DNA of 64,000 bases from Squalus acanthias. Lineage: Eukaryota. Location of the stretch: positions 1,304,001 through 1,368,000 of the forward strand of contig JASTWF010000033.1 of NCBI GenBank assembly GCA_030390025.1, given 5' to 3'. A model generated the notes under the pieces. The model saw only the letters and a list, made by a program, of their open reading frames with translations, searched no databases and had not been told where the DNA came from. Shown here one piece after another: positions 1 through 64,000 of this stretch; position 1 is the stretch's first letter, and every line of letters begins with the position of its first letter. The translations under genes and the position numbers were made by a program.

Positions 1-3000
1 ATGAGAGAGACGGTGTGTGAGTGAGGGAGTCTGAGAGACAGTGTGTGAGAGAGTGAGACTGACAGACAGTGTGTGAGAGAGTGAGACAGAGAGACAGTGT
101 GTGAGAGAGTGAGTCTGAAAGTGTGTGTGAGAGAGTGAGTCTGAGAGAGAGAGTGTGAGAGAGTTTGAGCGAGACAGTGTGTGAGAGAGTGAGTCTGAGA
201 GAGAGACAGTGTGTGAGAGAGTGAGTCTGAGAGTGTGTGTGAGAGACTGAGTCTGAGAGAGCTGGTGTTTGAGAGAGTGAGTTTGAGAGAGACAGTGTGT
301 GCGATAGTGAGTCTGAAAGAGACATTGTGTGAGAATGAGTCTGAAAGACAGTGTGTGATTGTGAGTCTGAGAGAAACGGTGTGTGAGAGAGTGAGTCTGA
401 GAGAGACAGTGTGTGAGAGAGAGTCTGAGAGAGACAGTGTGAGAGAGTGACTCTGAGAGACGCAGCGTGTGAGAGAGTGAGTCTGAGAGAGAGACAGTGT
501 GTGAGAGAGTGAGTCTGAGAGAGAGAGTGTGTGAGACAGTGAGTGTTAGAGTGTGTGAGAGAGTCTGAGAGAGTGTGTGAGAGTGTGTGGCTGAGAGAGA
601 CGGTGTGTGAGAGAGTGAGTCTGAGAGAGAAAGTGAGTGAGAGAGTGAGTCTGAGAGAGACAGTGTGAGAGAGTGAGTCTGAGAGAGATAGTGTGTGAGA
701 GAGTGAGTCTGAGAGAGACAGTGGGTGAGAGAGTGAGTCTGAGAGAGAGACAGTGTGTGAGAGAGTGAGTCTGAGAGAGAGAGAGTGTGTGAGAAAGTGA
801 GTCTGACAGAGACAGTGTTATTTTAGAGCGTGAGCCTGAGAGAGATAGCGAGAGAGAGTCTGAGAGAGACAGTGTTTGAGAGAGTGAGTCTGAGAGAGAC
901 AGTAACAGAGAGAGTGAGTCTGAGAGAGACAGTGTGTGAGAGAGTGAGTCTGAGAGAGACAGTGAGAGAGAGAGTGAGTCTGAGAGAGACAGTGTGTGTG
1001 AGAGAGAGTCTGAGAGAGACAGCGTGTGAGAGAGTGAGTCTGACAGAAAGTGTGTGAGAGAGTGAGACTGAGAGAGACAGTGTGTGTGAGAGAGAGTCTG
1101 AGAGAGACAGTGTGTCAGAGAGTGAGACTGAGAGACAGTGTTTGAGAGAGAGTCTGAGGGAGACAGTGTGTGAGAGAGTGAGTTAGACAGAAAGTGTGTG
1201 AGAGAGTGAGACTGAGAGAGACAGTGTGTGAGAAAGTGAGTCTGAGAGAGAGGCAATGTTTGAGAGAGTGAGTCTGAGAGAGACAGTGTATGAGAGAGTG
1301 AGTCTGAGAGAGAGAGTGTATGAGAGAGTGAGTCTGAGAGAGAGTGTGTGTGAGAGATTGAATCTGAGAGAGTGTGTGAGAGATAGTCTGAGAGAGACAG
1401 TGCGTGAGCGAGTGAGTCTGAGAGAGATGGTCTTAGATAGACCGTGTATGAGCGAGCGAGTCAGATACAGTGTGTGAGAATGTGAGTCAGAGAGACAGTG
1501 TGTGAGAGAGAGTCTGAGAGAGAGTGTGTGAGGGAGTGAGTGTGAGAGAGTGAGTGTGAGAGACGTTGTGTGAGAGAGTGAGTCTGAGAGAGAGTGTGTG
1601 AGGGAGTGAGTCTGACAGACAGTGCGTGAGAGAGTGAATGTTTGAGAATGTGTGAGAGAGAGAGAGAGTCTGAGAGAGACAGTGTATGAGAGAGTGAGTT
1701 TAAGAGAGAGAGTGTGTGTGAGAGAGTGATTCTGAGAGAGAGTGTGTGTGAGAGAGTGAGTCTGAGAGTGACGGTGTGTGAGAGTGTGAGTGTGAGAGAG
1801 TGAGGGTGAGAGAGTAAGTGTAAGATAGTGAGTGTGAGAGAGTGAGTGTGAGAGAGTGTGTGAGAGAGAGTGTGAGAGTGTGTGAGAGAGAGTGAAAGAG
1901 AGTGAGGGAGAGAGTGTGAGAGAGAGTGTGAGAGAGAGTGTGAGAGAGAGTATGAGAGGGAGTGTGAGAGAGAGTGTGAGAGAGAGTGTGAGAGAGTGTG
2001 TGAGAGAGAGTGTGAGAGAGAGTGTGAGAGTGAGTGTGAGAGTGAGTGTGAGAGAGTGTGAGAGTGAGTGTGAGAGTGAGTGTGAGAGTGAGTGTGAGAG
2101 AGTGTGTGAGAGAGTGTGAGTGCGAGAGAGTGAGTGAGAGAGAGTGTGTGAGAGAGAGTGAAAGAGAGTGTCTGAGAGAGACAGTGTGCGAGAGAGTGAG
2201 TCTGAGAGAGACAGAGTGTGAGAGAGTGAGTCTGAGAGAGACAGTGTATGAGAGAGTGAGTCTGAGAGAGATGGTCTCAGAGAGTCCGAAAATGAGAGAG
2301 TGAGTCAGATACAGTGTGTGAGAGAGTGAGTCTGAGAGAGAAAGTGTGTGAGAGAGAGTCTGAGAGAGACAGTGTGCGAGAGTGAGCGTGAGAGAGTGAG
2401 TGTGAGAGACGTTGTGAGAGAGTGAGCCAGATAGACAGTATGTGACAGAGTGAGGCTGAGAGAGAGTGTGTGAGGGAGTGAGTCTGACAGACAGTGTGTG
2501 AGAGAGTGAATGTGTGAGAATCTGTGAGAGAGAGAGAGTCTGAGAGAGACAGTGTATGAGAGAGTGAGTTTAAGAGAGAGAGTGTGTGTGAGAGAGTGTT
2601 TCTGAGAGAGAGTGTGAGTAAGAGAGTGAGTCTGAGAGAGAGGGTGTGTGAGAGAGAGTGAGTATGAGAGAGTGAGTGTGTGAGAGTGAGTGTGAGAGAG
2701 TGAGTGTGAGAGAGTGTGTGAGAGAGAGTGTGTGAGAGAGTTTTGTGAGAGAGAGTGAGAGAGTGCGAGAGAGTGAGTGAGAGAGATTGTGAGAGAGAGT
2801 GTTAGAGAGAGTGTGAGAGAGAGAGTGAGATAGAGTGTGAGAGAGAGTGTGAGAGAGATTGTGAGAGTGAGTGTGAGAGTGAGTGTGAGAGTGAGTGTGA
2901 GAGAGTGTGAGAGTGAGTGAGAGAGTGAGTGTGAGAGTGAGTGTGAGAGAGTGTGTGAGAGAGTGTGAGTGTGAGAGAGTGAGTGTGTGATAGTGTGTGA

Positions 3001-6000
3001 GAGAGAGTGTGAGAGTGAGTGTGAGAGTGAGTGTGAGAGTGAGTGTGAGAGAGTGTGAGAGTGAGTGTGAGAGCGTGTCTAAGAGAGTGTGAGTGTGAGA
3101 GAGACAGTGTGTGAAAGAGAGTGTGAGAGAGAGTGTGAGAGAGAGTGAGTCTGAGAGAGACAGTGTGTGAGAGAGAGTGTGAGAGAGAGAGTGTGAAAGA
3201 GAGTGAGTCTGAGAGAGACAGTGTGTGAGAGAGAGTCTGAGAGACACGGTTTGTGAGTGAGGGAGTCTGAGAGACAGTGTGTGAGAGAGTGAGACTGACA
3301 GACAGTGTGTGCGAGAGTGAGACAGAGAGACAGTGTGTGAGAGAGTGAGTCTGAGAGTGTGTGAGAGAGACTGAGTCTGAGAGAGCTGGTGTTTGAGAGA
3401 GTGAGTTTGAGAGAGACAGTGTGTGCGAGAGTGAGTCTGAAAGAGAAATTGCGTGAGACTGAGTCTGAAAGATAATGTGTGAGAGTGAGTCTGAGAGAAA
3501 CGGAGTGTGAGAGAGTGAGTCTGAGAGAGACAGTGTGTGAGAGAGAGTCTGAGAGAGACAGTGTGAGAGAATGTGTCTGAGAGACGCAGCGTGTGAGAGA
3601 GTGAGTCTGAGAGAGACGGTGTCTGAGAGAGACAGTGTGTGAGACAGTGAGTGTTAGAGTGTGTGAGAGAGTCTGAGAGAGTGTGTGAGAGTGTGTGGCT
3701 GAGAGACACGGTGTGTGAGAGAGTGAGTCTGAGAGAGAAAGTGAGTGAGAGAGTGAGTCTGAGAGACAGTGTGTGAGAGAGAGTCTGAGAGAGACAGTGT
3801 GAGAGAGTGAGTCTGAGAGAGACAGTGTGTGAGAGAGTGAATCTGAGAGAGACAGTGGGTGAGAGAGTGAGCCTGAGAGAGAGAGAGGGTGTGAGAAAGA
3901 GAGTCTGACAGAGACAGTGTTATTTTAGAGCGTGAGCCTGAGAGAGACAGTGAAAGAGAGTCTGAGAGAGACAGTGTTTGAGAGAGTGAGTCTGAGAGAG
4001 ACAGTGTGTGAGAGAGAGTCTGAGAGAGACAGTGTGAGAGAGAGAGTCTGAGAGAGACAGTGTGAGAGAGTGAGTCTGAGAGACGCAGCGTGTGAGAGAG
4101 TGAGTCTGAGAGAGACGGTGTCAGAGAGATAGTGTGTGAGACAGTGAGTGTTAGAGTGTGTGAGAGAGTCTGAGAGAGTTTGTGAGAGTGTGTGGCTGAG
4201 AGAGACGGTGTGTGAGAGAGTGAGTCTGAGAGAGAAAGTGAGTGAGAGAGTGAGTCTGAGAGAGAGTGTGTGAGAGAGAGTCTGAGAGAGACAGTGTGAG
4301 AGAGTGAGTCTGAGAGAGACGGTGTGTGAGAGATTGATTCTGAGAGAGACAGTGGGTGAGAGAGTGAGCCTGAGAGAGAAAGAGTGTGTGAGAAAGTGAG
4401 TCTGACAGAGACAGTGTTATTTTAGAGCGTGAGCCTGAGAGAGACTGTGAGAGAGAGTCTGAGAGAGACAGTGTTTGAGAGAGTGAGTCTGAGAGAGACA
4501 GTAACAGAGAGAGTGAGTCTGAGAGAGACAGTATGTGAGAGAGAGAGTCTGAGAGAGACAGTGAGAGAGAGTGAGTCTGAGAGACGCAGTGTGTGAGAGA
4601 GTGAGTCTGAGAGAGACGGTGAGTGAGAGAGAGTCTGAGAGAGACAGTGTGAGAGAGTGAGTCTGAGAGACGCAGTGTGTGAGAGAGTGAGTCTGAGAGA
4701 GACGGTGAGTGAGAGAGAGTCTGAGAGAGACAGTGTGAGAGAGTGAGTCTGAGAGACGCAGTGTGTGAGAGAGTGAGTCTGAGAGAGACGGTGTCTGAGA
4801 GAGTGAGTCTGAGAGAGAAAGTGTGTGAGAGAGTGAGTCTGAGAGAGAGTGTGTGAGAGAGAGTCTGAGATAGACAGTGTGAGAGATTGAGTCTGAGAGA
4901 GACAGTGTGTGAGAGAGCGAATCTGAGAAGACAGTGGTTGAGAGAGTTAGCCAGAGAGAGAGTGTGTGTGAGAAAGTCAGACTGACAGAGAAAGTGTTTT
5001 TTTAGAGCATGAGCCTGAGAGAGACAGCGAGAGAGAGTCTGAGAGAGACAGTGTTTGAGAGAGTGAGTCTGAAGAGACAGTAAGAGAGAGAGAGAGTCTG
5101 AGAGAGACAGTGTGTGAGAGAGTGAGTCTGAGAGAGACAGTGAGAGAGAGAGTGAGTCTGAGAGAGACAGTGTGTGTGAGAGAGAGTCTGAGAGAGACGG
5201 TGTGTGTGAGAGTGAGACTGAGAGACAGTGTTTGAGAGAGAGTCTGAGAGAGACAGTGTGTGAGAGAGTGAGTCTGAGAGAGAGACAGTGTGTGAGAGAG
5301 TGAGTCTGAGAGAGCTGGTGTTTGAGAGAGTGAGTTTGAGAGAGACAGTGTGTGCGAGAGTGAGTCTGAAAGAGACTGTTTGTGAGACTGATTCTGAGAG
5401 ACAGCGTGTGAGAGTGAGTTTGTGAGAGACGTTGTGTGAGAGAGAGTCTGAGAGAGACAGTGTGAGAGTTTGAGTCTGAGAGACGCAGTGTGTGAGAGAG
5501 TGAGTCTGAGAGAGACGGTGTCTGAGAGAGTGAGTCTGAGAGAGACAGTGTGTGTGAGAGAGAGTCTGAGAGAGACGGTGTGTGTGAGAGTGAGACTGAG
5601 AGACAGTGTTTGAGAGAGAGTCTGAGAGAGACAGTGTGTGAGAGAGTGAGTCTGACAGAAAGTGTGTGAGAGAGTGAGACTGAGAGAGACAGTGTGTGAG
5701 AAAGTGAGTCTGAGAGAGAGGCAATGTATGAGAGAGTGAGTCTGAGAGAGACAGTGTATGAGAGAGTGAGTCTGAGAGAGAGTGTATGAGAGAGTGTGTC
5801 TGAGAGAGAGAGTGTGTGAGAGATTGAAACTGAGAGAGTGTGTGAGAGATAGTCTGAGAGAGACAGTGAGTGAGATAGTGAATCTGAGAGAGATGGTCTG
5901 AGAGAGACCGTGTATGAGCGAGTGAGTCAGATACAGTGTGTGAGAGAGTGAGTCTGAGAGAGACAGTGTGAGAGAGCGAGTCTGAGAGAGACAGTGTGTG

Positions 6001-7496
6001 AGAGAGTGAATGTGTGAGAATGTGTGAGAGAGAGTCTGAGAGATACAGTTTATGAGAGAGTGAGTTAAAGAGAGAGAGTGTGTTTCAGAGAGTGATTCTG
6101 AGAGAGAGTGTGTGTGAGAGAGTGAGTCTGAGAGAGACGGTGTGTGAGAGTGTGAGTGTGCGAGAGTTAGGGTGAGAGTGTATGTGTGAGAGAGTGACTG
6201 TGAGAGAGTGAGTGTGTGAGAGTGTGTGAGAGAGAGTGTGAGAGACAGTGTGTGAGAGAGAGTGAAAGGGAGTGTGAGAGAGAGTGTGAGAGTGAGTGTG
6301 AGAGGGAGTGTGAGAGAGAGTGTGAGAGAGAGTGTGAGAGAGCGTGTGAGAGAGAGTGTGAGAGAGAGTGTGAGAGTGAGTGTGAGAGTGAGTGTGAGAG
6401 AGTGAGTGTGAGAGTGAGTGTGAGAGTGAGTGTGAGAGAGTGTGTGAGAGAGTGTGAGTGTGAGAGAGTGAGTGTGAGAGAGTGCGTGAGAGAGAGTGTG
6501 AGAGAGACTGTGAGAGTGAGTGTGAGAGAGAGTGTGACAGAGAGAGTGAGAGAGAAACAGTGTGTGGGAGAGAGTCTGAGAGAGAGAGTGTGAGAGAGAG
6601 TGAGTCTGAGAGAGACAGTGTCTGTGAGAGTGAGTATGAGAGAGCCGATGTGTGAGAGAGGGAATCTGAGAGACAGTGTGTGAGAGAGTGAGACTGACAG
6701 ACAGTGTGTGAGAGAGTGAGACAGAGAGACAGTGTGTGAGACAGTGAGTCTGAGAGTGTGTGTGAGAGAGTGAGTCTGAGAGAAAGAGTGTGAGAGAGGC
6801 TGAGCGAGACAGTGTGTGAGAGAGTGAGTCTGAGAGAGCTGGTGTTTGAGAGAGTGAGTTTGAGAGAGACAGTGTGTGTGGGATTGAGTCTGAAAGAGAC
6901 AGTTTGTGAGACTGAGTCTGAGAGACAGCGTGTGAGAGTGAGTTTGTGAGAGACGCTGTGTGAGAGAGTGAGACTGAGTGAGACAGTGAGTGAGAGAGAG
7001 TCTGAGAGAGACAGTGTGAGAGAGTGAGTCTGAGAGACGCAGTGTGTGAGAGAGTGAGTCTGAGAGAGACGGTGTCTGAGAGAGTGAGTCTGAGAGAGAA
7101 AGTGTGTGAGAGAGTGAGTCTGAGAGAGAGTGTGTGAGAGAGAGTCTGAGATAGACAGTGTGAGAGAGTGAGTCTGAGAGAGACAGTGTGTGAGAGAGCG
7201 AATCTGAGAAGACAGTGGTTGAGAGAGTTAGCCTGAGAGAGAGTGTGTGTGAGAAAGTCAGACTGACAGAGACAGTGTTTTTTAGAGCGTGAGCCTGAGA
7301 GAGAGAGCGAAAGAGAGTCTGAGAGAGACAGTGTTTGAGAGAGTGAGTCTGAGAGAGACAGTAAGAGAGAGAGAGAGTCTGAGAGAGACAGTGTGTGAGA
7401 GAGTGAGTCTGAGAGAGACAGTGAGAGAGAGAGTGAGTCTGAGAGAGACAGTGTGTGTGAGAGAGAGTCTGAGAGAGACGGTGTGTGTGAGAGTGA
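1..7496. repeat. GA/GT-rich satellite, ~30-bp basic unit (GAGAGAGTGAGTCTGAGAGAGACAGTGTGT) with kb-scale higher-order duplications
   Basis: Continuous degenerate tandem repeat. Rare markers recur (TTTTAGAGCRTGAGCCTGAG near 820, 3923, 4420, 5000, 7280; AGGCAATGT near 1251 and 5719). All ORFs here are low-complexity translations. Confidence 0.95.
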
Positions 7497-7696
7497 NNNN
7501 NNNNNNNNNNNNNNNNNNNNNNNNNNNNNNNNNNNNNNNNNNNNNNNNNNNNNNNNNNNNNNNNNNNNNNNNNNNNNNNNNNNNNNNNNNNNNNNNNNNN
7601 NNNNNNNNNNNNNNNNNNNNNNNNNNNNNNNNNNNNNNNNNNNNNNNNNNNNNNNNNNNNNNNNNNNNNNNNNNNNNNNNNNNNNNNNNNNNNNNN
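7497..7696. other. Assembly gap (200 N)
   Basis: Exactly 200 Ns, which looks like a fixed-size scaffold spacer, so true distance and adjacency are unknown. Confidence 0.99.
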
Positions 7697-8760
7697 CGGG
7701 GGGGGCGGGGGAATGAGCTGAACTGGCTCACAATACAGGGGCTGGGCCAGGGGGGGAATGAGCTGAACCGGCTCACAATACAGGGGCTGGCCAGGGGGGG
7801 GGTGGGGGGGGAATGAGCTGAACCGGCTCACAATACAGGGCCTGGGGCGGGGGGGGGGAATGAGCTGAACCGGCTCACAATACAGGGCTGGGCCGGCGGG
7901 GAATGAGCTGAACGGCTCACAATACAGGGCCTGGGGCGGGCGGGGGGAATGAGCTGAACCGGCTCACAATACAGGGGCTGGGCCGGGGGGGGAATGAGCT
8001 GAACCGGCTCACAATACAGGGGCTGGGCCGGGGGGGGGGAATGAGCTGAACCGGCTCACAATACAGGGGGCTGGGGCCGGGGGGGAAATGAGCTGAACCG
8101 GCTCACAATACAGGGGCTGGGGGGCGGGGGGGAATGAGCTGAACCGGCTCACAATACAGGGGCTGCGCCGGGGGGGGAGGGGGAATGAGCTTGAAGTGGC
8201 TCACAATACAGGGGGCTGGGCCGGGGCGGGGGGGAGGGAATGAGCTGAACCGGCTCACAATACAGGGGCTGGGCCGGGGGGGGAAGGAGCTGAACCGGCT
8301 CACAATACAGGGGCTGGGCCGGGGGGGGAAATGAGCTGAACCGGCTCACAATACAGGGCCTGGGCGGGGGGGGGGGGGAATGAGCTGACCGGCTCACAAT
8401 ACAGGGGCTGGGCCGGGGGGGGGAATGAGCTGAACCGGCTCACAATACAGGGGCTGGGCCGGGGGGGGGAATGAGCTGAACCGGCTCACAATACAGGGGC
8501 TGGGGCGGGGGGGGGGGGATGAGCTGAACCGGCTCACAATACAGGGCCTGGGGCGGGGGGGGGGGAATGAGCTGAACCGGCTCACAATACAGGGGCTGGG
8601 CCGGGGGGGGGAATGAGCTAAACCGGCTCACAATACAGGGGCTGGGCCGGGGGGGGGGCGGAATGAGCTGAACCGGCTCACAATACAGGGGCTGGGCCGG
8701 GGGGGCGGAATGAGCTGAACCGGCTCACAATACAGGGGCTGGGCCGGGGGGCGGGGGAGG
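7697..8760. repeat. G-rich minisatellite, ~46-55-bp unit (GAATGAGCTGAACCGGCTCACAATACAGGGGCTGGGCC-Gn), about 20 copies
   Basis: Near-invariant core separated by poly-G runs of variable length. Confidence 0.95.
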
Positions 8761-9896
8761 GCGCGTTGGCTTCAGGCAGTTTGGACACAAAACGGCGCAT
8801 TTCCGCCCAGAGCGGTGAAAATTTACTGTGAGGAAAATCTCCAAACTAAACACACAGCCCCGGAACTGGTGATCTGAGAAAAGGGACAAAATCAAACAAG
8901 TACTCGGCCTTCAAATTTAATTTTTAGTAAGCAGATAAAAATCTACATGATATTATTTCAGGCTTTCAATATTGTTCTCATTTTCTGCTCTGCCTTAATT
9001 AGATCCCCCGGTGAATGACAGAGTGATTGATAGAGGCGCACAACTGGAATTAAACAGGGATTGTAGACTGAGGAACAACAGCAGGTGAACCAGCACAGGA
9101 TTGTGAGAGCTCTAACCAGAGAACCCTTCCGATTCAAAGAGCTTCCAGAGATCGACTGGGGAGAAAGGTCAGAGAGAGCCCCATTGACTCAGATACACAC
9201 TGGTCCTGGAGATGGACTGGGGAGAATGGTCAGAGAGAGTCCCATTGACTCAAATACACACTGGTCCTGGAGATGGACTGGGGAGCAAGGTCGGAGAGAG
9301 TCCCATTGACTCAGATACACACTGGTCCTGGAGATGGATTGGGGAGAAAGGGCAGAGAGAGTCCCATTGACTCAGATACACACTGGTCCTGGAGATGGAC
9401 TGGGGAGAAAGGTCAGAGAGTCCCATTGACTCAGATACACACTGGTCCTGGAGATGGATTGGGGAGAAAGGGCAGAGAGAGTCCCATTGACTCAGATACA
9501 CACTGGTCCTGGAGATGGACTGGGGAGAAAGGTCAGAGAGTCCCATTGACTCAGATACACACTGGTCCTGGAGATGGACTGGGTAGAAAGGTCAGAGATT
9601 CCCATTGACTCAGATACACACTGGTCCTGGAGATGGATTGGGGAGAAAGGTCAGAGAGAGTCCCATTGACTCAGATACACACCGGTCCTGGAGATAGACC
9701 GGGGAGAAAGGTCAGAGAGAGTCCCATTGACTCAGATACACACTGGTCCTGGAGATGGACTGGGGAGAAAGGTCAGAGAGTCCCACTGACTCAGATACAC
9801 ACTGGTCCTGGAGATGGACTGGGAGAAAGGTTAGAGAGAGAGTCCCATTGACTCAGATACACACTGGTCCTGGAGATGGACTGGGAGAAAGGTCAG

Positions 9897-11213
9897 AGAA
9901 CATAAGAAGTAGGAGCAGGAGTCGGCCATATGGCCCCTCGGGCCTGCTCCGCCATTCAATAGGATCATGGCTGATCCGAACCTAGACTCACGTCCACTTC
10001 CCTGCCCGCTCCCCATAACCCTTAATTCCCTTATCAGCTAGGAAACTGTCCATCTCCGTTTTAAATTTATTTAATGTTGCAGCTTCCACAGCTCTCTGAG
10101 GTAGCAAATTCCATAGATTTACTACCCTCTGAGTGAAGAAGTTTCTCCTCATCTCAGTTTTGAAACGGCAGCCCCTTATTCTAAGATTATGCCCCTTAGT
10201 TCTAGTCTCACCCATTAGTGGAAACTTCCTCCCCGCCTCCACCCGATCAAGCCCCCTCACAATCTTATATGTTTCGATAAGATCACCTCTCATTCTTCTG
10301 TATTCCAATGAGTGGAGGCCCAACCTACTCAACCTTTCCTCATAAGTCAACCCCCTCATCTCCGGAATCAACCGAGTGAACCTTCTCTGAACTGCCTCTA
10401 GAGCAAGTATATCTTTTCTTAAATATGGAAACCAAAACTGTACGCAGTACTCCAGGTGTGGCCTTACCAGTACCCTGTATAGCTGAAGCAAGACATCCCT
10501 GCTTTTATACTCCATCCCCCTTGCAATAAAAGCCAAGATTCTTGTTCTTATAATTAGGGGTTACGGGGAGCGGGCAGGAAATTGGACATGAGGCTGAGTT
10601 CGGATCGGTCAAGTCCCTGTGGGTGGCGGAGCGGGCCCAGGGGCTGAGTGGCCGGGTCCTGCTCCTACTTCTTGTGTTCTTTAGATTTGAGGTTAGGATC
10701 AGATCAGCCATGATCTTATTGAATGGCGGAGCAGGCTCGAGGGGCCGATTGGCCTACTCCTGCTCCTATTTCTTATGTTCTTATGTTCTTATTCCATTGG
10801 CCTTCCTGATCACCTGCTGTACCTGCATACTAACCTTCTGTATTTCATGCACCAGGACCCAGAGATCCCTTTGTACTGCAGCACTTTGCAGTTTCTTTCC
10901 ATTTAGATAATAACTTGCTCTTTGATTTTTTCTGCCAAAGTGCATAACCTCACACTTTCCAACATTATATTCCATCTGCCAAATTTCTGCCCACTCACTT
11001 AGCCTGTCTATGTCCTTTTGCATGTTTTTTATGTCCTCCTCACTCACTGCTTTCCCTCCCATCTTTGTATCGTCTGCAAACTTGGATACGTTGCACTTGT
11101 TCCCCTCCTCCAAATCGTTAAAATAGATTGTAAAGAGTTGGGTCCCAGCACTGACCCCTGCGGAACACCACTAGTTACTGATTGCCAACCCGAGAATGAA
11201 CCATTTATCCCAA
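9897..11213 (-). mobile_element. 5'-truncated CR1 LINE (RT C-terminal part and 3' UTR), copy 1
   Basis: Minus-strand ORFs with GVPQG, KFADDTK, RPHLEYCVQFW and RGDLIETYK; AACATAAGAA tail at the left end. Confidence 0.93.
10542..10790 (+). mobile_element. Short CR1 3'-end copy nested antisense inside CR1 copy 1
   Basis: Interrupts the host RT frame, ends in (TTCTTATG)n, is flanked by ATTC on both sides, and is similar to the reverse complement of 31446-31660. Confidence 0.85.
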
Positions 11214-11578
11214 GAGAGAGTCCCATTGACTCAGATACACACTGGTCCTGGAGATGGACTGGGGAGAAAGATCAGAGAGAGTCCCATTGACTCCGATACA
11301 CACTGGTCCTGGAGATTGTCTGGGGAGAAAGGTCAGAGAGAGTCCCATTGACTCAGATACACACTGGTCCTGGAGATAGACCGGGGAGAAAGGTCAGAGA
11401 GAGTCCCATTGACTCAGATACACACTGGTCCTGGAGATGGACTGGGGAGAAAGGTCAGAGAGTCCCACTGACTCAGATACACACTGGTCCTGGAGATGGA
11501 CTGGGAGAAAGGTTAGAGAGAGAGTCCCATTGACTCAGATACACACTGGTCCTGGAGATGGACTGGGAGAAAGGTCAG

Positions 11579-12896
11579 AGAACATAAGAAGTAGGAGCAG
11601 GAGTCGGCCATATGGCCCCTCGGGCCTGCTCCGCCATTCAATAGGATCATGGCTGATCCGAACCTAGACTCACGTCCACTTCCCTGCCCGCTCCCCATAA
11701 CCCTTAATTCCCTTATCAGCTAGGAAACTGTCCATCTCCGTTTTAAATTTATTTAATGTTGCAGCTTCCACAGCTCTCTGAGGTAGCAAATTCCATAGAT
11801 TTACTACCCTCTGAGTGAAGAAGTTTCTCCTCATCTCAGTTTGGAAACGGCAGCCCCTTATTCTAAGATTATGCCCCTTAGTTCTAGTCTCACCCATTAG
11901 TGGAAACTTCCTCCCCGCCTCCACCCGATCAAGCCCCCTCACAATCTTATATGTTTCGATAAGATCACCTCTCATTCTTCTGTATTCCAATGAGTGGAGG
12001 CCCAACCTACTCAACCTTTCCTCATAAGTCAACCCCCTCATCTCCGGAATCAACCGAGTGAACCTTCTCTGAACTGCCTCTAGAGCAAGTATATCTTTTC
12101 TTAAATATGGAAACCAAAACTGTACGCAGTACTCCAGGTGTGGCCTTACCAGTACCCTGTATTGCTGAAGCAAGACATCCCTGCTTTTATACTCCATCCC
12201 CCTTGCAATAAAAGCCAAGATTCTTGTTCTTATAATCAGGGGTTACGGGGAGCGGGCAGGAAATTGGACATGAGGCTGAGTTCGGATCGGTCAAGGCCCT
12301 GTGGGTGGCGGAGCGGGCCCAGGGGCTGAGTGGCCGGGTCCTGCTCCTACTTCTTGTGTTCTTTAGATTTGAGGTTAGGATCAGATCAGCCATGATCTTA
12401 TTGAATGGCGGAGCAGGCTCGAGGGGCCGATTGGCCTACTCCTGCTCCTATTTCTTATGTTCTTATGTTCTTATTCCATTGGCCTTCCTGATCACCTGCT
12501 GTACCTGCATACTAACCTTCTGTATTTCATGCACCAGGACCCAGAGATCCCTTTGTACTGCAGCACTTTGCAGTTTCTTTCCATTTAGATAATAACTTGC
12601 TCTTTGATTTTTTCTGCCAAAGTGCATAACCTCACACTTTCCAACATTATATTCCATCTGCCAAATTTCTGCCCACTCACTTAGCCTGTCTATGTCCTTT
12701 TGCATGTTTTTTATGTCCTCCTCACTCACTGCTTTCCCTCCCATCTTTGTATCGTCTGCAAACTTGGATACGTTGCACTTGGTCCCCTCCTCCAAATCGT
12801 TAAAATAGATTGTAAAGAGTTGGGGTCCCAGCACTGACCCCTGCGGAACACCACTAGTTACTGATTGCCAACCCGAGAATGAACCATTTATCCCAA
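11579..12896 (-). mobile_element. 5'-truncated CR1 LINE, copy 2 (tandem duplicate of 9897-11213 including the nested insert)
   Basis: Offset of 1682 bp, same truncation point, same nested element, only a handful of differences. Confidence 0.93.
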
Positions 12897-13955
12897 GAGA
12901 GAGTCCCATTGACTCAGATACACACTGGTCCTGGAGATGGACTGGGGAGAAAGATCAGAGAGAGTCCCATTGACTCCGATACACACTGGTCCTGGAGATT
13001 GTCTGGGGAGAAAGGTCAGAGAGAGTCCCATTGACTCAGATACACACCGGTCCTGGAGATAGACCGGGGAGAAAGGTCAGAGAGAGACCCATTGACTCAG
13101 ATACACACTGGTCCTGGAGATGGACTGGGGAGAAAGGGCAGAGAGAGTCCCATTGACTCAGATACACACTGGTCCTGGAGATGGACTGGGGAGAAAGATC
13201 AGAGAGAGTCCCATTGACTCCGATACACACTGGTCCTGGAGATTGTCTGGGGAGAAAGGTCAGAGAGAGTCCCATTGACTCAGATACACACTGGTCCTGG
13301 AGATGGACTGGGGAGAAAGGGCAGAGAGAGTCCCATTGACTCAGATACACACTGGTCCTGGAGATGGACTGGGGAGAAAGATCAGAGAGAGTCCCATTGA
13401 CTCCGATACACACTGGTGCTGGAGATTGTCTGGGGAGAAAGGTCAGAGAGAGTCCCATTGACTCAGATACACACTGGTCCTGGAGACAGTACACAAAGGT
13501 TACAAAGTGAGGCAGGTATTGGTGAGAATGAGAGTGGTAGTGTCTGACCACCGAGCACAATTATCTTGCATGAGGCCGTGCAATGGAATGTGAAGTGAGA
13601 TCAGTTTCTGTCTCTAAACACAGAGTCACAAATAAATCTTGTGTATGTTTTAAAGTAAAGGGGTATGTTTTAGAGTAAAGGGGTTTAATCTAAGAGGTGA
13701 CTCTGGGGTAGAGTCTGGAGCAGAGCCCAGCAGATGGACATGTGTCTGTTTGTTAGGTGGGGCTGAACTCACACCGACACCATCAGATCTCAGTGTTAAA
13801 ATAGCTCCGATCTGGTGACAAATCAAGGGGAAAGTTTGAACAGGGAAACTAATTAAAATCAATTCATTGAACACGATTCAGAGACCAACCTATAGCCTGC
13901 TGACCAGCAGATATGGAGTATTGTCAGATAGTGAATGCTGAGCACAGCGTTATTA

Positions 13956-15920
13956 CATAAGAAATAGGAACAGGAGTAGGCCACACAGCCCCTCGAGCCT
14001 GTTCCGCCATTCAATAAGATCATATCTGATCATCGACCTCAACTCCACTCTCCCGCCCGATCCCCATATCCCTGGATTCCCCTGGAGTCCAAATATCTAT
14101 CTATCTCAGCCTTGAATGTACTCAAAGACTCAGCATTCAGCCCTCTGGGGCAGAGAATTCCAAAGAGTCACAACCCTCTGAGTGAAGAAATTCCTCCTCA
14201 CCTCAGTCTTAAATGGCCTACCACTTATCCTGAGACTATGCCCCCTAGTTCTAGACACTCCAGCCAGGGGGATACAACCTCGCAGCATCTACCCTGTCAA
14301 TTCCCTTCAGAATCTTGTATGTTTCAATGAAATCCCCTCTCATTCTTCTGAACTCCAGAGAGTATAGGCCCATTCTACACAATCTCTCATAGGACTGCCC
14401 TCTCATCCCAGGAATCAATCTAGTGAACCTTCATTACACCGCCTCCAAGGCAAGTATCTCCTTCCTTAGATAAGGAGACCAAAACTGTGCACAGTACTCC
14501 AGGTGTGGTCTGACCAATGCCCTGTACAGTTGTAGCAAGACTTCTTTACTCTTATACTCCAAGCCCTTTGCAATTAAGGCCAACATACCATTGCCTTCGT
14601 TATGCTTGCTGTACCTGCATGCTAGCTTTCTGTGTTTCTCGCACGAGGACACACAAATCTCTCTGAACACCAACATTTGAAAGTTTCTCACCATTTAAAA
14701 AGTATTCTGTTTTTCTATTCTTCCTCACATTTCCCTACATTATACTGCATCTGCCACCTTACTGCCCATTCACTTCATCTGTCTATATCACTTTGCAGAC
14801 TCTGTGTACTCCTCACAGCTTACTGTACCACCTAGATTTGTATCATCAGCAAACTTGGATACATTACACTCGGTCCCTTCATCTAGGTCATTAATATAGA
14901 TTGTAAATAGCTGAGGCCCCAACACTGATCCTTGCGGCACCCCACTAGGTACAGCCTGCCAAACTGAAAAAGATCCGTTTATCCCTACTCTCTGTTTTCT
15001 ATCCGTTAACCAATCCTCTATCCATGCTACTATATTACCCCCAACCCTAAGAGCCCTAATCTTGTGTAATAACATTTTATGTGGCACCTTATTGATTGCC
15101 TTTTGGAAATCCAATATACTACATCCACTGGTTCCCCTTTATCTACCCTGCTAGTTACATCCTCAAAAACTCCAATTAATTTGTCAAACACGATTTCCCT
15201 TTCATAAAACCATGTTGACTCTGCCTAATCATGTTATGATTTTTAAGTGCCCTGATGCAACTTCCTTAACAATGGATTCCAGCATTTTCCCAATGACTGA
15301 TGTCAGGCTAACTGGCCTGTAGTTTCCTGTTTTCTCTCTCCCTCCTTTCTTGAATAGCGGTTTTACATTTGCGACCTTCCAATCCACTGGGACTGTTCTA
15401 GAATCTAGGGAATTTTGGAAGATTGAAACCAATGTATCCACTATCTCTTCAGCCACCTCTTTTAGAACCCTGGGATGTATGTCATTCGGTCCAGGGGATT
15501 TGTCGGCTTTTAGTCCCATTAGTTTCTCTAGTACTTTTCTCTACTTATATTAATTACGTTAAGTTCCTCACCATTTTTGGTATGCTTTTTGTGTCTTCTA
15601 CTGTGAAGACAGATACAAAGTATTTGTTTAACGTTTCTGCCATTTCCTTATTCCCCATAATAATTTCTCCTGTCTCAGCCTCTAAGAGACCAATGTTTAC
15701 TTTTACTACTCTCTTCCTTTTTACATACTTGTAGAGGCTCTTACAATCTGCTTTTATATTTCTTGCTGGTTTTCTCTCATTCTATTTTTTCCCTTATCAA
15801 TTTTTTGGTCAACCTTTGCTGGTTTTTGAATCTCTCCCAATCCTCAGGCTTACTATTATTCTTTGCAACATTATAAGCTTCTTCTTTCAATCTAATGCTA
15901 TCCTTAACTTCTTTAGTTAG
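13956..15920 (-). mobile_element. Degenerate CR1 LINE ORF2 fragment
   Basis: Broken minus-strand ORFs with [48 protein letters not shown] tail. Confidence 0.9.
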
Positions 15921-16155
15921 GGCGGGGGCCTGGGCCAGTGTGGGTGGGTGCGGAGTGCTGGGCCGGAGGGGGCGGGTATCTGGGCCAGTTGGCGGGGAGG
16001 GGGCTGAGCCAGTTTGGGGGAGGGGTGGGGGGGGCTGTACCAGTGGGGGGACGGAGGAACAACATCACTTGAATTGTACAGGATTGGTCAGAAGGTAAGT
16101 TCCATGTTGCTGAGCCTCACTGCAAATAAAATATGCATTGAATGAGATGTTTGAA

Positions 16156-17622
16156 AGAAACATAGAAGATAGGAGCAGGAGTAGGCCATTCGGCCCCTCT
16201 AGCCTGCTCCACCATTTAATGAGATCATGGCGGATCATCCAAATTCAGTACCCTGTCCCTGCTTTCTCCCCATATCCCTTGATCCCTTTAGCCTTAAGAA
16301 ATATATCTAACTCCTTCTTGAATATATTTAATGAATTGGACTGAACTGCCTTCTGTGGTAGAGAATTCCACAGGTTCACCCCTCTCTGGGTGAAGAAATT
16401 CCTCCTCCTCTCAGTCCTAAATGGCTTACCCCTTATCCTTAGACTGTGACCCCTGGTTCTGGACACCTCCGCCATCGGGAACATCCTTCCTGCATCTAGT
16501 CTGTCCAGTCCTGTTAGAATTTTATAAGTTTCAATGAGATCCCCTCTCATTCTTCTAAACTCTAGCGAATATAAGCCCAATCGACCCAATCTCTCTTCAT
16601 ACGTCATTCCTGCCATCCCAGGTATCAGTCTGGTGAATCTTCGCTGCACTCCCTCCATGGCAAGAACATCCTTCCTCAGATAAGGCGACCAAAACTGCAC
16701 ACAATACTCAAGGTGTGGTCTCACCAAGGCCCTGTACAACTGCAGCAAGACATCCTTGCTCCTGTACTCGAATCCTCTCGCTATCAAGGCCAACATACCA
16801 TTTGCCTTCTTAACCGCCTGCTGCACCTGCATGTTTACCTTCAACGACTGGTGCACAAGGACTCCCAGGACTCGTTGCACTTCCCCTTTTCCCAATCTAT
16901 TTCCATTCAGATAATTATCTGCCTTCCTGTTTTTGACACCAAAGTGGATAACCTCGCATTTATCCACATTATACTGCATCTGCCATGCTTCTGCACAGTC
17001 ACCCAACCTGTCCAAATCATACTGGAGTTTCTCTGCATCCTCCTCACAACACACACGCCAACCCTGCTTTGTGTCTTCTGCAAACTTGGAGATATTTCAT
17101 CTAGTTCCCTCGTCTAGATCATTAATATATATTGTGAATAGCTGGGGTCCTAGCACCGATCCCTGCGGTACCCCACTAGTCACTGCCTGCCACTCGGAAA
17201 AAGACCCGTTTATTCCAACTCTTTGCTTCCTGTCTGCCAACCAGTTCTCTATCCAAGTCAATACCTTGCCCCCAATCCCATGTGCTTTAACTTTGCACGC
17301 TAATCTCTTATGCGGGACCTTATTGAAAGCCTTCTGAAAGTCGAAATACACTACATCCACTGGTTCTCCCTTATCTATTCTACCAGTTACATCCTCAAAA
17401 AATTCCAGTGGATTAGTCAAGCACGATTTACCTTTTGTAAATCCATGTTGTCTTTGTCCGATCCTGTCACTGTTTTCCAAGTGATCTGCTATTACATCTT
17501 TTATAATGGACTCTAGCATTTTCCCCACTACCGATGTCAGGCTTACCGGTCTATAATTCCCGGTTTTCTCTCTACCACCGTTTTTAAATAGTGGGGTTAC
17601 AATACCCTCCAATCCATGGGAA
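16156..17622 (-). mobile_element. CR1 LINE ORF2 fragment (RT and 3' end)
   Basis: ORFs 17097-17612 and 16245-17054 carry CR1 RT motifs; AGAACATAGAA tail. Confidence 0.92.
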
Positions 17623-17819
17623 CGCCGGAGAACCCATCCTCCTGGAATGAATTGAGCGAGTTTGTCGCACTCCCCTCACTTCAGAAAAAAATGAGGTCAT
17701 TCACGTTGACCTAAAAAGGATAAATCAGAGAATTTTCTTAATTGTTCGAAGTTAGGAACAATGGCTGAGCAGAGAGAACTCGGGGTCCAAGTACAGAAAT
17801 CACTAGAAGCTCGTTGATA

Positions 17820-18010
17820 CCAAAAATAAGTAAAAGGCTAATGGAATGTTGGGCTTTATCTCGAGGGCTGGAATACAAAGGGGAAGAAGTTCTGTTCCAG
17901 CTGTACAGAGCTCTGGTTAGACCCATTTAGAGAACCGCACCTCGGCAACAATATCTTGGCTTTGGAGATGGTGCAGCTCAGATTCACCAGAACGTTACCG
18001 GGACTAAAAG
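17820..18010 (+). mobile_element. Old CR1 RT remnant
   Basis: AAAAGGCTAATGGAATGTTGGGCTTTATC...CAGCTGTACAGAGCTCTGGTTAGACCC resembles the KANGMLAFI...LQLYRALVRP segment of the other CR1 copies. Confidence 0.6.
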
Positions 18011-18321
18011 CTGGAGCAGGAGGGAAGTGTTCACGTTCTTGGGGCACTAGAGAGCGTTCAGTTGGAAGGGAAGTGACGGCTGCGACCTGTACCGACCAAC
18101 AATAATGGTTTTACAGAAAAGATGAATGGAGCAGTGTTGAGGGTATCAGGAGATGTGACTGGAGATTGGGAAATATCCGAATCGGAGACGAGAGAGCGGA
18201 ATTAATAAAAATGCTGGAGTTGAAACAGGAGATTTAAGAAATCGTGAAAAGTAATTGGCAAGAAAAAGGAAGGAGGATTTGAAGTAGTGAGAGATAAAGT
18301 TGTGTTTTTAAAAAGAAGAAA

Positions 18322-19793
18322 CGGAATTGAAACCTCGGTATTTCCGCCCCTCGGGTGGTATACTCATACATGCGACCCAGCCAATGCAACGGCTTAGCAT
18401 CGATTTTAAGGGGCCGTTGCCCTCTTCAACTCGCAACACTTATCTATTGACCATGGTCGATGAGTATTCCCGTTTTCCGTTTGCCTTTCCCTGCACCAAT
18501 ATGCTGACGACCACGGTTATCAGCTGCCTTGAGCAGGTATTTGCTTTCTGTGGCATGGCATCCTATGTTCATTCGGATCGGGGCCCTTCTTTTATGTCAG
18601 GAGAACTCAAGGCCTATCTCTCGGAACGGGGTATTGCTGCCAGCAAAACAACGCCTTATCATCCGGTCGGGAATGGGCAAGTCGAGCGTTTTAACGCTAT
18701 CATCTGGAATGCAGTACGTCTGGCTTTGAGATCTCGGGGCCTACCCAACCAGCAATGGGAAGCAGTACTTCCAGACGCATTACACTCCACACGGTCCCTC
18801 CTTTCGACAGCCACAAATACGACGCCTCATGAACGGTTCTTCCGATTTCAGCGTCGCTCATCCTATGGGATATCTCTCCCGTCGTGGCTGACTGCACCGG
18901 GACCAGTGCTACTCCGAAGATATGTCCGGGCGTCTAAGAATGACCCCCTGGTAGATGAGGTTGAGCTCACTGACGTCAACCCTACCTACGCCTATATTCG
19001 GTATCCTGACGGTCGGGAATCTACCGTGTCATTGCGGGATCTGGCTCCCTGCCCGCCGAAACATAGAGGGACACCAGGGGATGATATTGTACCAGGCACA
19101 TCTCTGGGCTCGCCAGGTGCCTCTCATCACGATCTGGATCTGACGCCAGCTGGTACCTCACTCCAGCGTGCCGACCTGGGGCAGACTGACTATGAGCCCG
19201 TCGGGGCTCGCACGCTCAGCCACGATCCACCCTGTACCGTACGCTCGGAAACGGATCTGCCACAGCCCTGCCCGACACCCGTTCGGGCACCAGTACACAG
19301 TCAGGATCGTCCTGACCCCTCACAGAGCGGGCTGGATCACTCGGACTCTGGTCCACGGCCCGCGGCGGGTAAACGGGCTAGGGCCCCTCTACCGCTACGA
19401 GAACCCAAACGGGTGCGGCTCTCCCTCGTCCAGCGGCTACGAAATGGAGGGAGAATGTGGTAACACAATACAGCTTCCTGTGACTCGAACTTCATCCCGG
19501 CCTCCTAATCTTTTGGTGGGGGGAGAATGTGGTAACACAATACAGCTTCCTGTGACTCGAACTTCATCCCGGCCTCCTAATCTTTTGGGGGGGGGAGAAT
19601 GTGGTAACACAATACAGCTTCCTGTGACTCGAACTTTATTGCATCACTTCCTGTGATTAGTCCAGGATAAATACTGGACTGATCAGTTGGATCCTGGAGA
19701 GGCATAGAGGAAGACCTCTTTTGTATGTAGCACCTTTTTAGTTGATTAAAGCTTACTTTACGTTCACCACGCGTAAGGCTCATTCTTACGACA
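18322..19793 (+). mobile_element. 5'-truncated Ty3/Gypsy-type LTR retrotransposon: integrase core, polypurine tract and 3' LTR
   Basis: Open 378-aa ORF with DDE motifs (SIDFKGPLP, HSDRG, GQVERFN). Purine tract GGGGGGAGAA precedes LTR 19600-19793 (TGTGGTAA...TTACGACA, with ATTAAA). Confidence 0.9.
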
Positions 19794-20017
19794 GGGGACA
19801 AGTCAACATTTCAAACGTTGGAGCTAGTATTGAGTGTTGTGTATGTGAAATCATTCCAAACATTCAGAAGCATGAGAGATGTGATCTAGTATCTATAAGA
19901 CAGGGCCTTGGTTTTCACAGGACTCACAGGGAGATGTTTCTGGTGATAACATTTTGAAGGAAGAGCAAAACATTTGTGGACGCCAGTGTTAATAAAACAT
20001 TCTATGACAGCGTAGAA

Positions 20018-20195
20018 CAACAACAAGAACAAACTGGCGTTTGTATAGCGCCTGTAATGTTGGAAAACGTCTCAAGGTGCTTCACAGGAGTGTTACCAAT
20101 CAGAATTTGACACCGAGTCACATGAGATATTAGGACAAGTAAAGTTTAAGGAAGGTCTGAAAGGAGGAGAGCGAGAGAGAGGCGGAGGGGTTTAG
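20018..20195 (-). mobile_element. Probable L2-type LINE/SINE 3' fragment
   Basis: AACAACAA...GTATAGCGCC...AAGGTGCTTCACAGG resembles fish/shark L2 tails; recognised from memory, not searched. Confidence 0.45.
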
Positions 20196-20399
20196 AACAT
20201 ACGGGTGTTCCAGGGAGCAATGCTAAGATTGAATCCATATGTACACAGTTCAGCAATAGGAAGGGGAATAGCACAATTCTCAGTGGGTTTTACAGGTCAG
20301 CGAGCAGTGGAGGTGAGATAGAGGTGGGACTGGGGGAACTAGTTGTGGAGGATGCAATTTTGGGGAGATACAAAATATTTCCTTTACTTTCTAAAAATG

Positions 20400-21870
20400 A
20401 TGGTTGAAGTGAGAATGTTGATGTACTAGAGGAGGATGTGGATCCACAGTTAGAGATCACTGTAGAGAAGGATTTGGATCTGAGTAAAATAGCCGAGGTG
20501 GAGAAGTCACTGGGCTCAGAAATAATGTACCCCAGACTATTAGAGGAAGTCAGAGAGGAGATAGGAGGGACTGGCCACAGCATTTCAACCCACGTTTAAT
20601 ATCAAAAATATACAGGTGGACTGAAGGAGCCCAAGTGATGATTCTGTTCTAATGTGGAGAGAGAATCAACCTGGTATCCAGAGACCATTGTGTTGAAACT
20701 CCTCGAATCTGTTAATCCAGGTCGAATTAGTGAGCATTTAGCGATAAAGAGGATGATGAGGGGAGGCTGTAACGGATTAGCTGTAGAAAAGTCGTATATG
20801 ACAATTTTACGATCAATGACGGACAGGTAAAGTCCCTTTGGTCCATCCAGACTTTCCCAGACAATTGCGATACTTTGTCATACTTTGTTCAAGCTGTCCC
20901 AAAAAAAACCATGTGATCTCCTGGGTGAGGTGAAAAAAACCAGGTAAAAACACAGGCCAATGTGTGGGATTAAAATACGGGAAATTCTTCTCCGACCCAT
21001 CTAGGCGATTGAAACTAGTCCAGCAGATCAATCTTACACTGAATTCCCGGAAGTGTCTTCCTGTTGTAAGAGGTGATGTCCGCACCAAACAGGAACAGGT
21101 CCAGCTCTCGCCTGAAGGAATTCTAACTTAAATCTGGCCTTGCACAACTTAAAATGGTGACCCCTGGCCCTCCGTAAGCTATGTAATTGGAACAAACTGT
21201 CAAATGGAACACAATCGATTCCCTTCATCATCTTATAAACCTCAATCAGATCACCGCTAAGTCTTTGCTTCTCTAAAGTGTAGAGTCCAAACTCTTGGCC
21301 TATCTTGATAACTAAGTTGCTTTATACTGGGAATTAGTCTAATGTCCCTCCTCTGCAACAGTTTCAAAGCCTCAATATCACCCACCTTATGTGGGGACCA
21401 TAACTGGACACAGTATTCCAAGTGAGGCCTTTACCAAGGTCTTGTACGAGGACAGAATAGGTCGTCTTATACCCAACTGTCCTATGAATGCAGCCCAATA
21501 TCCCCTTTGTTCTAGCTATCGCTTCACGGCATTGCTCCTGTACCTTTAGAGATGTATCCACTAGAATGCCCCAACCTTCCTTTCTCCCCTTTATTTAATG
21601 CCATGAAGGGTGTATGAATGTTGAGCATTCGCACTGCCCACAGGCATAACACGGCACTTCTCCAAGCTAAACATCATTTGCCAGTCATGTGCCCAATCTC
21701 CCAACACATTAAGATGCAGTTTTGTTGAGATGTGACTATACAGGTTGATGGAATGTTGCCCATGCGGTGTATGTGGGTTATCAGAAGGTGTTTGATAATG
21801 TGGCTCAAAGGAGGCTTCAGCCGTTTGGTATAGGATGAAATGTAGCCGCCTGGGTAGAAAGTGGATAATG
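20400..21870. mobile_element. Mosaic of highly decayed CR1-like LINE fragments on both strands
   Basis: Minus-strand pieces translate to ILGCIHR and RARGHHFKL; plus-strand pieces resemble the SPGPD-YPRLL and QKVFD segments. Confidence 0.55.
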
Positions 21871-21899
21871 TGTTTAGTTTTCTCTATTTGTGTTCACAG

Positions 21900-22066
21900 A
21901 TCTGAATTCTACAATCACTGAGTTCTTGACAAAGTGCGACGATTACCAGCTGTTCAAGTTCACGAAATTCTACCGGGACAGACTGGAACAGGCGATTGAA
22001 GGAGGGGTGGACGGACTTAACTCGTTGTTAACATACGAGAGGCATTTCAGTGAACAAGAACATCGG
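21900..22066 (+). CDS. NLR gene exon A, first half of death-fold (CARD-like) N-terminal domain: DLNSTITEFLTKCDDYQLFKFTKFYRDRLEQAIE...
   Basis: Pyrimidine tract plus CACAG acceptor, CGG|GTAAGT donor, open frame, phase 1 to phase 0, joins exon B in frame. Confidence 0.85.
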
Positions 22067-22817
22067 GTAAGTGGGAGGGACAAAGAATGAGTTTGGATTA
22101 TCCAAACATCACAGAACTGACAGGAAATCAGATCTTAGAATCATAGAATGTTACCGAAGAGAAACAGGCCAAATAGGAAATAAATAGATAAAACTGAAAT
22201 ATTGTGAATCTGAAACAATGATAGGAAGAGGTGAAAATACCCACCGGATCCGACAGTATCTGTACTAAGGACAGGGGAACGGTTCGGGTATCAGTCTTGT
22301 GTGGATTGAAAAGAAAGGGAAACAGCTTTAGTGGGACTGGGAAAAGGAGAGACCAGAGGCAACAGACAGAGTTAGAGGGAAAGTTGACTGAACGGAGAAT
22401 TACTTAAAGTAAATTAAGGAACTGAGAGACAAGAAAAATCATCTGCGGAATAAATTAGAGGCATTTCAAGAACAAAAACAAAAACGTAAAATGGCTAAAA
22501 TGTATGAGACTCGAACAGGAAAACTAACCTCAAAACAATGAGGATTGAAAACCCGACGCTGGGCAGGTTTTTCCTCCCCCTGCATCACCGGGGGTCAATT
22601 CCAACTTCGGCAGAGACTCAATCCGGGCGGTAGAACCTGTGGTGGAGCGTCACTCCCCGGGACAGCACTTCAGGAAATTACAGCAAGCAGCCTGCACTAT
22701 TCTGTCAGTGACCTTTAATGGAACAGAACTAAATGGAAATGATAATCGGGCGGGGTGTGTAATGGACGGTCGACCAGCTACCAACTTTCCAAGTTGATTA
22801 TCTAGGAAACTTACTCT

Positions 22818-24315
22818 CATCCCAACCTCCTGCTCACTACCCATTACTGTTAATATCCCACCTAGTCTAATCCCAACCTCCTGCTCACTGCCCATTACTG
22901 TTAATATCCCACCTAGTCTAATCCCAACCTCCTGCTCACTGCCCATTACCGTTAATATCCCACCTAGTCTAATCCCAACCTCCTGCTCACTGCCCATTAC
23001 CGTTAATATCCCACCTAGTCTAATCCCAACCTCCTGCTCACTGCCCATTACCGTTAATATCCCACCTAGTCTAATCCCAACCTGCTGCTCACCACCCGTT
23101 ACCATTAATATCCCACCTAGACTAATTCCAAACTCCTGCTCACTACCCATTACCGTTAATATCCCACCCAGTCTAATCCCAACCTCCTGCTCACTGTCCA
23201 TTACTGTTAATATCTCACCTAGTCGAATCCCAACCTCCTGCTTACTGCCCATTACTGTTAATATCCCACCTAGTCTAATCCCAACCTCTGCTCACTGCCC
23301 ATTACCGTTAATATCCCACCTAGTCTAATCCCAACATCCTGCTCACTACCCATTAATGTTAATATCTCACCTAGTCTAATCCCAACCTCCTGCTCACTGC
23401 CCATTACCGTTAATATCCCACCTCGTCTAATCCCAACCTGCTGCTCAATGCCCATTACCGTTAATATCCCACCTAGTCTAATCCCAACCTCCTGCTCACT
23501 ACCCATTACCGTTAATATCCCACCTAGTCTAATCCCAACCTCCTGCTCACTACCCATTACCGTTAATATCCCACCTAGTCTAATTCCAACCTCCTGCTCA
23601 CTGCCCATTACCGTTAATATCCCACCTAGTCTAATCCCAACCTCCTGCTCACTGCCCATTACCGTTAATATCCCACCTAGTCTAATCCCAACCTCCTGCT
23701 CACTACCCATTACCGTTAATATCCCACCTAGTCTAATCCCAACCTCCTGCTCACTACCCATTACCGTTAATATCCCACCTAGTCTAATCCCAACCTCCTG
23801 CTCACTACCCATTACCGTTAATATCCCACCTAGTCTAATCCCAACCTCCTGCTCACTACCCATTACCGTTAATATCCCACCTAGTCTAATCCCAACCTCC
23901 TGCTCACTACCCATTACCGTTAATATCCCACCTAGTCTAATCCCAACCTCCTGCTCACTGCCCATTACTGTTAATATCCCACCTAGTCTAATCCCAACCT
24001 CCTGCTCACTGCCCATTACCGTTAATATCCCACCTAGTCTAATCCCAACCTCCTGCTCACTACCCATTACCGTTAATATCCCACCTAGTCTAATCCCAAC
24101 CTCCTGCTCACTGCCCAGTACCGTTAATATCCCACCTAGTCTAATTCCCAACCTCCTGCTCACTGCCCATTACCGTTAATATCCCACCTAGTCTAATCCC
24201 AACCTCCTGCTCACTACCCATTACCGTTAATATCCCACCTAGTCTAATTCCAACCTCCTGTTCACTACCCATTACCGTTAATATCCCACCGAGTCTAATC
24301 CCAACCTCCTGCTGA
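22818..24315. repeat. 51-bp minisatellite (CCTAGTCTAATCCCAACCTCCTGCTCACTRCCCATTACCGTTAATATCCCA), about 29 copies
   Basis: Highly homogeneous tandem units inside NLR intron A-B. Confidence 0.97.
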
Positions 24316-25440
24316 CCGCATTATGCTTAGTATCACAATTAGTCCAGGTGCAATCTTCTCTTCACTCCCCATACTCCAGCATTCCTTTCTATCCACGCAG
24401 CAATAGAAATAGATTTTATCAAAAAAATGTCGACTTGCTTCCACAATAGTCTGTGGGATTGAATTCTGCTTTCTAACCACCTCGTGTGTAAATCAATTTA
24501 TCAACGTTCACCCCAATTCTTCGAATTAGCCTAAATATGTGCCCTCTGGGCAATCTGTGGAAACTATCAGTAACTATTTATTTGATCATAACTCTTCAGA
24601 ATCTGAAGACTTGCAGCAAATCCTACTTAATCTGCTCACCTCTAGTGGAATGAGCCCAGTGTTCTCAAATCGCAGTCTCTAACAGTAACTCCACATCCCT
24701 GCTAACATCCCAGTGCAATTGCACGCCTGTTTTTCCATTGCTTTTACATTGTATAAATGGAGTCTCTAAACTTGCACACAACTGGGTAAATTACCAGCCC
24801 CTGAGCTCTTGGTGTGGAACGTCACTCCCCAGGGGGGAACATGAGGAAATTGAGATTATTCAGTCTGTCATTTGCCGTCCGCTCACTTTAATGGTTTGGT
24901 TTCTGCACCAATCTGTTCACGGAGTGAGTGACTGGGGGATGAAATTGTGGTAGTTTCATATTTTCGCAATAAGCCAGATTTTCCGGTAGAAATAACGGTG
25001 GGGCTGACAGCGCTCACTGTTATTAAAGTGTAAATTGGACAGTAACTTCCAGCGACCGCACATGCGGAGTTAAACACGAAAATCGGGAAGTTGCTGTCCG
25101 AGTTGCCCTGATGCGCCAAAAGCTGCGCGAGAATGGAATCTCGCCGAGAGACTCGCCATTGAAATGAATGGAACGGCGTAAAATTACTGTACTTACCTGA
25201 TAGATACACAGGAAACTCGCCAGGAAAAGTCAGGGCTTGCCTATTCCAGTGTAATTATTTGTTTAACGCCGTGATCAGTCTTAACTAATGCCAGACAACC
25301 TCTCTGGCACAGAAAATTAACTTTACAAGTGTGGAGTCTCATTCCTTCCGAATTTAATTATTGTTGATGCTGTACGAACAAAAATTCAATAATGTTGGTA
25401 CCTTTTTATTTCTCTCTGTTTTTTCACTCCCTCTGAATAT

Positions 25441-25825
25441 AAGAACATAAGAAATATTCGCAGGAGTAGGCTATTTGAACCTTCGAGACTGCTCCGCTAT
25501 TCAGTAAGATCATGGCTGATCTTCAACCTCATCTTCACTTTCCTGCACTATCCCCATATCCCTTGAATCCCTTAATATACAAAAATCTATCAATCTCTGT
25601 CTTCAATATACTCAACGACTGAGCCTGCACAGCACTCTGGGGTAGAGAATTCCAAAGATTCACCACCCACTGAGTGAAGAAATTTCTCCTCATCTCAGTC
25701 CTAAATGGCAGACCCCTTATCCTAAGACTGTGACCCCTGGTTCTAGACTCTCCAGCCAGGGAAACATCCTCCCTGCATCAACCCTGTCAAGCCCTGTAAG
25801 AATTTGGTATGTTTTAATGAGATCC
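25441..25825 (-). mobile_element. CR1 3' fragment
   Basis: AAGAACATAAGAAAT tail and 3' region collinear with the other CR1 copies. Confidence 0.85.
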
Positions 25826-26029
25826 AATCTTTCTTTCCCTCTCTTTATTCCACTTTCTACATGTGATTTGACATTGCATTCTATATTCTAACTAAGACTT
25901 CCTGGTTCAGACTTTGCGTAAGGATTCTTCAAGCTGATTGGTTAAGGAAACATACAGTTGCTTCTCCTGTTCCCTCTGTAGACGGCGCTGGGCGTTTTGG
26001 CTCCAATTTGCACTGACGATGAAGGAACG

Positions 26030-28830
26030 GCGATATATGTTCAAGTCAGGATCGGATGTTACTTGAAGTGGATCTTGGAGGTGGTGGTGTTTCCATGCGG
26101 ATGCTGCTCTTGTCCTTCTAGGTGGCAGAGGGCGCGGGTTTGAGAGGTGCTGTCAAAGAAGCCTTGGCGAACTGCTGCAGTTCTTTCTGTAAATAGCACA
26201 CACTGCAGCGATGGTGCACCGCTGGTGGAGGGATTGATTTTTAAGGTGGTGGGTGGGCTGCCGATGAGGCGTATTTCTCTGTCCTGGATTGCGTGGAGCT
26301 TCTTGAGTGTTGTTGCAGCTGCACCTATCCAGGCAAGTGGAGAGTTTTTCATCACACGCTGCAGTTGTACCTTATAGGTGCAGGAGAGGCTCCCGGGTGG
26401 CCAGGAGTTGAGCCACTCGCCACAGAATACCCAGCCTCTTACCTGCTCTCGCAGCCACGAGTTTTTTTGTGGCTAGTCAATGGTAGGGATTTGACGATGG
26501 CAATGCCAGTGAATGACCAACGGACATGGTTGGACTCTCTTGTGGGAGATGGGCATTGCCTGACACTTGTGGGGCGCGAATGTTACTTGCCACTTGTCCG
26601 CCCAAGCCTAGATATTGTCCAGGGCTTGCTGCATGCGAGCATGGACCGCTTCATTATCTGACGAATTGAAAATGGAGCTGAACACTGCAATCATCAGAGA
26701 ACATCCCCACTCCTGGCTTTATGATGGAGGGAAGGTAATTGGCGAAGCAGCTGAAGTGGTTAGTCCGAAGACTCTGCCCCGAGGAACTCCTGCAGTGATG
26801 TCCTGGTGCTGAGACGATTCGCCTCCAACAAACACACTCCATGGTGCCACACACGTCGAACACTGCCTTGATGTCAAGCTCAGTCACTGTCACCTCACAG
26901 CTGGAATTCAGTTCTTTGGTCCTTGTTTGGAGTCGATTGGTCCTGGTGGAACTCAAATTGAGCCTCGGTGAGCAGCTTATTTGTGATTAAGTGCTGCTTG
27001 ATAGCAGTGTTGATAACTCCTTCCAACACTTTGATGATGATTGAGAGCAGGCTGATAGGGCGGTAATTGATCGGGTTGGATTTGTCCTTCTTTGTGGACA
27101 GGACATATCTGGACAATTCTCTACATTGTCGGGCAGATTCCAGTGTTGTGGATCTACTGGAACAACTTGACTAGAGATGCGGTTAGTTCCAGAGCACAGA
27201 TCTTCAACACAACAGCCAGAATGTTGACGGGACTTTTAGCATTTGCTGTGCCCAGTTCATTCATTTGTTTCTTGATATCGAAATGCGGGGGAACTAGGCA
27301 CTAAATCTCACACCTGCTGTACATTCTGGACCTTTTGTCACCTTTATTGCTTCCTCCAAGTTGTGTTCAGTATGGAGGAGTACTGATTCATCGGCTGAGG
27401 GAGGGCAGAAGGTGGTAATCAGCAGGAGGTTTCCTTGCCCATGTTTGACCTGAACCCATGAGAATTCATCGGCTCCGGAGTCAATGTTAATGATTCCCAG
27501 GACACTTACACCTGAGGGTATATCACTGTCCCCCACTGCTGGTGGGTCTGTCCTCCTACTGGGACAGGAAATACCGATCAATGTTACTGATTCCCAGGAC
27601 ACTTACACCTGAGGGTATATCACTGTCCCCCACCGCTGGTGGGTCTGTCCTCCTACTGGGACAGGAAATACCGATCAATGTTACTGATTCCCAGGACACT
27701 TACACCTGAGGGTATATCACTGTGCCCCACCGCTGGTGGGTCTGTCCTACTGGGACAGGAAATACCGATCAATGTTACTGATTCCCAGGACACTTGTACC
27801 TGAGAGTATATCACTGCCCCACCACTGGTGGGTCTTTCCTCCAACTGGGACAGGAAATACCGATCAATGTCACTGATTCCCAGGACACTTATATCTGAGG
27901 GTATATCACTCCCCCACCGCTGGTGGGTCTGTCCTCCTACTGGGACAGGAAGTACCGATCAATGTTACTGATTCCCAGGACACTTGCACCTTAGGGTATA
28001 TCACTGTGCCCCACCGCTGGTGGGTCTGTCCTCCTACTGGGACAGGAAATACCGATCAATGTTACTGATTCCCAGGACACTTACATCTGAGGGTATATCA
28101 CTCTCCCCCACCATTGGTGGGTCTGTCCTACTGGGACAGGAAATACCGATCAATGTTACTGATTCCCAGGACACTTGTACCTGAGGGTATATCGCTGCCC
28201 CACCGCTGGTGGGTCTGTCCTACTGGGACAGGAAATACCGATCAATGTTACTGATTCCCAGGACACTTGTACCTGAGCGTATATCACTGTGTCCCACCGC
28301 TGGTGGGTCTGTCCTACTGGGACAGGAAATACCGATCAATGTTACTGATTCCCAGGACACTTACATCTGAGGGTATATCACTGTCCCCCACCATTGGTGG
28401 GTCTGTCCTACCGGGACAGGAAATAGCGATCAATGTTACTGATTCCCAGGATACTTGAATCTGAGAGTATATCACTGCCCCACCGCTGGTGGGTCTGTCC
28501 TCCTACTGGGACAGGAAATACCGATCAATGTTACTGATTCCCAGGATACTTGAATGTGAGAGTATATCACTGCCCCACCGCTGGTGGGTCTGTCCTGTCC
28601 GATGAATGCTGATGGAGGTGCCTGGGACGTTGGCTAATAAATATGATTTTAAACATCACACAGTTGCTTGACTAATGTGTGGTACACTTCTCCCTACTTT
28701 GGCACCAGCCCCCAGGTGTTAGTGAGGAGCGCTTTGCAGGGTTGACTGGGCTGGGTGTTCCTTCGTCATGTCCGAATCCAATGCTGAAGCCGAGCGGTCC
28801 GTCCGGTTTTATTCTTCCGTATCCTTCTTT
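26030..28830 (-). mobile_element. Degenerate non-LTR retrotransposon (CR1/L2 group) with RT and endonuclease remnants, a different family from the main CR1
   Basis: Minus-strand translations NYRPISLLSIIIKVLEGVIN, ELDIKAVFD, MFSDDC and QVKHGQGNLLLITT; many deletions. Confidence 0.75.
27482..28600. repeat. ~94-97-bp minisatellite, about 12 copies, embedded in the LINE above
   Basis: Unit ATACCGATCAATGTTACTGATTCCCAGGACAC...GGGACAGGAA repeats at 94-97-bp spacing. Confidence 0.92.
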
Positions 28831-29828
28831 CGAGAGGCTTTCTAGGCCATTTCAGAGGCCATCACATTGGTGAAGGACTGGAGTCACGTATAGACCAGGC
28901 TTAAAGGGCATTAGGTTTTACGACAATCCTTTCTAATACCAGCTTTTTATTTCGAAATGTTTCAAATTTGAATTTAAATTCATGAAACGTCCACGATGGG
29001 ATTTGACCCGTTGTCTCTGGATTACTCGTCCAGTAACATAACCAACAGGCTATCGTTCTCGACGCCTCGTCATCTCTCTGTCCATTGACTGATTGTACCT
29101 TTGTGAAGTGCCTTTCGACGTTTTATTTTCTGCATTAAAGGTGTTATATAAATGTAAGTTTTGAAGATGAAAGTCCTGACGACACAAACCCCATTGCTGG
29201 ATATATGTTCCCGGTTACCGAGGTTTCATACCGGCAGCGGATGTGCAAAATAACGGGTGTCAGACATTTCAATTACCGGGGGGGAAACGGTGATTAGATT
29301 TTTGAGCATTATTTTTATTGGTCGATTTTCCGGCCCTACACATCAACAGTGATTGTTTCGATTAGTCAGTGTGATTTCTCAGGCAGTTTTCTAGCCGTTT
29401 CTCTCACTTCAGATTCGTTCCTTCCCTGCCACTAGAGTTCAGACTCGCTGCTTTTTTATTTCTCAGGAAATCACAAAGTGTGGCAGCAAATGTGAGAAAC
29501 GAGTCTATCATATTGTCAGTCGGTAATCTGATGTCATGTTGGACACTGAAGGACACAGACAAATAATCACATTAAAACTGCTGCAGATTCTCAGTGATTC
29601 CTCACTCTCCGAGAACTATAATTCATCAAATTTCTTTGCCGTTAACGACTGAATCAAGATGTTCCAGAATATTCAGCCCATGTTCAGAAGGGATCAGAAC
29701 CCGGCCCAGTGACTGCTTTCTGTGCTCAACAACTGGGAGATCCCATCACTGAGCAGATCCTTTCCTTCTCATTCTCAGTGCGTGTCTTTCACTCCGCTCC
29801 TCAATATATTCATTATTATTCTTTACAG

Positions 29829-30000
29829 AAAGTCACTGAGCTCGTGGAGAAGGGAAACCGGGCGGACAGTTCCAAACTTCTCCTAACTCTGGTGATGGAG
29901 AAAGGCTCTCGGACCCGAAGGGTGATGTGGGAATCCTTTGTGAAAATGCGCCATGGGGTACCAAAGCTGAACAAAATACTGAAAGAAATACAGGAACTTG
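29829..30000 (+). CDS. NLR gene exon B, second half of the death-fold-like domain: KVTELVEKGNRADSSKLLLTLVMEKGSRTRRVMWESFVKMRHGVPKLNKILKEIQEL
   Basis: TTCTTTACAG acceptor, TTG|GTACGG donor, 172 nt, phase 0 to phase 1. Confidence 0.85.
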
Positions 30001-30093
30001 GTACGGTAAAAACACACTGAATTCAAATTCAAACACGATTTTATTATAATATTACACAGAAATGATTTCATGAATGCTAATTGATTTAAACAG

Positions 30094-30159
30094 GTTCTGA
30101 TCCATTTGATTACATGAACATCGTACGAGGTTTATCCGAAGTACCCAGTCATCTGAGAG
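30094..30159 (+). CDS. NLR gene exon C, 66-nt linker: GSDPFDYMNIVRGLSEVPSHLR
   Basis: AAACAG acceptor, GAG|GTAAGT donor, symmetric phase 1-1, open. Confidence 0.8.
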
Positions 30160-30389
30160 GTAAGTGATGGAATGGAGATTTCAAACCGTTTATTTCACTA
30201 TAGAATCCGAATATTTGACTGGAGCCGATTGTTTAAAGATTGTCAGAATCTGCGAATGAGAAGTTCAAAGGCTAAGGAAATAGGATTGAACATGTTAGGA
30301 TTCAATTTACAATAAACACCGATTTTTGAATTATTGCTAAATTTGCAGGTCTTGTATGCACCAGTTATTGCAACACACATCGCATATCC

Positions 30390-33300
30390 GTGCCAGGCTC
30401 CTGCTACACTGTGAAACCCCATATACACTTGGCAGGATCCTGATACACTGTGAAACCTCATACACACCTGGCAGGATTCTGATACACTGTGAAACCCCAT
30501 ACACACCTGGCAGGATCCTGATACACTGTGAAACCCCATACACACCTGGCAGGATCCTGATACACTGGGAAACCCCATACACACCTGGCAGGATCCTGAT
30601 ACACTGTGAAACCCCATACACACCTGGCAGGATCCTGCTACACTGTGAAACCCCATACACACCTGGCAGGATCCTGATACACTGTGAAACCTCATACACA
30701 CCTGGCAGGATCCTGATACACTGTGAAACCTCATACACATCTGGCAGGATCCTGATACACTGTGAAACCCCATACACACCTGGCACAATCCTGATACACT
30801 GAAACCCCATACACACCTGGCACTATCCTGATACACTGTGAAACCCCATACACACCTGGCAGGATCCTGATACACTGAAACCCCATACACACCTGACAGG
30901 ATCCTGATACACTGGGAAACCCCATACACACCTGGCATGTTCCTGATACACTGTGAAACCCCATACACACCTGGCAGGATCCTGATACACTGGGAAACCC
31001 CATACACACCTGGCAGGATCCTGATACACTGTGAAACCACATACACACCTGGCAGGATCCTGATACACTGTGAAACCACATACACACCTGGCAGGATGCT
31101 GATACACTGTGAAACCCCATACACACCTGGCAGGATCCTGATACACTGTGAAACCCCATACACACCTGACAGGATCCTGATACACTGTGAAACCCAATAC
31201 ACACCTGGCAGGATCCTGATACACTGTGAAACTCCATACACACCTGGCAGAATCCAGATACACTGTGAAACCCCATACACACCTGGCAGGATCCTGATAC
31301 ACTGTGAAACCCCATACACACCTGGCAGGATCCTGATACACTGTGAAACCCCCTACACACCTGGCAGGATCCTGATACACTGTGAAACCCCATACACACC
31401 TGGCAGGATCCTGATATACTGTGAAACCCCATACACACCTGGCAGAAGAACATAAGAAATAGGAGCAGGAGTAGACCAATCGGCCCCTCGAGCATGCTCC
31501 GCCATTCAATGAGATCATGGCTGATCTGATCCAATCTCAACTCTAAAGAACACAAGAAGCAGGAGCAGGACCAGGCCACTCGGCTCCGCCACCCCCAGGG
31601 CCTTGACCGATCCGAACTCAAACTCATGTCCAATTTCCAGCCCGCTCCCCATAACCCCTGATTCCCTTTACTTCTAGGAAACGGTCTATTTCTGTTTTTA
31701 ATTTATTTAATGAAGTAGCTTCCACAGCTTCCTGGGGTAGCAAATTCCAGAGACCCACTACCCTCTGAGTGAAAAAGTTTCTCCTCATCTCAGTTTTGAA
31801 AGAGGAGCCCCTTATTCTAAGATTATGTCCCCTAGTTCTAGTTTCACCCATCATTGGGAACATCCTCACCGCGTCCACCCAATCAAGCCCCTTCACAATC
31901 TTATATGTTTCAATAAGATCGCCTCTCATTCTTCTGAACTCCAATGAGTAGAGTCCCAATCTACTCAACCTCTCCTCGTATGTCCACCCCCTCATCCCCG
32001 GAATTAACCGAGTGAACCTTCTTTGTACTGCCTCGAGAGCAAGTATGTCTTTTCTTAAGTATGGACACCAAAACTGTATGCAGTACTCCAGGTGCGGTCT
32101 CACCAATACCCTATACAACTGCAGCAATACCTCCCTGTTTTTATATTCTATCCCCCTAGCAATAAAAGCCAACAATCCATTGGCTTTCTTGATCACCTGC
32201 TGCACCTGCATACTAACTTTTTGATTTTCTTGCATCAAGACCCCCAGATCGCTTTGTACTGCAGTACTTTCCAGTTTCTCGCCATTAAGATAATAACTTG
32301 CTCCCTGATTTTTCCTGCCAAAGTGCATAACCTCACATTTTCCAATATTGTATTGCATCTGCCAAATCTCTGCCCACTCTCCCAGCCTGTCTATATCCCC
32401 TTGTAGGTTTTTTATGTCCTCCTCACTCTCTACTTTCCCTCCCATCTTTGTATCATCTGCAAACTTTGATATGTTACTCTCGGTCCCCTCCTCCAAATCG
32501 TTAATATAGATTGTAAAGAGTTGGGGACCCAGCACCGACCCCTGCGGAACACCACTGGCTACTGGTTGCCAGTCCGAGAATGAACCATTTATCCCAACTC
32601 TATGCTTCCTGTTAGATAACCAATCCTCCACCCATGCCAGAATATTACCCCCAATCCAGTGATTTTTTATCTTGAGTAATAATCTTTTATGTGGCACCTT
32701 GTCGAATGCCTTCTGGAAGTCTAAATACACTACAACCACTGGTTCCCCTTTATCCACCCTGTACGTTATGTCCTCAAAGAACTCGAGCAAATTTGTCAGA
32801 CATGACTTCCCCTTCATAAAGCCATGCTGACGTTGTCCTATTAAATTATGTTTATCTAAATGTTCCGTTACTGTCTCCTTAATAATAGACTCCAAAATTT
32901 TACCACCACAGATGTTAGGCTAACTGGTCTATAATTTCCAGCCTTATGCCTACAACCCTTTTTAAATAAGGGTGTTACATTAGCAGTTTTCCAATCTGCC
33001 GGGACCTTTGCTGAGTTCAGGGAGTTTTGGAAAATTATTACCAAAGCATCCACAATTCCTACTGCCACTTCCCTCAAGACCCTAGGATGTAAGCCATCAG
33101 GTCCAGGGGATTTAGCCGTCCTGTGTCCAATTATTTTACTGAGTACCAATTCCTTAGTAATTTTAATCGTATTTAGCTCCTCCCCCCCCACTAGAGCCCC
33201 CTGTTTGTCCAGTGTTGGGATATTCTTAGTGTCCTCTACCATAAAGACTGAAACAAAATATTTGTTCAGCATTTTTGCCATCTCCATGTTTCCCACCATT

Positions 33301-36300
33301 AATTTCCCGGTCTCATCCTCTAAGGGACCTACGTTTGCCTTAACCACCCTCTTTCTTTTTATATAACTATAGAAACTCTTGCTATCTGTTTTTATATTTT
33401 TTGCTAATTTATTTTCATAGTCTATTTTCCCTTTCTTAATCAATCCTTTAGTTACTTTTTGTTGTCTTTTGAAGACTTCCCAATCTTCTATACTTCCACT
33501 AACTTTGGCTACCTTATATGTCCTTGTTTTTAGTTGGATACTTTCTTTAATTTCTTTACTTAACCATGGATGGCTGTCATTTCTTTTACACCCTTTTTTC
33601 CTCAGTGGAATATATTTATTTTGAAGGTTGTAAAATAAGTCCTTGAATGAATACCACTGCTCATGTACCGTCTTACCCTTTAATCTATTTTCCCAGTCCA
33701 CTTTAATCAATTCTGCTCTCATGCCATCATAGTCTCCTTTATTCAAGCTCAGTATGCTTGTTTGAGAACCAACCTTCTCACCCTCTAATTGGATATGGAA
33801 TTCAACCATGTTATGGTCACTCATTCCAAGGGGATCCTTAACTAGGACATTATTAATTAATCCAGACTCATTACACAGTACCAGGTCCAAGGTTGCTTGC
33901 CTCCTTGTAGGATCAGTTACATACTGCTCAAGAAATCCATCCCTAAGACACTCAATAAACTCTTCCTCAAGGCTGCCCTGCCCAATCTGATTTGTCCAGT
34001 TAATATGATAGTTAAAATCCCCCATAATTATAGCTGTTCCCTTATTACATGCCCCAACTATTTCCTGATTAATACTTCTTCCAACAGAGTTGCAACTATT
34101 AGGAGGCCTATATACTACGCCCACCAGTGATTGTTTCCCCTTATTATTCCTAATCTCTACCCAAACTGTTTAATTATCCTGATCATTTGACCCAATATCA
34201 TTTCTCTGTATTACAGTGATTCCTTCCTTTATTAACATAGCCACCCCCCCCCCTCCCCTTCCTTCCTGATTGTTAAATACCCTGGCATATTTAATTCCCA
34301 GACGTTGTCACCCTGCAGCCATGTTTCTGTAATGGCCACAAGATCATACCCATACATAATTATTTGTGCCGTTAACTCATCAATTTTGTTACGAATGCTA
34401 CGTGCATTCAGATAAAAAACTTTAAAATGTGTTTTGCGACACTTACTTCCTGCTTTTTCCTTATTTAACACTTTACCTTTTACTCCATACCTTCTGTCCC
34501 TTCCTGACATGCTTTCCTCTGACTCCCTGCTCAGGTTCCCAACCCCCTGCCACATTAGTTTAAATCCTCCCCAACAGCACTCGCAAACACTCCCCCTAGG
34601 ACAGCGGTCCCGGCCCTGCCCAGGTGCAGACCGTCCGGTTTGTACTGGCCCCACCTCCCCCAGAACCGGTTCCAATGTCCCAGGAATTTGAATCCCTCCC
34701 CCTTGCACCATTCCTCTAGCCACGTATTCATTTGAAATATCCTCCTATTTCTACTCTGACGAGCACGTGGCACTGGTAGCAATCCTGAGATTACTACCTT
34801 TGAGGTCCTATTTTTGAATTTACCTCCTAACTCCCTATATTCTGCTTTTAGGACCTCATCCCCTTTTTTACCTATATTGTTGGTGCCTATGCGCACCACG
34901 ACAGCTGGCTGTTCGCCCTCCCCCTCCAAAATGTTCTGTAGCCGCTCCGAGACGTCCTTGACCCTTGCACCAGGGAGGCAACACACCATCCTGGAGTCTC
35001 GGTTGCGGCCGCAGAAACGCCTATCTATTCCCTTTACAATTGAGTCCCCTATCACTATAGCTCTTCCACTCTTTTTCCTCCCAGCCTGTGCAGCAGAGCC
35101 GCCCATGGTGCCAGAAAGTTGGCTGCTGCTGCCTTCCCCTAAGTCATCCCCCCCAACAGTATCCAAAGTGGTATATCTGTTTGAGAGGGGGATGGCCACA
35201 GGGGAACCCTGCACTACCTGCCTGCACCTCCTACTCTGGCAGGATCCTGATACACTGTAAGACCCCATACACACCTGGCAGGATCCTGATACACTGTGGA
35301 AGCCTATACACACCTGGCAGGATTCTGATACACTGTGGAACCCCATACACACCTGGCAGGATCCTGATACACTGTGAAACCCCATACACACCTGGCAGGA
35401 TACTGATAAACTGTGAAACCCCATACACACCTGGCAGGATTCTGATACACTGTAAGACCCCATACACACCTGGCAGGATCCTGATACACTGTGGAACCCT
35501 ATACACACCTGGCAGGATTCTGATACACTGTGGAACCCCATACACACCTGGCAGGATCCTGATACACTGTGAAACCCCATACACACCTGGCAGGATTCTG
35601 ATACACTGTGGAACCCTATACACACCTGGCAGGATCCTGATACACTGTGAAACCCCATACACACCTGGCAGGATCCTGATACACTGTGAAACCCATACAC
35701 ACCTGGCAATCCTGATAAACCCCATACACACCTGGCAGGATCCTGATACACTGTGAAACCCCATACACACCTGGCAGGATCCTGATAAACTGTGAAACCC
35801 CATAATCAACTGGCAGGATCTGATACACTGTGAAACCCCATACACACCTGCAGGATCCTGATAAACTGTGAAACCCCATACACACCTGGCAGGATACTGA
35901 TAAACTGTGAAACCCCATACACACCTGGCAGGATTCTGATACACTGTAAGACCCATACACCTGCAGGATCCTGATACACTGTGGAACCCTATACACACCT
36001 GGCAGGATTCTGATACACTGTGGAACCCCATACACACCTGGCAGGATCCTGATACTGTGAAACCCCATACACACCTGGCAGGATTCTGATACACTGTGGA
36101 ACCCTATACACACCTGGCAGGATCCTGATACACTGTGAAACCCCATACACACCTGGCAGGATCCTGATACACTGTGAAACCCCATACACACCTGGCAGGA
36201 TCCTGATAAACTGTGAAACCCCATAATCAACTGGCAGGATCCTGATACACTGTGAAACCCCATACACACCTGGCAGGATCCTGATAAACTGTGAAACCCC

Positions 36301-36590
36301 ATACACACCTGGCAGGATCCTGATACACCGTGAAACCCCATACACACCTGGCAGGATCCTGATACACTGTGAAACCCCATACACACCTGGCAGGATCCTG
36401 ATAAACTGTGAAACCCCATAATCAACTGGCAGGATCCTGATACACTGTGAAACCCCATACACACCTGGCAGGATCCTGATAAACTGTGAAACCCCATACA
36501 CACCTGGCAAGATCCTGATACACCGTGAAACCCCATACACACCTGGCAGGATCCTGATACTCTGTGAAACACCATACACACCTGGCGAGA
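30390..36590. repeat. 39-bp minisatellite (CCTGGCAGGATCCTGATACACTGTGAAACCCCATACACA); arms about 30390-31445 and 35236-36590, split by a CR1
   Basis: Tandem units on both sides of the insertion. Confidence 0.96.
31446..35235 (-). mobile_element. Near-full-length CR1 LINE: SGNH/GDSL esterase-type ORF1 (5' truncated) and APE-RT ORF2 broken by two frameshifts
   Basis: ORF1 motifs IGDSIV, PGA, IGTNN, DGLHL. ORF2 pieces 34232-34723 (YLNARS, AITETW), 32868-34124 (GDFN, SDH) and 31624-32895 (FADD). Flanking duplication CTGGCAG at 31439-31445 and 35236-35242. Confidence 0.96.
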
Positions 36591-37603
36591 TCATTATTCC
36601 GTGTGAAACAAATGCCTTTTTGCCTGATGTGGAAGTTGTCTCTGCCCCTGGGCTGCTATTCAGCACAAACTGTCGAAAAAGTGGTGGAGAAATGGGAAAA
36701 ATTTAACCATTACCATTGTACATCACATCATGAACGTCAGATAGTGTTCGATCTAATCTGAGACGATGTTCAGAGTTTCACACAATCAAACATTAACTGA
36801 GGAGGAACATGAGGAAAAGGCCGTGTTATGGGTGATTTGAAATTGATTGGGCCGATTACCTCTGGCAGTAAAACAGACAAACTAGGCACAGAGAATCTTG
36901 TACTGAAAGAACCCTCATTTCATTCAGGGGGATTTTGAATCCCAATTTACTGATTATCAGAAACATATTTGTAATTTTCAAAACTACATTATAGGAAACT
37001 CGTATCCAAATGGAACGATGGAGTTTAATAATTGTAACTGTTGAAATGAACTCTGTCTTTTCTTCCCTAAGGTAACACTAAGTGAAGTGGGCGGTATTTC
37101 TGATTCTGATCGGTTATCTGATGAGACTGTTATCTAAAAATAATATAAATGTAAAATCACTGAAAGCTGATCACATTTTCTGAAACACAACAGGAGGATG
37201 TTTAGTGGAACAAAAGGCCACTTTGGTCCAATCCAGTCTGTCCTGTTAGAGATGAACCCACCTTTCCCTCCTCTCAGTGTATCCACAGAAACACAACCAA
37301 TTGTCTCTTGTCCCCAATTAACCTGCCCCTTAATATCCTCCCTGGTAACGGGTCTCCCGCTCGATTACCCTTTGGTGAAAAAGATTACCCTGGTTTCCCT
37401 TCTTAGTCCTGGCGTGTTAGTGTCAGTTTTCTCATAATTAATTGTGTTCATTGTGAATATCATTCTGGCATTAATCTTGAGACTTCCGTTAGAAATTCTG
37501 ATCAATTCCTGACACACACAATCATCTTATTTCTCTCTGCACCTTCTCCATTTCAATAATATTCTTCCTGTGATTAGAAGTGCACACAAGACCGGCCAGA
37601 CAA

Positions 37604-37950
37604 ACGGAGGAACTTCTGTACATTCACTGTCTGTCCCTCTCCCAGTGCCCACACTGCCCCAGATAACCTGCCCAGGACCTGACACACGAACGGTGGAACT
37701 TCTGTCCATTCACAGTCTGTCCCTCTCCCAGTGCCCACACTACCCCAGATAACCTGCCCAGGACCTGACACACTAACGGTGGAACTTCTGTATATTCACA
37801 GTCTGTCCCTCTCCCAGTGCACACACTGCCCCAGATAACCTGCCCAGGACCTGGCACACGAACGGTGGAACTTCTGTCCATTCACAGTCTGTCCCTCTCC
37901 CAGTGCCCACACTCCCCCAGATAACCTGCCCATGGTCTGATACAGTAACG
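37604..37950. repeat. 86-bp minisatellite, 4 copies
   Basis: ACGGTGGAACTTCTGT...GTCCCTCTCCCAGTGCCCACAC...CAGATAACCTGCCCAGGACCTG recurs every 86 bp. Confidence 0.9.
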
Positions 37951-38392
37951 GCGGATCTTCTGCGCATTGTCCCTCTCGGTGAGCAATCAATCCGGTTTTC
38001 CATTGCTGCAGAAGGGAAGCACCAGTGACGGTTTCACAGATTGATTACTAGAACTTCTAATATCTTATAAACAGGATCATGTGTGGATTTGTAATGTGAT
38101 TTCTAAAGCACAGGCTGGCCGGGTAGTATTAACCATCAGAGGGACAATATCACCTTTATAGAAATCTCCATGTTCAGTGAATTTTACAATCAAGTGAGGA
38201 TTTGTAACTTTTCTCAGCCATTGTTCACTTTCAAATGAGGTTTCCATTAACAGTTTTAATTTCTACACGCACCTCTGTTGAAGCTTTGAATTAAATCTTG
38301 CAATATTTTACTGAACATTAAATAGTATTGAGAAGTTGTTTTTTGTCAATACAACTAACATTGAGACCACTTTCTGTCTCTTCTAATTGAAG

Positions 38393-40130
38393 ATGTTCAG
38401 CAGAAACACAAGGAAACACTCTGGGTACAAACTGAAACACTGAGAGTGAACACTATCCTAATAAAGGAGAAGGTTAAGGTTTTCCAGCTGGTTGATCGAT
38501 ACGCTGAGCTAACGGTCATTTCTACTGTTCGAGCTCGGAAACTTGTAGAACATGAACTGCTGGCAAGAGGCCGAGACCATGAAGAGTGGAGAGAGAAACA
38601 TCTCCAGGGAGAACTGGAGAAAATCCGAACTGATCAATTGTTCCACAGCAGTTTTTCCCGGAGAGAATCCAAATCTGGTAGTTCAGGAGCAGTGAGCGGT
38701 GTCCCGGGGATTGGAAAAACAACAATGGTACAAAAGATTGTTCATGACTGGGCCACTGGGAAAATATACCCACAGTTTCAATTTGTTTTCAGCTTTAAAT
38801 TCCGGGATTTGAACGCTATTAACTGTAGAATAAACCTGAGGAATCTGATACTGGATCTGTATCCTTACTTTGGGAATATTCTGAGAGAGCTCTGGAAGAA
38901 CCCAGAGGGATTGCTGTTTATATTCGATGGTTTGGATGAATTCAAGGACAGTATCGATTTTGCTGACAATCGGAGAAATACAGAACCTCAGCACATGTGC
39001 ACAGATCCTGAAGACTGGTGTGAAGTGTCTGACATTGTGTACAGTTTAATACAGCACAAGCTGCTCCCAGGATGTTCAGTGCTAGTGACCAGCCGCCCCA
39101 CTGCATTACATTTATTGGCAAAGGCTGAGATCAGTGTCTGGGCTGAAATCCTGGGATTTGTTGGTGAAGAACGGAAGGAATATTTCAACAAGTTTTTTGA
39201 TGATCAGACGGTGGCAGCAGCTGTTTTCAAACACGTGGAGGAGAACGAGATCCTGTACACAATGTGCTACAACCCTTCCTACTGCTGGATCCTCGGTCTG
39301 GCACTGGGTCCCTTCTTTACACAAAGAGACAGGAATCAGCAGCGAGTTCCCAAGACCATCACCCAACTATATTCCTACTATATTTACAACATTCTGAAAA
39401 ACCATGGCCGAGAGATTGAAAGCCCCCGTGATGTGTTACTGAAGCTTGGTGAGATGGGCTTCACAGGAGTCTCCGAGAAGAAGATTGTGTTTAGAAATGG
39501 AGATTTGATCAAGTACAATCTGCAACCTTCCCAGTTCCTGTCTGGGTTCATGATGGAACTTTTAGAGAGAGATGAATCTGCCCAGAGCGTGGTGTACACA
39601 TTCCCGCACCTCACCATCCAAGAGTTTACAGCCGCACTCACACAATTCCTGACTCCAGATCCCGGGGACATCCTGAAACTCCTCAGAGAATCCCACAACA
39701 AGAAAGATGGGCGATTTGAGATATTTCTCCGTTTTGTTGCTGGTCTCTCCTCCCCACAGGCAGCTCGGCCCCTGGAGGAGTTTCTGGGTCCATTTCTTCA
39801 TCAAACCACCTGCCGAGTGATTGACTGGGTGAAGGAGGGGGTTGAAGGAAAGATTGAGAACACAGGGAGTGAAACTGGGAAAAGGAACCTCCTGAACACA
39901 TTCCACTACCTGTTTGAGTCTCAGAATAAAGCACTGGCTCAGAAAACACTGGGATCTGTGAAATCACTTACATTTAATGGATTGACATTTACCCCGATTG
40001 ATTGTGCGGTCCTGTCTCACGTCATTGGACTCTGTGATACAATAGAAATCCTCGATCTACAGAACTGCAAAATTCAGTGTGAGGGACTCCAGCGGCTGGG
40101 ACCCGTACTGCACAAATGCCGGGAGTTGAG
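38393..40130 (+). CDS. NLR gene exon D: FISNA-like segment, NACHT NTPase, winged helix/HD2 and first LRRs (NLRC3/NLRP-like receptor)
   Basis: 1738-nt open exon with Walker A GVPGIGKT, Walker B LLFIFDGLDEF, sensor VTSRP, FPHLTIQEF and FLRFVAGL. GAAG acceptor (phase 1), AG|GTAACT donor (phase 2). Confidence 0.96.
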
Positions 40131-41019
40131 GTAACTGTTTATTTGTCTCGAACTGTTGGGAGAATTGTAGATCAGTCACGGATTGTATTGTTGCTCCGTA
40201 ATGTAGGATAAGAAACAGTTCAGTTAAACCAGAAAGAAGCAGATTCAACACCAATATGACCCATAATAAGTGGATCGGTCAGTAATTCTCTAAGGACTGG
40301 AGAATCTAAAATGGATCCTTGTGAACAAGTCGGGATTTTACAGTCTTTATCGGATCAGCAAATACAGGTCCCTGAGAGTCTGATAATTTAATTACAATAA
40401 ATCATGTTTAATAAGGCTGGACAGCGGAATGTAAACATAAAATATAATCCGGCAGTAAAGATAAAATTAATTTAAAATGTTTTCCACATCCACCATTTCA
40501 ACTGGGAACAGGAGAGAAACCCGAGTTTAAATCACTAACAGTTCGACATTTACTCCAATGCCGTGCAGGGTGTGTCCTGTCGAGGGGGTAGTTTCCTGGA
40601 TTGGGAATATTGGGGAATCGGGAATTCTTTCAGCTGTTAATGTTTACAATTATTCACAGTCCTGAACATTGAGTAAAGATTGATATTCAGGATCGTAAAC
40701 CTGCCGGTGAAAAGGTTCCAATCTAACCGGAGTACAGACACACACCGGCCAGCGGTGGGGCCTCGCACACAGCGGGCGGCTCCTGGGTAAACCGGGGGCA
40801 GTGAACCCGGGAATTCCCCATAATCCGCCCCCTGTGTGTGAGGCCCCACTCGGGGAGGGAACTTCCGAAAATTCCCCAAAAACTGTCCGTCCAGTTACAC
40901 CTGAAATAAATGTAGAGCCAGTTTAATGGGAATAAAGTGAGAGACTCTCCTCCCCTATAAACTAGGAGCACAGGGACATTTAAAACTTGTAACGGGACAG
41001 AATAAACTCTATATTGCTG

Positions 41020-42315
41020 CTATTGACAAACATTCACTATAAGCCCTCTGACTCCCACAGCTACCTGGAATATAATTCCTCCCACCTCGCTTCCTGTCAG
41101 GACGCTGGTCCATTCTCCCAGTTTTTCCGTCACCACCGCATCTGCTCTGACAATGCCACGTTCCATACTATTGCTTCCGACATGTCCACCTTGTTCCTCA
41201 TCCAAGAATTCCCCGCTACCATGGCTCTTGACTGTGTTCAGTCTATTTCCCACACTTCTGCTCTCATCCCTTCCCCTCCATCCCGGAACCACGATAGGGT
41301 TCCCCTTGTCCTCACCTTTCACCCCACCAGCCTCCACATTCAACAGATCATCCTCCGCCATTTCCGCCACCTCCAGCGTGATCCCAGCACCAAACAAATC
41401 TTCCCCTCACCTCCCCTTTCAGCATTCCGCAGGGACCGCTCCCTCCGCGACACCCTGGTCCACTCCTCAATCACCCCCAACACCCCTTCCCCTTCCCCCG
41501 GCACCTTCCCGTGCAAGTGCAGGAGATGCTGCACCTGCCCTTTTACCTCTTCCCTTCCCACTGTCCAGGGCCCCAAACACCCCTTCCAGGTGAAACAGCG
41601 ATTTCCTTGTACTTCTTGCAATTTAGTATACTGTATTCGCTGCTCACGATGCGGTCTCCTCTACATTGGGGAGACCAAACGCAGATTGGGTGACCGCTTT
41701 GCAGAACACCTCCGCTCAGTCCGTAAGTGTGACCCCGAGCTTCTGGTCACCTATCACTTTAATTCTCTGCTCGACTCCCACTCAGACCTCACCGTCCTCG
41801 GCCTCTAACACTCTTCCAACAAAGTACAACATAAGATCGAGGAACAGACCTCATCTTTCAATTAGGAACTTTACAGCCTTCTAGAATCAACATCTAGTTC
41901 AACAATTTCAGATTATAAACTCGGCCCCGATTTTACTTTTTTCATTGTTGTTTTTCCTTTTCCCTTTTTTCCCCTTTATGACAGCTGTTGATGATTCTGC
42001 CATTGCCATTCACACCTCATCTCAATTCATCTTTTGATTTTTAACTTGTCCCATTACCAGCTCCTTTTGCTGCACCATCATCCCTTTTGTCTTTTAATCT
42101 CTCCTGTCTTCCACCCTATCACAGACCTTCCCTTTTGTTCTTTCCTCCGCTCCCCCCACCTTTCCCGGCCCCGACACTTGCTGAAAAATCTGTTACATCT
42201 GTAACTTTTTCCAGTTCTGACCAAGGGTCCTCGACCTGAAACATTAACTCTGTTTCTCTCTCTTTTGATGCTGCCTGACCTGCTGGGGATTTCCAGCATT
42301 TCCTGTTTTTATTTT
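41020..42315 (+). mobile_element. 5'-truncated Penelope-like element (RT C-terminus, Cys-rich linker, GIY-YIG endonuclease, terminal repeat), Neptune-like
   Basis: ORF with YKPSDSHSYL, CKCRRCCTC and NLVYCIRCSRCGLLYIGETKRRLGDRFAEH. The tail has a decayed hammerhead-like motif CTGACCAAGGGTCCTCGACCTGAAAC at 42217-42243. Confidence 0.9.
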
Positions 42316-42609
42316 AGTATAAATTCTCCGTGTTATATAAAATCCTGGGGGACTGATTTTACAGCAGCAGTTAGCGTTTCACAATATAACTCACCCCGAG
42401 ATATTAGACAGATTAATATAATGCACAGAGTATAAAGTACAGGGAATCACCGCTGTATCATTTAATTCTGGGAAAATCACCCCATTCCCAGAAAATCCTG
42501 GATTTAAGGAGCAGCAGAAATGAGTCAAGTTTCTCCAAACATGACGAGGCCGGTCACTGAGCTCCAGGAGGGTAATTCTGATCATCAGGGAATGAGACCG
42601 AACTGAGGG

Positions 42610-44342
42610 AAACCCGGCCGCACCCGACCCGCCCCCGGCCCCACCCGAACCCGACCCCGGCCCAACTCGACTCCGGCCCCACCTGACCCGACCCCACCCG
42701 ACCATCCCCGGCCCCACCCGACCATCCACCGACCCCGGCCCCACCCGACCAGCCCCCGGCCCCACCCGACCATCTACCGACCCTGGCCCCACCCGACCAT
42801 CCACCGACCCCACCCGACCATCCACCGACCCTGGCCCCACCCGACCATCCACCGACCCCACCCGACCATCCACCGACCCCGGCCCCACCCGACCAGCCCC
42901 CGGCCCCACCCGACCATCCACCGACCCCGACCCCACCCGACCATCCACCGGCCCCACCCGACCATCCACCGACCCTGGCCGCACCCGACCATCCACCGAC
43001 CCCACCCGACCCGACCCCGGCCCCACCCGACCATCCACCGATCCCGGCCCCACCCGACCATCCCCCGACCCCACCCGACCATCCACCGGCCCCACCCGAC
43101 CATCCACCGACCCCGGCCCCACCCAACCATCCACCGACCCCGGCCCCACCCGACCATCCACCGACCCCGGCCCCACCCAACCATCCACCGACCCCGGCCC
43201 CACCCGACCATCCACCGACCCCGGCCCCACCCGACCATCCACCGGCCCCACCCGACCATCCACCGGCACCACCCGACCATCCACCGGCCCCACCCGACCA
43301 TCCACCGACACCGACCATCCACCGACCCCACCCGACCATCCACCGACCCCGACCCCACCCGACCATCCACCGACCCCGACCCCACCCGACCATCCACCAA
43401 CCCCACCCGACCATCCACCGACCCCGACCCCAACCCCACCCGACCATCCACCGGCCCCACCCGACCATCCACCGACCCCGGCCCCACCCGACCATCCACC
43501 GACCCCGGCCCCACCCGACCATCCACCGACCCCGGCCCCACCCAACCATCCACCGACCCCGGCCCCACCCGACCATCCACCGGCACCACCCGACCATCCA
43601 CCGGCCCCACCCGACCATCCACCGACACCGGCCCCACCCGACCATCCACCGACCCCGACCCCACCCGACCATCCACCGACCCCGGCCCCACCCGACCATC
43701 CACCGACACCGGCCCCACCCGACCATCCACCGACCCCGACCCCACCCGACCATCCACCGACCCCACCCGACCATCCACCGACCCCACCCGACCATCCCCC
43801 GACCCCGAACCCACCCGACCCGACCCCGGCCCCACCCGACCCGACCCCGGCCCCACCCGACCATCCCCCGACCGCACCCGACCATCCCCCGACCCCGGCC
43901 CCACCCGACCATCCACCGACCCCGGCCCCACCCGACCATCCACCGACACCACCCGTCCATCCACCGACCCCGGCCCCACCCGAACATCCACCGACCCCAC
44001 CCGACCATCCACCGACCCCGACACCATCCACCGACCCCACCCGACCATCCCCCGACACCACCCGACCATCCACCGACCCCGACCCCACCCGACCATCCAC
44101 CAACCCCACCCGACCATCCACCGACCCCGACCCCACCCGACCATCCCCCGACCCCACCCGACCATCCACCGACCCCGAACCCACCCGACCATCCACCGAC
44201 CCCACCCGACCATCCACCGACCCCGGCCCCACCCGACCATCCACCGACCCCGACCCCACCCGACCATCCACCGACCGACCCCACCCGACCATCCACCGAC
44301 CCCGGCCCCACCCGACCATCCCCCGGCCCCACCCGACCCGCC
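42610..44342. repeat. C-rich, CpG-rich simple satellite built from 5-6-nt modules (CCGACCCCGGCCCCACCCGACCATCCA)
   Basis: 1.7 kb with very few T and no G-runs on the + strand; Gly-rich translations on the - strand. Confidence 0.96.
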
Positions 44343-44477
44343 AAGGGGGAAATCGCGGGGGGAAACCGGGTTATTAATGTCCTGAAGTACTTTCAGTGAT
44401 TGCTGTAATATCCGAGAGAGAAAATATATCAGATCCGGGCTTTGATTCAGTTTGTTTCTCTCTCTGTTTGTGTTTAG

Positions 44478-44564
44478 ACTGAATCACAATAAACTGGGAG
44501 ATTCAGGAGTGAAACTAGTGTCTGTGGCTCTGAGGAACCCGGACTGTAAAATACAGACACTGAA
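44478..44564 (+). CDS. NLR gene exon E, ribonuclease-inhibitor-type LRR: LNHNKLGDSGVKLVSVALRNPDCKIQTL
   Basis: TGTTTAG acceptor, GAA|GTAAGT donor, 87 nt, phase 2-2. Absent from the ORF track. Confidence 0.92.
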
Positions 44565-44705
44565 GTAAGTACCAGACTGTGTGAGATTGTGTTTATAATA
44601 ACAGGATGTCTGACACTGAACATTATTATTAGTATCAGTAATAGTGTTATTAATAAACTCTGGGGATTGACTCTGATTCCTGTTATTTCTCTCTCTGATC
44701 CCCAG

Positions 44706-44873
44706 TCTATGGGCTGTCGGTCTCACAGATTCTTGTGCCGAGGATCTCGCCTCCGCTCTCAGTACAAACCGCTCACTGACGGATCTGAACCTGGGAGGAA
44801 ACTCCTTCACAGACCGATCTGTCCCCGCTCTCCGCCGCCTCACACTGACCTGCCGGAGTCTGGAGCGGATCGA
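44706..44873 (+). CDS. NLR gene exon F, LRRs: LWAVGLTDSCAEDLASALSTNRSLTDLNLGGNSFTDRSVPALRRLTLTCRSLERI
   Basis: CCCCAG acceptor, CGA|GTGAGT donor, 168 nt, phase 2-2, LxxLxLxxN motif. Confidence 0.92.
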
Positions 44874-45042
44874 GTGAGTGTTTGTGTAAATGTTTAATGT
44901 AATAAATAAAATATCAATGGGATTAAGGCACTGTGGGTAATATTTGTCTGTAATTATTATTGAAATATTAACCCCAGTCTCGCGGTTATATACACTGATG
45001 TTCAATCTGTTTATTTGCTGTTTAATCTTTAATCTGCTTCAG

Positions 45043-45130
45043 GCTGTGCTGGAATCGGTTCAGTTCAGACGGACAGAGACTCCTGAGGGCGCTGCAGGGA
45101 ACAAGACCCGGATTGAGAGTGATTGCGTAA
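45043..45130 (+). CDS. NLR gene terminal exon G: LCWNRFSSDGQRLLRALQGTRPGLRVIA-stop
   Basis: CTTCAG acceptor, phase 2, TAA at 45128-45130, capping-LRR-like pattern. Confidence 0.85.
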
Positions 45131-46959
45131 TAGAATTTAATTTAATTTAAGGGTTTCCCGCTCGAGCTGATTGCGTCATCGCCCATTGTGATGTCAGAGG
45201 ACCAGCCACAGGGTCACGTGACTCAGCCGCTCCCAGGCTGCACCGCTTTCAAAATGGATGTGAGAGTGAGTGTTTCTGCAAATTGCAGAGTCTGTCTGAG
45301 TGTGTCTGTATGTCATTTTGGTTTTAATCTTCCAACTCGGCAGTCATCCCTCTGCAGGCTGGCCAGGCTGTGAGTTTGTGTGTGACAAGGCAGGCTGGCA
45401 GGCAGAGAGAGAAATCAAGACAACATGCAAAATAAAATACTGAAAACTGTCTGTTTGCTTTTAAACTCCCAAACAGAGCAGAGCAATGATGAAAATCAAC
45501 TTTCTTTCATTGCTGACAGTGATTTGTGGCAATTTTGCAGGCTAGCTGTGTGAGAGAGAGAGAGAGACAGACAGCAAAAGCTGGTGTGTATGCAGGGCTT
45601 GTCTGTGTTCAAGTTATCTGCCGTGTGCATTGGTACTGCATCTATTGTCTGAAAAAAACTGAAAGTATATACCATTAGATCATACTCATTTAATTCCAGA
45701 ATACGCTGTGGTGGGATCTTACTTTGCCTTTCTTTCAAGAATTTTGTAAAAAGAAAATCTGCATATATACATCAAGCCATTTGATATTTTACTGGACTGG
45801 ACTTTATTGGGGAATGTTTGTGGAGTGTTTCATTGCACATCCTGCTGTGGGATCTTACTCTCCCCTTCAGCCCAACCCAAACAAGACAAGACATTTGCTA
45901 AAAAAAATTATATTTTTTTTAAATTATTTTCAGAATAATCCATTTGATTTTTTTCTGGACTGGTCTTTATTGGGGAATGTGCTTGGGATGTTTTCAGAGC
46001 AAAAGCTGCTGTGCGATCTTTCCATTCATTTTATTACACCCCAGGCAAACCACAGACAGGCAGACATTTAATTAACAGAAGTAAAGTATATATATTATTT
46101 ATTCCTGATTGTATTTACTTCTTTTCACCCTCCCGGGCTTTCATTTCCTCTCGGGGACCCGGATTTCTGGGGCCTCGGCTTCACTTCTTCCTGTTTGATT
46201 GTCCTCATCAAACATGGCCGCACAGCGAGGAAGGGACATTATCAAAAACTGACACTCCCAGGCTGCACATCTTTCAAAATGGATGTGTGTGTGTGAGGGT
46301 GAGTTTCTGCAAATTGCAGAGTCTGTGTGAGTGTGTCTGTAAGTGCGTGGGTGTCTGTGTGTCTGCAAATTGCAGAGTCTGTGAGTGTGTGTCATGTTAC
46401 TGTAACTTTTAGTTCTATGTGGGTAGGAGACTGTGTGACTGAGAGACAGACAGTCAGTGAGAGCGAGAGAGACATGAAATCAAAAGGCAAGTAGCAGAAT
46501 AGAAAGCCTGTTTCTGAAGGCCACAAAGTGAAAAGATAAGATACTGAAAAGTGTATTTTTGGTTTTAATCTTCCAACAAGGCAGTCATCCCTCTGCAGGC
46601 TGTGAGTGTGTGTGTGTGAGAGAGAGAGAGAGGGCAAAAGCTGGTGTTTCTGTGAGATGTGGTCTGCTGTCTTATTAACTGCTGTTGTTGTCTTAAACCC
46701 TAGTGATTTCATTCTAGCCTGGTCCACATGTAATGCTGTTGTGTATCACTTTATTGCACTTTATTTCATTTCACTTCAATTCAAGACCGACAGTCAGTCA
46801 GTGAGATACTGAAAATGTCTTTGTGGACTGTCTGACAATAAAAGCTGTCTGGGATCTTTGCATTCTTTTTATTCCACTCTACTCAAATCAAGACAAGGCA
46901 GGCAGGCTGGCAGGCAATGAGAGAGACACATGAAATCAAGACAACATGCAGAATAGAAA

Positions 46960-47206
46960 TAAAAACAGAAAATGCTGCAAATACTCAGTATGTTAGGCAG
47001 CATCAGTGGAGATACAGAGAAACAGAGTAAATGTTTCAGCTCGATGACCTTTCGTCAGAACTTTGACAGAATCTGACAAAAGGTGATCGAGCTGAAACAT
47101 TAACTCTGTTTCCCTCTCTCTCCACTGATGCTGCCTTACCTGCTGAGTATTTCCAAAACTTTCTGATTTTATTTCAGATTTCCCACATCCACAGCATTTG
47201 CTTTTG
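46960..47206. mobile_element. Palindromic non-autonomous Penelope-derived cassette (inverted terminal-repeat pair); further copies near 49840, 51631, 53476, 55220, 56996 and 58909
   Basis: The left ~100 bp is the approximate reverse complement of the right arm, and the right arm matches the tail at 42211-42315. Flanked by the direct repeat ATGCAGAATAGAAA (exact on both sides of the 49840 copy). Confidence 0.8.
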
Positions 47207-47368
47207 ATGCAGATTAGAAAGCCTGTTTCTGTAGGCCGCAAACTGAAAAGATAAAATACTGAAAACTGTCTCTTTGCTTTTAAACTGCTAAACAGAGCAG
47301 AGCAATGATAGAAATCAACTTTCTTTCATTGTTGACAGTGATTTGTGGCAATTTTAAGGCTGGCCTGT

Positions 47369-47402
<34 letters not shown>

Positions 47403-48113
47403 CAGACAGCAAAAGCTGGTGTGTATGCAGGGCTTGTCTGTGTTCAAGTTATCTGCCGTGTGCATTGGTATTGCATCTCATGTCTGAAAAAAACAGAAAG
47501 TATACACCATTAGATCATACTGATTTAATTCCAGACTGCGCTGTGGTGGGATCTTACTTTGCCTTTCTTTCAAGAATTTAGTAAAAAGCAAATCTACATA
47601 TATACATCAAGCCATTTGACATTTTTCTGGACTGGACTTTATAGGGGAATGTTTGTGGATTGTTTCATGGCATTTCCTGTTGTGGGATCTTACTCTCACC
47701 TTCAGCCCAACCCAAACAAGACAAGACCTTTAAAAAAAATATATATATATTATATTTTTAAAATTATTTTCAGAATAGTCCATTTGATTTTTTTCTGGAC
47801 TGGGCTTTATTGGGGAATGTGCTTGGGATGTTTTCAGAGCAAAAGCTGCTGTGGGATCTTTCCATTCATTTTATTACACTCCTGGCAAACCACAGACAGG
47901 CAGACATTTAATTAACAGAAGTAAAGTATATATATTTTTATTTATTCCTGATTGTATTTACTTCTTTTCACCCTCCCGGGCTTTAATTTCCTCTCGGGGA
48001 CCCGGATTTCTGGGGCCTCAGCTTCACTTCATCCTGTTTGATTGTACTCATCAAACATGGCCGGACAACCAGGAAGGGACATCATCAAAAATGGACACTC
48101 CCAGGCTGCAAAT

Positions 48114-48675
48114 TGTAAGACTAAAAAATTAATTGTAATAATGTAAGGGCAAATCAGCTGTAATATTTAAGATTAGTTGAACTGCTTAAAGGACTATAGT
48201 AAAGGTCAAAGTATCTCCCGAAGGCTACAAGCCGATGGAGACGGGTATAATTAGATAAAAGACCAGCTTGCTTAGGCTGCGGTATAGACAATGCAGACAC
48301 TGCAGAACAAAAACGTGAAGCATTGTTTTCTATAATAAACTAACCTCGAAAATGTGTAAGAATGAAACCTTGCAGTGCAGGTGGCTGACCACTATTAAAC
48401 AAAAGCAGAATAAAGGATGAGTTTCGCTAACAGTGTAAGATTCTAATCAAGTTGTTTTTAGAGACCCTAAGGGTCGCTCATGATGTAACAACTGTGCTGA
48501 TGTTTGTATTTTCTGGCTTCTGGAAGTGTATAAAGAAGCTTGGCTGACCACTATTAAATTGAGAAGCTGGTCATTAGACCGCGGGGGCTATGACTCTTCT
48601 CCCAATGTGCTTTGAATAATAAACTGTGATCTTTTGCTTTGAGACAGACGCGAGTGAATTAATTTTTCACCAACA
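48114..48675 (+). mobile_element. Solo LTR (562 bp)
   Basis: TG...CA ends, exact 5-bp TSD CAAAT (48109-48113 and 48676-48680), TATAAA near 48529, AATAAA near 48618. The site is empty in the other units. Confidence 0.9.
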
Positions 48676-49056
48676 CAAATCTTTCAAAATAAATGTGTGT
48701 GTGTGTGAGTTTCTGCAAATTGCAGTGTCTGTGTGAGTGTGTGTGACATGTTACTGTAAATTTTAGTTCAGTGTGGGTGGGATTAAGACTGAGTGAGAGA
48801 CAGACAGACAGTCTGTGAGAGAGAGAGACATTAAATCAAAAGGCATGTTGCAGAATAGAAAGCCTGTTTCTGTAGGCCGCAAAGTGAAAAGATAAGATAC
48901 TGAAAAGTGTCTTTTTGGTTTTAATTTTCCAACACGGCAGTCATCCCTCTGCAGGCTGGCCAGGCTGAGAGTGTGTGTGAGACAGAAAGAGGGCAAAAGC
49001 TGGTGTTTGTTTGCGATGTGGTCTGCTGTCTTATTACCTGCTGTTGTATTAAACCC

Positions 49057-49576
49057 TGTCGAAGTTTGACTTCCGATTAAAGACTCTTGTAAACAATATC
49101 GTCAAAGAAGGCTTTTTATTATATTTTACTTGCAAGAAGACTGCAACCATAGCCCAATTAGCTATGATGACAGACTGCCGAATCACAGAAAATGGAGTAT
49201 TCTTATACAGTATAATATCACATGACATGTTGTTTAAGGTAAGCTAAGTTAACAATTAGAAAAAACACATTAGAAATGCCTTACAATGAGACTAGCTAAT
49301 CTCTATAAAATGGAGTCTATCTATTTTACTTCTCGCACCAAGGCCAAGGCGACTGGTTTGTTTACTTTACTAGCCCTTGGTTATCTCAATATTAAGCCTG
49401 TTTTCTTTTGTGCAGGCAGTCTTTTGCTGACAGCATAGTCTAGGAATTATAAGTTATTTTCAGAAAAGAACATAACAATGGATTTTTTCCCTTTTCCACA
49501 CAAGTCAGAGTCGGCCATTTTATTAGTTTAAATTCAAGGACACCATTTTGTCCGAGACAAAAACTGCACTTCCACA
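49057..49576 (-). mobile_element. Solo LTR (520 bp), unrelated to the previous one
   Basis: TGTCGAAGT...ACTTCCACA inverted termini, minus-strand AATAAA near 49115 and TATAA near 49203. The site is empty in the other units; TSD is imperfect. Confidence 0.8.
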
Positions 49577-52500
49577 TTCCTAGTGATTTCATTCTGGCCT
49601 AGTCCACATCTAATGCTGTTGTGTATCACTTCATTGCACTTTATTTCATTTCAATTCACTTCAAGACAGCCGGTCAGTCAGTGAGATACTGAAAATGTCT
49701 TTGTGGACTGTCTGACAATAAAAGCTGTCTGGGATCGTTGCATTCTTTTTATTCCACTCTACTCAAATCAAGACAAGGCAGGCAGGCTGGCAGGCACTGA
49801 GAGAGACACATGAAATCAAGACAACATGCAGAATAGAAATAAAAACAGAAAATGCTGGAAATACTCAGTATGTTAGGCAGCATCAGTGGAGATACAGAGA
49901 AACAGAGTAAATGTTTCAGCTCGATGACCTTTCGTCAGAACCTTGCCAGAAACTGAAAAAAGGTAATCGAGCTGAAACATTAACTCTGTTTTTCTCTCTC
50001 TCCACAGATGCTGACTTACCTGCTGAGTATTTCCAGCATTTTCTGATTTTATTTCAGATTTCCCACATCCACAGCACTTCCTTTTGATGCAGAATAGAAA
50101 GCCTGTTTCTGTAGGCCGCAAACTGAAAAGATAAAATACTGAAAACTGCTGTCTGTTTGCTTTTAAACTGAGAAACAGAGCAGAGCAATGATAGAAATCA
50201 ACATTCTTTCATTGCTGACAGTGATTTGTGGCAATTTTGCAGACTGGCCTGTGTGTGTGAGAGAGAGAGAGAGACAGACAGCAAAAGCTGGTGTGTATGC
50301 AGGAATTGTCTGTGTTCAAGTTATCTGCCATGTGCATTGGTATTGCATCTCATGTCTGAAAAAAACAGAAAGTATACACCATTAGATCATACTGATTTAA
50401 TTCCAGACTGCGCTGTGGTGGGATCTTACTTTGCCTTTCTTTCAAGAATTTAGTAAAAAGCAAATCTACATCTATAGATCAAGCCATTTGATATTTTTCT
50501 GGACTGGACTTTATTGGGGAATGTTTGTGGAGTGTTTCATGGCACATCCTGCTGTGGGATCTTAATCTCCCCTTCAGCCTAACTGAAACAAGACAAGAAA
50601 TTTGTTAAAGAAAAAGTATATATTATATTTTATTAATGATTTTCAGAATAATCCATTTGATTTTTTTCTGGACTGGGCTTTATTGAGGAATGTGCTTGGG
50701 ATGTTTTCAGAGCAAAAGCTGCTGTGCGATCTTTCCATTCATTTTATTAGACTCCAGGCAAACCACAGACAGGCAGACATTTAGTTAACAGAAGTAAAGT
50801 ATATATATTATTATTTATTCCTGATTGTATTTACTTCTTTTCTACCTCCCGGGCTTTCATTTCCTCTCGGGGACCCGGATTTCTGGGGCCTCGGCTTCAC
50901 TTTTTCCTGTTTGTTTGTCCTCATCAAACATTGACGCACAGCCAGGAAGGGGCATCATGAAAAATTTACACTCCCAAGCTGCACCCCTTTCAAAATTAAT
51001 GTGTGTGTGTGAGTTTCTGCAAATTGCAGAGTCTGTCTGAATGTGTGTGTCATGTTACTGTAAATTTGAGTTCAATGTGGGTGGGAGGGAGACTGTGTGA
51101 ATGGCAGACAGACAGTCAGTGAGAGTGAGAGAGACATGAAATCAAAAGGCAAGTAGCAGAATAGAAAGCCTGTTTCAGTAGGCCACAAAGTGAAAAGATA
51201 AGATACTGTAAAGTGTCTTTTTGGTTTTTATCTTCCAACATGGCAGTCATCCCTCTGCAGGCTGGCCAGGCTGTAAGTGTGTGTGTGTGAGAGAGAGAGA
51301 GGGCAAAAGCTGGTGTTTGTGTAAGATGTGGTTTGCTGTCTTATTACCTGCTGTTGTTGTATTAAACCCTATTGATTTCATTCTGGCCTGGTCCACATGT
51401 ATTGCTGTCGTGTATCACTTTATTGCACTTTATTTCATTTCACTTCCCTTCAAGACAGACAGTCAGTCAGTGAGATATTGAAAAATGTATTTGTGGACTG
51501 TCTGACAATAAATGTTGCTCTGGGATCTTTGCATTCTTTTTATTCCACTCTACTCAAATCAACACAAGGTAGACAGACAGGCTGGCAGTGAGAGAGACAC
51601 ATGAAATCAAGTCAACATGCAGAATATAAATGAAAAGAAAAAGCTGGAAATTTTCAGTATGTTAGGCAGCATCAGTCGAGATTCAGAGAAACAGAGTAAA
51701 TGTTTCAGCTTGATGACCTTTCGTCAGAACCTTGCCAGAAACTGACAAAAGGTAATCGAGCTGAAACATTAACTCTGTTTTTCTCTCTCTCCACAGATGC
51801 TGCCTTACCTGCTGAGTATTTCCAACATTTTCGGATTTTATTTCAGATTTCCTACATCTACAGCATTTGCTTTTGATGTAGAATAGAAAGCCTGTTTCTG
51901 TAGGCCGCAAAATGAAAAGATTAAATACTGAAAACTGTCTGTTTGCTTTTAAACTGCCAAACAGAGCAGATCTATGAAATAAATCAACTTTCTTTCATTG
52001 CTGACCGTGATTTGTGACAATTTTGCAGGCTGGCTGTGTGTGTGTGTGCGTGTGTGAGAGACAGACAGACAGCAAAAGTTGGTGTGTATGTAGGGCTTGT
52101 CTGTGTTCAAGTTATCTGCCATGTGCATTGGTACTGCATCTCATGTCTGGAAAAAAAACAAAGTTTGCTCCATTTTATCATATTGATTTAATTCCAGACT
52201 GCATTGTTGTGGGATCTTACTTTGCCTTTCTTTCAAGAATTTAGTAAAAAGCAAATCTACATATATACATCAAGCCATTTGATATTTTTCTGGACTGGAC
52301 TTTATAGGGGAATGTTTGTGGAGTGTTTCATGGCACATCCCGCTGTGGGATCTTACTCTCACCTTCAGCCCAACCCAAACAAAACAAGACACTTAAAAAA
52401 AAGGTAGATATGATATTTTTTAAAAATTATTTTCAGAATAATTCCTTAGATTTTTTCTGCACTGGGCTTTATTGGGGAATGTGCTTGGGATTTTTTCAGA

Positions 52501-55500
52501 GCCAAACTGGCTGTGCGATCTTTCCATTCATTTTATTACACTCCAGGCAAACCACAGACAGGCAGACATTTAGTTAACAGAAGTAAAGTATATATATTAT
52601 TTTTTCCTGATTGTATTTAATTCTTTTCACCCTCCCGGGCTTTCATTTCCTCTCGGGGACCCGGATTTCTCGGGGCCTCAGCTTCACTTCTTCCTGTTTG
52701 ATTGTCCTCATCAAACATGGCCGCACAACCAGGAAGGGACATCATCAACAATTGACACTCCCAGGCTCCGAATTTTTCAAAATAATTGTGTGAGTGTGAG
52801 TTTCTGCAAATTGCAGAGTCTGTGAGTGTGTATGTATGTGTGTGGGTATCTGTGTGTCTGCCAATTGCAGAGTCTGTGTGAGGGTGTGAGTGATAATGTA
52901 AATTTTAGTTCAATGTGGTTGGGAGGGAGACTGAGTGAGAGACAGACAGACAGACAGTCAGTGAGAGAGAGAGAGACATGAAATCAAAAGCAAGTTGCAG
53001 AATAGAAAGCCTGTTTCTGTAGGCCACAAAGTGTAAAGATAAGATACTGAAAGTGTCTTTTTGGTTTTAATCTTCCAACACGGCAGTCATCCCTCTGCAG
53101 GCTGGCCAGGCTGAGTGTGTTTGTGAGAGAGAGAGATGAGAGAGGGCAAAAGCTGGTGTTTGTGTGCGATGTGTTCTGCTGTCTTATTACTTGCTGTTGT
53201 TGTATTAAACCCCATTGATTTCATTCTGGCCTGGTCCACATGTAATGCTGTCGTGTATCACTTTATTGCACTTTATTTCACTTCACTTCACTTCAAGTCG
53301 GACAGTCAGTGAGTGAGATGCCGAAAAATGTCTTTGTGGACTGTCTGACAATAAAAGCTGCTCTGGGATCTTTGCATTCTTTTAATTCCACTCTACTCAA
53401 ATCAAGACAAGGCAGACAGGCAGGCTGGCAGGCAGTGAGAGACACATGAAATCAAGACAACATGCAGAATCGAAATAAAAACAGAAAATGCCGGAAATAC
53501 TCCATAGGTTGGGCAGCATCAGTGGAGCTACAGAGAAACAGAGTAAATGTTTCAGCTCGATGACCTTTCGTCAGAACCTTCCCAGAAACTGACAAAAGGT
53601 AATCGAGCTGAAACATTAACTCTGTTTCTCTCTCTCTCCACAGATGCTGCCTTACCTGCTGAGTATTTCCAGCATTTTCTGTTTTCATTTCAGATTTCCT
53701 ACATCCACAGCATTTGCTTTTGATGAAGAATAGAAAGCCTGTTTCTGTAGGCCGCAAAATGTAAAAATTAAATACTGAAAACTGTCTGTTTGCTTTTAAA
53801 ACTGCCAAACATAGCAGACAGTGATTTGTGGCAATTTTGCAGGCTGGCTGTGTGTGTGTGTGTGTGAGTGTGCGACAGAGAGAGAGACAGACAGCAAAAG
53901 CTGGTGTGTATGCAGGGCTTGTCTGTGTTCAAGTTATCTGCCATGTGCATTGGTACGCCATCTCATGTCTGAAAGAAACAGAAAGTTTACTGCATTTGAT
54001 CATATTGTTTTAATTCCAATTGTTTGTGGAGTGTTTCATGGCACATCCTGCTGTGGGATCTTACTCTCCCCTTCAGCCCAACACAAACAAGACAAGACAT
54101 TTGTTAGAGCAAAAGTATATATTATATTTTTTGATTGTTTTCAAATAATCCATTTGATTTTTTTCTGGACTTGTCTTTATTGGGGAATTTGCTTGGGATG
54201 TTTTCAGAGCAAAAGCTGCTGTGGGATCTTTCCATTCATTGTATTACACTCCAGGCAAACCACAGACAGGCAGACATTTAATTAACAGAAGTAAAGTATA
54301 TATTTTATTTAATTCTGATTGTATTTACTTCTTTTCACCCTCCCGGGCTTTCATTTCCTTTCGGGGTCCCGGATTTCTGGGGCCTCGGCTTCACATCTTC
54401 CTGTTTGATTGTCCTCATCAAACATGGACGCACAGCCAGGAAGAGACATCATCAAACATTGACAGTCCCAGGCTGCAAATCTTTCAGAATAAATGTGTGT
54501 GTGTGAGTTTTTGCAAATTGCAGAGTCTGTGTGAGTGAGTTTGTATGTAAGTGGGTGTCTGTGTGTCTGCAAATTGCAGAATCTCTGTGTGTCTGTGTGA
54601 CATGTCACAGTAAGTTTTAGTTCACTGTGGATGGGAGGGAGAGTGTGTGTGTGAGAGACAGACAGACAGATAGCCAGTGAGAGGGCGAGACATGAAATCA
54701 AAAGGCAAGATGCAGAATAGAAAGCCTGTTTCTGTAGGCCACAAAGTGAAACGATAAGATACGGAAAAGTGTATTTTTGGTTTTAATTTTACAACATGGC
54801 AGTCATCATTCTGCAGGCTGGCCAGGCTGTGAGAGTCTCTCTTTGTGTGTGTGTGTGTCAGAGAGAGAGAGAGAGAGGGAGAGAGGGCAAAAGCTGGTGT
54901 TTGTGTGAGATGTGGTTTGCTGTCTAATTACCAGCTGTTGTTGTATTAAACCTTATTGATTTCATTCTGGCATGGTCCACATGTAATGCTGTTGTGTATC
55001 ACTTCATTGCACTTTATTTCATTTCACATCACTTCAAGACAGACAGTCAGTCAGTGAGATACTGAAAAATGTATACGTGGACTGTCTAACAATAAAAGCT
55101 GCTCTGGGCTATTTGCATTCTTTTTATTCCACACTACTAAATTCAAGACAAGGCAGACAGGCTGGCTGGCAGGCAGTGAGATAGACACACATGAAATCAA
55201 GACAACATGCAGAATAGAAAGAAAAAAAATGCTGGAAATACTCAGTAGGTTAGGCAGCATCAGTGGAGATACAGATAAACAGAGTAAATGTTTCAGCTCG
55301 ATGACCTTTCATCAGAACCTTGCCAGAATCTGACAAAAGGTCATCGAGCTGAAACATTAACTCTGTTTCTCTCTCTCTCCACAGATGCTGACTTACCTGC
55401 TGAGTATTTCCAGCATTTTCTGATTTTATTTCAGATATCCCACATCCACAGCACTTCCTTTTGATGCAGAATAGAAAGCCTGTTTCTGTAGGCCACAAAC

Positions 55501-58500
55501 TGAAAAGATAAAATACTGAAAACTGTCTGTTTGCTTTTAAACTGCCAAGCTGAGCAGAGCAATGATATAAATCAACTTTCTTTCATTGATGCCAGTGATT
55601 TGTGGCAATTTTGCAGTCTGGCCTGTGTCTATATGTGTATGTGAGAGAGAGAGAGACAGCAAAAGCTGATGTGTATGCAGGGCGTGTCTGTGTTCAAGTT
55701 ATCTGCCGTGTGCATTGGTACTGCATCTCATGTCTGAAAAAAACAGAAAGTATATACAATTAGATCATACTGATTTCATTCCAGACTGCAATGCAGTGGG
55801 ATCTTTCTTTGCCTTTCTATCCAGAATTTTGAAAAAGCAAATCTACATATATACAACAAGACATTTGATACTTTTCTGGACTGGACTTTATAGGGGAATG
55901 TTTGTGGATTGTTTCATGGCATATGCTGTTGTGGGATCTTACTCTCCCCTTCAGCCCAACACAAACAAGAGAAGACTTTTGTAAAAAAAAAATATATGTT
56001 ATATTTTTTAAATTATTTTCAGAATAACCCATTCGATTTTTTCTGATCTGGGATTTATTGGGATTGTTTTCAGAGCAAAAGCTGCTGAGCGATCTTTCCA
56101 TTCATTTTATTACAGCCCAGGCAAACCACAGACAGGCAGACATTTCATTAACAAATGTAATGTATATATATTATTATTTATTACTGATTGTTTTTACTTC
56201 TTTTCAGTCTCCCAGGCTTCCATTTCCTCTCGGGGACCCTGATTTCTGTGGCCTCGGCTTCACTTCTTCCTGTTGGATTGCCCTCATCGAACATGGCTGC
56301 ACAGCCAGGAAGGGACATCATCAGAAATTGATACTCCCAGGCTGCACCTCTTTCAAAATGGATGTTTGGGTGTGTCTGTATGTGGATGGGTGTCTGTGTG
56401 TCTGCCAATTGCAAAATGTGTGTTTGTCATGTTACTGTAAATTTTAGTTCAACGTGGGTGGGAGGGAGACTGTGAGTGGCAGACAGACAGTCAGTGAGAG
56501 CAAGAGGGACAAGAAATCAAAAGGCAAGTAGCAGAATAGAAAGCCTGTTTCTGTAGACCATAAAGTGAAAAGATAAGATACTGAAAAGTGTCTTTTTGGT
56601 TTTAATCTTCCCACACGGCAGTCAACTCTCTGCAGGCTGGCCAGGCTGTGAGTGTGTGTGTGAGAGAGAGAGAGTGGGCAAAAGCTAGTGTTTGTGTGAG
56701 ATGTGGTCTGCTGTCCCATTACCTGCTGTTGTTGTATTAAACCCTATTGATTTCATTCTGGCCTGGTCCACATGTAATGCTGTTGTGTATCACTTCATTG
56801 CACTTTATTTCATATCACTTCACTTCAAGACAGATAGTCAGTCAGTGAGATACTGAAAAATGTCTTTTTGGACAGTCTGACAATAAAAGCTGTCTGGGAT
56901 CTTTGCATTCTTTTATTCCACACAACTCAAATCAAGACAAGGCAGACAGGCAGTGAGAGAGACACATGAAATCAAGACAACATGCAGAATAGAAATGAAA
57001 ACAGAAAATGCTGGAAATACTCAGTATGTTAGACAGCATCAGTGGAGATACAGAGAAACAGAGTAAATGTTTCAGCTCGATGACATTTCGTCAGAACTTT
57101 GCCCGAATCTGACAAAAGGTAATCGTGCTGAAATATTAACTCTGTTTCTCTCTCTCTCCACAGAAGCTGGCTTACCTGCTGAGTATTTCCAACATTTCCT
57201 GCTTTTATTTCAGATTTCCCACTTCCACAGCATTTGCTTTTGATGCAGAATAGAAAGCCTGTTTCGGTAGGCCGCAAACTGAAAAGATAAAATACTGAAA
57301 ACTGTCTGTTTGCTTTTAAACTGCCAAACATAGCAGAGTAATGAAGAAATCAACTTACTTTCATTGCGGACAGTGATTTGGGGCAATTTTGCAGGCTGGC
57401 CTGTGTGTGTGTGTGTGTGAGAGAGAGAGACAGACAGCAAAAGCTGGTGTTTATGCAAGGCTTGTCTGTGTTCAAGTTATCTGCCGTGTGCATTGGTACT
57501 GCATCTCATGTCTGAAAAAAACAGAAAGTATACACCATTAGATCATACTGATTTAATTCCAGACTGCACTGTTGTGGGATCTTACTTTGCCTTTCTTTCA
57601 AAAATGTTGTAAAAAGCAAATCTACATATACATCAAGCCATTTGATATTTTTCTGGACTGGACTTTATAGGGGAATGTTTGTGGAGTGTTTCATGGCACA
57701 TCCTGCTGTGGGATCTTACTCTCCCCATCAGCCCAACTCAAACAAGACAAGAAATTTGTTGAAGAAAAAGTATATATTATATTTTTTAAATTATTTTCTG
57801 CATAATCCATTTGATTTTTTTCTGAACTGGGCTTTATTGGGGAATGTGCTTCAGTTGTTTTCAGAGCAAAAGCTGCTGTGCGATCTTTCCATTCATTTTA
57901 TTACACTCCAGGCAAACCACAGACATGCAGACATTTAATTAACAAATGTAATGTGTATATATTATTATTTATTCCTGATTGTTTTTACTTCTTTTCACCC
58001 TCCCGGGCTTTCACTTCCTCTCGGGGACCCGGATTTCGGGGGCCTCGGCATCACTTCTTCCTGTTTGATGTACCTCATCAAACATGGATGCACAGTCAGG
58101 AAGGGACATCATCAAAAATAGACAGGCCCAGGTTGCACCACTTTCAAAGTAATTGTGTGTGTGTGTGTGAGTGTGAGTTTCTGCAAATTGCAGAGTCTGT
58201 GCAAGTGAGTCTGTATGTGAGTGGGTTTCTGTGTGTCTGGAAATTGCAGAGACTGTGTAAGTGTGTCTGTATGTGCGTGGTTGTATGTGTTTTTGCAAAT
58301 TGCACAGTCTGTGTGAGTGTGTGTGTCATGTCACTCTAAGTTTTAGTTCACTCTGGATGGGAGGGAGAGTGTGTGAGTGAGAGACAGACAGACAGATAGC
58401 CAGTGAGAGAGCGAGGCATGCAATCAAAAGGCAAGATGCAGAATAGAAAGCCTGTTTCTTTAGGCCAAAAAGTGAAAAGATAAGATACAGAAAAGTGTAT

Positions 58501-60224
58501 TTTTGGTTTTAATTTTCCAACATGGCCGTCATCATTCTGCACGCTGGCCAGGCTGTGAATGTGTGTGAGAGAGAGAGAGAGAGAGAGGGCAAAATCTTGT
58601 GTTTGTGTGAGATGTGGTCGGCTCTCTTATTATCTGCTGGTGTTGTATTAAACCCTATTGATTTCATTCTTGCCTGGTTCAAATATAATGCTGTCGTGTA
58701 TCAATTTATTGCACTTTATTTCACTTCACTTTACTTCAAGACAGACATTCAGTCAGTGAGATACTGAAAAATGTCTTTGTGGACTGTCTGACAGTAAAAG
58801 CTGCTCTGGGGTCATTGCATTTTTTTTATTCCACTCCACTGAAATCAAGACAAGGCAGACAGGCAATGAGCGAGACACATGAAATTAAGACAACAGGCAG
58901 ACTAGAAATCAAAACAGAATGCTGGAAATACTCAGCAGGTCAGGCGTCGTCTGTGGAGAGAGGGAGAAACATAGTTAATGTTTCAGTTCGATGACCTGTC
59001 GTCAGAATCTTGCCAGAATCTGACGAAATGTCATCAAGCTGAATTAACTCTGTTTCTCTCTCTCTCCACAGATGCTGCCTGACATGCTGAGTATTTGCGG
59101 CATTTTCTGTTTTAATTTCAGATTTCCAGCATCCGCAGAATTTTGCTTTTGATGCAGAATAGAAAGCCTAACTCTGTAGGCCGCAAAATGAAAAGATAAG
59201 ATACTGAAAAGTGTTTCTTTACTTTTAAACTGCCAAACACAGCAGAGCAATGAGAGAAATCAACTTTCTTTCATTGCTGACAGTGTTGTGTGGCAATTTT
59301 GCAGACTGGCCTGTGTTTGTGTGTGTGCGTGAGAGAGAGACAGAGAGCCAAAGCTGGTGTGTATGCAGGGCTTGTCTGTGTTCAATTTATCTGCCGTGTG
59401 CATTGGTACTGTATCTCATATCTGAAAAAACAGCAAGTATACTCCATTAGATCATACTGATTTCATTCCAGACCGCACTGATGTGGGAGCTTACTTTGCC
59501 TTCCCTTCAAGACTTGTAAAAATCAAAGCTACATATTTACAACAAGCCATTTGATTTTTTTCTTGACTGGACTTTATCGGGGAATGTTTGTGGGAAGTGT
59601 CAGAGCATATCCTGCTGTTGGATCTTACTCTCCCTTTAATTCCCAACCCAACTAAGACAAGACAAGACTTTTGTAAAAACAAAGTATATATATATTATAT
59701 TTATTTTATTATTATTTTCAGAATAATCCATTTGATGTTTTTCTGGACTGGGCTCTATTGGGGAATGTTTGTGGAGTGTTTTCAGAGCAAAAGCTTCTGT
59801 GAGATCTTTCCATTCATTTTATTCCAGTCCACTCAAATCACCGAATGCAGACATTTCATTTACAGAAGTAAAGAACAAATGTTATTATTATTATTTATTC
59901 ATGATTTTATTTGCTTCTTTTCACCCTCCATGCCCATCTCTTGGGGCGTCAATTACCCCCAACATTCATTTCACCCCCTCCAATCCCCCAGCCCCTTTTG
60001 GTCCTGAGCTTCACACTCACTCACTCACAACAGGAGCCGAGCTGCCGAGCTGCAGCCGCCATTCCTTCCTTCCTTCCTCCCTGCACCATGTGCTGCCAGC
60101 CTGGGTATGTGTGAGCAGCAGCACTGCCTGTGAGCGGCTCCAGACAATGGCACAAAGCAGCGGGGCGGGACCCCATCCTGCAACACCAGTGGCGCCCATT
60201 TAAAATCACAGTCCACCGCAAAGC

Positions 60225-61092
60225 GCAATTATTCTGCAAAGTGCTATTCCATTGCAAAGTGCTATTATATTGCAAAGTGCTATTTCATTGCAAAGGACTA
60301 TTATATTGCAAAGTGCTATTCCATTGCAAAGGACAATTATATTGCAAGTTGCTATTCCATTGCAAAGGACAATTATATTGCAAGTTGCTATTTCATGGCA
60401 AAGGACTATTATATTGCAAAGCGCTATTTCATTGCAAAGGGCAATTATATTGCAAGTTGCTATTTCATGGCAAAGGACTATTATATTGCAAAGCGCTATT
60501 TCATTGCAAAGGACTATTATATTGCAAGTTGCTATTCCATTGCAAAGGACAATTATATTGCAAGTTGCTATTTCATGGCAAAGGACTATTATATTGCAAG
60601 TTGCTATTCCATTGCAAAGGACAATTATATTGCAAGTTGCTATTTCATGGCAAAGGACTATTATATTGCAAAGCGCTATTTCATTGCAAAGGGCAATTAT
60701 ATTGCAAGTTGCTATTTCATGGCAAAGGACTATTATATTGCAAAGCGCTATTTCATTGCAAAGGACTATTATATTGCAAATTGCTATTCCATTGCAAAGG
60801 GCTATTCCATTGCAAAGGACTATTATATTGCAAATTGCTATTCCATTGCAAAGGACTATTATATTGCAAATTGCTATTCCATTGCAAAGGACTATTATAT
60901 TGCAAAGTGCTATTCCATTGCAAAGGACTATTATATTGCAAATTGCTATTCCATTGCAAAGGACTATTATATTGCAAAGTGCTATTCCATTGCAAAGGAC
61001 TATTATATTGCAATGTGCTATTCCATTGCAAATACTATTATATTGAAAAGATCTATTCCATTGTAAAGTGTTATTCCATTGCAAAGGACAAT
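60225..61092. repeat. AT-rich satellite, 36-bp dimer of 18-bp subunits (CTATTCCATTGCAAAGGA/CTATTATATTGCAAAGTG)
   Basis: TTGCAA or TGGCAA recurs every 18 bp. Confidence 0.95.
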
Positions 61093-61115
61093 AATAAAAT
61101 TATATAAATTTACCG

Positions 61116-64000
61116 CATAGAAGGAGGCCATTTGGCCCGTCGGGCCCGTGCCAGCTCTCTGCAAGAGAAATTCGACGAGACCCACTCCCCTTCCCTGTCC
61201 CCGTAGCCCTGATAATTTTACTTCACGTACTTATCCAATTCTTTTTGAAAGCCACGATTGAATCTGCCTCCACCACCTTTTCAGGCAGGGCATTCCAGAT
61301 CATAACCACTCGTTGCTTCATTTTTTTTCCCCTCATGTCGTCTTTGCTTCTTCTGCCAATCACCTTAAATCTGTTTCCTCTGGTTCTCGACCCTTCCGCC
61401 AATGGGCACAGTTTCCCTCTATCTACTCTGACTATACACCTCATGATTTTGATACCTCTATCAAATCTCCTCTCAAACTTCACTGCTTTAAGGAGAACAA
61501 CCCCAGCTTCTCCAGTCTATCCATGTAACTGAAGTCCCTCATACCTGGAACCATTCTTGTAAATCTTTTCTGCATCCTCACTGAGGCCATCACATCCTTC
61601 CTAAAGTGCGGTGCCATGAATTGGACACAATGCTGCAGTTGAGACCGAAATAGCGTTTTGTAAAGGTTCATCATAACTTCCGTGCTTTTCTACTCTCTGC
61701 CTCTATTTATGAAGCCCAGGATCCTGCTTTCTCAACCTACCCTGCCATCTTCAACGATTTGTGCACATATACCCACAGGTTGCTCTGTTCATGCAACCAC
61801 TTCAGAATTGTACCCTAAAGTTTATATTCCCTCTTTTCATTCTTCCTACCGAAATGTATCATTCGCACGTTTCTGCGTTAAATTTCATCTGCCAGGTGTC
61901 CAGCGATTCAGTCAGCCTATCTATGTCTTCTTGAAGTCTATCACTATACTCCTTATTGTTCACTATACTTCCAAGTTTTGTTTCATCTGCAAATTTTGAA
62001 ATTGTGCCCTGTATACCCAAGTCCAAGTCATTAATATATATCAAGTAAAGCAGTGATCCTGGTACTGGCCCCTGGGGAACACCACTGCATACTTTCCTCC
62101 AGTCTGAAAAACAACCGCTCACCACTACTCTCTGGGCCAGAAATTCGGCTCTCCGGCTTCCTGTGGGTGCAAGCATCGCGCGCATACTTACCTACCGTGC
62201 CTGCCGTTGAGCTTTGGGCCCACGAGGAATTCGGGTCCTGGGCCTCCTGCAGCTTCCGGCGCGCAGTGCTCGCGTATTGCAGGGGCGCAGTTAGTTCGAA
62301 GCGTCCCCTGGGATCACGTGGGCCATGCAGAGCCAATCCTAGCAGGGCATTTTCATTCATAGATTTCACAGGAAGACCTGTCAAATCTAAGAATAGAGAT
62401 CGGCCGCTAAACCAGATTAAAACTTCAAATAAATTTAAAAAAATACATCACATTTTTAAAATAACTATAAATTACATAAATTAACTACTTTAAACAAAAG
62501 TTTAAATTTTTGAAAAAATTAATTACACTTTTTAACGATGCTAAAAATAAACTTTCCTTTCTTTAAAGTATGTAAAAAAAGTAAACCTTTTGAAAAAATG
62601 TTTAAATTGTAATTAATTAACCAATTACCTTGTTAAAAACAGGCCTTGCACCTCCTTTTTAAATGTGCAGTTTCTCCATACTTACCCTCACGGAGAAAGC
62701 TGACATAAACGAAGTTTGCTGCATGCGCGCTGCCTCTCCCGCAGACGTGTTCGACTTCTGAACCCCTTCCTTCAGTGGAACGAAAGGTCCGATTTCCAGC
62801 GCATGCGCAGTGCATGCGTGAAACCGGCACTTCAGGTGGCCTTACGGGTGAGTACACAGCGCGTACTCACCTGACAAAAGCCGAATTTCTGGCCCACTGT
62901 TTCCTGTCACATTGCCAATTTCGTGCCATGCTGCCACTGTCCCTTTTATTCCATGGGCTTCAACTTTTCTGGCAATCCTATTATCTGGCACTTTATCAAA
63001 CGCCTTTTTGAAGTCCATGTACACCACATCAACCGCATTGCCCTCATCAACACTCTCTGTTACCTCATCAAAAAACTACTCAAGTTAGTTAAACATGATT
63101 TGCCTTTGACAAATCCGTGCAGGCTTTCCATAGTTATTCCACACTTGTCCAAGTGACTGTTCCTTATGTCCCGGATTATCGTTTCTAAAAGCTTCCCCAC
63201 TATCGGGGTTAAACTGGCTGGTCTGTGGTTGCTGGGTTTATCCTTCCAGCCTTTTTTTGAACAAGGGTGTAACATTTGCAATTCTCCTTTCCTCTGGCAT
63301 CACCCCTGTATATAAAGAGGATTGGAAGATTATGGCCAGTACCTCCGCAATTTCCACCATTACCTCCCTCAGTATCCTAGAATGCATCCCATCCCGTCCT
63401 GGTGACTTATCTACTTTAAGTTCTGCCAGCCATTCTACTACCTCCTCTTTACCTATTTTTATCCCATCCAGTATCTCATCTACCTCCTCTTTCATTAAGA
63501 CTTTGGCATCATTCCTTCCTTGGTAAAGACAGATGCAGAGTATTCATTTAGTACATCAGCCATGCCCTCTGTTTCCATGCATAGGTCTCCCTTTTGGTCC
63601 CTAAACGATCCCACCCCTCCTCTTACTACCCGTTTATTATTTATACGCATATATAAGACTTTTGGATTCCATTTTTTGTTAGCTGTCAGTCTATTCTCCT
63701 GCTCTCTTTTCCCCTCGTATTTCCTTTTTCACTTCAACTCTGAACTTTCTATATTCAGCCTGGTTCTCACTTGTATTCTCAACCAGACATCTGTCATACT
63801 CCCCCTTTTCCTCCTTCATCTTATTCTCCATCTCTTTCATCATCCAGGGAGCTCTGGCTTTTGTTGCCCTACCGTTCCCCTTGTGGGAAAGTACCTCGGC
63901 AGTACCCAAACCATCTCCTCTTTAAAGGCAGCCCCTTGTTCAATTACAGTTTTGCCTGCCAATCTTTGATTCCAAATTACCCAGGCGAGATCAGTTCTCA
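61116..64000 (-). mobile_element. Degenerate CR1 LINE ORF2 running to the window end, interrupted by a TIR element
   Basis: Fragments with KSPGRDGMH, DFKKAFDKVP, GVPQG, KFADETK and NALPEKVVEA. Confidence 0.9.
62134..62895. mobile_element. Non-autonomous DNA transposon (MITE, PIF/Harbinger-like), 762 bp
   Basis: Perfect 17-bp TIRs GGGCCAGAAATTCGGCT / AGCCGAATTTCTGGCCC; 3-bp flanks TCT/ACT; removing it restores the CR1 sequence ACTACTCTCTGTTTCC. Confidence 0.88.

Follow-up and report, generated by a model that had tools for sequence, protein, structure and literature searches.

Seven palindromic cassettes behind a shark NLR gene are probably copies of one dead fold-back insertion of a Penelope-like element

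A single dead fold-back insertion of a Penelope-like element (PLE), multiplied passively by tandem duplication of a ~1.8-kb unit, very probably accounts for the seven palindromic cassettes found behind an NLR gene of Squalus acanthias. The sequence analysed is a 64,000-nucleotide stretch (the window) of contig JASTWF010000033.1. Matching the window against itself recovered all seven cassettes of the array, each with two divergent motifs, at the places given in the original prediction; seven forward and seven inverted matches are 82–100% identical to the first (Table 1). The upstream NLR gene is likewise as predicted: four exons with AG/GT borders form one open frame of 692 codons (TAA at 45128–45130), and Pfam identifies NACHT (E=2e-37), NOD2_WH and NLRC4_HD2 domains. 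The array starts ~100 bp past the stop codon. Since tandem repeats make up roughly half of the window, the proximity of the cassettes to the NLR gene looks incidental.

Table 1 Positions of the NLR gene, the intronic PLE and the cassette array in the window.
Feature	Position	Strand	Details
NLR gene, 3' part	38393..45130	+	NACHT exon 38393-40130; LRR-type exons 44478-44564, 44706-44873; last exon 45043-45130, TAA
PLE in NLR intron (Neptune type as best fit), 5'-truncated, decayed	40993..42317	+	RT thumb, CX4CXXC linker, GIY-YIG endonuclease, 3' untranslated region, terminal arm
Terminal arm of intronic PLE (eighth, single arm)	42213..42317	+	minimal hammerhead motif; stem II 5/5, stem I 4/4, C at position 8
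Tandem array, ~1.8-kb non-coding unit	45230..59929		one cassette-less unit (U0) and seven cassette-bearing units, last partial
Unit U0	45230..46491		lacks cassette and ~40 bp adjacent flank; 45388-45439 matches left flank, 45429 onward right flank
Empty paralogous target site	46492..46505		one per unit; also 48848, 51154, 52995, 54710, 56529, 58436; repeat family D13
Cassette U1	46946..47220		duplication 46946-46959, left arm ~46956-47059, right arm ~47072-47175, tail 47176-47206, duplication 47207-47220
Cassette U2 with both duplications	49826..50100
Cassette U3 with both duplications	51617..51889
Cassette U4 with both duplications	53462..53736
Cassette U5 with both duplications	55207..55477
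Cassette U6 with both duplications	56982..57256
Cassette U7 with both duplications	58895..59165		most divergent unit; 3-nt deletion in plus-arm GAAA box
Minus-strand hammerhead motif of U1 (putative relic)	47024..47062	-	C3 at 47058; other units' C3 49938, 51727, 53574, 55315, 57094, 59005
Plus-strand hammerhead motif of U1 (putative relic)	47069..47107	+	C3 at 47073; other units' C3 49953, 51742, 53589, 55330, 57109, 59020

Complex insertions of endonuclease-positive PLEs, as described in PMC3846280 and PMC8557442, combine an inverted pLTR with a one-sided tail of 30–40 bp and a target-site duplication. The cassettes share this build. Each insertion of 243–247 bp consists of two head-to-head PLE 3' ends, an inverted, truncated copy beside a direct one, plus a 31-nt tail that sits on the right arm only in all seven; the arms (~104 nt) are 84–87% complementary across a spacer of 12–14 nt. 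The near-palindrome of ~245 bp that had been predicted is thus real, although the palindrome proper measures ~220 bp with the tail extra on one side, and the flanking word proves to be a target-site duplication: 14 bp long, it lies outside the cassette on both sides in 7/7 units with 0–2 changes. The same word occurs once per unit without a cassette (seven empty, seven left and seven right sites), the empty site being a paralogous sub-repeat and not an allele. Extreme 5' truncation is a further likeness to the insertions described in those papers, whereas the cassettes have no ORF between the arms, were later multiplied in a tandem array, and carry a duplication of 14 bp as against 8–10 bp in the rotifer examples given there. 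Judged by their sequence, the cassettes are a fold-back insertion of a PLE 3' terminal repeat, an ordinary kind already described. PLE ends in inverted orientation, with a tail, a duplication and hammerheads facing opposite ways, were reported in 2013–2014, and the architecture is published (PMC3846280, PMC8557442, PMC4209133). A MITE of a DNA transposon was rejected because the inverted arms derive from PLE ends and only one of them bears a tail, and a chance motif was also rejected.

The source of the arms is indicated by a PLE in an intron of the NLR gene. Its terminal arm, which ends the GIY-YIG-encoding element 4.7 kb upstream, is 77–84% identical to all 14 cassette arms. The GIY-YIG domain scores E=3e-4 in Pfam, slightly below the curated cut-off; zebra shark and bamboo shark proteins match its protein at 58% and 56% identity, and longer relatives carry RVT_1 together with GIY-YIG. 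As in the Neptune PLEs of PMC8557442, a CX2-5CXXC linker precedes the C-terminal GIY-YIG. The RT core is absent from the truncated copy, and the linker is common to Neptune and Nematis in that source; Neptune is the best-fitting clade name.

Public sequencing contigs point to the same origin. Twenty runs matched, of which seven were guessed to be RNA and none is RNA on record; four were compared, with positions 44400–48100 only, as contigs that give no strand, ends or level. Summed over contigs, which is not copy number, depth in run X1 was 318–440 thousand on the cassette and 10–68 thousand on the flanks, and in run X11 18–37 thousand and 0.2–3 thousand. Among the matches listed, loose ends cluster at the cassette borders, those past 47062 continue as in the body of the intronic PLE, and their consensus has a perfect stem II and a palindromic ACGU. 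Arm identity, ORF homology and these listed loose ends all identify the cassette sequence as the terminal repeat found at the 3' end of a GIY-YIG PLE, whose family is, by these data, a common and very abundant shark retroelement. Arm-pattern scans gave 0 matches in viral contigs and 0 in metagenome contigs; a protein scan of metagenomes gave 179 pattern matches, none confirmed. A bacterial promoter scan, of a type not applicable to this DNA, found nothing.

The two motifs of each cassette are, from their sequence, descendants of PLE-type minimal type I hammerheads, in agreement with the original prediction. Like published examples they have the type I order, an extra nucleotide after A9, a 4-bp helix I and no monomeric helix III; unlike them, all copies are damaged in a helix or in the core. 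Helix II has 5 bp, compared with 7–8 bp given for Schistosoma, and the opposed motifs are only ~15 nt apart at C3, whereas published opposite-strand pairs, themselves close together, are ~100–700 bp apart. CUGANGA and GAAA are indeed kept on the minus arm in 7/7 units, and the core C3 U4 G5 A6 G8 A9 G12 A13 A14 A15.1 U16.1 is complete on 7/7 minus arms and 0/7 plus arms. The predicted loss of G8 from six plus arms holds (A at position 8), but the plus arm is damaged in all seven units because that of U7 has instead a 3-nt deletion in the GAAA box. Helix II forms 2–4 of 5 pairs and never all five among the 14 arms (intronic copy 5/5), with the stem II C retained in 0/14. The helix III site reads ACAU in 12/14 arms and is deleted in one; a palindromic AUAU occurs only in R6, which lacks G8, and self-complementary helix III is absent in 13/14. 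Helix I has 0–2 contiguous pairs from the core in 14/14 arms, as against the 4–5 of a working motif and four in the intronic copy. Even the minus arms have stem II at 3–4/5 pairs and dimer helix III at 2/4, and in 6/7 of them the first stem I pair is a U-U mismatch. None of the 14 motifs is intact. The proposed Rfam search returned no hammerhead family among 36 matches at E<=10, which is meaningful only if Rfam models detect intact minimal motifs; the best rows were miRNA-precursor models, far below gathering scores and matching only the hairpin. Most likely the motifs are dead relics inherited from one founder insertion, predicted to be without self-cleavage, which the original prediction had held as its fallback.

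RNA folding also argues against cleavage. The first cassette folds far better than its shuffles (z −17.4 and −18.3, 0/200 shuffles), and whichever strand is taken, each cassette forms 78–95 pairs, including uninterrupted helices of 12–31 bp. Whether the transcript comes from one strand or the other, the complement of every motif precedes it on the 5' side; in read-through RNA, folding predicts that each would be buried in a hairpin of ~90 bp. In that context stem II has a probability of at most 2e-11, and freeing the core costs 17–24 kcal/mol. Taken by itself, stem II is not stably folded in any of the 14 arms (0 to −0.1 kcal/mol). The release of unit-length RNAs by self-cleavage is unsupported, because no motif is intact and each is 3' of its own complement. 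On the other side, the folding programs ignore dimers and protein help, and even the better preserved intronic motif reaches only P=0.23 for stem II.

Invariance of the minus core might nevertheless reflect purifying selection. The minus motifs could still cleave weakly, as dimers or with a PLE protein, in antisense transcripts from in or near the spacer, the array then resembling a large non-LTR retrozyme that releases unit-length RNA. Such elements are reported in one chondrichthyan (PMC7229834; bioRxiv 10.64898/2026.07.22.740005). As in the retrozymes of PMC7229834, the array is a tandem repeat with a PLE-end-derived type I motif once per unit, head to tail on one strand. One PLE hammerhead needed its protein in order to cleave (PMC11167929). 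The minus core is invariant in all seven units, at 0/11 columns against 245/880 flank columns (p=0.028; 0.051 without CpG sites; 0.096 against context-matched flank words); the flank set left out gap columns, simple-repeat stretches and a misaligned U2 patch. Region borders at the duplication were 2 nt off in the divergence, rate and motif analyses, and the core positions, located by search, are unaffected. Within U1–U6, neither core varies (0/22; p=0.005, context-matched 0.034). The minus arm was, however, chosen because it is intact. As the plus cores of U1–U6 are equally invariant despite the lesion at position 8, invariance does not track catalysis here. Non-core cassette columns vary like flanks (66/218 versus 245/880, p=0.50), helix positions vary at 9/28, and the minus-arm helix defects remain. 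A non-LTR retrozyme itself was rejected: the units of 1.74–1.91 kb, ~86% of them non-PLE DNA, exceed the monomers of 150–450 bp in PMC7229834 or 51–972 bp in the 2026 survey (bioRxiv 2026.07.22.740005), no two consecutive units have a complete hammerhead, and each motif pairs with its opposite inside a duplication-flanked fold-back. We consider weak minus-strand cleavage very unlikely.

With the ribozyme dead, the hairpins themselves might have been co-opted, either read-through from the NLR gene or transcription from promoter-like motifs in the units giving as many as seven ~90-bp hairpins. Editing, dicing or sensing of these would then tune the expression of the NLR gene or innate signalling. 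The folds described above and the closeness of the array to the stop codon fit this, and contigs of RNA-type runs cover 30/30 bins from the NLR end through U0 to U1. The listed long pieces from these runs, however, differ from the locus by many letters and therefore come from paralogues or other species, and A>G counts are alike in RNA-type (15, 18) and DNA-type (16, 17) runs. In two RNA-type runs one contig each showed a joint across the hairpin, with a short side of 21 letters; these were set aside. AATAAA at 45431 and 46837 precedes the first cassette, and U0 has no cassette. The predicted hairpin chain has the right geometry if read-through occurs, but the arms decay at the background rate (14.7%) with no sign of maintenance: U1–U6 have no compensatory or shared changes between arms, and of the distinct mismatches, 55 in number, 31 abolish pairing whichever strand is read, with wobbles split 12:12. 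Co-option of the hairpins is very unlikely. Highly improbable, and already largely refuted, are seven insertions of a mobile palindromic mini-element at a preferred site, or an array made by PLE-mediated rolling-circle copying and not by duplication of DNA. The great abundance of the family speaks for such an origin, as does the ability of PLE ends to move host DNA in trans (PMC3846280). Yet site, orientation, centre junction and private lesions are the same in all seven cassettes, the junction and lesions being what largely refutes it; the related empty site stayed empty in every unit; and cassette and flank diverge together, with U7 the outlier in both. The units differ by 7–14% and therefore arose over a long time.

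The history that best fits one fold-back insertion would begin with a Neptune-type PLE that made a very short, 5'-truncated insertion ~1.8 kb behind the NLR gene. Its last ~105 nt would have been laid down twice, head to head, leaving the anatomy seen in each cassette, by an enzymatic route presumed from the literature. Because the two arms depart from the family sequence in the same ways, the template was probably already damaged. The ~1.8-kb stretch was then probably duplicated by unequal exchange, U7 separating from the rest before U0–U6 did. U7 differs from the remaining units by 12.1–14.5%, and U0 by 6.4–10.1% from U1–U6 and 14.3% from U7; no fork in the tree of units is well supported. 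U0 would later have lost its cassette, and the first spacing is 2.88 kb because two other insertions later landed between U1 and U2. The cassettes would be passengers, most likely without self-cleavage or selected function, and any RNA crossing them would form imperfect ~90-bp hairpins as a by-product.

Divergence between arms (103/703 sites) matches that of U7 from the rest. The array shows a PLE fold-back that brings its own empty-site control and can be dated in relative terms, the insertion falling shortly before the first duplication. The suggestion that both arms were copied from a defective template agrees with a report that hammerhead cleavage is unneeded for PLE insertion in vitro (PMC11167929). 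If the single dead insertion is taken as true, the cassettes are a tidy fossil and matter little. It is very unlikely that the array was co-opted as cis-regulatory RNA, either through a hairpin chain from read-through or antisense transcription that feeds editing, Dicer or dsRNA sensing, or through a minus core, the only part with an appearance of conservation, that still cleaves antisense RNA and limits it. If transcription of the hairpin chain and its control over the NLR gene were demonstrated, a cartilaginous fish would offer an example of dsRNA from a retroelement put to use at an innate-immune gene.

A blastn search with the first cassette as query recovered seven cassettes within 46946-59165 and, besides these, one lone arm in the window (42213-42317). 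Each cassette consists of two ~104-nt arms, 84-87% complementary, around a spacer of 12-14 nt, and the fold of the first one, compared with shuffles, gives z below -17 on either strand. The palindromic cassettes with paired hammerhead-like motifs described in the original prediction, and the folding expected of them, are thus confirmed. So is the NLR directly upstream, with a NACHT domain (Pfam) and four exons in a single open frame ending at 45130. Core boxes are whole in all seven minus (left) arms, as had been described, and the reported loss of G8 from six plus (right) arms is seen as A at position 8, but the seventh is also damaged, by a 3-nt GAAA deletion (hammerhead numbering). The suggested Rfam search gave no hammerhead family among the 36 matches listed at E<=10.

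The lone arm, which shares 77-84% identity with each of the 14 cassette arms, ends a 5'-truncated element (plus strand) inside an NLR intron. The best relatives of its open reading frame come from zebra shark and bamboo shark, so that the window looks like DNA of a cartilaginous fish; PF26215 occurs in 18/18 of the longer relatives found and RVT_1 in 10, three of which also have GIY-YIG, and a 902-aa relative shows 44% identity over 257 aligned residues. Judged by sequence, this is a Penelope-like element (PLE); a CX4CXXC-type linker before GIY-YIG fits the Neptune and Nematis clades (PMC8557442). The C-terminus of a zebra shark protein model (P0001, LMKGLRPKRQ) resembles the frame LTKGPRPET across the intronic hammerhead. 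P0001 seems to read through the hammerhead of its own element, which would place the motif at an equal position in another shark.

The cassettes share three features already described for PLE insertions (PMC3846280, PMC8557442): a truncated copy in inverted orientation, a tail of 30-40 bp at only one end, and a duplication. The right arm carries 31 nt absent from the left, and a 14-bp word lies on either side of the cassette in 7/7 units; the same word occurs once, unbroken, within a related sub-repeat of each unit (7/7). These are interpreted as a target-site duplication and a paralogous empty site, respectively. In contigs of four public sequencing runs, summed depth (which is not copy number) in the three cassette bins exceeds that of the flanks several-fold to more than tenfold, loose ends cluster at 46956, 47062 and 47199, and sequence behind the 47062 ends resembles the body of the intronic element, in support of the cassette borders. 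By every structural test applied, the cassette is a PLE fold-back insertion. A non-LTR retrozyme was also considered and rejected, since the array differs in both unit size and motif integrity from those of PMC7229834 and bioRxiv 10.64898/2026.07.22.740005. A 2014 paper (PMC4209133) had already reported minimal hammerheads lying close together on opposite strands.

All seven cassettes sit at the same site in the same orientation, with one centre junction and private changes in common, and we infer a single insertion followed by tandem duplication at the DNA level. The ~1.8-kb units diverge by 7.0-11.8% among U1-U6 and by 12.1-14.5% from the partial U7, and no fork of the unit tree is well supported. 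Because U0, the cassette-less first unit, is close to U1-U6 (6.4-10.1%; 14.3% from U7) yet lacks the cassette and ~40 bp more, it probably lost its cassette. Two ~0.5-kb insertions separate U1 and U2. Thirteen further tandem arrays span 18.3 kb and, with the 14.7-kb unit array, occupy about half the window. An identical 39-bp minisatellite unit flanks the LINE region on either side, and a 61-bp unit is found in three blocks.

Retroelements, insertions and minisatellites in the window
Feature	Position	Strand	Remarks
Intronic element ORF, 5'-truncated	40993-41805	+	CX4CXXC linker + GIY-YIG domain; arm 42213-42317 at its end
Insertion between U1 and U2	48114-48675		562 bp; starts TG, ends CA; 5-bp duplication CAAAT; looks like solo LTR
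Second U1-U2 insertion	49057-49576		~520 bp; TG...CA, without clean duplication; single copy in window
LINE-type frame, endonuclease + RT	31627-34169	-	domain search
RT fragments	17100-17675; 14791-15138; 10784-11170; 61862-62191		domain search
Integrase core	18312-19460		domain search
Retroelement remains	31627-34169 (-); 14791-19460; 9991-12954; 61098-64000		
Dense minisatellites	2-7496; 22815-24313; 27481-28596; 30394-31445; 35236-36586; 42622-44340; 60218-61096		

In the consensus of loose ends from this PLE family (175 contigs, agreement 0.6, in public run X1; 37, agreement 0.77, in X11), stem II is fully paired over its 5 bp and a palindromic ACGU is present. The central stem II C is absent from 14/14 cassette arms (G in 13, A in one); ACAU stands in 12, the word is deleted in one, and the sole palindromic case lacks G8. 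Helix I is left with 0-2 contiguous pairs. By three helix tests the motif is not an active minimal hammerhead. The stem II change is common to both arms, so the insertion template probably carried it already. PMC6155905 describes G8 as the proposed general acid, and its change abolished activity of a PLE hammerhead (PMC11167929). A U3-A8 covariant exists among hammerheads (PMC4209133); unlike that covariant, the cassette arms keep C3. In the head-to-head layout, whichever strand is read, the complement of each motif comes before it, on its 5' side. Calculated stem II closing-pair probability in context is at most 2e-11, freeing the core would cost 17-24 kcal/mol, and isolated stem II reaches at most 0.04 in cassette arms versus 0.23 in the intronic copy. 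These calculations argue against activity without proving its loss, because dimers and protein assistance are left out. The suggestion of PLE-type minimal hammerheads is supported, and the motifs are most likely dead relics, as the original prediction allowed.

A proposed check was whether core boxes diverge more slowly than flanks among units, which was so for the minus core (0/11 variable columns, p=0.028) but not the plus core (3/11, p=0.63; cores combined 3/22, p=0.10). Variable columns numbered 245/880 in flanks and 66/218 in non-core cassette (p=0.50), and a slid mask yields zero in 3.1% of 852 placements. For the minus core, p rises to 0.051 without CpG sites and to 0.096 against the same four-letter words in flanks (23/114; both arms, 0.35). 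Within U1-U6 both cores are invariant (0/22, p=0.005; context-matched, 0.034). This suggests conservation only weakly, because the minus arm was chosen for intactness, U7 was left out post hoc, the plus cores of U1-U6 are just as invariant despite their catalytic damage, and helices flanking the minus core vary at 9/28 positions. Core invariance is nevertheless the sole unexplained hint against the relic reading.

Arms differ within cassettes at 103/703 sites (14.7%; units not independent), about equal to the divergence of U7 from the remaining units, the level to be expected had the arms been identical until shortly before the first duplication and decayed freely since. U1-U6 hold no minority letters common to both arms, and U7 holds two, both matching the intronic copy. 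Distinct mismatches number 55; pairing is lost on both strands at 31 of them, and wobble pairs are balanced, 12 to 12. As for the proposed read-through hairpin chain, any transcript would still fold into hairpins of 78-95 pairs, but the arms appear to have decayed freely. Overall, the original interpretation is partly supported.

RNA is recorded for none of the public runs, and type was guessed. Two guessed-RNA runs show a spliced NLR joint near 44562-44706 that two DNA-type runs lack, and so do contain RNA of the NLR family. Over the array, however many letters apart from the window, their contigs carry no strand or end information and are divergent at many positions; an A>G excess was looked for there and none was seen. 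AATAAA occurs at 45431 and 46837, both upstream of the first cassette, and the U0 cassette-loss junction (45425-45440) includes the first one past the NLR stop codon, a candidate polyadenylation signal. Motif clusters resembling NF-kB, CRE/AP-1 and E-box sites lie just past the stop codon (45140-45235), and ETS- and YY1-like motifs at ~46190-46260, with copies in each unit, fall inside a weak inverted repeat; guessed-RNA contig depth is greater just downstream of both clusters, a weak hint. Right arms (e.g. 49989-50007) carry, in 6/7 (lost in U1), a splice-acceptor-like polypyrimidine tract and CAG on the NLR strand that could trap read-through transcripts.

The literature covered, with most subscription papers outside scope, holds no report of this shark PLE family or of such an array behind an NLR; figures or supplements of PMC4209133 and bioRxiv 10.64898/2026.07.22.740005 may list shark motifs. 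Unit flanks are themselves multi-copy, because many divergent contigs span all 30 bins of the NLR end, U0 and U1 in 4/4 runs. Within 44400-48100, runs of three organisms yield many divergent contigs over the non-PLE part of the unit. This part is probably a 3' flank common to many NLR paralogues, or else an undescribed repeat; NLR expansion in sharks is reported (PMC8455134).
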